64,000 bases of DNA from Phyllobates terribilis. Its lineage: Eukaryota. The DNA is taken from NCBI RefSeq assembly GCF_046119375.1, contig NW_027362767.1, forward strand, positions 137,702,001 to 137,766,000, written 5' to 3'. Below are positions 1 to 64,000 of the stretch, piece by piece (positions within the stretch are counted from its first letter, which is position 1; each line of letters begins with the position of its first letter). A program made the position numbers and the translations under genes. The notes beneath the pieces are model-generated. The model searched no databases. It was not told where the DNA came from and saw nothing but the letters and a program-made list of their open reading frames with translations.

Positions 1-1830
1 CACATTATTTTACAATACCATCACATTATTTTACATCACCTCACATTATTATACATCACCTACATTATTATATATCACCTCACATTATTATATATCACCT
101 CACATTATTATACATTACCTCACATTATTATACATCACCTACATTATTATATATCACCTCACATTATTATACATCACCCACATTATTATACATCACCTAC
201 ATTATATATATCACCTCACATTATTATACATCACCTCACATTATTATAATCACCCACATTATTATATATCACCTCACATTATTATATATCACCTCACATT
301 ATTATACATCACCTCACATTATTATATATCACCCACATTATTATACATCACCTCACATATTATATATCACCCACATTATTACATCCACCCACATTATATA
401 TATCACCTTATTATACATCACCTCACATTATTATACATCACCTCACATTATTATAACAGCACCTCACATTATTATACAGCACCACATTATTATACAATCT
501 CACTTTATTATACATCACCTCACATGATTATACATCACCTCACATTATTATACAGTACCTCACATTATTATACAGCACCTCACATTATTATACATCACCT
601 CACATTATTATACATCACCCACATTATTGTACATCACCACATTATTGTACATCACCGACATTATTATATATCACCTCACATTATTATATATCACCTCACA
701 TTATTATACATCACCCACATTATTATACATCACTCACATTATTATACATCACCCACATTATTATATATCACCTCACATTATTATACATCACCCACATTAT
801 TATATATCACCTCACATTATTATACATCACCCACATTATTATACATCACCTCACATTATTATACATCACCCACATTATTATACATCACCCACATTATTAT
901 ATATCACCTCACATTATTATATATCACCTCACATTATTATACATCACCTCACATTATTATATATCACCCACATTATAATACATCACCTCACATTATTATA
1001 TATCACCCACATTATTATACATCACCCACATTATTATATATCACCTTATTATACATCACCTCACATTATTATACATCACCTCACATTATTATACATCACC
1101 TCACATTATTATACAGCACCTCACATTATTATACATCACCTCACATTATTATACATCACCTCACATTATTGTACATCACCACATTATTATATATCACCTC
1201 ACATTTATATATCACCTCAACATTATTATACATCACCCACATTATTATACATCACCTCACATTATTATACATCACCCACATTATTATACATCACCCACAT
1301 TATTATACATCACCCACATTATTATACATCACCCACATTATTATACATTACCTCACATTATTATATATCACCCACATTATTATACATCACCTCACATTAT
1401 TATATATCACCCACATTATTATACATCACCCACATTATTATATATCACCTTATTATACATCACCTCACATTATTATACATCACCTCACATTATTATACAT
1501 CACCCACATTATTATACATCACCCACATTATTATATATCACCTTATTATACATCACCTCACATTATTATATATCACCCACATTATTATACATCACCACAT
1601 TTTTATATATCACCTTATTATACATCACCTCACATTATTATACATCACCTCACATTATTATACAGCACCTCACATTATTATACATCACCTCACATTATTA
1701 TACATTACCTCACATTATTATACATCACCTACATTATTATACATCACCTCACATTATTATACATTACCTCTCATTATTATACAGCACCTCACATTATTGT
1801 ACATCACCCGCATTATTATACATCACCTCA
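1..1830. repeat. ~20-bp minisatellite (CACATTATTATACATCACCT)
   Basis: Direct reading; the array runs off the window start. Confidence 0.97.
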
Positions 1831-1835
1831 CATAC

Positions 1836-1892
1836 GTCACCTCCATGTTGTCCTCCTCTTCCTCTTCACTCCTCCTTCTCATTTTCCCGCTC
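1836..1892 (-). CDS. Orphan 57-nt exon of an unidentified minus-strand gene
   Basis: Acceptor ttcctccttacAG, purine-rich body reading SGKMRRRSEEEEEDNMEV in its only open frame, donor GTATGT. It is a unique island between two satellites. Confidence 0.4.
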
Positions 1893-2049
1893 CTGTAAGG
1901 AGGAATCTAAACACCATGCCTGATGGAGAGAGAAGCAGAGGTGTGGCCTGATGCAACCAATCAGATCCAAGCTCTCATAGTAAAACTGGATTTGGCCAGG
2001 TTGCCTGTAGTAACAGCTCTGCTTCTATTTGAGTTTAAAAACAAAGTAA

Positions 2050-2550
2050 ACTCACATCTGCAGTCCTATGTAACATGACAGATAACAGTGATAACGGAGT
2101 ACAGATAATGTAGTAGATGTTACCTGCAGTCCTATGTAACAGATAACATAGTGATAACTGAGTAGAGATAATGTGGTAAATGTCACCTGCAGTCCTATGT
2201 AACTCACAGATAACTGTGATAACTCTGAGAACAGATAATGTAGATGTCACCTGCAGTCCTATGTAACACCACAGATAACACAGTGATAACTGTCCGAGTA
2301 CAGATAATGTAGTAGATGTCACCTGCAGTCCTATGTAATACCACAGATAATAGCGATAACTCTCTCAGAACAGATAATGTAAGAGATGTCACTTACAGTC
2401 CTATGTAACATATAACTCTCTGAGTACGGATAATGTAATAGATGTCACCTGCAGTCCTATGTAGCACAACATAATAACAGTGATATCTGTCCTAGTACAG
2501 ATAATGTAGTAGATGTCTCCTGCAGTCCTATGTCCTATGTAACACCACTT
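2050..2550. repeat. ~60-70-bp satellite (CAGATAATGTAGTAGATGTCACCTGCAGTCCTATGTAAC...), resumes at 6276-6345
   Basis: Direct reading. Confidence 0.9.
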
Positions 2551-2554
2551 ATAA

Positions 2555-5500
2555 GGCCGTGTGCCCACGATGCGGTTTTTATGAATGTGCTTCCAGGACC
2601 TGTGGCGACGTCACTGATCACCTGATGGTCCCACGTCCATCAAGTGATCAATGACGTCACCAATCAGGTGATCAGTGCCGCAGCAATCAGCTGATGGTCA
2701 CGTGGACCATCAGCTGATTGCTAAAGCCAGTAATCAGCTGATCGTTCTCATGACCCATCAGCTGATGCTGAGAGTGCGAAGATTCACAAGAATTTTCCCA
2801 CGCTCTCTATCTCACCGGGCTCATCATCTGATCTTCAGCAGATGAACCCCAGTGACCCCTTGCAGCACTGTATACTGACAGAGGGTGATTTTACACCCCT
2901 ATCAGTATACAGTGCTGTATTCTACAGCTGTGACATCAGTGATGGCTGATGTCACAGCTGTAGAAAATGATCCGGATCCTCATGGGACCTTGGCGTTACG
3001 TGGATTACGTCGTTGACGGCGGACAGGTGAGTAATATTGTTGTTTTTTTACTTTTTTTTCAGGAGATCAAGGGCTTCGCAGAGGTGTGTAATAAAAAAAA
3101 AATTGTAGAACTGTGTCTGTTTTATTTCATTAAATTTCTTTATTCTGGCCGTGTCTTTTATTGAAAATACGCCGACTATTTTACTACGCGGTTATTAATG
3201 GGGGCGTCTTATAGACGCCCTCCATTACTAACCTGGGCTTCACATCAGCTGGCAATACAAAGCTGACGTGAACCCAACCCCATTACCCCCTGCCACCACT
3301 ACAGGGCAGTAGGAAGAGCGAGGCTAAGCGCCAGATTTGGCACATCTTATGGATGCGCCATTTCTGGGACAGCTGAGGGGTGATATTAATAGCCGAAGAG
3401 GGGGCTAGTATTCATGGCCCCTTCCGTGGCTATTAATATCAGCCCACAGCTGTCTAGTTTAGCCTTTGCTAGCTAGATTTTATAGGGGACCCCATGTCAA
3501 TTTTTTTCTGGGGTCCCCCTGTAATCTAGCCAGTAACGGCTAAACAAACAGCTGTGGGCTGATATTAATAGCCAGGGAACATTGTTGGCTAATAGCCCCT
3601 TCCGTGGCTACTAATATCAGCCCCCAGCGGTTGGCTTTCCCTCTGCTGGTTATAAAAATGACGCGGGAGCCCACGCCATTTTTTTTTTAATTTTAGGCTT
3701 TGTGCCCATAATTCAGATGTAGAGCCGCTTTGGACGCAAATTTTTGCTGCGTCCAAAACGATGCATTCTATTGAACGCAGGTAAATCCACATGTGTTCAC
3801 TGAACCATGTGGATTTACCGCATTCAATACTTTCTAGTGGTCAAATTTCTGTTGTGGTGACTAGCGACTCCACAAGAGAATTTGACATGCTGGGGTCCTG
3901 AAAGACGCACCACATGTCAGTGTCCGCGGGTGATTCACAGCCTTAGATGCACGCATAGCGGACATGGGATTTCTAGAGATCCCATCCACTATGCTGCAAC
4001 ACATGGACCCAGCTGGTTTGACGCTGTATGAACACGCAGCATCCAACTTGCAGCGGCTCCTGACCGTGGCCACGTACCCAAACTCACCCGCAGCATGTCA
4101 ATTTCTGTAGCAGACACGCTAGTCTCCGCTGCAGATTTTGACCGATTTAAGTGTCATTATATGCGATGGATTTACATGTACCGACAACAAAAGTGCAGCA
4201 TTATAACTCCGCGCTTTGGACGCAACATAAATACGTTGTGTCCAAAGCGCTGCTGAGTGCTGATCGGGGAGGGGGGATGTAGGGGCTAACGAACCAGCTG
4301 TGAGATGTTAATTATGCAATAAAATTTAACTTTTAATAATTACCATTAAGAGTATACTTAATAGTCCAAATGGGACAAAACATAACTAAACATATTAATA
4401 AAAACATCATATGGGGGAGGGATAGTAAGGGTAACAAATGTACAGTCAGGCTTACCCTATATAGCCCTTATGGGATGGATAACCCTACCTAACAGCAGAG
4501 TGTTTTCACCCTAACGATACGGATTGGTGTCCCCGCTCCACGGAGGCTGTCCCTCACCTGTCCCTAAATCTCCCTAAGCAGACACACAGATAGCATCATA
4601 CGTATTGACCAAAATCAAAATACAATCATGTCAAAATTGACATGCTGAATATCACACAGCATTTATGTTAGTGGGGGAAGAAATGCAAAAACAGAGGGAA
4701 ATATATCCCATAATTATTGTCAATGGGATCAAAACTAGCCCCCCAAAACTAGTATATATAAATGGGAGCCACACACAAATCACTCACAAGATCCCAAATA
4801 ATTAAACAGAAAAACAAACATTGGTCAAAGACAAAAAGGAAGGACTTATCTGGTCTCTAGTCCGTCTGAAGGTCCCAGCAGATGCCTTGGATGATAATTC
4901 TTTAAGCCCCTCAATAAATTGCTGTATAGTCCCACACAAAAATATAGATTCACAATTGTAGGGACTACATTAAAGGGACACTATTCGATGATAGGTTTAT
5001 ACCACTTTGAGGGATCAAGAAAGTGGGTGCCCGTTTTGATTGAAAATTCTTTGTGAACTCCACAATTGTGAGTCTATATTTTTGTGTGGGACTATACAGC
5101 AACTTATTGAGGGGCTTAAAGAATTATCATCCAAGGCATCTGCTGGGACCTTCAGACGGACTAGAGACCAGATAAGTCCATTCCTTTTTGTCTTTGACCA
5201 ATGTTTGTTTTTCTGTTTAATTATTTGGGATCTTGTGAGTGATTTGTGTGTGGCTCCCATTTATATATACTAGTTTTGGGGGGCTAGTTTTGATCCCATT
5301 GACAATAATTATGGGATATATTTCCCTCTGTTTTTGCATTTCTTCCCCCACTAACATAAATGCTGTGTGATATTCAGCATGTCAATTTTGACATGATTGT
5401 ATTTTGATTTTGGTCAATACGTATGATGCTATCTGTGTGTCTGCTTAGGGAGATTTAGGGACAGGTGAGGGACAGCCTCCGTGGAGCGGGGACACCAATC

Positions 5501-6272
5501 CGTATCGTTAGGGTGAAAACACTCCGCTGTTAGGTAGGGTTATCCATCCCATAAGGGCTATATAGGGTAAGCCTGACTGTACATTTGTTACCCTTACTAT
5601 CCCTCCCTCATATGTTTTTATTGATATGTTTAGTTATGTTTTGTCCCATTTGGACTATTAAGTATACTTTTAATGGTAATTATTACAAGTTAAATTTTAT
5701 TGGGTACTTCTTCTCTGCTTGGTTCACATAATATTGTATACCCACCTTTTTACCAACTTGGTTTGGCTTGTTTTTTTGGGGAGTTTTTCTAGATGTTAAT
5801 TATGGCCAGGGAAAATGTTTGTCTAGTGGCACATTGCCAGGCTAAAAAAACCAGCTCACAGCAGCCGCATAAATTACGTGAATAGAAATGCTAATGAAGA
5901 TTGGGTGAACGGGACTAGCTGACACCCAGCTCTTTTGTTTGGTGATGTCAAGGTGTCAATCAGACCTTTTCATGACCAAACAAAGTAAAGAAACACACAG
6001 ACACAGTGTAAACACTTTATTTGAAATACAACAGACCCATTCTTTAATCATTTAAATGAACTAATATACTCACCCCAGTTCTTATGGTAATCCAAGGGCT
6101 TAAGAAATGTCCCACCAACTTTATTTAGCTCCAAAAATCATTCATTGATGCTCAAAAACGCTTAAAAAAAAGCATGTAAAAAACGCATGTAAAAACCACT
6201 TCCTTTTTTTCTGTCAGAGATAAAAACGCTCAGGAAATTTCTGCTTCAAATCTGCATCGTGGGCACTTAGCC
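2555..6272. mobile_element. PIF/Harbinger-like non-autonomous element with nested inserts
   Basis: TAA|GGCCGTGTGCCCACGATGC at the left and GCATCGTGGGCACTTAGCC|TTA at the right. It interrupts a satellite that resumes at 6276. A related end occurs at 16537. The superfamily call rests on the TWA flanks only. Confidence 0.6.
4317..5790. mobile_element. Fold-back (inverted-repeat) insertion with a 14-bp TSD, retroelement-like
   Basis: Arms 4317-4959 and 5062-5702; direct repeat AGATGTTAATTATG at 4303-4316 and 5791-5804. Confidence 0.7.
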
Positions 6273-6404
6273 TTACAGTGATAACTCTCTGAGTACAGAT
6301 AATGTAGTATGTGTCACCTGCAGTCCTATGTAACACCACAGATTAAATAGAATATCTATTTATTCCTTTTACATGACCGCTAGCTGTATGTTGTTAGATT
6401 ATGC

Positions 6405-6640
6405 TAGTGTTGTCAGAATATGATGGAGTTGTCAGATGGTGCTGGGGTTATCAAATCGTGCAGGGTTTGTCAGATCGTGCTGGGTTTGTTAAGGCGTGGT
6501 GGAGTTGTCAGATGATGCTGGTGTTGTCAGGACGTGGTGGAGTTGTCAGATGGTGCTGGTATTGTCAAGGCATGGTGGAGTTGTCAGATCATGCTGGGGT
6601 TGTCAGATGGTGCTGGGGTTATCAGGACATGCTGTCAGCA
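6405..6640. repeat. Degenerate ~21-bp repeat (GTTGTCAGATGGTGCTGG..)
   Basis: Direct reading. Confidence 0.75.
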
Positions 6641-7636
6641 GTGGTTGTGGCACTCCCGAGGTGCGGGGCTGTGCAGGTGCTGCTGATGTGCGCTGTTTAC
6701 CAAGCAGCAGCAGGGAGGGAGGAGGGGGCACAGGTACAGGTTGTTCTGTACTGACAGGACGGGCAGGTCTGACTTCATTCCCTGGGCATTGTGGGTATTT
6801 TCCCTGAGTGTTTTTACCTAACACTGATGTTTCTGCAAGTTCAGGCCACTATATGGGGTGACGTACAGGGCTGGTTGTGGACTCGTCTCCCGCAGCACAC
6901 AGGTAATTTCTGGGGTGCCTGCGGTTATAGACAGATATCAGTATCATTTGAGTCCGTGCCGGGATTCTCCTTCAGTTTGGATATTACCGATGGAACATTA
7001 TTCGTAAGGTGGTGGTGTTCGGCAATGTATGGCAGTATTATTTATATATGACAGCATGGTTTAGATTTCAGTGACCCATTATTTCGCCACTCCTGTGACA
7101 GTTGGCTGCAGATTGATTAGGGTGAGAGCGCTGCGTTCCTGGACTTCTGGTTAAGCATTATATTATTAATCGGATGACCTGTCCCCTTTAACTGTGTCCC
7201 TTCCAGCTGTAGTAATGGCCGCCATGTCATATCCACCCTCCGTCGATATCTGTCTCTACCTTTAACAATGGGCAAAGTTCAAATTCCGTTTCTCAGATGC
7301 AAACAGTTTTGTGGCTTGGTAGCGCAGATCTGGTCGCCAGGCCTGGAGCCGTCATGCCACTGGCACTCAGGGGGTAGATGTCCTGGCCGGAGACATGTGA
7401 TCCTTCTCCGCTCTGGTGAGTTCTATATAATCTGTTACCTGGTCACCATGTTCCCTTATAACCTGACAGATCATTGCTCCAAGTTATATTTATAGACTGA
7501 CCATCTTGTATCCTAAGATGTACACACTCCTTTATGCTGTAATATATCATTATATGTGAGGAGAGGTGATGTCACTGCTGTAATATATCAATATATGTGA
7601 GGAGCGGTGATGTCACCGCTGTAATATATCATTATA

Positions 7637-9251
7637 CAGTGGGTACGGAAAGTATTCAGACCCCTTTAAATTTTTCACTCTTTGGTAAATTCTAAAAAGC
7701 TAATTTTTTTTCTCATTAAAGTACACTCTGCACCCCATCTTGACTGAAAACCCCCCAGAAAAGTAGACATTTTTGCAAATTTACTAAAAAAGAAAAACTG
7801 AAATATCACATGGTCATAAGTATTCAGACCCTTTGCTCAGACACTCATATTTAAGTCACATGCTGTCCATTTCCTTGTGATCCTCCATGAGATGGTTCTA
7901 CTCCTTCATTGGAGTTCAGCTGTGTTTAAATAAACTGATAGGACTTGATTTGGAAAGGCACACACCTGTATATATAAGACCTCACAGCTCACACTGCATG
8001 TCAGACCAAATGAGAATCATGAGCTCAAAGGAACTGCCCAAGGAGCTCAGAGACAGAACTGTGGCAAGGCACAGATCTGGCCAAGGTTACAAAAGAATTT
8101 CTGCATTACTCAAGGTTCCTAAGAGCACAGTGGCCTCCATAATCCTTAAATGGAAGAAGTTTGGGACCACCAGAAGTCTTCCTAGACCTGGCCGTCCAGC
8201 CAAACTGAGCAATCGTGGGGGAAGAGCCTTGGTGAGAGAGGTAAAGAAGAACCCCAAGATCACTGTGGCTGAGCACCAGAGATGCAGTAGGGAGATGGGA
8301 GAAAGTTCCACAAAGTCAACTATCACTGCAGCCCTCCACCAGTCGGACCTTTATGGCAGAGTGGGCAGACGGAAGCCTCTTCTCAGTGCAAGACATATGA
8401 AAGCCTGCATAGAGTTTGCTCAAAAACACATGAAGGACTCCCAGACTATGAGAAATAAGATTCTCTGGTCTGATGAGACAAAGATAGAACTTTTTGGTGA
8501 TAATTCTAAGCGGTATGTGTGGAGAAAACCAGCCACTGCTCATCACCTGCCCAATACAATCCCAACAGTGAAACATGGTGGTGGCAGCATCGTGCTATGG
8601 GGGTGTTTTTCAGCGGCAGGGACTGGACGACTGGTTGCAATTGAAGGAAACATGAATGCGGCCAAGTACAGAGATATCCTGGATGAAAACCTCTACCAGA
8701 GTGCTCTGGACTTCAGACTTGGCCGAAGGTTCACCTTCCAACAAGACAATGACCCTAAGCACACAGCTAAAACAACAAAGGAGTGGCTTCAGAACAACTC
8801 TGTGACCATTCTTGACTGGCCCAGCCAGAGCCCTGACCTAAACCCAATTGAGCATCTCTGGAGAGACCTGAAAATGGCTGTCCTCCAACGTTCACCATCC
8901 AACCTGACGGAACTGGAGAGAATCTGCAAGGAAGAATGGCAGATGATCCCCAAATCCAGGTGTGAAAAACTTGTTGCATCATTCCCAAGAAGACTCATGG
9001 CTGTACTAGCTCAAAAGGATGCTTCTACTCAATACGGAGCAAAGGGTCTGAATACTTATGACCATGTGATATTTCAGTTTTTCTTTTTTAATAAATTTGC
9101 AAAAATTTCTATATTTTTTTTTTTCAGTCAAGATGGGGTGCAGAGTGCACTTTAATGAGAAAAAAATGAACTTTTTAGAATTTACCAAATGACTTCAATG
9201 AAACAAAGAGTGAAAAATTTAAAGGGGTCTGAATACTTTCTGTACCCACTG
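7637..9251 (+). mobile_element. Tc1-family DNA transposon, full length
   Basis: TA-flanked TIRs CAGTGGGTACGGAAAGTATTCAGACCCC at both ends. Confidence 0.95.
8019..9155 (+). CDS. Tc1 transposase (DD34E), stop codon lost, C-terminal read-through
   Basis: [14 protein letters not shown] and [11 protein letters not shown] motifs are intact. The expected ...STxY* end reads on as STQYGAKGL... Confidence 0.85.
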   Translation: MSSKELPKELRDRTVARHRSGQGYKRISALLKVPKSTVASIILKWKKFGTTRSLPRPGRPAKLSNRGGRALVREVKKNPKITVAEHQRCSREMGESSTKSTITAALHQSDLYGRVGRRKPLLSARHMKACIEFAQKHMKDSQTMRNKILWSDETKIELFGDNSKRYVWRKPATAHHLPNTIPTVKHGGGSIVLWGCFSAAGTGRLVAIEGNMNAAKYRDILDENLYQSALDFRLGRRFTFQQDNDPKHTAKTTKEWLQNNSVTILDWPSQSPDLNPIEHLWRDLKMAVLQRSPSNLTELERICKEEWQMIPKSRCEKLVASFPRRLMAVLAQKDASTQYGAKGLNTYDHVIFQFFFFNKFAKISIFFFFSQDGVQSAL

Positions 9252-9925
9252 TAACTACACATAACTTGTGCTGGCTGCAGTAATTCTCGGGTTGTTGGGT
9301 AATATTCGGAGTTAGAAGTCGGGTTACATAATGAATAGATTGTGTGGTGATTGGATGTGCAGTAATTACTGAGCTGCTTACACTTAATTATGGATTTTTT
9401 GTTCTGTAAACACAGGCCATTCTTCCGGCTCTACCATCTACAGTAGTGTTCAGAATAATAGCAGTCCAATATGACTAACCAGATTAATCAATGTTTTTGG
9501 TATAAATTATATTACCACATGTCAAACAATTTACCAGTTGGTGCAGTAGATTCTAAGAAATCCACCAGACTCCGCATTCATGATCTGCATGTGTTTATGT
9601 TTTTGAGTATGTGTATTTGAATAATTAATTGTACGGGGTGTGTTCAATATAATAGCAGTGTGGAGTTCAATTAGTGAGGTCAATCATTCTGTGAAGAAAC
9701 AGCTGAGAATCAGGTGGCCCGTATTTAAGGGTGAAGCCAGCACATGTTGTACATGCATTTCTCCTTGAAAGCCTGAGAAATATGGGTCGCTGGAGACATT
9801 GTTCAGAAGAACAGCGTACTTTGATTAAAAAGTTGACTGGAGAGGGCAAAACTTATAAAGAAGTGCAGACAATGATAGGCTGTTCAGCTAAAATGATCTT
9901 CAATGCTTTAAATGGAAAGCAAAAC

Positions 9926-12900
9926 TGTAATGCACACGCCCGGACTGACTGGCGTGTGCGTGTTTATGTAGTGATTCCACTGTGCCATGAACCGGAGAGT
10001 GACTAAGTATCTGCCCGATCCGACCAAGGTCGCACGACGGCATACGACGCCAGTGCACCAGGGAGGAACCGAGCAGAGGAACCAGGGTCTACTCCAGGTC
10101 AGACTCCGGACACGGCTGTTGACCCACACCGGGGAATACAGAGACAGGCAGACTAGAGCGCAGGCTGGGTAGGGTCCAGTACAGACTGGGAGACAAATTC
10201 GAAACCGCAGACGCGGTGGACAGGGCCGAGCAAAGCGAAACCGCAGACGCGGTGGACAGGGCCGAGCAAAGCGAAACCGCAGACGCGGTGGACAGAGCTA
10301 AGCAAAGCGAAAACCGCAGACGCGGTGGACAGAGCAGAGCAAAGCAAAAACCGCAGACGCGGTGGACAGAGCTGAGCAAAGCGAAAACCGCAGACGCGGT
10401 GGACAGAGCTGAGCAAAGCGAAAACCGCAGACACAGTGGACAGAGCTGAGCAAAGCGAAAACCGCAGACGCGGTGGACAGAGCTGAGCAAAGCGAAAACC
10501 GCAGACGCGGTGGACAGAGCTGGGCAAAGCGAAAACCGCAGACGCGGTGGACAGAGCTGAGCAAAGCGAAAACCGCAGACGCGGTGGACAAGGCTCTGTT
10601 CACACAGAACAGACTAGAAGAGAAAGGCAGAACCAGATACCCACAGGGTACTTGCAGAGAAGTAGCGAGTGGACCACAAACTCACAAACGGAAGTACAGT
10701 GACAATGAGCAGGAGTTAGGTACGAGTACAGACTCTGCAGAAAAAGGAAAGGAACGAACATAGAGAAAAAACAGGTAAAAGATAGGAGAGACTTCAGACT
10801 GGAACTGAGTGTACGGAGGAGACCGACACTGCAGCGGGATACAGGAGCGGGTCTGGGAATACGGCCCCCAGAGAGGCGGGACGAACAGGCAAGGAGCGTG
10901 TTCAGACTGGCCTGGAAATACAGCCTCCAGGAAGGCGGAACGAACAGGCAAGGAACGAGTACAGACTGCAGGTTAAGGTACACAGATAGGATACAGTACA
11001 GACATGGAAACAGATACTGCAAGACTGGTAACATAGACAGGACCTGGCATGTCAGAGACAAAAGCCAACTGACAGGGAAAGATGCTCAGGCATCAGTTAA
11101 TTGGGGCAGCTGGTTTAAATACCAGGTGATAGACAGCAATAGGCTGAGGACGCACAAGGGGTGTGCCTGCAGCAGGTACAAAAAGCAGGAAGTGATCGGG
11201 CGCCGCCCTTAAGCAGCAGACACAGAAGCAAACAGACAGCATGGAGGGAAGCCAGAGAGACACCCTGGACTGGAGATCAAGTGCGCGCTCTTGCACAGTG
11301 GGAGATGGACCACTATGCAAGGACGCCGCCAGGTATGTTACAGTACCCCCCCCCTTACGCCCCCTCTTCTTCAGGCCTGCCAGAATGTTCCGCAGGGAAT
11401 TCGAGGGCCAATCCTTTACTTCAAGGAGATCACTTCCACTGTCCACTGGAGAAACTGGTCTCATCTGGGTAGCTAGGATGCTACCTCCTATCCAGCCATC
11501 CTCAGCAACAGACGAAACGGGTGGAGTACCAGGAACAGCACACAAGGAAGTCTCTCTCCACTTATTATCAGGTAGCACCTGGTCATCAGAGGGTTCAGGA
11601 GACAACTGGAAGTCCTCCGCCGGGTTGGAGGAGTGCAGAGACTCGGGGGTAACCTCTGCTTCGGGGTACATCTTGTCAAACTCACAGGATGAAATGGGCG
11701 AGGTATCAGGTACAAGGTGTAGAAAAGTCCCTGTTACCTTGTTATCTGGTGGTACCCAGGAGGATTCAGAAAACAACTGGGGGTCCTCCGCCGGGTCGGA
11801 ATAGTGCAGAGACTCGGGGGTAACCTCTGCTTCGGAGTACACTAGGTCGGACTCGCTGGATGAAGCGGGCGAGGTATCAGGTACCGAATATAGAAGAGTA
11901 CCTGTCCATTCGTTATCAGGTAGCACCCCGAAGGGTTCAAGAGACAACTGGAGGTCCTCCGCCTGGTCGGAGGGGTGTAGAGACTCGGTGGTAACCTCTG
12001 CTTCAGAGTACACTTGGTCGGACTTGCTGGATGAAGCGGGCGAGGTATCAGGTACTGAGTATAGGAGAGTACCTGTCCATTCGTTATCAGGTAGCACCCC
12101 GAAGGGTTCAGGAGACAACTGGAGCTCCTCCGCCTGGTCGGAGGGGTATAGAGACTCGGGGATAACCTCTGCTTCGGAGTACACTAGGTCGGACTCACTG
12201 GAAGAAGCGGCCGAGGTATCAAGTACCGAGTATAAGAGAGTCTCTGTCCATTCGCTATCAGGTAGCACCCCGAAGGGTTCAGGAGACTCCTGGAGGTCCT
12301 CCGCCTGGTCGGAGGGGTGTAGAGACTCGGGGATAACCTCTGCTTCGGAGTACACTAGGTCGGACTCACTGGACGAAGTGGGCGAGGTATCAGGTACAGA
12401 GTATAAGGAAGGCTCTGTCCATTCGCTACCAAGTAGCACCCCAAAGGGTTCTGGAGACAACTGGAGGTCCTCCGCCCAATCGGAGAGGTGTAGAGACTCG
12501 GGAGTAACCTCTGCTTCGGAGTACACTAGGTTGGACTCACTGGACGAAGCAAACGAGGTATCAGGTACCGAGTATAGGAGAGTCTCTGTCCATTCGCTAT
12601 TAGGTAGCACCCCGAAGGGTTCAGGAGACAACTGGAGGTCCTCCGCCTGGTCGGAGGGGTGTAGAGACTCGGGGATAACCTCTGCTTCGGAGTACACTAG
12701 GTCGGACTCACTGTACGAAGTATCAGGTACAGAGTATAGGGAAGGCTCTGTCCATTCGCTACCAGGTAGCAACCCGTAGGGCTCTGGAGACAACTGGAGG
12801 TCCTCCGCCTGGTCGGAGGGGTATAGAGACTCGGGATTAACTACCGCTTTGAGGTACCCATTGTCAGGCTCACAGGACGGAGCGGACGAAGTATCGGGTA

Positions 12901-15439
12901 CCGGGTGTAGGGAAGTCTCTCTCCATTTGTCATCAGGTGGTATCCCGGAGGATTCAGGAGGCAACAGGGGGTCCTCCGCCAGGTAGCAGAGATGCACAGA
13001 CTCGGAGGTAATCACTGCTTCAGAGTACCCTTGGACAGGCTCACCGGTTAAAGTGGGTGAAGCATCAGATACCGGATGCAGGAAGTCCTCCTGTGTTGAT
13101 TCTGGGTAGGCAGTAGTCTCTTCAGGCAGGAGAACAGGTGCGCTACCCACGCACATTACCCGTCGGGGCTGCTCCGGGATACCGGGAAATGAAGCTTCAG
13201 CAAGAACCTCAAGGTTGGAATCAGGAGGTCTTTGGGAGAACAGACCCTGGCGTGACGGCTTGCCTCTACGCCTAACACGTCTGGACTGCCTCTTGAGATC
13301 GTGAGAAGTATTCCGGAGAGCGTAGTCATCCTGTCTGGATTCTGGGTGGGCAGTAGTCTCTTCGGGCAGGAGGACTAGTGCGCTACCCACACACATTACC
13401 CGTCGGGGCTGCTCCGGGATATTGGGAAGTGAAGCTTCAGCAGGGGCTTCAGGGTTAGGGTCCTCGAAGACCATACGAAAGGCCACCAGGAAGGCCTGCA
13501 GGTCAAGGACGACAGGATCCCATGCTTCCCATAGGAGGGTGACCCATTTCAAGGCATCACCCGCTAGGTAGTCAATCATAAAGGCCACTTTAGCCCAATC
13601 GGAAGGAAAATAGAGAGGGTAAGCCTTGAAGTGTAGCATGCATTGCTCCACAAAAGCACGACTCTGTCTTGGATCCCCATAGTAACGTGGCGGATCCGCA
13701 GGAACGAGAGCTGATAGATCCATCTGGACGGGTGCGGAATTCGCCTGGAACTCAGCTAGAGAAAAAAAAAATTTTTTATTTTTAATGCACGTATTCGCTG
13801 GAAAAAAGTCTCAGAGAGCGAAGGCCGTGGGGCTCAACGGGAACCATGGCCTGAGCATGCTGTAATGCACACGCCCGGACTGACTGGCGTGTGCGTGTTT
13901 ATGTAGTGATTCCACTGTGCCATGAACCGGAGAGTGCCTGGAGGGGCGTAACTAAGTATCTGCCCGATCCGACCAAGGTCGCACGACGGCATACGACGCT
14001 AGTGCACCAGGGAGGAACCGAGCAGACGAACCAGGGTCTACTCCAGGTCAGACTCCGGACACGGCTGTTGACCCACACCGGGGAATACAGAGACAGGCAG
14101 ACTAGAGCGCAGGCTGGGTAGGGTCCAGTACAGACTGGGAGACAAATTCGAAACCGCAGACGCGGTGGACAGGGCCGAGCAAAGCGAAACCGCAGACGCG
14201 GTGGACAGGGCCGAGCAAAGCGAAACCGCAGACGCGGTGGACAGAGCTAAGCAAAGCGAAAACCGCAGACGTGGCGGACAGAGCTGAGCAAAGCGAAAAC
14301 CGCAGACGCGGTGGACAGAGCTGAGCAAAGCGAAAACCGCAGACGCGGCGGACAGAGCTGAGCAAAGCGAAAACCGCAGACGCGGTGGACAGAGTTGAGC
14401 AAAGCGAAAACCGCAGACGCGGTGGACAGAGCTGAGCAAAGCGAAAACCGCAGACGCGGTGGACAGAGCTGAGCAAAGCGAAAACCGCAGACGCAGTGGA
14501 CAGAGCTGAGCAAAGCGAAAACCGCAGACGCAGTGGACAGAGCTGAGCAAAGCGAAAACCGCAGACGCGGTGGACAGAGCTGAGCAAAGCGAAAACCGCA
14601 GACGCGGTGGACAGAGCTGAGCAAAGCGAAAACCGCAGATGCGGTGGACAGAGCTGAGCAAAGCGAAAACCGCAGACGCGGTGGACAAGGCTCTGTTCAC
14701 ACAGAACAGACTAGAAGAGAAAGGCAGAACCAGATACCCACAGGGTACTTGCAGAGAAGTAGCGAGTGGACCACAAACTCACAAACGGAAGTACAGTGAC
14801 AATGAGCAGGAGTTAGGTACGAGTACAGACTCTGCAGAAAAAGGAAAGGAACGGACATAGAGAAAAAACAGGTAAAAGATAGGAGAGAGTTCAGACTGGA
14901 ACTGAGTGTACGGAGGAGACCGACACTGCAGCGGGATACAGGAGCGGGTCTGGGAATACGGCCCCCAGAGAGGCGGGACGAACAGGCAAGGAGCGTGTTC
15001 AGACTGGCCTGGAAATACAGCCTCCAGGAAGGCGGAACGAACAGGCAAGGAACGAGTACAGACTGCAGGTTAAGGTACACAGATAGGACACAGTACAGAC
15101 ATGGAAACAGATACTGCAAGACTGGTAACATAGACAGGACCTGGCATGTCAGAGACAAAAGCCAACTGACAGGGCAAGATGCTCAGGCATCAGTTAATTG
15201 GGGCAGCTGGTTTAAATACCAGGTGATAGACAGCAATAGGCTGAGGACGCACAAGGGGTGTGCCTGCAGCAGGTACAAAAAGCAGGAAGTGATCGGGCGC
15301 CGCCCTTAAGCAGCAGACACAGAAGCAAACAGACAGCATGGAGGGAAGCCAGAAAGACACCCTGGACTGGAGATCAAGTGCGCGCTCTTGCACAGTGGGA
15401 GATGGACCACTATGCAAGGACGCCGCCAGGTATGTTACA
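9926..15439 (-). mobile_element. Non-autonomous Ty3/Gypsy (Tf1/sushi-like) LTR retroelement, full length
   Basis: LTRs 9926-11342 (1417 bp) and 13861-15439 (1579 bp) with TGTAA...TTACA ends. TSD AAAAC (9921-9925 and 15440-15444). PPT at ~11343-11370. Removing the element restores the host Tc1 codons KWKAKPERRG. Confidence 0.95.
11093..13723 (-). CDS. Gag capsid-N-terminal-domain protein with nine ~57-aa acidic repeats, 876 aa
   Basis: N-terminus PPRYYGDPRQSRAFVEQC...KVAFMIDYLAGDALKWVTLLWE...FRMVFEDP matches the PEG10/LDOC1/RTL-type (DUF4939-like) capsid N-domain. 171-bp repeat period. No zinc knuckle, protease, RT or integrase motif is visible. Confidence 0.82.
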   Translation of the reverse strand: MDLSALVPADPPRYYGDPRQSRAFVEQCMLHFKAYPLYFPSDWAKVAFMIDYLAGDALKWVTLLWEAWDPVVLDLQAFLVAFRMVFEDPNPEAPAEASLPNIPEQPRRVMCVGSALVLLPEETTAHPESRQDDYALRNTSHDLKRQSRRVRRRGKPSRQGLFSQRPPDSNLEVLAEASFPGIPEQPRRVMCVGSAPVLLPEETTAYPESTQEDFLHPVSDASPTLTGEPVQGYSEAVITSESVHLCYLAEDPLLPPESSGIPPDDKWRETSLHPVPDTSSAPSCEPDNGYLKAVVNPESLYPSDQAEDLQLSPEPYGLLPGSEWTEPSLYSVPDTSYSESDLVYSEAEVIPESLHPSDQAEDLQLSPEPFGVLPNSEWTETLLYSVPDTSFASSSESNLVYSEAEVTPESLHLSDWAEDLQLSPEPFGVLLGSEWTEPSLYSVPDTSPTSSSESDLVYSEAEVIPESLHPSDQAEDLQESPEPFGVLPDSEWTETLLYSVLDTSAASSSESDLVYSEAEVIPESLYPSDQAEELQLSPEPFGVLPDNEWTGTLLYSVPDTSPASSSKSDQVYSEAEVTTESLHPSDQAEDLQLSLEPFGVLPDNEWTGTLLYSVPDTSPASSSESDLVYSEAEVTPESLHYSDPAEDPQLFSESSWVPPDNKVTGTFLHLVPDTSPISSCEFDKMYPEAEVTPESLHSSNPAEDFQLSPEPSDDQVLPDNKWRETSLCAVPGTPPVSSVAEDGWIGGSILATQMRPVSPVDSGSDLLEVKDWPSNSLRNILAGLKKRGRKGGGTVTYLAASLHSGPSPTVQERALDLQSRVSLWLPSMLSVCFCVCCLRAAPDHFLLFVPAAGTPLVRPQPIAVYHLVFKPAAPIN

Positions 15440-16699
15440 AAAACCAGAGAGACGTGGAAGAAAACGGAAGACAACGGAAGACTACACTTCGAATGGATGG
15501 AAGAATAACCAGAAAGTCAAAGGCTCAGCCAATGATCAGCTCCAGGATGATCACAGACAGTCTCGCGTTACCTGTGAGTACTGTGACAGTTAGAAGACGC
15601 CTGTCTGAAGCTAATCTCTTAGCAAGAAGTCCCTGCAAAGTCCCACTGTTAAACAAAAGACAAGTACTGAAGCGGATGCAATTTGCAAAAGAACACATCA
15701 ACTGGCCTAAAGAGAAATGGAGAAACATTTTGTGTACTGATGAAAGCAAAATTGTTTTTTTTGGTTCCAAGGGCGGCAGACAGTTCATCAGATGACCCCC
15801 AAACTCTGCATTCAAGCCACAGTACTCTCTGAAGACAGTGAAGCATGGTGGTGCAAGCATCATGATATGGGCATGTTTCTCTTACTATGGTGACAGACCT
15901 ATTTACCGCATACCAGGGATCATGGACCAGTTTGCATATATTAAAATACTTGAAGAGGTCATGTTGCCTTACGCTGAAGAGGATATGCCCTTGAAATGGG
16001 TGCTTCAACAAGACAAAGACCCTAAAAACATCCGAAATGAGCAAAATCTTGGTTCCAGTCCAACAAAATTGAGGTTATGGAGTGGCCAGCCCAAGCCCCG
16101 GACCTTAATCCGATAGAACACTTGTGGGGTGACATCAAAAATGCCATTTCTGAGGCAAAGCCAACAAATACCAAAAAATTGTGGAATGTAGTTATTGCAT
16201 CCTGGGCTGAAATAACAGCTGACAGGTGGTAGAAGTTGGTTGACTCTATGCAACATAGGTGTGAAGCAGTTCTAAAAAACTGTGGGTATACAGCTAAATA
16301 TTAGGTTAGTGATTCACAGGAATGTAAAATCCTGAAAAAAAAAGAAGAGAGTACATATTGTGAGTTTCTAAAGACAAATGCAGACACTAATTTTTAGAAC
16401 AGAACAATGTTAATTTTTTGTTATTTTCTGTAAAGTAGTTAAAAATTATATCATGTCTCCTCATGTTTTGAATTACAAAACAGTGTGCAATGTTCCCAAT
16501 AGATAGAAATAAAAACTAATATACAGATTTTGTGCTTAAGGCTGCGTGCCCACAATGCATTTTTCAAGTGTTTTCGCCGCGGAATTTCCGCAGCGAAAAC
16601 GCTTAAAAAATGCTTGGTAATACGTCTCCCATGGTCCCCAATGATAATCCGCATGTGCTATGCCCATGCTGTGGAAATTTCCGCTGCCGATTACAAGAT

Positions 16700-17547
16700 G
16701 TTCCCACCTCCAAACTTCACTGTTGGTATGGTGATTTTGGGGTGATATGCAGTGCCTTTCGGCCTCCAAGCATCAAAGTAGTTCAATTTGGGTCTCATCT
16801 GACCAGACTATATTCTCCCAGTATTTCACAGGCTTGTCTAAATGTTGAGCAAACTTTAAACGTGCTTGAACATGCCTTTTTTCAGCAATGGAGTCTTGCG
16901 TGGTGAGCGTGCATACAGGCCATGGAGGTTGAGTGCATTACTTATAGTTTACCTGCTGATTCCAGGTCTTTCTGTAGCTCTCCACAGGTGGTCCTTGGCT
17001 CTTGGACAACTCTTCTGATAAATCTTTTCACTCCTCTGTCTGCAATTTTGCGGGGAGCACCTGGTCGTGGCTGGCTTATGGTTTAATAGTGTTCTTTCCA
17101 CTTTCAGATTATGACCCCAACAGAGCTCACTGGAGCCTTCAGTAGTTTAGAAATCCTTCTGTAACCAATGCCATCATTATATTTTCCAACAATAAGGTTG
17201 CAAAGGTCTTGAGACAGTTCACTGGTTTTGCTTATTATGAGATGTTTCATGAGACACCTTTTTATAGGCCATCAGTTGATATTTCTCACCAGGAGGAAGG
17301 ACTGCTTTCTAATTACTGATAGATTTCAGCTGGTGTCATGACTTTCCAGGGCTATTTGCACCTCTCTTTCTTCATGTGTTCAATACTTTTCCCCTGTGTC
17401 ATTTCTCATTACACACAACTTAATTTATGGACAGCAATGGTTTGATTTCTTTGACTGCATGGATTGGATGGGTTCTTACCGACATCTGGCAATAGCACTT
17501 TTAGAAATATATTTACTTAGAAAATTGGTGACTTATTTCACCCGCTG
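16700..17547 (-). mobile_element. Decayed Tc1 remnant
   Basis: Fragments encoding ENIVWSDETQIELL and HHTNSEVWRW; TIR-like end CAGCGGGTGAAATAAGT at 17547. Confidence 0.7.
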
Positions 17548-18234
17548 CATATATATGTATACTCACACACATTTCTCAATGTCTACTCCTCGGGGTGGAT
17601 TGCTCATGTGACCAGTGATCGTGCTGTGACCCGGATCGTGCGCTAATCTTTTCCATTTTAAGTAACTGTGCACAAGGGCCTGGGAGATTTCTGCGGTGAA
17701 TGCGGAGGATCCGGTTTTCTGGTATTCACTACGAGTCTGTAAACACGCAGGTGACAGACAATATGGAGGGCGTGGTGTGTGGTCAGCAGACCGTGACCGA
17801 CAACTGTGCTAGACCCCACAGGCCTCCTAAATCAATAATATCTATTTAATAGTAAGGACGGGTTTGTCTAAGCGTTCGGGACGATCTCCTTACACTCACA
17901 GATCTGCTATTCCTCGCCACTTTCACACCACAGTTCTCAGTCTGTGATTTCACCCCGTATAATAAGCGGCACATAATTGGCGCCGGGTACAAGTACATGG
18001 TTGCTGCTTGCGGTGGCTGCCTCCAGACGTGACGGGGCAGCATTACACACCCAGCCGTCTACCTACGTCAATATATATCCTATGTGCTATGTCTATAAGG
18101 GGCTATCTGATAAGGTACAGGCACACAGAGGCCTCTGCTACTCGCTGGGCCACAAATATCTATGGTCTATGTTGTCCAAAGCAACCAATCAGATCTCAGC
18201 TTTCATTTTACTATAAGGCCTGCGATATCATATA

Positions 18235-22980
<4,746 letters not shown>

Positions 22981-23597
22981 GGGGTCTACACTACCCTTAG
23001 CAGTAGAGTCCCACTGATGACATTAGGGTCCGTCACTCCACTGAGAGTGAATAGGGGTTTCTAACATCGGAGACCCTCTTTAAGATCTTATAAGAAGTCT
23101 ATTGACTTAGTGTATCCGTCCAGGAGCTACAGAGTTAAATACACAATGACCCAGAAATGGTGGAGAACTTTCCTGTCCCTCCAGGTGGAGATCGGGGTGT
23201 AAATATTACATGAGCTTTGGAAGTAATGTTCTGGACGGCCGCCCCGTGCACCGTCATCACCCGCTGCCAGACTCCGCATTCATCATTCATGATTTACACA
23301 TCACCGGAAAAATCCAATAATCCAGACACAGCGCAACCAGCAGTGTCCAGATTATTACATACAGGTCCCTATAAGTGTCTGATAATCCGGCAGATCACGT
23401 GTATATGGAGTATAGGCCTTTTCCTGTCTCTTTATCACCATTTGTGGCTCGTGATAATCTCAAGGCTGACAACCTCTCACACATGGTGCACAGGCGGTTG
23501 TCAGCAGTGGAGATGAGGATCTGGTGCTGCAGTATAAGGAGGGGATTGTGGGATTCGGCTGCCATTATATACTAATATTTGGGTCGGATTCTTGTAG

Positions 23598-26500
23598 ATG
23601 AATTCCCAGGAGCAGACGGCCTCCGTTATCCGGGCAGAGTGGAGCCCGGCCATGTTCCCGGTGTATGAAGAGGACAGTAACAGCAGCTGTGGGTCCATGG
23701 GGGCGTCTGCTCTGAGCCTGAAGACCCCCGAGTGTGAGGACAATGACCCCGACGCTGAGGAGAAGCTGTGCTCCGTGTGCGGGGATAAGGCCAATGGCTA
23801 CCACTTCCACGTCCTGACCTGCGAGGGCTGTAAGGGATTCTTCAGGTAAACGCTCCGGCCACATCTCAGGTCTATCCCCTCCCGGAGAGGAGCGCCGCCA
23901 TCTTCCTAGGAGTCCGCTCTGGCTCCTCTATGACTACGGAGCTGACAACAGTCCTGACTTTACCAGGATAATTCTGTGAACTGAACCAAAAAGAGGCGAG
24001 GTTTAGACTACCTTGACTAAAGGTGGAGTCATGAGGGAGGGGCTTAAATGCTTGATTTGGGGCATAGAAATTTCAGTGAATCGCCATTAAGGACCCTGAT
24101 GAAGCTGAGGAACATTGCTCATTGGGGGCTGTAGTGCTGGGCGGATTTTATGTGATGATAGATTACGGTATATTATAGTATAGTACGATACAGAATATTA
24201 CATTGTGGCAGATTACGGTATATTATAGTATATTAAGGTACAGTATATTACATTGTGGCAGATTACAGTATAATATAGTATATTAAGGTACAGTATATTA
24301 CATTGTGGTACATCATAGTATATTACGGTATGGTGTATTACAGTGTATTATAGTATATTACGGTACAGTATATTGCATTTTGGTAAATTATGGTATAATA
24401 TAGTATGTTACATTACAGTATATTACATTGTGGTAGATTACTGTACATCACGGTGTCGGGATGGTATATTATAGTATATTAAGGTATAGTATATGACATT
24501 ATGACAGATTACAAAATAATATAGTATATTATGGTGCAGTATATTACAGTGTGGTATATTGCGGTGCAGTATATTAGTGTGGTAGGTTACGGTATATAAC
24601 GGTACAGTATATTACAGTGTGATATATTGCGGTGCAGTATATTAGTGTGGTAGATTACGGTATATTATGGTACAGTATATTAGTGTGGTAGATTACGGTA
24701 TTTTATGGTACATTACATTACAGTGTGGTAGATTATGGTATAATAGTATACTAGAGTACAGTATATTACAGTGTGGTAGATTACAGTACAGTATATTACA
24801 ATGTGGTCGATTACAGTATAATAGTATATTACCGTACAGTATATTAGTGTTGTAGATTACGGTATATTAAGGAACAGTATATTATTGTGTGGTAGATTAT
24901 GGTATATTACAGTACAGTATATTACAGTGGCAGATTACGGTATATTACAGTACATTATATTACGGTACAGTATACTACAGTGTGGTAGATTATAATATAT
25001 TATGGTACAGTATATTAGTGTGGTAGATTATGGTACGGTATATTACAGTGTGGTAGGTTACGGTATATTATGGTACAGTATATTATAGTGTGGTAGATTA
25101 TGGCATATTACAGTACAGTATAATACAATGTGGTAGATTACGGTATATTACAGTATATTATGGTACAATATATTAATGTGGTAGATTATGGTACAGTATA
25201 TTAGTGTGGTAGAATATGGTATATTACAGTACAGTATATTACAGTGTGGTAGATTACAGTATAATAGTATATTATGGTACAGTATATTAGTTTGGTAGAT
25301 TACGGTATATTACAGTACATTACAGTGTGGTAGATTACGGTATATTACGGTATATTACGGTACAGTATATTAGTGTGGTAGATTATGGTACAGTATATTA
25401 CAGTGTGGTAGATTATGGTATAATAGTATATTACAGTATAGTATATTAGTGTGGTAGATTATGGTATATTACAGTATATTAAGGTACAGTATTAGTGTGG
25501 TAGATTATGGTACAGTATATTAGTGTAGTAGAATACAGTATATTCCATTACAGTATATTAAAGTGTGGTAGATTACAATGTTACGGTACAGTATATTAGT
25601 GTGGTAGATTACGGTATAATAGTATTATAGTACAATATATTACAGTGTGGTAGATTACGGTATATTACAGTATATTATGGTACAGTATATTGCAGTGTGA
25701 TAGAGCACAGTACATTACAGTATATTACAGTACAGTATTAGTGTGGTAGATTACGGTATATTACAGTATATTACGGTACAGTAGATTGCAGTGTGGTAGA
25801 TTACGGTATATAACAGTATATTACGGTACCGTATATTGCAGTGTGGTAGATAACGGTATATTACAGTATATTATGGCACAGTATATTGCAGTGTGGTAGA
25901 TTACGGTTTATTACGGTACATTAGATTGCAGTGTAGTAGATTACGGTATATAACAGTATATTACAGTACCGCATATTGCAGTGTGGTAGATAACGGTATA
26001 TTACAGTATATTATGGCACAGTATATTGCGGTGTGGTAGATTACGGTATATTACGGTACAGTATATTGCGGTGTGGTAGATTACGGTATATTACAGTATA
26101 TTGCGGTGTGGTAGATTACGGTACAGTATATTGCGGTGTGGTAGATTATGGTACATTACAGTATTACGGTACAGTATTAATGTGGTAGATTATGGTACAT
26201 TACAGTATATTTCAGTACAGTATATTGCAGTGTGGTAGATTACGGTATATTACAGTATATTACGGTGTGGTAGATTACGGTACAGTATATTGCGGTGTGG
26301 TAGATTACGGTATGTTACAGTACATTATGGTACAGTATATTGCGGTGTGGTAGATTACGGTACAGTATATGCCGGTGTGGTAGATTATGGTATGTTACAG
26401 TACATTATGGTACAGTATATTGCGGTGTGGTAGATTAAGGTACAGTATATTGCGGTGTGGTAGATTACGGTATGTTACAGTACATTATGGTACAGTATAT

Positions 26501-29500
26501 TGCGGTGTGGTAGATTACGGTACATTACAGTACATTATGATACAGTATATTGCAGTGTGGTAGATTACGGTACGATATGTTGCACTGTGGCAGATCACAG
26601 TATATCACTATATATTATATATGACGGTAGACTTGATTTCGCACGTTCTGCTTGTTTCCCCCATGATCCCCTCAGGCGCTCCATGACTAAAGGTTTGACC
26701 TTCACCTGCCCGTTTACCCGCTCCTGCCCGGTCACAAGAGCCAAGCGGAGACGGTGCCAAGCCTGCCGGCTGCAGAAATGCCTGGAGGTGGGCATGAGGA
26801 GAGACAGTAAGTTCACCGGCCCCATCTGCCTCTCCTACACTGACTTGTAGTCTAAGGAAGCTTCAGAAGCAATTACTAAATGTGGAGGGCAAAGGTCACC
26901 GACCCCACGACCCCCATCCTCACCTCCGCCAAGTCTCTACAAACATGGCTCCCTCCTAACTGCCAGAAGATAGTACAACTCTACTGGCCCTGGGTGAGGG
27001 GCCCCGAGCCAACACCTGTGCTACCGGGGAGGTAACAAGCACAAGCACCACAATCACTGGAGGGGGAGAAGCAATTTTGGATTTTTGCTGTATAGCTCTG
27101 TGTTTGCAGCCATTCCACTGCCCACACGGAGGGGGGAGCGATGCCATCTGAGCGGTGCCCCCCTGGCCCTGACAATGGGCGCGCTCTGCGGTATAATCCG
27201 CACTGGGGCGGAGGAGTCATGGCCACAGGGACAGATCTATAAATAGCCCCCTCCCCCGCCCGCCGCCATTTATTCCTTTCATCTTATTTCAATAAACATT
27301 ATCCAGAGCGCTGCGCCCCCCGGGGGAGACGAGGAGGCGGAGGGGACGGGGCCCCCAGCACCATTATAACAGTATTATGGGATTCTGCTCCTGGCGCGCA
27401 CACAAAATCCCGGCTCAGTGAGCAAATGTGTGAATTATTAAACGGAGGGTTTATCCCAGGACACGTCCCGGCCTGGAGCCGTTATATAACCATTACAGCA
27501 TTTATAGAGAGGGGTCAACGCGGCCTGAACGGTGTCACACACCACCAAGGGGGAGACGGGCGGTGGGGAGGAAAAGACAGGAACAGGGCAAAATCATCAG
27601 AAAAAGCTAAAATAATTATAGTAATAACAAATAAATAATGAGAATATAAAATAATAATAGAAAACATTATAAAGTATTAAACTATATTAATAAAATAATA
27701 TAAACTAAATATAAAAGAATGAATAATATAACACAATAACAAATAGAAAATTAATAATATAAAAATAAACAATAATCGTAAAATATATCATGATTAATAA
27801 ACATACCGTACAGACCAAAAGTTTGGACACACCTTCTCATTTAAAGATTTTTCTGTATTTTCATGACTATGAAAATTGTACATTCACACTGAAGGCATCA
27901 AAACTATGAATTACCACATGTGGAATTATATACTTAACAAAAAAGTGTGAAACAACTGAAAATATGTCTTATATTCTAGGTTCTTCAAAGTAGCCACCTT
28001 TTGCTTTGATGACTGCTTTGCACACTCTTGGCATTCTCTTGATGAGCTTCAAGAGGTAGTCACCGGAAATGGTTTTCACTTCACAGGTGTGCCCTGTCAG
28101 GTTTAATAAGGGGATTTCTTGCCTTATAAATGGGGTTGGGACCATCAGTTGTGTTGTGCAGAAGTCAGGTGGATACACAGCTGATAGTCCTACTGAATAG
28201 ACTGTTAGAATTTGTATTATGGCAAGAAAAAAGCAGCTAAGTAAAGAAAAACGAGTGGCCATCATTACTTTAAGAAATGAAGATCAGTCAGTCCGAAAAA
28301 TTGGGCAAACTTTGAAAGTGTCCCCAAGTGCAGTTGCAAAAACCATCAAGCGCTACAAAGAAACTGGCTCACCTGAGGACCGCCCCAGGAAAGGAAGACC
28401 AAGAGTCACCTCTGCTTCTGAGGATAAGTTTATCCGAGTCACCAGCCTCAGAAATCGCAGGTTAACAGCAGCTCAGATTAGAGACCAGGTCAGTGCCACA
28501 CAGAGTTCTAGCAGCAGACACATCTCTACAACAACTGTTAAGAGGAGACTTTGTGCAGCAGGCCTTCATGGTAAAATAGCTGCTAGGAAACCACTGCTAA
28601 GGACAGGCAACAAGCAGAAGAGACTTGTTTGGGCTAAAGAACACAAGGAATGGACATTAGACCAGTGGAAATCTGTGCTTTGGTCTGATGAGTCCAAATT
28701 TGAGAACTTTGGTTCCAACCACCGTGTCTTTGTGCGATGCAGAAAAGGTGAACGGATGGACTCTACATGCCTGGTTCCCACCGTGAAGCATGGAGGAGGA
28801 GGTGTGATGGTGTGGGGGTGCTTTGCTGGTGACACTGTTGGGGATTTATTCAAAATTGAAGGCATACTGAACCAGCATGGCTACCACAGCATCTTGCAGC
28901 GGCATACTATTCCATCCGGTTTGCGTTTAGTTGGACCATCATTTATTTTTCAACAGGACAATGACCCCAAACACACCTCCAGGCTGTGTAAGGGCTATTT
29001 GACCAAGAAGGAGAGTGATGGGGTGCTACGCCAGATGACCTGGCCTACACAGTCACCAGACCTGACCCCAATCGAGATGGTTTGGGGTGAGCTGGACCGC
29101 AGAGTGAAGGCAAAAGGGCCAACAAGTGCTAAGCATCTGTGGGAACTCCTTCAAGATTGTTGGAAGACCATTTCCGGTGACTACCTCTTGAAGCTCATCA
29201 AGAGAATGCCAAGAGTGTGCAAAGCAGTCATCAAAGCAAAAGGTGGCTACTTTGAAGAACCTAGAATATAAGACATATTTTCAGTTGTTTTACACTTTTT
29301 TGTTAAGTATATAATTCCACATGTGTTAATTCATAGTTTTGATGCCTTCAGTGTGAATGTACAATTTTCATAGTCATGAAAATACAGAAAAATCTTTAAA
29401 TGAGAAGGTGTATCCAAACTTTTGGTCTGTACTGTATATAATAAGTATAAAATAATATAAAAGATAAAAAATAAAAATAATGAAAATAGGAATATGATAG

Positions 29501-31473
29501 AAGAAAATAATCTGAAATAACTATATAGTAGAGGCAAAATAAATAAAAAAAAAAATCATATTTTATATTGCTAATATTAATACTACTAGGAATGAAAAAT
29601 ATATAAAAATAGAAAAAAAAAAATAAAACAATAGATTAATATTTAACAAATAACGAAATAATAATGAAAATGCCTTAAAACATTCTCTCTCTCTCATTAT
29701 TCTGGCATTTTGCAAATATTAAAAATTATGGTAATCCTAATTGACCTAAACCGGGAAAGGTTTATTCTGATTTCATGTCAGATATTGAGAAAAACATTCA
29801 TGTGTGTCTTTTTATATAGTGGATGGAAACTTCTGGTTTCAACTGTATATATATATATATATACACTGCTCAAAAAAATAAAGGGAACACTGAAATAACA
29901 CATCCTAGATCTGAATGAATGAAATATTCTCATTGAATACTTTGTTCTGTACAAAGTTGAATGTGCTGACAACAAAATCACACAAAAATCATCAATGGAA
30001 ATCACATTTATTAACCAATGGAGGCCTGGATTTGGAGTCACCCCCAAAATTAAAGTGGAAAAACACACTACAGGCTGATCCAACTTTGATGTAATGTCGT
30101 TAAAACAAGTCAAAATGAGGCTCAGTATTGTGTGTGGCCTCCACGTGCCTGTATGACCTCCCTACAACACCTGGGCATGCTCCTGATGAGGCTGAGTATT
30201 GTGTGTGGCCTCCACGTGCCTGTATGACCTCCCTACAACACCTGGGCATGCTCCTGATGAGGCTGAGTATTGTGTGTGGCCTCCACGTGCCTGTATGACC
30301 TCCCTACAACGCCTGGGCATGCTCCTGATGAGGCTGAGTATTGTGTGTGGTCTCCACGTGCCTGTATGACCTCCCTCCAACGCCTGGGCATGCTCCTGAT
30401 GAGGCTGAGTATTGTGTGTGGCCTCCACGTGCCTGTATGACCTCCCTACAACGCCTGGGCATGCTCCTGATGAGGCTGAGTATTGTGTGTGGCCTCCACG
30501 TGCCTGTATGACCTCCCTACAACGCCTGGGCATGCTCCTGATGAGGCTGAGTATTGTGTGTGGCCTCCACGTGCCTGTATGACCTCCCTACAACGCCTGA
30601 GCATGCTCCTGATGAGGTTGCGGATGGTCTCCTGTGGGATCTCCTCCCAGACCTGGACTAAAGCATCCGCCAACTCCTGGACAGTCTGTGGTGCAACGTG
30701 ACGTTGGTGGATGGAGCGAGACATGATGTCCCAGATGTGCTCAATCGGATTCAGGTCTGGGGAACGGGCGGGCCAGTCCATAGCTTCAATGCTTTCATCT
30801 TGCAGGAACTGCTGACACACTCCAGCCATATGAGGTCTGGCATTGTCCTGCATTAGGAGGAACCCAGGGCCAACTGCACCAGGATATGGTCTCACAAGGG
30901 GTCTGAGGATCTCATCTCGGTACCTAATGACAGTCAGGCTACCTCTGGCGAGCACATGGAGGGCTGTGCGGCCCTCCAAAGAAATGCCACCCCACACCAT
31001 TACTGACCCACTGCCAAAGCGGTCATGCTGAAGGATATTGCAGGCAGCAGATCGCTCTCCACGGCGTCTCCAGACTCTGTCACATGTGCTCAGTGTGAAC
31101 CTGCTTTCATCTGTGAAGAGCACAGGGCGCCAGTGGCGACTTTGCCAATCCGGGTGTTCTGTGGCAAATGCCAAGCGTCCTGCACGGTGTTGGGCTGTGA
31201 GCACAACCCCCATCTGTGGACGTCGGGCCCTCATACCAGCCTCATGGAGTCGGTTTCTAACCGTTTGTGCAGACACATGCACATTTGTGGCCTGCTGGAG
31301 GTCATTTTGCAGGGCTCTGGCAGTGCTCCTACTGTTCCATTTGCACAACAGCAGGAGAAATTGATTCACAATCAGTGTTGCTTCATAACTGGACAGGTAG
31401 ATTTCACAGAAGTGTTATTGACTTGGAGTTACATTGTGTTGTTTAAGTGTTCCCTTTATTTTTTTGAGCAGTG

Positions 31474-31532
<59 letters not shown>

Positions 31533-34500
31533 AAAATGATATACCAAAAATATTCTAAATAATGATAACAATAATTATAAACAACGATTATCAATAGTAG
31601 CAATACATTTTTTTGCTACTACGAATATTAATATATGAAATAAAATAGCAATGGAAATATATAAATTATTAACAATATACAACAATAATAATTATTATAA
31701 GGTAGGGAAAAAACAAGAAGAATTACAAAAATAACAAAATAAAGAAAATAAATCAATAATATAAAGCAATACCAACATAAGAAGATCAAAAAATACAGTT
31801 ATATGAAAAAGTTTGGGCACCCCTATTAATCTTAAGCTTAATGTTTTATAAAAATTGGTGTTTTTGCAACAGCTATTTCAGTTTGATATATGTAATAACT
31901 GTTGGACACAGTAATGTTTCTGCCTTGAAATGAGGTTTATTGTACTAACAGAAAATGTGCAATCTGCATTCAAACAAAATTTGACAGGTGCATAAGTATG
32001 GGCACCTCACCAGAAAAGTGACATTAATATTTAGTAGATCCTCCTTTTGCAAAAATAACAGCCTCTAGTCGCTTCCTGTAGCTTTTAATGAGTTCCTGGA
32101 TCCTGGATGAAGGTATTTTTGACCATTCCTCTTTACAAAACAATTCCAGTTCAGTTAAGTTTGATGGTCGCCGATCATGGACAGCCCTCTTCAAATGATC
32201 CCACAGATGTTCAATGATATTCAGGTCTGGGGACTGGGATGGCCATTCCAGAACATTGTAATTGTTCCTCTGCATGAATGCCTGAGTAGATTTGGAGCGG
32301 TGTTTTGGATCATTGTCTTGCTGAAAGATCCATCCCCTGCGTAACTTCAACTTTGTCACTGATTCTTGAACATTATTGTCAAGAATCTGCTGATACTGAG
32401 TGGAATCCATGCGTCTCTCAACTTTAACAAGATTCCCGGTGCCGGCATTGGCCACACAGCCCCAAAGCATGATGGAACCTCCACCAAATTTTACTGTGGG
32501 TAGCAAGTGTTTTTCTTGGAATGCTGTGTTTTTTTGCCGCCATGCATAACGCCTTTTTGTATGACCAAACAACTCAATCTTGGTTTCATCAGTCCACAGG
32601 ACCTTCTTCCAAAAAGAAATTGGCTTCTCCAAATGTGCTTTTGCATACCTCAGCTGACTCTGTTTGTGGCGTGCTTGCAGAAACGGCTTCTTTCGCATCA
32701 CTCTCCCATACAGCTTCTCCTTGTGCAAAGTGCGTTGTATAGTTGACCGATGCACAGTGACACCATCTGCAGCAAGTTGATGCTGCAGCTCTCTGGAGGT
32801 GGTCTGAGGATTGTCCTTGACTGATCTCACCATTCTTCTTCTCTGCCTTTCTGATGTTTTTCTTGGCCTGCCACTTCTGGCCTTAACAAGAACTGTCCCT
32901 GTGTTCTTCCATTTCCTTACTATGTTCCTCACAGTGGAAACTGACAGGTTAAATCTCTGAGACAGCTTTTTGTATCCTTCCCCTGAACAACTATGTTGAA
33001 TAATCTTTGTTTTCAGATCATTTGACAGTTGTTTTGAGGAGCCCATGATGCCACTCTTCAGAGGAGATTCAAACAGGAGATTCAAACAGGAGAACAACTT
33101 GCAAGTGGCCACTTTAAGTAGCTTTTCTCATGATTGTATACACCTGGCTATGAAGTTCAAAGCTCAATGAGGTTACAAAACCAAAAAAGTGCTTTAGTAA
33201 GTCAGTAAAAAGTAGGTAGGAGTATTTAAAACAAGAAAATGATAAGGGTGCCCATACTTATGCACCTGTCAAATTTTGTTTGAATGCAGATTGCACATTT
33301 TCTGTTAGTACAATAAACCTCATTTCAAGGCAGAAACATTACTGTGTCCAACAGTTATTACATATATCAAACTGAAATAGCTGTTGCAAAAACACCAATT
33401 TTTATAAAACATTAAGCTTAAGATTAATAGGGGTGCCCAAACTTTTTCATATAACTGTATATATAGCAATGACAAAAACAACAAAATATAAAAATAATAT
33501 AGTTATAAAATAATAAAGGATGAGGGTTAAACAATTAAAAATATAAAAATAATAATACATATATAATAATTATAAGCTAATAGTAAAACCTATTGAAGTA
33601 ATGAAAACAAAGCTAATATAAAAACAATCATAATCAGGGATGGGATGATAGAAGCAGGGCTGTGGAGATGGTAAGCCAAACCTCCGACTCCACAGCCCGA
33701 CCTCACTACTGAGCGTGTACATAAAGTGCAGCAGTGGTCACTACTGAGCGTGTACATAAAGTGCAGCACTGGTCACTACTGAGCGTGTACATAAAGTGCA
33801 GCAGTGGTCACTACTCAGCGTGTACATAAAGTGCAGCAGTGGTCACTACTGAGCGTGCACATAAAGTGCAGCAGTGGTCACTACTGAGCGTGTACATAAA
33901 GTGCAGCACTGGTCACTACTCAGCGTGTACATAAAGTGCAGCAGTGGTCACTACTCAGCGTGTACATAAAGTGCAGCACTGGTCACTACTGAGCGTGTAC
34001 ATAAAGTGCAGCAGTGGTCACTACTCAGCGTGTACATAAAGTGCAGCACTGGTCACTACTGAGAGTGTACATAAAGTGCAGCACTGGTCACTACTCAGCG
34101 TGTACATAAAGTGCAGCACTGGTCACTACTGAGCGTGTACATAAAGTGCAGCACTGGTCACTACTCAGCGTGTACATGAAGTGCAGCACTGGTCACTACT
34201 CAGCGTGTACATAAAGTGCAGCAGTGGTCACTACTCAGCGTGTACATAAAGTGCAGCAGTGGTCACTACTCAGCGTGTACATAAAGTGCAGCACTGGTCA
34301 CTACTGAGAGTGTACATAAAGTGCAGCACTGGTCACTACTCAGCGTGTACATAAAGTGCAGCACTGGTCACTACTGAGCGTGTACATAAAGTGCAGCACT
34401 GGTCACTACTCAGCGTGTACATAAAGTGCAGCACTGGTCACTACTCAGCGTGTACATAAAGTGCAGCAGTGGTCACTACTCAGCGTGTACATAAAGTGCA

Positions 34501-37500
34501 GCAGTGGTCACTACTCAGCGTGTACATAAAGTGCAGCACTGGTCACTACTGAGCATGTACATAAAGTGCAGCAGTGGTCACTACTCAGCGTGTACATAAA
34601 GTGCAGCACTGGTCACTACTGAGAGTGTACATAAAGTGCAGCACTGGTCACTATTCAGCGTGTACATAAAGTGCAGCACTTGTCACTACTGAGAGTGTAC
34701 ATAAAGTGCAGCAGTGGTCACTACTGAGCGTGTACATAAAGTGCAGCAGTGGTCACTACTGAGCGTGTACATAAAGTGCAGCAGTGGTCACTACTGAGCG
34801 TGTACATAAAGTGCAGCAGTGGTCACTACTCAGCGTGTACATAAAGTGCAGCAGTGGTCACTACTGAGCGTGTACATAAAGTGCAGCAGTGGTCACTACT
34901 GAGCGTGTACATAAAGTGCAGCAGTGGTCACTACTGAGCGTGTACATAAAGTGCAGCAGTGGTCACTACTCAGCGTGTACATAAAGTGCAGCACTGGTCA
35001 CTACTGAGCGTGTACATAAAGTGCAGCACTGGTCACTACTCAGCGTGTACATAAAGTGCAGCACTGGTCATTACTGAGCGTGTACATAAAGTGCAGCACT
35101 GGTCACTACTCAGCGTGTACATAAAGTGCAGCACTGGTCACTACTCAGCGTGTACATAAAGTGCAGCACTGGTCACTACTGAGAGTGTACATAAAGTGCA
35201 GCACTGGTCACTACTGAGAGTGTACATAAAGTGCAGCACTGGTCACTACTCAGCGTGTACATAAAGTGCAGCACTGGTCACTACTGAGCGTGTACATAAA
35301 GTGCAGCAGTGGTCACTACTCAGCGTGTACATAAAGTGCAGCACTGGTCACTACTGAGCGTGTACATAAAGTGCAGCACTTGTCACTACTGAGAGTGTAC
35401 ATAAAGTGCAGCAGTGGTCACTACTGAGCGTGTACATAAAGTGCAGCAGTGGTCACTACTGAGCGTGTACATAAAGTGCAGCAGTGGTCACTACTGAGCG
35501 TGTACATAAAGTGCAGCAGTGGTCACTACTGAGCGTGTACATAAAGTGCAGCAGTGGTCACTACTGAGCGTGTACATAAAGTGCAGCAGTGGTCACTACT
35601 GAGCGTGTACATAAAGTGCAGCAGTGGTCACTACTGAGCGTGTACATAAAGTGCAGCAGTGGTCACTACTCAGCGTGTACATAAAGTGCAGCACTGATTC
35701 ATCTCAACTAAAATCCGAGATCCTGAGATCAGGAACAGCACAGACATTTATAGGACATTTCATAACTTTCCCAAATTCTTTTGAAAACTAGGAGTCAGTC
35801 CATTTTATACCGACTCCAACTGCACCAAAATGGACCCCGATTCCACAGCCCTGGTTAGAAGACTCTGCCATGAAAACATCCTGAGGGCGGAGGGCATCTC
35901 TAACATAAATTTTGTTTTCGACTTCCAGTGATTATGTCGGAGGACGCCCTGATGGCGAGACGTGAGCTGAGACTGAGGAAGAAGAAGGAACGTCTGCAGA
36001 GGATACAGAAGGAGGCAGAGGTGGGATCCCTGACCGAGGAGCAGAAGCAGCTGATAGCGATCCTGATCGACGCTCACCAGAAACACTTCGACTCCAATCT
36101 AGAACATTTTGTGGATTACAGGGTGAGGGGATACACCGGTGTACTGTATCTAATCTCATCATGTGTGATACTGTCATCTGAGCTTTGTATAAATACCTAT
36201 CATGTACGTTGCGGTTTGTGTATAATATAATCCCTGAGAGGCCGGTGGGTGTATAATATAATCCCTGGGTGACCGGTGGGTGTATAATATAATCCCTGGG
36301 TGGCCGGTGGGTGTATAATATAATCCCTGGGTGACCGGTGGGTGTATAATATAATCCCTGGGTGGCCAGTGGGTGTATAATTATAATCCCTGGGAGGCCG
36401 GTGGGTGTATAATATAATCCCTGGGTGGCCGATGTGTGCATAATATAATCCCTGGGAGGCCGGTGGGTGTATAATATAATCCCTGGGTGGCCGGTGGGTG
36501 TATAATATAATCCCTGGGTGACCGGTGGGTGTATAATATAGTCCCACGGTGGCCGCTGGGTGTATAATATAATCCCTGGGTGACCGGTGGGTGTATAATA
36601 TAATCCCTGGGTGACCGGTGGGTGTATAATATAATCCCTGGGAGGCTGGTGGGTGTATAATATAATCCCTGGGTGGCCGGTGGGTGTATAATATAATCCC
36701 TGGGTGACCGGTGGGTGTATAATATAGTCCCACGGTGGCCGCTGGGTGTATAATATAATCCCTGGGTGGCCGGTGGGTGTATAATATAATCCCTGGGTGA
36801 CCGGTGGGTGTATAATATAGTCCCACGGTGGCCGCTGGGTGTATAATATAATCCCTGGGTGACCGGTGGGTGTATAATATAATCCCTGGGTGACCGGTGG
36901 GTGTATAATATAATCCCTGGGTGGCCGGTGGGTGTATAATATAATCCCTGGGTGACCGGTGGGTGTATAATATAATCCCTGGGTGACCGGTGGGTGTATA
37001 ATATAATCCCTGGGAGGCTGGTGGGTGTATAATATAATCCCTGGGTGGCCGGTGGGTGTATAATATAATCCCTGGGTGGCCGGTGGGTGTATAATATAAT
37101 CCCTGGGTGACCGGTGGGTGTATAATATAATCCCTGGGTGACCGGTGGGTGTATAATATAATCCCTGGGTGGCCGTATAATATAATCCCTGGGTGACCGG
37201 TGGGTGTATAATATAATCCCTGGGTGGGCGGTGGGTGTATAATATAATCCCTGGGTGACCGGTGGGTGTATAATATAATCCCTGGGTGGCCGGTGGGTGT
37301 ATAATATAATCCCTGGGTGACCGGTGGGTGTATAATATAATCCCTGGGTGACCGGTGGGTGTATAATATAATCCCTAGGTGGCCGATGTGTGTATAATAT
37401 AATCCCTGGGTGACCGGTGGGTGTATAATATAGTCCCACGGTGGCCGCTGGGTGTACACAATAGCAGGGGGTGAGCAGATCTCCTCTACACATCCGGTTT

Positions 37501-39244
37501 ATCCTTCTGCTCTTTCGCAGCTTCTCTCGGGACGACCTTTGTGACTTCGCAGATATGTAATCAGTAACCAGGAGCAATATCCTGGCAGGAACATCAAGTA
37601 CAGATCGGTGCCATTAAGGGCAACCACGGCCGGATGGCACCGGATTCTCGGATGCCACCATCTGACCCACTGGCTGGAGCCGGTCAGATCAGATGCCCCT
37701 GCCCCTCATAAAAGCCCGTCCTAAAGGGGAAAATCATCTGACATTTTTTGTATTAATTCAGCCATAGATATCCCATGGAACATGGAGACGTACATATTTC
37801 GGCAGAGATTAACTCTATTTCTGCACACGGGCACGTTTACAGGGCACTACCAGGGCGACAGGGGGCAGCCATGTTTACAGGGAGATGTAATGTAAGGCAA
37901 TGGGCAGGGAAACATCGCCATCTAATGGATGAAAAGTAGTAATGTCTGTGTCTCTTCCCTCCAGCCACAGCCCATTATAAAGGTTGACTGGGAGAACTGT
38001 GATGTGCACAAATCATCGTCCTTCTCTCCTGACTGTAGTCCGGGGGGCACGGAGCAGAGTCCCACCGCACAGCACATGCTCGGCTATGTCATCGGGGACA
38101 ACATGATGGAGCTACCACATTTTGCAGATCTGAGCACTTACATGATTCAACAAGTTATCCAATTTGCTAAAGAGATCCCAGTCTTCAGGTGAGTACATAC
38201 ACGGAGGGAGCAGAAGAGCGAGCGCTGCTCCGGAGGCCGCTGCTCCATTTCCTGTATTTCTCTCCTCTCAGATCTTTATCTATAGACGATCAGATCTCGC
38301 TGCTGAAAGGATCCACCATGGAGGTCTCCCACCTGCAGTTTAACACCGTCTTCAATCTGGAGACCAAGATCTGGGAGTGCGGGCGCCTGAAGCTGAGTAT
38401 AGAGCATGGCGAGATGAGTGAGTGCCGACGGGCGGGGGCCATGGTCATACTCTGGGGGTCTCTAGGGCGGGTATGATGGCAGCTCACATTCAAATATTCT
38501 GCTAGAAATTATGAATAATTAGAATATAATTTTAACTAAGTAGGGGGCGGGGCTTTCTTCTTAAAGAGGCAGCAGTGCTGTTAGATAAGACGCCCCCCAG
38601 TGGTGCTTCTCTGATATAGATTTTTCGTACTCAGCCGGGTTCCAGCGCATATTTTTGGAGCCATTACTAAAATTTCACATCACCCTCCGGAAGTTAAAGC
38701 TTCACGAGGCCGAGTACGTCCTGATGCAGGCGCTGGCGCTCTTCTCCCCAGGTATGTGACTCGGCGGCATAGAGGAGGCGGGGGTCCAGTGGTGGGACCC
38801 CACTAATCCAGTCCACCCTGCCATCTCTCCACAGACCGGCCAGGCGTCATTGAACACAACCACATCGATAAGATCCAGGAGACCATGGCCATGACCCTGA
38901 AATGTTACATCGATTACCACCACCAGCTTCCGTGCAGCAGGTAACGTGCCTCCTCCGCCGGCACTAGCGATAAGTACCCCCATCCTCAGGCCGTGCCATA
39001 CTAACATTGGTTGTCACCGGCTTTATTACCAGACGTCCAATCACGGTGCAATTATTACAGTTCAGAGGCGGGGCTGTGAAGTTATAACGTATTGGCTCCT
39101 CCCCCCAGGTTCCTGTTTGCTAAGCTGCTGTCCATGCTGGCCGAGCTGCGGACCCTGAACGAGGAGAACGCCAAGCAGATGGTTCACATCCAGAATGTGA
39201 TGGAGGACGCCATGACGCCGCTGATGAAGGAGATATTCAGCTGA
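23598..39244 (+). CDS. nr1i3: Nuclear receptor CAR (constitutive androstane receptor), 8 coding exons, ~433 aa
   Basis: Exons 23598-23845, 26676-26806, 35929-36122, 37965-38188, 38272-38417, 38635-38751, 38835-38940, 39109-39244. All have GT-AG boundaries and compatible phases, totalling 1302 nt. [44 protein letters not shown]; [29 protein letters not shown]...[10 protein letters not shown]. It resembles chicken CXR/CAR more than PXR and lies tail-to-tail with tomm40l, as in human. The start ATG sits at the exon edge; the 5' UTR exon was not located. Confidence 0.93.
24160..26620. repeat. Variable ~25-45-bp minisatellite (TATATTACAGTGTGGTAGATTACGGTA) in an nr1i3 intron
   Basis: Direct reading. 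Confidence 0.95.
27806..29434 (+). mobile_element. Tc1 transposon with ~270-bp TIRs, full length
   Basis: TIR (C)AGTACAGACCAAAAGTTTGGACACACCTTCTCA at both ends; TA flanks. Confidence 0.95.
28219..29271 (+). CDS. Intact Tc1 transposase, 350 aa
   Basis: [12 protein letters not shown]..., [22 protein letters not shown]; no stops. Confidence 0.92.
   Translation: MARKKQLSKEKRVAIITLRNEDQSVRKIGQTLKVSPSAVAKTIKRYKETGSPEDRPRKGRPRVTSASEDKFIRVTSLRNRRLTAAQIRDQVSATQSSSSRHISTTTVKRRLCAAGLHGKIAARKPLLRTGNKQKRLVWAKEHKEWTLDQWKSVLWSDESKFENFGSNHRVFVRCRKGERMDSTCLVPTVKHGGGGVMVWGCFAGDTVGDLFKIEGILNQHGYHSILQRHTIPSGLRLVGPSFIFQQDNDPKHTSRLCKGYLTKKESDGVLRQMTWPTQSPDLTPIEMVWGELDRRVKAKGPTSAKHLWELLQDCWKTISGDYLLKLIKRMPRVCKAVIKAKGGYFEEPRI
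29701..29845 (+). mobile_element. Right-end fragment of another Tc1
   Basis: Ends in ...AAACTTCTGGTTTCAACTG|TA, a Tc1-type terminus, immediately before the next element. Confidence 0.6.
29864..31473 (-). mobile_element. Defective Tc1 with 5' deletion and a 7x71-bp internal tandem expansion
   Basis: TIR CACTGCTCAAAAAAATAAAGGGAACACT at both ends; [14 protein letters not shown] and PDLNPIEH motifs in ORF 30446-31369; flanked by (TA)n. Confidence 0.92.
31796..33457 (-). mobile_element. Tc1 transposon, full length, near-perfect long TIRs
   Basis: TA|CAGTTATATGAAAAAGTTTGGGCACCCC at both ends; the TIRs match over roughly 230 bp. Confidence 0.96.
32024..33046 (-). CDS. Intact Tc1 transposase, 340 aa
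   Basis: [12 protein letters not shown]...WTDETK...QQDNDPKH...[11 protein letters not shown]...GGSTKY*. Confidence 0.93.
   Translation of the reverse strand: MGSSKQLSNDLKTKIIQHSCSGEGYKKLSQRFNLSVSTVRNIVRKWKNTGTVLVKARSGRPRKTSERQRRRMVRSVKDNPQTTSRELQHQLAADGVTVHRSTIQRTLHKEKLYGRVMRKKPFLQARHKQSQLRYAKAHLEKPISFWKKVLWTDETKIELFGHTKRRYAWRQKNTAFQEKHLLPTVKFGGGSIMLWGCVANAGTGNLVKVERRMDSTQYQQILDNNVQESVTKLKLRRGWIFQQDNDPKHRSKSTQAFMQRNNYNVLEWPSQSPDLNIIEHLWDHLKRAVHDRRPSNLTELELFCKEEWSKIPSSRIQELIKSYRKRLEAVIFAKGGSTKY
33703..35696. repeat. 35-bp minisatellite (GGTCACTACTGAGCGTGTACATAAAGTGCAGCAGT), ~57 copies
   Basis: Period measured as 35. Confidence 0.97.
36205..37458. repeat. 31-bp minisatellite (CCGGTGGGTGTATAATATAATCCCTGGGTGA), ~40 copies
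   Basis: Period measured as 31. Confidence 0.97.
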
Positions 39245-39751
39245 GGGACCGCGCGGGCCGGTCACATGACGCACAAACTACTCCAAAATCAGTATTATCA
39301 CATTGAGGGTTCAATCCAACCCCGATCTGGACACCTGGCCAAGGAAATCTATCAAGTGCTCTCTGCTGTCAGCCACTTTATACAGATATTCTGGTGGAAG
39401 AGACGTATTCCCAACAGACATCACTGAGGTTCATTCAATCAGATCTGTAAGATCAGATCTGCAATGTGAGCACAATGTACATAGAGAGACATTGATGTAT
39501 CTAGCACTAATTGATCATCCGCCCCTTTAATTGGTCGCCACCAGAGGCCAGTGACCGCTTTCATCACTGACCATGATGCACTATAACTGGTGACGACGGC
39601 CAAATGTGCTCTGCCGCCCCTCCCAGGATGGGCAGGAGGCTACTGAGCATCTGTGCACTTTGCTGCAATACCCATGAAGCTTTTTCACAAGGAGAGGGGC
39701 ATTTTATAATAATTTGTAATTTTTATAATTGTATTTCTCAGGGCTTCGCCC

Positions 39752-39757
39752 ATTAAA
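39752..39757 (+). terminator. Candidate nr1i3 polyadenylation signal ATTAAA
   Basis: About 500 nt after the stop codon; motif evidence only. Confidence 0.35.
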
Positions 39758-40836
39758 ACAAGACCACACACATTACTCAGAGTCACATGATTCACGAGTA
39801 GCTGGGCACCTTTCTAGAGATAACAGCACGAATAGTGTGGTGTTCTGCTGCCATCGGGTGGCTAGAAAGATGTACTGCACCTCATGAAAAGTACAGCTTG
39901 TATCGGGGACATTTATTTATTATCTAGCAGTGTTTCATTTCCATACTTGTACCCAGGCCCGACTATAGGGCAAGTCTGGCAAATGCCAGGTAGGCCACAT
40001 GGGCCTGAAAAAAATCTCAGCAGTATCGGCATCCGCAGCACAGCTGTAGCAGAGTACAGAAGGATTGGCTCCCTGTTATACTCCTTATTCCGGCAGGACT
40101 ATTGGTGGCCGGCGCCATACAGGGGACGTCAGGCAGTGTGATGACATCACTGCAATGCTCCCCCGCGTACCAGCCCACCGGAGACAAGCCAGAAGACATA
40201 GCGACTGCAGAGGACGGGGAATGAGGAGTATGTGAGAATAAGGGTGTTTTTCTTTAATTATCACTGTGAGACACAGTAGTCATGCACAGGGGGAGCCGCG
40301 GGGGCACCGCGCCGCACACAGGGGGAGCCGTGAAGGCATCGCGCCACGCACAGGGAGTACCCCGAGTGTCACCATCCTGTACTCTGCAGTGTCAGCATCC
40401 TTCTCCATCATTCCCAGTTTGGGATAAAGCTTGGAGCCCCCCTATATTACATCCAATATTACAGACGCCGCTGACAGAACACACGGGAGGCCCATGTCTG
40501 GTAAAGTTTGGCTTTATAAACGTGGACAGCGCCTCCTACAGGCCGCACTGATCTCCTGCAATATAACAACAAACAATGTACATGGAATGAGGAAGAGTGC
40601 GGTCTCCGACCTGTCCATGTGGCCACTGGGCATCCAGAGACACGAGCAGTGGAGGGTGACGGAGTGGATGACGCCCTGAGATTTACCCCTGTGCTAGGCG
40701 TGCAGTGCACTGTCTCACCACTGGGGGCAACATCGTCCTGTGTCCCCCAGACCAACAATAATTTATACAAACAGGACATGGACAGTGGTCCCAAGGAAAG
40801 GAGGTGGGGGTGGGCGAGTCACCTGTCCGTCAGTCT

Positions 40837-43800
40837 TCACCCCACCATGATGCTGAACCCACAATGAAATTTATTTTTCCAGTGGTTCATAAAAGCCCCA
40901 AGGGCCAAGGTGAGGGGCAGAGGGGGCAGCCTCTTCTCCAGGACTCCCCCCACACACCAAGAACTGTCCACCGTCCCTTTAAATACCATGTTTGCCTTCG
41001 GGATGTCCAGGTGATATCCAAAAGCAAAGGACGTCTCCTGCAGACGAGTGTTCGCCTCAAACTCCACCCCGAGCCGGATCTGCGGGAAGAAACGGCGCGT
41101 CACAGGTATAATGTACAAGCCGGAATATAATGGACCAGAGCCTCGGGGTCAGCAGCTCCTTGGACGTCACCACTGTGCAGAGTCCGTCTCACCTGCTCGT
41201 TGGCTCTATGATAGTAGCTGGCGTGGGCTCCGCCGTACCCGATATTCAGAGTCGCTACCCAGTCCTGCGCTACAGGGAAACACAAGAGCAAAGTCACCGA
41301 CAATCGAGGCTTCACACACATGAGCTGTGACAACTATGTCCGAGGCACAAATCTGACAGTCCGGACCAGTCTAGAGGAAGTCCAACAGTCCAGAAAGACC
41401 TGGAAATCTGGACCAAGTGCCACTAGGTGAGACTGACGCTGGTCCGGTCTGTGGGACGATATGTCACACATCAAATCTATCCCCCAAACACCTCAGAAAA
41501 AGTCAGCCCAACATCTGTGGAGTATCCTCCAGTCACACCCAAAGCTATGCTCCCCACCCCCTCCAGCCGCCCCTAGAGCTGCCGCCTCCGCCGTGCTCCC
41601 CACCCCATCCAGCCGCCCCTAGAGCCACCACCACTCTCCCCCACCCCCTCCAGCCGCCCATAGAGCCACCGCCTTGCTCTCCACCCCCTCCAGAGCCACA
41701 GCCACCACGCTCCCCACCCCCTCCAGAGCCGCCGCCGCCACCACGCTCCCCACCCCTTCCAGCCGCAGCCATGCTCCCCACTCCCTCCAGCCGCCCCCAG
41801 AGCCGCCGCCATGCTTCCCACCCCCTCCGGAGCCAGAGCCACCACGCTCCTCACCCCCTCCGGCCGCCACCACGCTCCTTACCCCCTCCGGCCGCAGCCA
41901 TGCTCCCCCACCCCCTCCGGCTGCCCCCGGAGCCGCCGCCTTGCTCTCCACCCCCTCCATAGCCGCCGCCACCATGCTAACCACCCCCTCCAGCCGCAGC
42001 CATGCTCCCCACATCCTCCAGCCGCCCCTAGAGCCACAGCCTTGCTCTCCATCCCATCCAGCCGTCCCCAGAGCCGCAGCCACGCTCCCCACCTCATCCA
42101 GCCGCCCCTAGAGCCACCGCCACGCTCCCCACTCCCTCCAGCTACCCATAGAGCCACCATCTTGTTCTCCAGCCGTCCCCAGAGCCACCGCCACCATGCT
42201 CCCCACTCCCTCCAGCCACCACCTTGTTCTCCATCCGTCCCCAGAGCCACCGCCACCATGCTCCCCACCCCCTTCAGCTGCCCCGAGAGGTGCCGCCACA
42301 CTGCCCACACCCTCCAGCCGCCCTCAGAGCAGTCGCCACGCTCCCCCCCCTCCAGCTGCCGCCACACTCCCCACACCCTCCAGCCGCCCTCAGAGCAGTC
42401 GCCACGCTGCCCCCCTCCAGCCGCCGCCACACTCCCCACCCCGCTCTCCAGCCGCCGCCACACTCCCCACCCCGCTCTCCAGCCCCCAACTGCCCCATAA
42501 ATGTTATTATACTAAAGTCACACTAAAAGCTGCATTATGTATTATCCTCCACTCACAACCAAAGCTGGATATATAAATTGTTTTCATCATTGCAGAAAGA
42601 TGTGATCTCCGGCATTCTTAGACCAGAAGACCTGTGGCTGCAGCTTTGGATGTGAGCGGAGCACGAGACATAAGCACACCTGATGTGTCACTGTACCGGA
42701 GTATTTTCCTGCTAAAGTCAGGATGGCCCCTTCCTCCGCCATCCGCTGGTGGTAAACAAGTTCTCCGCCAAGGACCAGACGGGGAGTGATGCTCTGCAGG
42801 AAGTGCGTCACCAGGATCACTGCATACATAAAAAGGGAGAGGAGACGCCATCACCAGATTTACACTGAGCGCCACCCCCTGCTGGCCGCTGATCTGTAAG
42901 CAATCATGGAATTGGACGGAAGGGATGGCGCAGGGCAACGATTGGCCGTGCACAGACCACGCACCTGATTCGTTGATGATGTCGGGGTTTCCCAGAGTCA
43001 GGGTCCCCGTACAGTCGTCCCCCCTGTACTCCACATCCACCTGCCACGTCAGGAACTTGGAGTGATGTGTCTGCAGAAAAAAAATCCACAATGTCACCGG
43101 CTCCATGGCCCCCTCCGACGCCCCCTGGGTGCGGGTCTGTTCCTCCTACCTGGAACACTGCCTTGGAGCGGATGCGTTCGGCCAGCAGACAGGCTGCCTG
43201 GGCATTGAGGCTCCCCGCGTTGTCCAGGTCTCCGGTCAGCAGAGGAAACGTCTGGAAGGAGAGAGAAGAGGCGATGAATACAATGAGGCCTCCTGATTGG
43301 TCAGCATGGTGGCGGTCCGGGGAGCGCGTACCTCGCTGGCACCGGCCAGAGCGTCTCCGATGTACTTGGCATTGAAGTGATAACCAGAGAGGCCGATGGT
43401 GCTCATGTGTATGAGGTGGCTGACCTGTGGGCAGGAGAGGGTTAATTAGGGATTACTCTAAGAAAGACCACAGCCCCACTATCAGTATTTGGTCAGTATT
43501 TTCTCTCAGGAGTGGGTGATAAATGCAGAATTGGTGACTTGTTTCTATTACACCTTTTCTCTGATTGTTCCTCATCTGGTTTTGGCTCCAACTCCTGAGA
43601 GAAAATACTGACCAAATACGGATAGTGGGGACGTGGCCTAACAGTTAGTGGAAAGGCCTCTGCCGGCTGTCAGTGAATGATGGGGTCTCACAAAGGACGG
43701 TTTTGACCGGATACAACAAGCACAAACCCTCAGAAGTATCAGATTCGGGGGGTTCTCGTACACTGACAGGAAGCAGAGATCCTGAATATGGAGAAGAATA

Positions 43801-44503
43801 GAAACACAAGGTCTAATGGAAGGTTGTCAGGTGTCAGATACCTGGAGGTGACTGCTCAGGGTCTTGTTGATGATGAGCTTCATCCCCTCCATCTGCTGCG
43901 GGAAAACCTCTGCAAGAGCAAGAGAAACTGTAACACAGACCCCCCCCCTCCCCCCAACTACCACAGGGGGGGGTGCCGCTGAGCCATGCAGAGCCCCCCG
44001 CTACCACAGGAGGAACTCATTGAGCCAAGAAGAGCCCTCAGTACTATAGGCGGACCCCTTAATCTAGGCTGAGCCCCCGGTTCCACAGGAAGAGTCCTTG
44101 ACACCATATGGAAAGCTCCCAAGAACCACAGGTAGAGCCCCCATAATCTATAGGCTGAGCCCCCTGGTACCAAAGGGAGAGCTGCCATAATCTAGGCAGA
44201 GCCCCCCAGTACTACAGTGAGGGCCCCCATAACCTAGGCACAGCCCCCGGTACTACAAATAGATCCCCCATAATGTAGACAAATCCCCCATAATCTAATC
44301 AGTGCCCCTGGTAACATAGAGAGAGACCCCATAATCTAGGCAGAGCCCCCTGTACTATTGGGGGATCCCACAATCCAGGCGGACTTCTCACCTTTGCAGC
44401 TCCTATGCAGCTCGTCAAAGCTCCCAGGGTTGGGCAGCGCCGCTCGTCTCCGCCTCGTCCACCAAGAGCCTCCGGGGGGCGACACTGCCAGGACGTTGCC
44501 CAT
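40837..44503 (-). CDS. tomm40l: Mitochondrial outer-membrane translocase TOM40-like, 8 coding exons, 307 aa
   Basis: Exons (minus strand) 44503-44392, 43909-43842, 43424-43332, 43251-43150, 43070-42965, 42819-42697, 41269-41193, 41079-40837, totalling 924 nt in frame. Sequence [10 protein letters not shown]...[15 protein letters not shown]...[16 protein letters not shown]. The short N-terminus and the position next to nr1i3 indicate the TOMM40L paralog. Confidence 0.93.
41545..42495. repeat. Degenerate C-rich repeat (CCACCCCCTCCAGCCGCCCCTAGAGCC) in a tomm40l intron
   Basis: Direct reading. Confidence 0.85.
43990..44360. repeat. Degenerate ~40-bp repeat (CCCATAATCTAGGCAGAGCCCCC) in a tomm40l intron
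   Basis: Direct reading. Confidence 0.75.
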
Positions 44504-44779
44504 GGCGGGGGATTGCTGGACGCAGTCACTTTCGGGGGGCGCTGGGCTCAGACCAGTACTCACAGACGTGAGGGGGCCCGAACATTATCAGCGACACCTG
44601 AGAGAAGAGACGTGTCAGCTGGGCACATGGTCACCGCAGACCCCCAGACATGTAGAATGGGGGGGGCCACCAAACCCCTCAAAGTCATAACACATAATCC
44701 CGGGAGTCTGCACCTAGGACTCACCCCTGAGCCGCCTGCTCCTCCATCAGCTCCTCCTGTCCCCAATCTCCTACTATTC

Positions 44780-45100
44780 ATGTCACCAGCATGATAGCAG
44801 CCATTGTAACTGCTGGTAGGCTCCGCCTAGTGACGTCCCCGGCGGCCATTTGAAGTATGGGCAAAAGAAATTGGGCGGTGCACGCCGTTGCCAGGGAAAC
44901 GGAAGGCAGAAGAAGCAGGAATTACAGAATGTAATACAAATATAAAATGCAGAAAGACCTGGCAGGCAACGGAGCCGGGGGACGGAATCAGCGGAGTCAC
45001 GTGACTCGGTAGAGCTGGCCCTTTAAGTCACTAGGGCCGTCATGTGACACGACGCAGCGCTGTGATTGGCTGCTCCCGTTGGGCCCTTGGCTTCCGGTTG
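44780..45100. promoter_or_regulatory. Bidirectional CpG promoter shared by tomm40l and slc25a44
   Basis: TGACGTC, YY1-like GCGGCCATTT, GTCACGTGAC (44996-45005), GTCATGTGAC, reverse CCAAT (GATTGGCTG) and ETS-like CTTCCGG between head-to-head genes. Confidence 0.7.
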
Positions 45101-45714
45101 TGGGGCAGGCGAGTGGTGGAGCAAGGTGTCCCCGGCAAGAGAGGGCGGAGGAGCTGCCGCAGCTGGTACCTGTACACACGTGGAGCCCGAGGGAGAGGTA
45201 CCGCAGCCGGGGGAAGGCCATGAGTCCTGCACGGGCACTACAACCCTCAGCATGGAGCTACAAGTCCCAGCATGTCCTGTGAGAGCACAGCATATTCTGG
45301 GACTACAAGTCCCAGCCTGGCGCTCCCACGATATGCTGAGATTTCTGGGGTGTATCTGATTGCTGTATCTAAGCCGTGTCTGTATCTCATCAGGTGATGT
45401 GTGTGCAGCCTCCGCCTGGGATGATGGCGCTGCGCCCCCCGGAGGACAGTGCCCTGTGAGAGGTAAGTGGTTGTTTGACCCCCACAGCCAGTGCAGGGTC
45501 CTCATACACAACACTACATGATGAGCGGGGTGTAAGGAGCCACTCCGGAGAGGGTTAACCCTGAGCCCTGGGGGGACGATAGAGCAAAGTTCTGGAGCCT
45601 CCAGGTCACCGACCTTATCAGATCAGCATTGTATGGGGACGAGGCGGGAGATGGCGCCCGAGATAATGGGCAATACACTACCTGTATCACTAGATAATGC
45701 CCAGGTTATACCGC

Positions 45715-48700
45715 CTGTAGATGTATAATTACATACACACAGGAGATGCCCGGCTAATACCGGCTGCACATGTAGAATTACATACACACAGGAGATGCCC
45801 GGCTAATACCGGCTGCACATGTATAATTACATACATACAGGAGATGCCCGGCTAATACCGGCTGCACATGTATAATTACATACATACAGGAGATGCCCGG
45901 CTAATACCGGCTGCACATGTATAATTACATACATACAGGAGATGCCCGGCTAATACCGCCTGTAGATGTATAATTACATACATACAGGAGATGCCTGGCT
46001 AATACCGCCTGTAGATGTATAATTACATACATACAGGAGATGCCCGGCTAATACCGGCTGCACATGTATAATTACATACATACAGGAGATGCCCGGCTAA
46101 TACCGGCTGCACATGTATAATTACATACATACATACAGGAGATGCCCGGCTAATACCGGCTGCACATGTATAATTACATACATACAGGAGATGCCCAGCT
46201 AATACCGGCTGCACATGTATAATTACATACATACATACAGGAGATGCCCAGCTAATACCGGCTGCACATGTATAATTACATACATACATACAGGAGATGC
46301 CCGGCTAATACCGGCTGCACATGTATAATTACATACATACAGGAGATGCCCGGCTAATACCGGCTGCACATGTAGAATTACATACATACAGGAGATGCCC
46401 AGCTAATACCGGCTGCACATGTAGAATTACATACATACAGGAGATGCCCAGCTAATACCGGCTGCACATGTAGAATTACATACATACAGGAGATGCCCGG
46501 CTAATACCGGCTGCACATGTAGAATTACATACATACAGGAGATGCCCGGCTAATACCGGCTGCACATGTAGAATTACATACATACAGGAGATGCCCGGCT
46601 AATACCGGCTGCACATGTAGAATTACATACATACAGGAGATGCCCGGCTAATACCGGCTGCACATGTAGAATTACATACATACAGGAGATGCCCGGCTAA
46701 TACCGGCTGCACATGTAGAATTACATACATACAGGAGATGCCCGGCTAATACCGGCTGCACATGTAGAATTACATACATACAGGAGATGCCCGGCTAATA
46801 CCGGCTGCACATGTAGAATTACATACATACAGGAGATGCCCGGCTAATACCGGCTGCACATGTAGAATTACATACATACAGGAGATGCCCGGCTAATACC
46901 GGCTGCACATGTAGAATTACATACATACAGGAGATGCCCGGCTAATACCGGCTGCACATGTAGAATTACATACATACAGGAGATGCCCGGCTAATACCGG
47001 CTGCACATGTAGAATTACATACATACAGGAGATGCCCGGCTAATACCGGCTGCACATGTAGAATTACATACATACAGGAGATGCCCGGCTAATACCGGCT
47101 GCACATGTAGAATTACATACATACAGGAGATGCCCGGCTAATACCGGCTGCACATGTAGAATTACATACATACAGGAGATGCCCGGCTAATACCGGCTGC
47201 ACATGTAGAATTACATACATACAGGAGATGCCCGGCTAATACCGGCTGCACATGTAGAATTACATACATACAGGAGATGCCCGGCTAATACCGGCTGCAC
47301 ATGTAGAATTACATACATACAGGAGATGCCCGGCTAATACCGGCTGCACATGTAGAATTACATACATACAGGAGATGCCCGGCTAATACCGGCTGCACAT
47401 GTAGAATTACATACATACAGGAGATGCCCGGCTAATACCGGCTGCACATGTAGAATTACATACATACAGGAGATGCCCGGCTAATACCGGCTGCACATGT
47501 AGAATTACATACATACAGGAGATGCCCGGCTAATACCGGCTGCACATGTAGAATTACATACATACAGGAGATGCCCGGCTAATACCGGCTGCACATGTAG
47601 AATTACATACATACAGGAGATGCCCGGCTAATACCGGCTGCACATGTAGAATTACATACACACAGGAGATGCCTGGCTAATACTGGCTGCACATGTAGAA
47701 TTACATACACACAGGAGATGCCCGGCTAATACCGGCTGCACATGTAGAATTACATACATACATACAGGAGATGCCCGGCTAATACCGGCTGCACATGTAG
47801 AATTACATACACACAGGAGATGCCTGGCTAATACCGGCTGCACATGTAGAATTACATACAGGAGATGCCTGGCTAATACCGGCTGCACATGTAGAATTAC
47901 ATACACACAGGCGATGCCTGGCTAATACCGGCTGCACATGTATAATTACATACAGGAGATGCCTGGCTAATACCGGCTGCACATGTAGAATTACATACAC
48001 ACAGGAGATGCCCGGCTAATACCGGCTGCACGTGTAGAATTACATACACACAGGAGATGCCCGGCTAATACCGGCTGCACGTGTAGAATTACATACACAC
48101 AGGAGATGCCCGGCTAATACCGGCTGCACGTGTAGAATTACATACACACAGGAGATGCCCGGCTAATACCGGCTGCACGTGTAGAATTACATACATACAG
48201 GAGATGCCCGGCTAATACCGGCTGCACGTGTAGAATTACATACATACAGGAGATGCCCGGCTAATACCGGCTGCACGTGTAGAATTACATACATACAGGA
48301 GATGCCCGGCTAATACCGGCTGCACGTGTAGAATTACATACATACAGGAGATGCCCGGCTAATACCGGCTGCACATGTATAATTACATACATACAGGAGA
48401 TGCCCGGCTAATACCGGCTGCACATGTATAATTACATACATACAGGAGATGCCCGGCTAATACCGGCTGCACATGTACAATTACTAGTGTTGAGCGAGTA
48501 TGTTTTGTCCGAGTATGCTCGGGCCGAGCTCCGAGTATTTACAGCTGCTCGGTGATAAGGTTAAATCGCCCCCGTGTGCATGATTTGCAACTGTTTGACA
48601 GCTTTATTACATGTGAGGAATATGTAAGAAATAGACATCACTCACATGTAATAAAGCTGTCAAACAGTTGCAAATCATGCACACGGGAGCGATTCAAGCA

Positions 48701-48822
48701 TATCACCGAGCAGCTGTAAATACTCGGAGCTCGGCCCGAGCATACTCGGCGAAAGGGTTAATAGAACATACTCGCTCAATACTAATAATTACATACTGGA
48801 GATGCCCGGCTAATACCGGCTG
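45715..48822. repeat. 49-bp minisatellite (TACATACATACAGGAGATGCCCGGCTAATACCGGCTGCACATGTAGAAT) in the slc25a44 5' intron
   Basis: Period measured as 49; the centre is highly homogeneous. Confidence 0.97.
48485..48784. mobile_element. Palindromic MITE (~300 bp) inside the 49-bp array
   Basis: Ends TAGTGTTGAGCGAGTATG and CATACTCGCTCAATACTA; internal inverted arms (tactcggagctcggcccgagcatactcgg). Confidence 0.75.
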
Positions 48823-48868
48823 TACATTGCTCTCTCGGCAGTGGAGGTGACTTTTTCTGCTTGAAGAT

Positions 48869-50223
48869 ATGGAGGATAAGAGGAACATCCAGATCATAGA
48901 GTGGGAACATCTGGACAAGAAGAAGTTCTATGTGTTCGGGGTGTGTATGACTATGATGATCCGGGTCAGCGTTTACCCCTTCACTCTGATCCGGACGCGA
49001 CTTCAGGTCCAGAAGGGGAAGAGTCTGTACAATGGGACGTTTGACGCCTTTGTGAAGATCCTGCGGTCGGAAGGCGCGGCCGGACTTTACCGCGGATTCC
49101 TGGTGAATACCTTCACGCTGATCTCCGGCCAGTGCTATGTCACCACCTATGAACTGACCCGCAAATACGTCTCGCAGTACAGCAGCAGCAACACGGTGAA
49201 GTCTCTGGTGGCGGGAGGCTCCGCATCGCTGGTGGCTCAGAGCATCACTGTTCCCATAGACGTCATTTCCCAGCACCTCATGATGCAGCGGATGGGTGAG
49301 AGCATGGGCCGGTTCCGTGTACGAGCCGCCGACCGGAAACGAGCTGTGATGTTCGGGCAGACCAAGGACATCATCCTGCAGATCTTCAAGGCCGATGGTC
49401 TGAAGGGATTCTACCGAGGATATGTAGCCTCGCTGCTCACCTACATCCCCAACAGCGCCGTCTGGTGGCCGTTCTATCACTTCTACGCAGGTAGGTCCTA
49501 AATACACGCTAGAGAGCAGAGGTGGCATCATGGAAAATACCGCCTATCTTGTCACTAGAGGTGGTGGTGGAGGGTGTGCCGCCCGTGCTCCGGAAGGTGC
49601 CGCTTGTACCTACTGACATTTGATTCTTGTTCTTCTAGAACAACTGTCCCGCTTGTCGCCCCAGGACTGTCCTCACCTCTTGCTTCAGGCCATCTCTGGC
49701 CCACTGGCCGCAGCCACAGCATCGACCATCACCAACCCGATGGACGTCATAAGAGCCCGTGTGCAGGTAATGACATGATGGCATGAGATGCACCAGTTGG
49801 GAGAAGCTTAGTTGCTGTGCAGCCAGTAAACACACTAGCCTCATCAGGAATATGGGAGTTTAGTCTGCTGGTATTACAATCCTGTCCTGTCACAGCCAGA
49901 GCTGATGGACAGATCTTTCTTGTATCACCAAGATGGGCCACAACTCCCCACTATTGTACCTCGGGGGGGCAGATTACAGTAGTTTTCTTCTGTGTGTGTA
50001 TTGGGATATAATCATTCATTTCTTATTGCAGGTGGAAGGGAAAAGCTCAATTATTAACACGTTTCGGCAGCTCATGGTTGAGGAGGGACCCTGGGGTCTG
50101 ACCAAAGGCCTTTCCGCTCGGATTATCTCATCCACCCCCTCCACCATTGTTATAGTGGTGGGCTATGAGACTCTGAAGAAGCTGAGCCTTCGCCCGGAGC
50201 TGGTGGACTCCAGACATTGGTGA
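48869..50223 (+). CDS. slc25a44: Mitochondrial carrier SLC25A44, 3 coding exons, 313 aa
   Basis: Exons 48869-49490, 49639-49766, 50032-50223 (942 nt). Sequence MEDKRNIQIIEWEHLDKKKFYVFG...YPFTLIRTRLQVQKG...ELVDSRHW*, with mitochondrial carrier signature motifs. Confidence 0.96.
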
Positions 50224-51769
50224 CTACCGCTATAGTGGCGGTACTATATATATGTATGTGTGGGTGATGCACCCAGGACAGTGCAGAACATGACGCAGGA
50301 CTTACGATTCCACTGGAGAGTACACAATGTGTGTATATATTTATTTTGTGTAATGTGCACATGGACCGTATATTATACAGTCAGGACCGGGTGTCGTCTT
50401 CTCAAGAAAACCACTTCTTCTGCACTGGAGCTCCTTGTGGTCCCACCGGGAACTTGGCATCTGCCAGTGTGGATTTTTCTCCACTGTGACCACCGAAATG
50501 ATTTTGTGTGGACACGTGGCGGCCTTCTTTTTATTCCTTTTGTTTCTAGAATGACCTGGAGATTTTTATACCGAGCTCTACACGAGTGATTTTATTTTTA
50601 TGTGATTGCCAAATCCAGGGGCGAGTTTACACGTGGAAGAACGAGGCGGCCTTGTCATTCACTGGTTGAAAATATTTTTTTTTATGGTGGTTTGTTATTG
50701 TTTTCTGTTTTTTCCTTTTTAATGTTTGGACTTTTTTGTTTAGAGTTTTTGTATTTGTCTTTTTTTTCTCTCTGTGCAATGGTTAATTAATGATTAACCC
50801 CTCATCCAGAACGCGTTGCAGGTTATTAAACTTAAGTTTGATCAGGTGATGACAGAGGGATTGATAAGGTCTGGTCTGCTCCTATGTAACCTCTTGTATT
50901 TGTACCTACGTGTGTATACAGCCCGTCCAGATTCTACTAACGATAGTGGGGATGTGGACGCCACTGTTTCCCTATAGGTAATGACCTATTTTATCTACTG
51001 ACACCCTTTTTACTTCTCTCATTCTGTTCCATAAATCCTTTCCCTTTTGGATATTAAATGTCAAAAATTGAGATACACACAATATTTTTTTTAGCTTTCT
51101 ATCTCAGGTGAGGGGTGGGCTGCACATTACACGGGAGGGGTCCACTGAGTTACTGGGTGCGGCCTCCCTCGATCGCAGAGATGGGCAACCTGATAAAGAT
51201 TTCAAAGTTTGAATACAAGTCAGATCACTCATCTGCCTTAATTGGGGGTAGAACACAGCCCCATCGCGGTGCCTCTGCCGGCCGCTGTAGTCTGGTTCTA
51301 TGTCTTCCCCAGGTACGGGATTCGCACACCTGCCCTTCCATTGTGTAACTTGAAGCTTGTGGAAAATATCATAGTACTGGTCTTCTCGTGTGAGACAGCC
51401 ACCTTTTCGGATCCCCGAGGTGTGACTCCAGCCCCCACAGCCGTCCATGTACTGGAAGACACGATTCCTCTGAGCCGGCCGCCATCATCCATAACTCCGT
51501 AGACCAGTTCTGATTATCCAGTATCTGTAGTGGTGAACAAGACAGCATGGCCACTCGGACCAGTTTGTGGTGTCACAGGCTGTGTCCCAACATCTTTATA
51601 GTTTACTTTTTCAATAATTTGGGGTCTAGTCACTTTTCTATCAGAATAGACAGGCTGCCGTCCCTCCCTACACGCTGACAGGGGGCTTTGGTAGCCATGA
51701 AGACGATTCAGCAAATGTCCAGCGTTCAGCCTTTTTTAGGAAAAACCTAGCATAATCCAACAATCGGTG

Positions 51770-52285
51770 GGAAACTCCCCGCGGGCTCCGACCACCTGCG
51801 GGAACCTCCCCGCGCGCTCCGACCACCTGCGGGAACCTCCCCGCGCGCTCCAACCACCTGCGGGAACCTCCCCGCGCGCTCCGGCCACCTGCCGGAACCT
51901 CCCCGCGTGCTCCGGCCACCTGCCGGAACCTCCCCGCGGGCTCCGGCCACCTGCCGGAACCTCCCCGCGGGCTCCGGCCACCTGCGGGAACCTCCCCGCG
52001 GGCTCCGGCCACCTGCGGGAACCTCCCCGCGGGCTCCGGCCACCTGCGGGAACCTCCCCGCGGGCTCCGGCCACCTGCGGGAACCTCCCCGCGGGCTCCG
52101 GCCACCTGCCGGAACCTCCCCGCGGGCTCCGACCACCTGCCGGAACCTCCCCGCGGGCTCCGACCACCTGCCGGAACCTCCCCGCGGGCTCCGACCACCT
52201 GCCGGAACCTCCCCGCGGGCTCCGACCACCTGCCGGAACCTCCCCGCGGGAGATGACCACCTGCCGGAACCTCCCCGCGGGAGAT
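51770..52285. repeat. 31-bp GC/CpG-rich minisatellite (GCGGGCTCCGGCCACCTGCCGGAACCTCCCC)
   Basis: Direct reading. Confidence 0.95.
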
Positions 52286-52799
52286 GACGATCACATACCA
52301 GAAACTCTCTGAGGAAAACAGCCATCTACCGGAAGCTCACGGCTGGACATGCCCATTTACCGGAAAGGCCCTGACCAGCTGCCAGAAACTCCCTGTGGCT
52401 GCCGACCGTGTATTGGAAAGGCCCAGCGGGATGCGCCCATATACTGCACACTCCCCCAGGAGACCATACGCGCATACAGGGCACAATGGTGGTATATAGT
52501 GTGGCTCCCGGCCCTGCTGTGTGCTCTCACCCTAGGAGCGTATACACACTGCGTTAGTTTACGGTCTGTTACAGCCATGATGTGCTCAGTGCAGGAGTAG
52601 CCATGACGATGTGGCTGCAGCCATGAATAGAGAACAGGTCCTGTTGCCTAGCAACACGTGCCGCCGTTACTGGGTGACCACCGTGGGTCTCTGCACCAGG
52701 TACACTCTGCGGTTTCTGGCTGCGGTTACATCTGAGGCCGCTGACCAGTGCTATCATGTTATACGAGCTCGTTATAAAGGATTTTCTATTATTTCTGTT

Positions 52800-52870
52800 C
52801 CTTCAGCCAGTCACGTGACACGCCGGATGCGGCTCTTGTGAGTGACAGCCGGAGCAGCCAATCAGGAGGT
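52800..52870 (+). promoter_or_regulatory. pmf1 proximal promoter
   Basis: GTCACGTGAC at 52810-52819 and a CCAAT box (CAGCCAATCAGG) just upstream of the ATG. Confidence 0.6.
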
Positions 52871-52906
52871 AGGAGCGTGTGGCGGGAAAAACACTGGACG
52901 GCGACG

Positions 52907-55900
52907 ATGGCGGAGAAGATGGAAGCGGAGGAGAGAGCCTCGTCAGCAGGGGTGGCGCCGGAGCCCGCAACCGCCAAACCGGACAAGCCCGGCCGCCGCC
53001 TCCTGTTCAACATGATGGTGGACAAGTTCCTGGCGGGGCTGATGGATGCGGGAAAGTGAGCCCCCCCCCCATCCTCATTTCATGTGATTGGTTGCTGTGA
53101 CTTTTCATGTGTTGTGATTGGTCCATGTGTATCGTTGTTTGCTACTTCCGCGTCCTGATTGGTTGTGTGTTTTGTTATACAGTTTGTGATTGGTTCTAAG
53201 TTTCATAGGCTCAATTTGATTGGCTGCTTGTGACTGTGAGCACAATGTTAGTGTAGTCTGAGGAGCTGACAATCCAAATATTCTCACACTGCCTGCAGCG
53301 ATCATCACCTCCAGATATCCCCCCACCCCCCATTTATATAGAAAACCTCCCAACGAATAGCCTTGTCACAAGATGTGAAGGTGTAGCAAGATGGCGGCCC
53401 AGAAGCCTTGAGAACATACATACATAAATACATAGCCTGCGTCTGCATAACTATACACATGCTGTGTCTGCAATTAACTGTCAGATCTAAGGGGTTAAGC
53501 TAGCGGTGCTCTTACTGCCCAGCTGTCGGTAGGTGACTCCTAGCGGTGCTCTTACTTCCCAGCTGTCGGTAGGTGACTCCTAGCGGCGCTCTTGCTGCCC
53601 GTCTGTCGGTAGGTGACTCCTAGCGGTGCTCTTACTGCCCGTCTGTCGGTAGGTGACTCCTAGCGGTGCTCTTACTGCCCGGCCGTCCGTAGGTGACTCC
53701 TAGCGGTGCTCTTACTGCCCGGCCGTCGGTAGGTGACTCCTAGCGGTGCTCTTACTGCCGGCCGTCGGTAGGTGACTCCTAGCGGCGCTCTTACTGCCCG
53801 GCTGTCGGTAGGTGACTCCTAGCGGCGCTCTTACTGCCCGGCCGTCGGTAGGTGACTCCTAGCGGCGCTCTTACTGCCCGGCCGTCGGTAGGTGACTCCT
53901 AGCGGCGCTCTTGCTGCCCGGCTGTCGGTAGGTGACTCCTAGCGGCGCTCTTGCTGCCCGGCTGTCGGTAGGTGACTCCTAGCGGCGCTCTTGCTGCCCG
54001 GCTGTCGGTAGGTGACTCCTAGCGGCGCTCTTGCTGCCCGGCTGTCGGTAGGTGACTCCTAGCGGCGCTCTTGCTGCCCGGCTGTCGGTAGGTGACTCCT
54101 AGCGGCGCTCTTGCTGCCCGGCTGTCGGTAGGTGACTCCTAGCGGCGCTCTTGCTGCCCGGCTGTCGGTAGGTGACTCCTAGCGGCGCTCTTGCTGCCCG
54201 GCTGTCGGTAGGTGACTCCTAGCGGCGCTCTTGCTGCCCGGCTGTCGGTAGGTGACTCCTAGCGGCGCTCTTGCTGCCCGGCTGTCGGTAGTTGACTCCT
54301 AGCGGCGCTCTTGCTGCCCGGCTGTCGGTAGGTGACTCCTAGCGGTGCTCTTACTGCCCTGTTGTGCTCAGGCACTCAACTGTCCTAGACAGTGAGGGCA
54401 ATATTTGTCGGACGGCTGAAGTGCTGAATTATCGGGTTGTGACGCTCCTTCTCTCTTTCTGCAGTTATCAGAGATTCGCCAGCTGTTACCGCAGGTTGTA
54501 CAAAATGGGACCAGAGATGACCCGCAGTATCTACGAGCAGTTCATGGCCCAGCTGCACTCCTTCATCAATGTACGTACTCTGCAGTGTCAGGACCCCGGG
54601 GGGAGCCGTTTCAGGACTCGGGGGAGGGATAGGTAGCTTCAGAACCCGGGGAAGGGGGGGGGGGGATAGGTAGCGTCAGGACCCTGGGGAAGGGGGGGGG
54701 GATAGGTAGCGTCAGGACCCTGGGGAAGGGGGGGGGGATAGGTAGCGTCAGGACCCCGGGGAAGGGGGGGGATAGGTAGCGTCAGGACCCCGGGGAAGGG
54801 GGGGATAGGTAGGTAGCGTCAGGACCCCGGGGAAGGGGGGGGATAGGTAGGTAGCGTCAGGACCCCGGGGAAGGGGGGGGGGGGATAGGTAGCGTCAGGA
54901 CCCCGGGGAAGGGGGGGGGGGATAGGTAGCGTCAGGACCCCGGGGAAGGGGGGGGGGATAGGTAGGTAGCGTCAGGACTCCGGGGAAGGGGGGGGGATAG
55001 GTAGGTAGCGTCAGGACCCCGGGGAAGGGGGGGGGATAGGTAGGTAGCGTCAGGACCCCGGGGAAGGGTGGGGGGGGATAGGTAGGTAGCGTCAGGACCC
55101 CGGGGAAGGGTGGGGGGGGATAGGTAGGTAGCGTCAGGACCCCGGGGAAGGGGGGGGGGATAGGTAGGTAGCGTCAGGACCCCGGGGAAGGGGGGGGGGA
55201 TAGGTAGGTAGCGTCAGGACCCCGGGGAAGGGGGGGGGATAGGTAGGTAGCGTCAGGACCCCGGGGAAGGGGAGGGGATAGGTAGGTAGCGTCAGGACCC
55301 CGGGGAAGGGGGGGGAGGGGATAGGTAGGTAGCGTCAGGACCCCGGGGAAGGGGGGGGATAGGTAGGTAGCGTCAGGACCCTGGGGAAGGGGGGGGGGGA
55401 TAGGTAGGTAGCGTCAGGACCCCGGGGAAGGGGGGGGAGGGGATAGGTAGGTAGCGTCAGGACCCCGGGGAAGGGGGGGGAGGGGATAGGTAGGTAGCGT
55501 CAGGACCCTGGGGAAGGGGGGGGGGATAGGTAGGTAGCGTCAGGACCCTGGGGAAGGGGGGGGGGGATAGGTAGGTAGCGTCAGGACCCTGGGGAAGGGG
55601 GGGGGGGGATAGGTAGGTAGCGTCAGGACCCCGGGGAAGGAGGGGGGGGATAGGTAGGTAGCGTCAGGACCCCGGGGAAGGAGGGGGGGGGATAGGTAGG
55701 TAGCGTCAGGACCCCGGGGAAGGAGGGGGGGGATAGGTAGGTAGCGTCAGGACCCCGGGGAAGGAGGGGGGGGATAGGTAGGTAGCGTCAGGACCCCGGG
55801 GAAGGAGGGGGGGGGATAGGTAGGTAGCGTCAGGACCCCGGGGAAGGAGGGGGGGGGATAGGTAGGTAGCGTCAGGACCCTGGGGAAGGGGGGGGGGATA

Positions 55901-56684
55901 GGTAGGTAGCATCAGGACCCTGGGGAAGGGGGGTGGGGATAGGTAGGTAGCGTCAGGACCCCGGGGAAGGGGGGGGGGGATAGGTAGGTAGCTTCAGGAC
56001 CCCGGGGAAGGAGGGGGGGGATAGGTAGGTAGCGTCAGGACCCCGGGGAAGGAGGGGGGGGATAGGTGGGTAGTGTCAGGACCCTGGGGGGGAGATGGTA
56101 GGGAGTGTTAGGACCCCCGGAGCTCCAGTGTACAGATCTCTTCCATTCCCAGGCGGAGATCCTGGAGCTGAAGGAGGATGGGAAGCTGGAGGTTCTCCTC
56201 GACTCTCTGGATAACCTGGAGCGAGAGGCCGGAAATAACATGGAGGTGCAGTGGTGAGTGCCGAGATCTCCATTACTGTGCACAGACCTCACAGCTGAGG
56301 GTGTGTTACCATTGTAGTCCCCCCCCCTCCTCCTCGCCTTCAGGCGTCCTAGTGGGGTCCCGGAGGAGGACATCCGCAGCCACCTGGTGCCGTACCTCTT
56401 GAAGCAGCGGGAATACCTGCGCAGGCTCTTAAAGGAGAAGCGGCAGGAGAATGCCCGGCTGGCGCAGTCCGTCCTGGCCGGGAGGGAGAAGATAGAGGAG
56501 ATGCAGAGAGAGATCTTGAGGAGGCAGCAGGCCTGGCAGGTAGTAAAGGAGAAGAGATGCTATAGCACAAGTACTACAACTCCCAGCAATATCACATTTA
56601 GTCTTTGTCTTCTTGCTTTAGAGTGTGAGCCAGTCGCAGCGGGATCTGCTGCTCTCCCTTCACAGCTCCAGGGACGGGATCTGA
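52907..56684 (+). CDS. pmf1: Polyamine-modulated factor 1 (Mis12 complex, Nnf1 family), 5 exons, ~204 aa
   Basis: Exons 52907-53055, 54465-54570, 56153-56253, 56344-56539, 56622-56684 (615 nt, phases consistent). Motifs include YQRFASCY...SIYEQF and WRPSGVPEEDIRSHLVPYLLKQREYL. It lies between slc25a44 and bglap, as in human. AATAAA at 56748. Confidence 0.9.
53500..54360. repeat. 40-bp minisatellite (CTAGCGGCGCTCTTGCTGCCCGGCTGTCGGTAGGTGACTC) in pmf1 intron 1
   Basis: Period measured as 40. Confidence 0.96.
54588..56090. repeat. G-run minisatellite (GGTAGCGTCAGGACCCCGGGGAAGGGGGGGGGATAGGTA) filling pmf1 intron 2
   Basis: Direct reading; the poly-G length is variable and may include sequencing error. 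Confidence 0.95.
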
Positions 56685-56747
56685 CGGCTCTGGTTCTCCA
56701 GCATCTTTCTCCATATTGTGAGACATTTGGTTTTGTCGTTTTCTGTC

Positions 56748-56753
56748 AATAAA
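56748..56753 (+). terminator. pmf1 polyadenylation signal AATAAA
   Basis: 64 nt after the stop codon, followed by a GT/T-rich tract. Confidence 0.65.
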
Positions 56754-57117
56754 GTGTTTGTTTTCTTTTTCACTTTTCTTCATTTTAGAATAAACCCATA
56801 ATAAGAAAATGCGACCCACCTAATGGCAGTGTGAGCAGTGATGGAGGGGGATTGGGGTCTCAGTGGTGCTGGCTCCGGGGGCTTCTGTAGCACTGCTGTG
56901 AAGACATGCTCCCTTGAGTACATTGGGAGTTATAGTCGTGAATGATGGAGCTCGTGGTTGTTTACTGGGGTTAGAAATCACTGCGGTCCTTCCTGTCTGT
57001 AACTAAACAAGCTGTGGTTTCAGGCTCGGGCCGAGGTCTGTGCGCTGCGGTCTCCTGTGAACTCCATCCCCTCAGCACTGACATGTGGACGAGACTTTAC
57101 TGCCATCAGTCCCAGCA

Positions 57118-57615
57118 GCGGAAAATGTCCCTGCACCCCCCCCTTCCCAGACCACTGCAGGAAATGTCCCTGCACCCGCCCCCACCCCCGGACCACTGCA
57201 GGAAATGTCCCTGCACCCGCCCCCACCCCCGGACCACTGCGGAAAATGTCCCTGCACCCGCCCCCACCCCCGGACCACTGCGGAAAATGTCCCTGCACCC
57301 GCCCCCACCCCCGGACCACTGCGGAAAATGTCCCTGCACCCGCCCCCACCCCCGGACCACTGCGGAAAATGTCCCTGCACCCCCCCCCCTCCCGGACCAC
57401 TGCGGAAAATGTCCCTGCACCCGCCCCCCCAGACCACTGCAGGAAATGTCCCTGCACCCCCCCCCCTCCCGGACCACTGCGGAAAATGTACCTGCACCCC
57501 CCCCCCCCAGACCACTGCAGGAAATGTCCCTGCACCCCCCCCCCTCCCGGACCACTGCGGAAAATGTACCTGCACCCCCCCCCCCCAGACCACTGCAGGA
57601 AATGTCCCTGCGCCC
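57118..57615. repeat. ~41-bp C-rich minisatellite (GACCACTGCGGAAAATGTCCCTGCACCCGCCCCCACCCCCG)
   Basis: Direct reading. Confidence 0.93.
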
Positions 57616-57674
57616 CCGCGATTCTCAGAATACAGCAGTAGTGTTATCTGTAGATGTGATGAACAGATCTGCAC

Positions 57675-59320
57675 CAAAATAATGACACCGACACTTGGGG
57701 TGCAGGATAATGACACTTGGGGTCAGGATGACGCCGACTCTCGGGGTAGAGGATAATGACACTCGGGGAGGCAGGATGACGCGGACACTCGGGGGAGGCA
57801 GGATAATGACACTTTGGGTATATGGTAATGATTCGGGGTACAGGATAATGACACTGACTCTTGGGCTGCAGGGTAATGACACTGGGGGTACGGGATGATG
57901 ACACTCGGGGGTGGGGGCAGGATGACATGACTCTCGGGTAGAGGATAATGACACTCGGAGGCAAGATGACACTGACACTCAGGGTAGAGGATAATGACAC
58001 TTGGAGGCAAGATGATGCCGACTCTCGGGGTAGAGGATAATGACACTTGGGGATGCAGGATGACGCTGACACTTTGGGTATATGATAATGACTCGGGGTA
58101 CAGGATGACGACACTGACTCTTGGGCTGCAGGGTAATGACACTGGGGGTACGGGATGATGACACTCAGGGGTGGGGGCAGGATGACATGACACTCAGGGA
58201 GGCAAGATGACGCTGACACTCAGGATAGAGGATAATGACACTGGGGGTACGGGATGATGACACTCAGGGTAGAGGATAATGACACTCGGGGAGGCAGGAT
58301 GACGCCGACTCTCGGGGTAGAGGATAATGACACTTGGGGAGGCAGGATGACGCCAACTCTCGGGGTAGAGGATAATGACACTTGGGGAGGCAGGATGACG
58401 CCGACTCTCGGGGTAAAGGATAATGACACTCGGGGTGCAGGATAATGACACTTTGGGTATATGGTAATGATTCGGGGTACAGGATGATGACACTGACTCT
58501 TGGGCTGCAGGGTAATGACACTGGGGGTACGGGATGATGACACTCGGGGGTGGGGGCAGGATGACATGACACTCAGGGAGGCAAGATGACGCTGACACTC
58601 AGGGTAGAGGATAATGACACTCGGGGAGGCAGGATGACGCGGACACTCGGGGGAGGTAGGATAATGACACTTTGGGTATATGGTAATGATTCGTGGTACA
58701 GGATAATGACACTGACTCTTGGGCTGCAGGGTAATGACACTGACACTGGGGGTACGGGATGATGACACTCGGGGGTGGGGGCAGGATGACATGACTCTCG
58801 GGGTAGAGGATAATGACACTCAGGGAGGCAAGATGACGCTGACACTCAGGGTAGAGGATAATGACACTCGGGGAGGCAGGATGATTTCGACACTCGGGGG
58901 AGGCAGGATAATGACACTTTGGGTATATGGTAATGATTCGGGGTACAGGATAATGACACTGACTCTTGGGCTGCAGGGTAATGACACTGACACTGGGGGT
59001 ACGGGATGATGACACTCGGGGGTGGGGGCAGGATGACATGACTCTTGGGGTAGAGGATAATGACACTTAGGGAGGCAAGATGACGCTGACACTCAGGGTA
59101 GAGGATAATGACACTCGGGGAGGCAGGATAATGACACTTTGGGTATATGGTAATGATTTGGGGTACAGGATAATGACACTGACTCTTGGTCTGCAGGGTA
59201 ATGACACTGACACTGGGGGTACGGGATGATGACACTCGGGGGTGGGGGGCAGGATGAAGCAGACTCTTGGGGTGCAGGATAGTGACTCTTGGGGTGCAGG
59301 ATAATGACATTGACTTAGGG
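57675..59320. repeat. Higher-order repeat of ~22-26-bp GGATAATGACACT subunits
   Basis: The marker TTGGGTATATG recurs at ~220-380-bp spacing. Confidence 0.9.
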
Positions 59321-59729
59321 GGCAGGAGGCCATCCCCCGGCGTTGGTGCTCACGTGGTCCTCCGTGTACACCGCAGTACAGGACGTGGCTCTATCCCCAG
59401 CTGGTTGAGTCTTTCGGTTGCGGTGTGGAGGAAACGTTTCCTCGCTCGTGTTAATAACAGAAGACGAGCAGCGGATAATTCTATGTTGCTGATGCGGCTT
59501 CTGACCGTGTTATTATAAGGTTATAATACATCAGTCTCTCTCCTTAACCCTTCATTACCTGTAAAAGAGTCGCCAATGTCCGCCATAGTTTAGGATTGTT
59601 GCTCCCTCAGTCGCAGGGATCTCTTCTTTTATTCTGATCAGAACTGGTAATAATTGTATTTTTTCTGTCCGGTAGTTTGGAGCCTGTAATCTGCAGCTCT
59701 TGGGGTTTCAAGCAATGGTGACTGTTAAA

Positions 59730-59940
59730 AACCGCATAAAAATTGTGCTTAACCGCAACATGTATCATGAAGCCTGGTGATCATTTCTGTCCAGTACAGT
59801 AGGGGTTAACTCCGCAGGGCTGATTTTGGCCAAGAGGGTTGCAGAGTTTATATTTGGGATGCTTCGGAGGTGCCCGATGCTGTAAACCCCCGGGCGCTGA
59901 GCCGGGCCCCTCCTGCCCCGGGGATGGGGGGTATAAGTAC
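59730..59940 (+). promoter_or_regulatory. bglap promoter with two Runx-type sites and a TATA box
   Basis: AACCGCA at 59730-59736 and 59751-59757; TATAAGTA at 59932-59939. Confidence 0.55.
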
Positions 59941-59986
59941 ATGGAGCGATGACTCCGGGCGATCACAGGTCAGAGAAGACAGCACC

Positions 59987-60047
59987 ATGAGACTCCTCAT
60001 CTTGGCCGTTCTCCTTGGGGTGGTCGCCCTGGTCCTGGGGCGTCGCG
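59987..60047 (+). CDS. bglap: First coding exon (signal peptide) of probable osteocalcin; remaining exons lie outside the window
   Basis: Kozak gcaccATG; MRLLILAVLLGVVALVLGRR followed by a phase-1 GTACGT donor; TATA box ~55 nt upstream. It lies directly downstream of pmf1, where BGLAP lies in human. The mature Gla domain was not seen. Confidence 0.72.
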
Positions 60048-60574
60048 GTACGTAACTCAGCATTATATGGAGACATCTGGGGACTATATGGGTGACTGCA
60101 CATTATAGACTTAAACAGATTCTCTATTTCGGGGTTGGCTGTGTACGAGCAGATACCTCCATAGTCAGAACCTGTATGGAAAGGGCAACATGGCCGATAC
60201 ATCCCACATAAGGATCCACGCGTCTCTATACCGTACAGGAGCGATTGGTGATGTCTGCTGTGTACGGAGTATTTCCATTGGCTGTCCTGTCACTACAGAG
60301 CAGACATGACCAATCAGGGCCCGAGCTGACTGATTGGCCATGCCTGAATATGTGGTGTGCCCGTATATGCGATGTGCCTGTATAGAGAGAACAGAAGCTA
60401 TAACCTCAATGTCTCCCTGGTTATAGATCCGGATGATGGCAACATGGCCGATTCCCCCCGCGCACAAGGTTAGTACCACGCCCAGGAGGTTCTGAGTACA
60501 TGCTGTCTGTATGAGCCTCTAGCGAGGCTGAGAAAGAAGTGGTCCTGTGCAGGGTCTGTACCTACATATACAGA

Positions 60575-63500
60575 AAGGTGGTCCTGTACCACTTCAACCT
60601 CGCGTATAGACGCTGCACAGTACCACTTCAACCTCGCGTGTAGACGCTGCACAGTACTACTTCAACCTCGCGTATAGACGCTGCACAGTACCACTTCAAC
60701 CTCGCGTATAGACGCTGCACAGTACCACTTCAACCTCGCGTATAGACGCTGCACAGTACCACTTCAACCTCGCGTATAGACGCTGCACAGTACCACTTCA
60801 ACCTCGCGTATAGACGCTGCACAGTACCACTTCAACCTCGCGTATAGATGCTGCACAGTACCACTTCAACCTCGCGTATAGATGCTGCACAGTACCACTT
60901 CAACCTCGCGTATAGACGCTGCACAGTACCACTTCACCCTCGCGTATAGACGCTGCACAGTACCACTTCAACCTCGCGTATAGACGCTGCACAGTACCAC
61001 TTCAACCTCGCGTATAGACGCTACACAGTACCACTTCTACCTCGCGTATAGACGCTGCACAGTACCACTTCAACCTCGCGTATAGACGCTACACAGTACC
61101 ACTTCAACCTCGCGTATAGACGCTGCACAGTACCACTTCAACCTCGCGTATAGACGCTGCACAGTACCACTTCAACCTCGCGTATAGACGCTACACAGTA
61201 CCACTTCTCTTCTACCTCGTGTATAGACGCTGTACAGTACCACTTCTCTTCTACCTCGCGCATAGACGCTGCACAGTACCACTTCAACCTCGCGCATAGA
61301 CGCTGCACAGTACCACTTCAACCTCGCGTATAGACGCTGCACAGTACCACTTCAACCTCGCGTATAGACGCTGCACAGTACCACTTCAACCTCGCGTATA
61401 GACGCTGCACAGTACCACTTCAACCTCGCGTATAGACGCTGCACAGTACAACTTCAACCTCGCGTATAGACGCTGCACAGTACCACTTCAACCTCGCGTA
61501 TAGACGCTACACAGTACCACTTCTCTTCTACCTCGTGTATAGACGCTGCACAGTACCTCTTCTACCTCGCGTATAGACGCTGCACAGTACCACTTCAACC
61601 TCGTGTATAGACGCTGCACAGTACCACTTCAACCTCGCGTATAGACGCTACACAGTACCACTTCTCTTCTACCTCGTGTATAGACGCTGCACAGTACCAC
61701 TTCAACCTCGCGTATAGACGCTGCACAGTACCACTTCAACCTCGCGTATAGACGCTACACAGTACCACTTCTCTTCTACCTCGTGTATAGACGCTGCACA
61801 GTACCACTTCAACCTCGCGTATAGACGCTGCACAGTACCACTTCAACCTCGCGTATAGACGCTGCACAGTACCACTTCAACCTCGCGTATAGACGCTGCA
61901 CAGTACCACTTCTACCTCACGTATAGACGCTGCACAGTACCACTTCTACCTCGCGTATAGACGCTGCACAGTACCACTTCAACCTCGCGTATAGACGCTG
62001 CACAGTACCACTTCAACCTCGCGTATAGACGCTGCACAGTACCACTTCAACCTCGCGTATAGACGCTGCACAGTACCACTTCAACCTCGCGTATAGACGC
62101 TACACAGTACCACTTCTACCTCGTGTATAGACGCTGCACAGTACCACTTCAACCTCGCGTATAGACGCTGCACAGTACCACTTCAACCTCGCGTATAGAC
62201 GCTGCACAGTACCACTTCAACCTCGTGTATAGACGCTGCACAGTACCACTTCAACCTCGCGTATAGACGCTGCACAGTACCACTTCAACCTCGCGTATAG
62301 ACGCTACACAGTACCACTTCTCTTCTACCTCGTGTATAGACGCTGCACAGTACCACTTCAACCTCGCGTATAGACGCTACACAGTACCACTTCTCTTCTA
62401 CCTCGTGTATAGACGCTGCACAGTACCACTTCAACCTCGCGTATAGACGCTGCACAGTACCACTTCAACCTCGCGTATAGACGCTGCACAGTACCACTTC
62501 AACCTCGTGTATAGACGCTGCACAGTACTACTTCAACCTCGCGTATAGACGCTGCACAGTACCACTTCAACCTCGCGTATAGACGCTACACAGTACCACT
62601 TCTCTTCTACCTCGTGTATAGACGCTGCACAGTACCACTTCAACCTCGCGTATAGACGCTGCACAGTACCACTTCAACCTCGCGTATAGACGCTGCACAG
62701 TACCACTTCAACCTCGCGTATAGACGCTGCACAGTACCACTTCAACCTCGCGTATAGACGCTGCACAGTACCACTTCAACCTCGCGTATAGACGCTGCAC
62801 AGTACCACTTCTACCTCACGTATAGACGCTGCACAGTACCACTTCTACCTCGCGTATAGACGCTGCACAGTACCACTTCTACCTCGCGTATAGACGCTGC
62901 ACACTACCTCTTCTACCTCGCGTTTAGATGCTGCACAGTACCTGTTCTACCTCACGTATAGACGCTGCACAGTACCACTTCTACCTCGCGTATAGACGCT
63001 GCACAGTACCACTTCTACCTCGCGTATAGATGCTGCGCAGTACCACTTCTACCTCGCGTATAGACGCTGTGCAGTACCACTTGTACCTCGCGTATAGACG
63101 CTGCACAGTGCCACTTTTACCTCGCGCATAGACGCTGCACAGTACCACTTCTACCTCGCGTATAGACGCTGCACAGTACCACTTCTCTTCTACTTCGTGT
63201 ATAGACGCTGCACAGTACCACTTCTACCTCGCATATAGACGCTGCACAGTACCACTTCTACCTCGCGTATAGACACTGCACAGTACCACTTCTACCTCGC
63301 TCATAGACGCTGCACAGTACCACTTCTACCTCGCGTATAGACACTGCACACTACCTCTTCTACCTCATGTTTCGACACTGCACAGTACCTCTTCTTCCTC
63401 GTGTTTAGACACTGCACAGTACCTCTTCTTCCTCATGTATAGATACTGCACAGTACTTCTTCCTTGTGTATAGACATTGCACAGTACCTCTTCTTCCTTG

Positions 63501-64000
63501 CGTACAGACACTGCACAGTACCTCTTCTCTTCTTCCTCGTGTATAGACGCTGCACAGTACCACTTCTACCTCGCGTATAGACGCTGCACAGTACCTCTGC
63601 TACCTCGTGTTTAGACACTGCACAGTACCTCTTCTTCCTCGTGTTTAGACACTGCACAGTACCTCTTCTTCCTCATGTATAGATACTGCACAGTACTTCT
63701 TCCTTGTGTATAGACATTGCACAGTACCTCTTCTTCCTTGCATACAGACACTGCACCGTACCTCTTCTCTTCTTCCTCGTGTATAGACGCTGCACAGTAC
63801 CTCTTCTACCTCGCATATAGACACTGCACAGTGCCACTTCTACCTCGCATATAGACACTGCACAGTGCCACTTCTACTTCGCGTATAGACGCTGCACAGT
63901 GCCACTTCTACCTCGCTTATAGATGCTGCACAGTACCACTTCTTCCTCATGGATAGACACTGCACAGTACCTCTGCTTCCTCATGGATAGACACTGCACA
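60575..64000. repeat. 34-bp minisatellite (GCACAGTACCACTTCAACCTCGCGTATAGACGCT) in bglap intron 1
   Basis: Unit length counted as 34; the array runs off the window end. Confidence 0.97.

Follow-up and report, generated by a model that had tools for sequence, protein, structure and literature searches.

What might an LTR retrotransposon gain from encoding only half of a capsid protein? The question is raised by an element in the window, that is, the whole 64,000-nucleotide stretch of Phyllobates terribilis DNA analyzed here. An earlier note on this DNA had described the element as a young insertion with near-identical LTRs and an interior free of pol, and both statements hold: outside the VNTR, the 1,028 bases that align between the LTRs contain 7 substitutions, next to one 14-bp indel, the insertion is bordered by the target-site duplication (TSD) AAAAC and carries a polypurine tract (PPT), and its interior of 2,518 bp, with a single 876-aa frame, gave no matches to pol domains. 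The insertion target was a Tc1/mariner element, split at 9925/15440, of which the right flank matches PF01498. The window contains another Tc1/mariner sequence, a transposase frame of 422 aa in which both an HTH and a DDE domain are present, at 7887-9155 on the plus strand, and long minisatellite arrays, with periods of 20-71 bp, fill positions 1-1833, 18209-21526, 24160-26600, 33703-37456, 45697-48484, 53500-59300 and 60586-64000.

Anatomy and ancestry of the element

Immediately interior to the 5' LTR, a stretch of 10 bases complements LTR position 252, which lies 30 nt below the TATA-like box (Table 1). The self-primer is paired with its primer-binding site (PBS) in both the MFE and the centroid folds of the leader, and a pairing of 10-11 nt is present in 58 of the 68 copies scored. 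According to the accessible text of bioRxiv 10.1101/2022.12.06.519325, a self-priming PBS is a hallmark of Tf1/sushi chromoviruses. Because the RNA 5' end, at its presumed start site, complements the PBS just inside the 5' LTR, the element is, on sequence grounds, a non-autonomous derivative within this group. The family shares with the Tf1/sushi chromoviruses, as far as that text describes them, the self-priming PBS, the 5-bp TSD and, probably, the chromodomain-integrase ancestry, but lacks RT, RNase H, the integrase core and protease, and its chromodomain is decayed.

Table 1. Features of the element, in window coordinates
Feature	Position	Strand	Basis
pol-less LTR element	9926-15439	minus	LTR pair and TSD
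TSD AAAAC (5 bp)	9921..9925; second copy 15440-15444	.	
5' LTR, 1,579 bp; U3 ~251 bp; long R/U5; 37-bp VNTR at 14151-14687	13861..15439	-	
TATA-like box TATTTAAA, 30 nt above self-primer; presumed promoter	15211..15218	-	
Self-primer, complementary to PBS; presumed RNA 5' end	15179..15188	-	
Self-priming PBS, Tf1/sushi type	13849..13858	-	similar PBS in autonomous relatives
Relic of ancestral gag start, now a 21-codon upstream ORF	13782..13847	-	comparison with autonomous leader and L130
Pyrimidine tract and AG, putative splice-acceptor-like site, ~33 nt above ATG	13756..13771	-	in 73/85 copies
Capsid N-terminal domain, aa 1-92, under purifying selection	13448..13723	-	
First ~36-aa repeat (from aa 95), decayed start of capsid C-domain	13334..13441	-	
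Basic patch LKRQSRRVRRRGKPSRQ, aa 143-159; protein-level conservation between families	13247..13297	-	
Second copy of ~36-aa repeat (from aa 175)	13094..13201	-	
Array of 171-bp (57-aa) P/S/E/D-rich units; unit number differs between copies; open frame, neutral residues	11471..13074	-	
Decayed integrase linker and chromodomain end, closing with KKRGRKGG over PPT	11345..11530	-	
PPT with G run of variable length (9 in studied copy)	11343..11372	-	
83 read-through codons into 3' LTR; not a conserved protein part	11093..11342	-	
3' LTR, 1,417 bp; VNTR 10202-10590	9926..11342	-	

The assignment of the first ~90 residues to the N-domain of a capsid, also proposed in the earlier note, holds. The DUF4939 profile matches aa 11-86 with an E-value of 1.4e-6 and 28.5 bits, slightly below the cut-off of 29, and a profile of autonomous Gag matches aa 10-109 with a probability of 99.7, stopping at aa 109. 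The predicted model of the domain consists of five helices (pLDDT 82), and its best structural matches are capsid lobes of retroelements (dArc1, Z 9.6, rmsd 2.9, 77 aligned; the comparison with the Ty3 N-domain gives Z 7.2, rmsd 2.4, 73 aligned), such Z values being middling for helical folds. Backed by the sequence match, the model agrees with the identification of aa 1-92 as a capsid N-lobe. The nearest named public homologues of this domain are amphibian Gags, at most 51% identical, and a caecilian protein automatically named LDOC1 is among the top matches (49%). Other searches gave little: word-index searches for homologues returned nothing at E 0.001 or 0.01, the PDB sequence search reached the Ty3 capsid no better than at E 0.11, Foldseek found no match at E 0.001, and the atlas had no usable match to aa 95-400. 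Among the domain profiles, Ty3_capsid, Retrotrans_gag and the zinc knuckle have no match in the element; all three occur in autonomous Gag.

Downstream of the N-lobe, the earlier description requires revision. The two repeats said to replace the C-domain and zinc knuckle exist, at ~36 rather than ~38 aa, but the first aligns with the start of the C-domain of autonomous Gag. The array exists as well, although it comprises eight complete units of 54-57 aa and a partial ninth rather than nine units of ~57 aa, and the short unit misses 9 bp, not 15. Near the end of the interior, aa 732-793 can be aligned with a related integrase, namely with its linker and the end of its chromodomain (36-40% over 72 columns at E 1e-4; the DNA profile gives E 8e-14); the Pfam Chromo profile has no match in the element, and the chromodomain is present in relatives. 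Given that the C-domain start and the chromodomain end align, and that, over 1.2-1.4 kb, the gag and protease of an autonomous clade of relatives run colinear with a pol-less sister copy (E 3e-37 to 6e-74), the alignments identify the ORF as an in-frame deletion product of gag-pol with later repeat expansion. For the source of the 57-aa unit, there was no match in the five autonomous copies compared (best E 1.2), and the idea that the unit derives from the SH3 region of integrase is without support.

The 876-aa frame is real, but its final 83 codons are read-through into the 3' LTR, and its end is set by the mutable G run of the PPT, the length of which varies from 7 to 13 among copies. Among 44 open copies, 19 frames end at the first LTR bases, 18 after 41-157 LTR codons and 7 after 13-14 codons. 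The distance from the ATG to the PPT is divisible by three in 62 of 85 copies, as are 10 of the 12 distances found more than once; in the LTRs, 17 of 20 widely shared indels are not multiples of three (in a rough alignment). The exceptions to the open frame, a mid-array frameshift common to 2 dispersed copies and a near-end frameshift in 5 near-identical copies, indicate that the full tail is not strictly needed.

The leader of the element spans 1,465 nt with 8 upstream ATGs (1-2 in autonomous relatives), which argues against easy translation from genomic RNA. Together with the relic of the old gag start and the acceptor-like tract, this long, ATG-rich leader makes it an issue how the ORF is translated. 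Among the joints listed for contigs of public runs X1-X5 and X9, runs of guessed or unknown kind and considered without a silent control stretch, there was no GT-AG joint to the acceptor-like site. The nine public runs, X1-X9, come from three organisms (A, B and C), with a share of words of 0.26-0.38; the contigs of X1-X5 and X9 are 85-99% like the element, and relatives are therefore probably present in related species.

Copy number, decay and selection

The exact 26-nt LTR-PBS pattern occurs 3,067 times in the 10.6-Gb genome, a lower bound on the copy number. With at least that many copies, the element belongs to a mobile, multi-copy family, as the earlier note had supposed, and a single-copy artefact or a single-copy derivative is ruled out. 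In a sample by position (the first 40 LTR-PBS places on one chromosome, 37 of them with a 3' LTR in reach), interiors measure 1.1-2.9 kb, none of the 40 loci shows pol, the autonomous polyprotein matching Gag residues 44-193 alone in the interiors, and the median divergence of LTR pairs is 1.07% (24 pairs). The frame is open to the PPT in 17 of these 37 copies and broken in 20; among the nearest 40 copies, it is open in 27 of 37. When private change of 0.3-0.8% is simulated under an assumed indel rate, 65-31% of the copies stay open, so that copies, once inserted, decay neutrally. Three loci (L001, L003, L013) are tandem LTR-interior-LTR-interior-LTR arrays with a common middle LTR, and, in the LTRs of a variant copy (L097), the antisense strand of the VNTR runs without a stop for 255-380 codons, which probably reflects the unit itself (compare the VNTR at 14151-14687 of the window).

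Private changes are those that followed insertion, and changes common to several copies occurred mostly on replicating lineages. The 37 nearest copies alone yield too few shared changes for a test of selection. In 73 copies, changes in the N-domain (aa 1-92) that are present in at least three copies comprise 25 nonsynonymous (N) and 27 synonymous (S) ones, with pN/pS of 0.35 (p 2e-4), against 0.98 for private changes (shared versus private, Fisher p 0.009); for aa 93-245, the shared pN/pS is 1.05. No stop is common to three or more of these copies, and one is common to two. Because the N-domain is a mosaic, with a synonymous distance between subfamilies of ~0.3 as opposed to 0.08 downstream, the test was repeated within N-domain types, leaving aside 2 sister copies as well as 7 others that were in tandem or near-identical; this gave 5 N/10 S, pN/pS 0.19 and p 0.002 for 45 copies, and 14 N/11 S, 0.49 and 0.06 for 31 copies. 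Against a pol-less sister copy, dN in the N-domain is 0.12-0.17 at dS 0.24-0.46, and, in aa 93-185, 0.30-0.35 at dS 0.30-0.45; with dS similar, the N-domain value is under half the downstream one, which places the constraint after the loss of pol. In a codon model of 16 copies, neutral tips included, the tree-wide omega comes to 0.55 in the N-domain, 0.36 in the basic patch and 1.36 over the remainder of aa 93-185, and fixing it at 1 costs ~5-7, 2 and 1 log units, respectively. By these comparisons, the N-domain is under purifying selection along replicating lineages.

The basic patch, which the earlier reader had singled out before the test, is probably under purifying selection too, judging from a test that spans 17 codons. 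Compared with sister copy L126, it differs by 0-2 N/4-6 S and its flanks by 27-33 N/11-15 S (Fisher 0.01 and 0.03 for two pairs); in other sister copies, it shows up to 4 N. The patch as such is absent from the autonomous Gag compared.

The array presents a different picture. The earlier note took units that had diverged and yet remained open as a hint of selection, and the open frame is indeed kept, but the amino acid divergence is neutral: pN/pS is 0.94 when pooled among the units of the studied copy, and 1.02 for widely shared variants in 385 units from 75 copies. Stops are absent from 156 shared single-step variants and present in 7 of 111 private ones (p 0.002), and the other five frames of the array have shared stops at 4-12 positions; because the units exchange sequence, these counts are not fully independent. 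In the array and tail, therefore, the variant counts describe a frame that is kept open and residues that are neutral. The special role suggested for the acidic tail finds no backing in these residues, and acidity is absent from the pol-less sister family (net charge per 100 aa of +3, against -11 to -17 in the studied family), which makes the idea of an acidic tail a weak one.

Overall, the proposal that the protein is under selection holds, through the N-domain constraint in shared changes and the open frame. Selection by the host is not seen, because private changes are neutral and stops occur in the expected number; the same neutrality speaks against the restriction of a partner for the benefit of the host that had been considered. 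Host domestication of the studied copy is ruled out by neutral private changes and by the thousands of LTR-flanked copies.

Relatives and candidate helpers

A sister pol-less family (L108, L114, L126, L169), with LTRs ~68% and N-domains ~75% alike, carries the decayed C-part of Gag and a decayed protease where the studied family has most of its array, and the same PPT ending. As for autonomous elements with similar LTR ends or PBS, the search for which the earlier note had proposed, the chromovirus family L152-L171 has a similar PBS, a self-primer at LTR position ~250 and the PPT in common with the studied family, as well as a 100-nt U5 block that is 80-83% alike; the N-domains are 47-49% identical. 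This family has 9,808 loose candidates in the genome; 20 copies, chosen because they resemble one copy, are mostly broken, and the divergence of their LTR pairs is 2.4-24% (12 pairs). A more distant autonomous family, very young and intact, with a single 1,467-aa frame (L037, L051, L052 and many of the DUF4939 candidates), has LTRs that are 99.9% identical, a similar self-priming PBS, a different PPT and an N-domain 34% identical to that of the studied family.

The accessible part of PMC9744471 gives PBS, termini and age as criteria for a partner. By these, L152-L171 fits in PBS and termini and the very young family in age, not in sequence, so that both are only candidate helpers. An autonomous element with the LTR or a near N-domain of the studied family was not found in the small part seen of 46,493 DUF4939 candidates; one helper pattern search gave 10 matches, all of them copies of the studied family, and another gave 0. 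A score of 0.00 for the predicted complex of the N-domain with the related Gag capsid gave no verdict either way. A second, independent pol-less family (L175-L185, for example, G000 C7:468161982-468165371) is very young and has frames of 854-868 codons, in which a whole Gag, 78% identical to that of a related autonomous family, is fused to protease, the integrase zinc domain, SH3 and chromodomain, with RT, RNase H and the integrase core deleted.

Possible roles of the half-capsid

The reading that we prefer, with somewhat better than even chances, is that the protein of this pol-less family acts in cis as an adaptor for boarding the capsid of a helper. By analogy with RTL8 and PEG10, the N-domain would join the Gag lattice of the helper; the arginine-rich patch would retain the RNA of the element itself, although the patch would suit a nuclear-import signal equally well; and this RNA would be packaged with the RT and integrase of the helper. 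The tail may be kept open so that translation reaches the 3' LTR, for example, sparing the RNA the decay associated with a long 3' UTR; what the tail consists of, and how it is charged, would then be incidental. Selection along lineages without selection on inserted copies suggests that the protein helps the locus that encodes it, and a product freely shared among 3,000 copies would be open to cheats. In the accessible text of PMC11684626, RTL8, a lone N-domain less than 30% identical to PEG10, enters PEG10 particles but also reduces their release, which counts against a helpful adaptor, as do the greater age and mostly broken state of the sampled copies of the closest autonomous family. Furthermore, the constraint, at omega 0.2-0.55, is only moderate, part of the selection signal could stem, through N-domain mosaicism, from recombination with an unsampled family, and a spliced message, if used, would weaken strict cis action.

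Given that everything after the N-domain is open but neutral, translation itself might be what is selected, with ribosomes running to the 3' LTR for RNA stability or assembly routing and the N-domain having at most a minor targeting role. The sister family, with its different middle of decayed Gag and protease in one frame ending at the PPT, and the independent pol-less family, which also fuses gag in frame to the PPT, are consistent with this explanation, which nevertheless leaves the amino acid constraint on the N-domain and patch unexplained; we consider it unlikely, though likelier than the two explanations that follow. Little credence goes to a decaying deletion derivative that is mobilized by cis signals alone and whose coding signal either was inherited or reached it as an import, through template switching, from an autonomous family that was not sampled. 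The N-domain mosaic, the many upstream ATGs and the 20 broken copies among the 37 sampled by position, matching neutral decay, would all be expected of such a derivative. However, alleles of the studied and sister families are ~75-97% alike, and the closest autonomous N-domains found reach 43-54% identity (the best public one, 51%); the family N-domain end running into an autonomous C-domain gave 0 pattern matches, and, among the 8 of 11 autonomous-type tails before TGTAACAT that were examined, none had the LTR of the studied family. Nor can import account for the stop-free shared variants of the array, which is unmatched in the autonomous elements tested.

A half-capsid could, alternatively, poison autonomous capsid assembly in the manner of RTL8 or Ty1 p22, as copy-number control or host defense. 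The inhibition of PEG10 particle release by a lone N-domain, as given in the accessible text of PMC11684626, would fit, and so would the sampled copies of the closest autonomous family being older than the studied family, but host-level selection would keep inserted copies, in which private changes are neutral and stops as expected, and a helper-blocking element would not reach 3,000 young copies unless packaging were gained too. We regard such interference as very improbable. The adaptor reading can be taken further, to a version that we advance tentatively, as possible rather than probable: the element would be a mobile half-capsid parasite in which an arginine-rich patch, newly under constraint, took the place of C-lobe and zinc knuckle, and which boards the helper capsid through N-lobe contacts and trades N-lobe alleles by recombination. 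It would stand at the end of a reduction series within one genome (autonomous; Gag and protease; N-lobe and decayed protease; N-lobe and array) and serve as a living model of the pre-domestication state of RTL8/LDOC1-type genes.

Mobile elements encoding only Gag, or Gag and protease, are already known in plants and vertebrates (accessible parts of PMC8704663, PMC9744471, PMC12067270 and PMC4585706). The plant TR-GAG, RLG_Sabrina_SA and RLG_WHAM elements resemble the studied family in being LTR elements of high copy number without RT and integrase and with one Gag-derived ORF, and are described as mobilized by a distant partner with only the PBS and termini in common (PMC8704663, PMC9744471, same parts). 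Two LTRs, a TSD, a single Gag-derived ORF, no pol and many copies are all found here, but a complete Gag is absent: the plant elements keep the whole Gag (and protease), and the studied family has only an intact N-lobe, without C-lobe, zinc knuckle and protease, and would hence not be expected to form particles by itself. Zebrafish Bik-1/Bik-2, chicken ENS-1/ERNI and Xenopus 1A11 and Xretpos are likewise vertebrate, recently mobile or multi-copy and pol-less, with a Gag-like ORF; in the accessible text, Bik and ENS are endogenous retroviruses, and Bik-1 has a full-length Gag and a role in host development (PMC12067270, PMC4585706). The studied family, in contrast, derives from the Tf1/sushi chromoviruses, keeps half a capsid and shows no sign of selection at the host level. 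It shares a lone DUF4939-type N-lobe and sushi-like ancestry with the mammalian SIRH/RTL genes RTL8, LDOC1 and PEG10 (PMC11684626, PMC11011659, accessible parts), yet RTL8 and LDOC1 are fixed host genes (PMC11011659, likewise), unlike this mobile, LTR-flanked and lineage-selected family with a basic patch and a long drifting tail. In the literature searched, no mobile family came up that has the N-lobe alone and is selected along its lineages; Repbase and most subscription journals, in which the family may already be on record, lay outside that search.

The usual view of non-autonomous LTR elements is that they either travel as passengers without coding content or supply a whole Gag. In this family, selection along the lineages of the element itself acts on half a capsid. 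If the protein is indeed a cis adaptor, this would be a new way of parasitizing the particle of a retrotransposon, would suggest a pre-domestication route for the lone N-lobe genes RTL8 and LDOC1, and would give a lead to a minimal tag with which RNA might be loaded into PEG10-like particles. With thousands of copies in the genome, the selection test is repeatable at scale.
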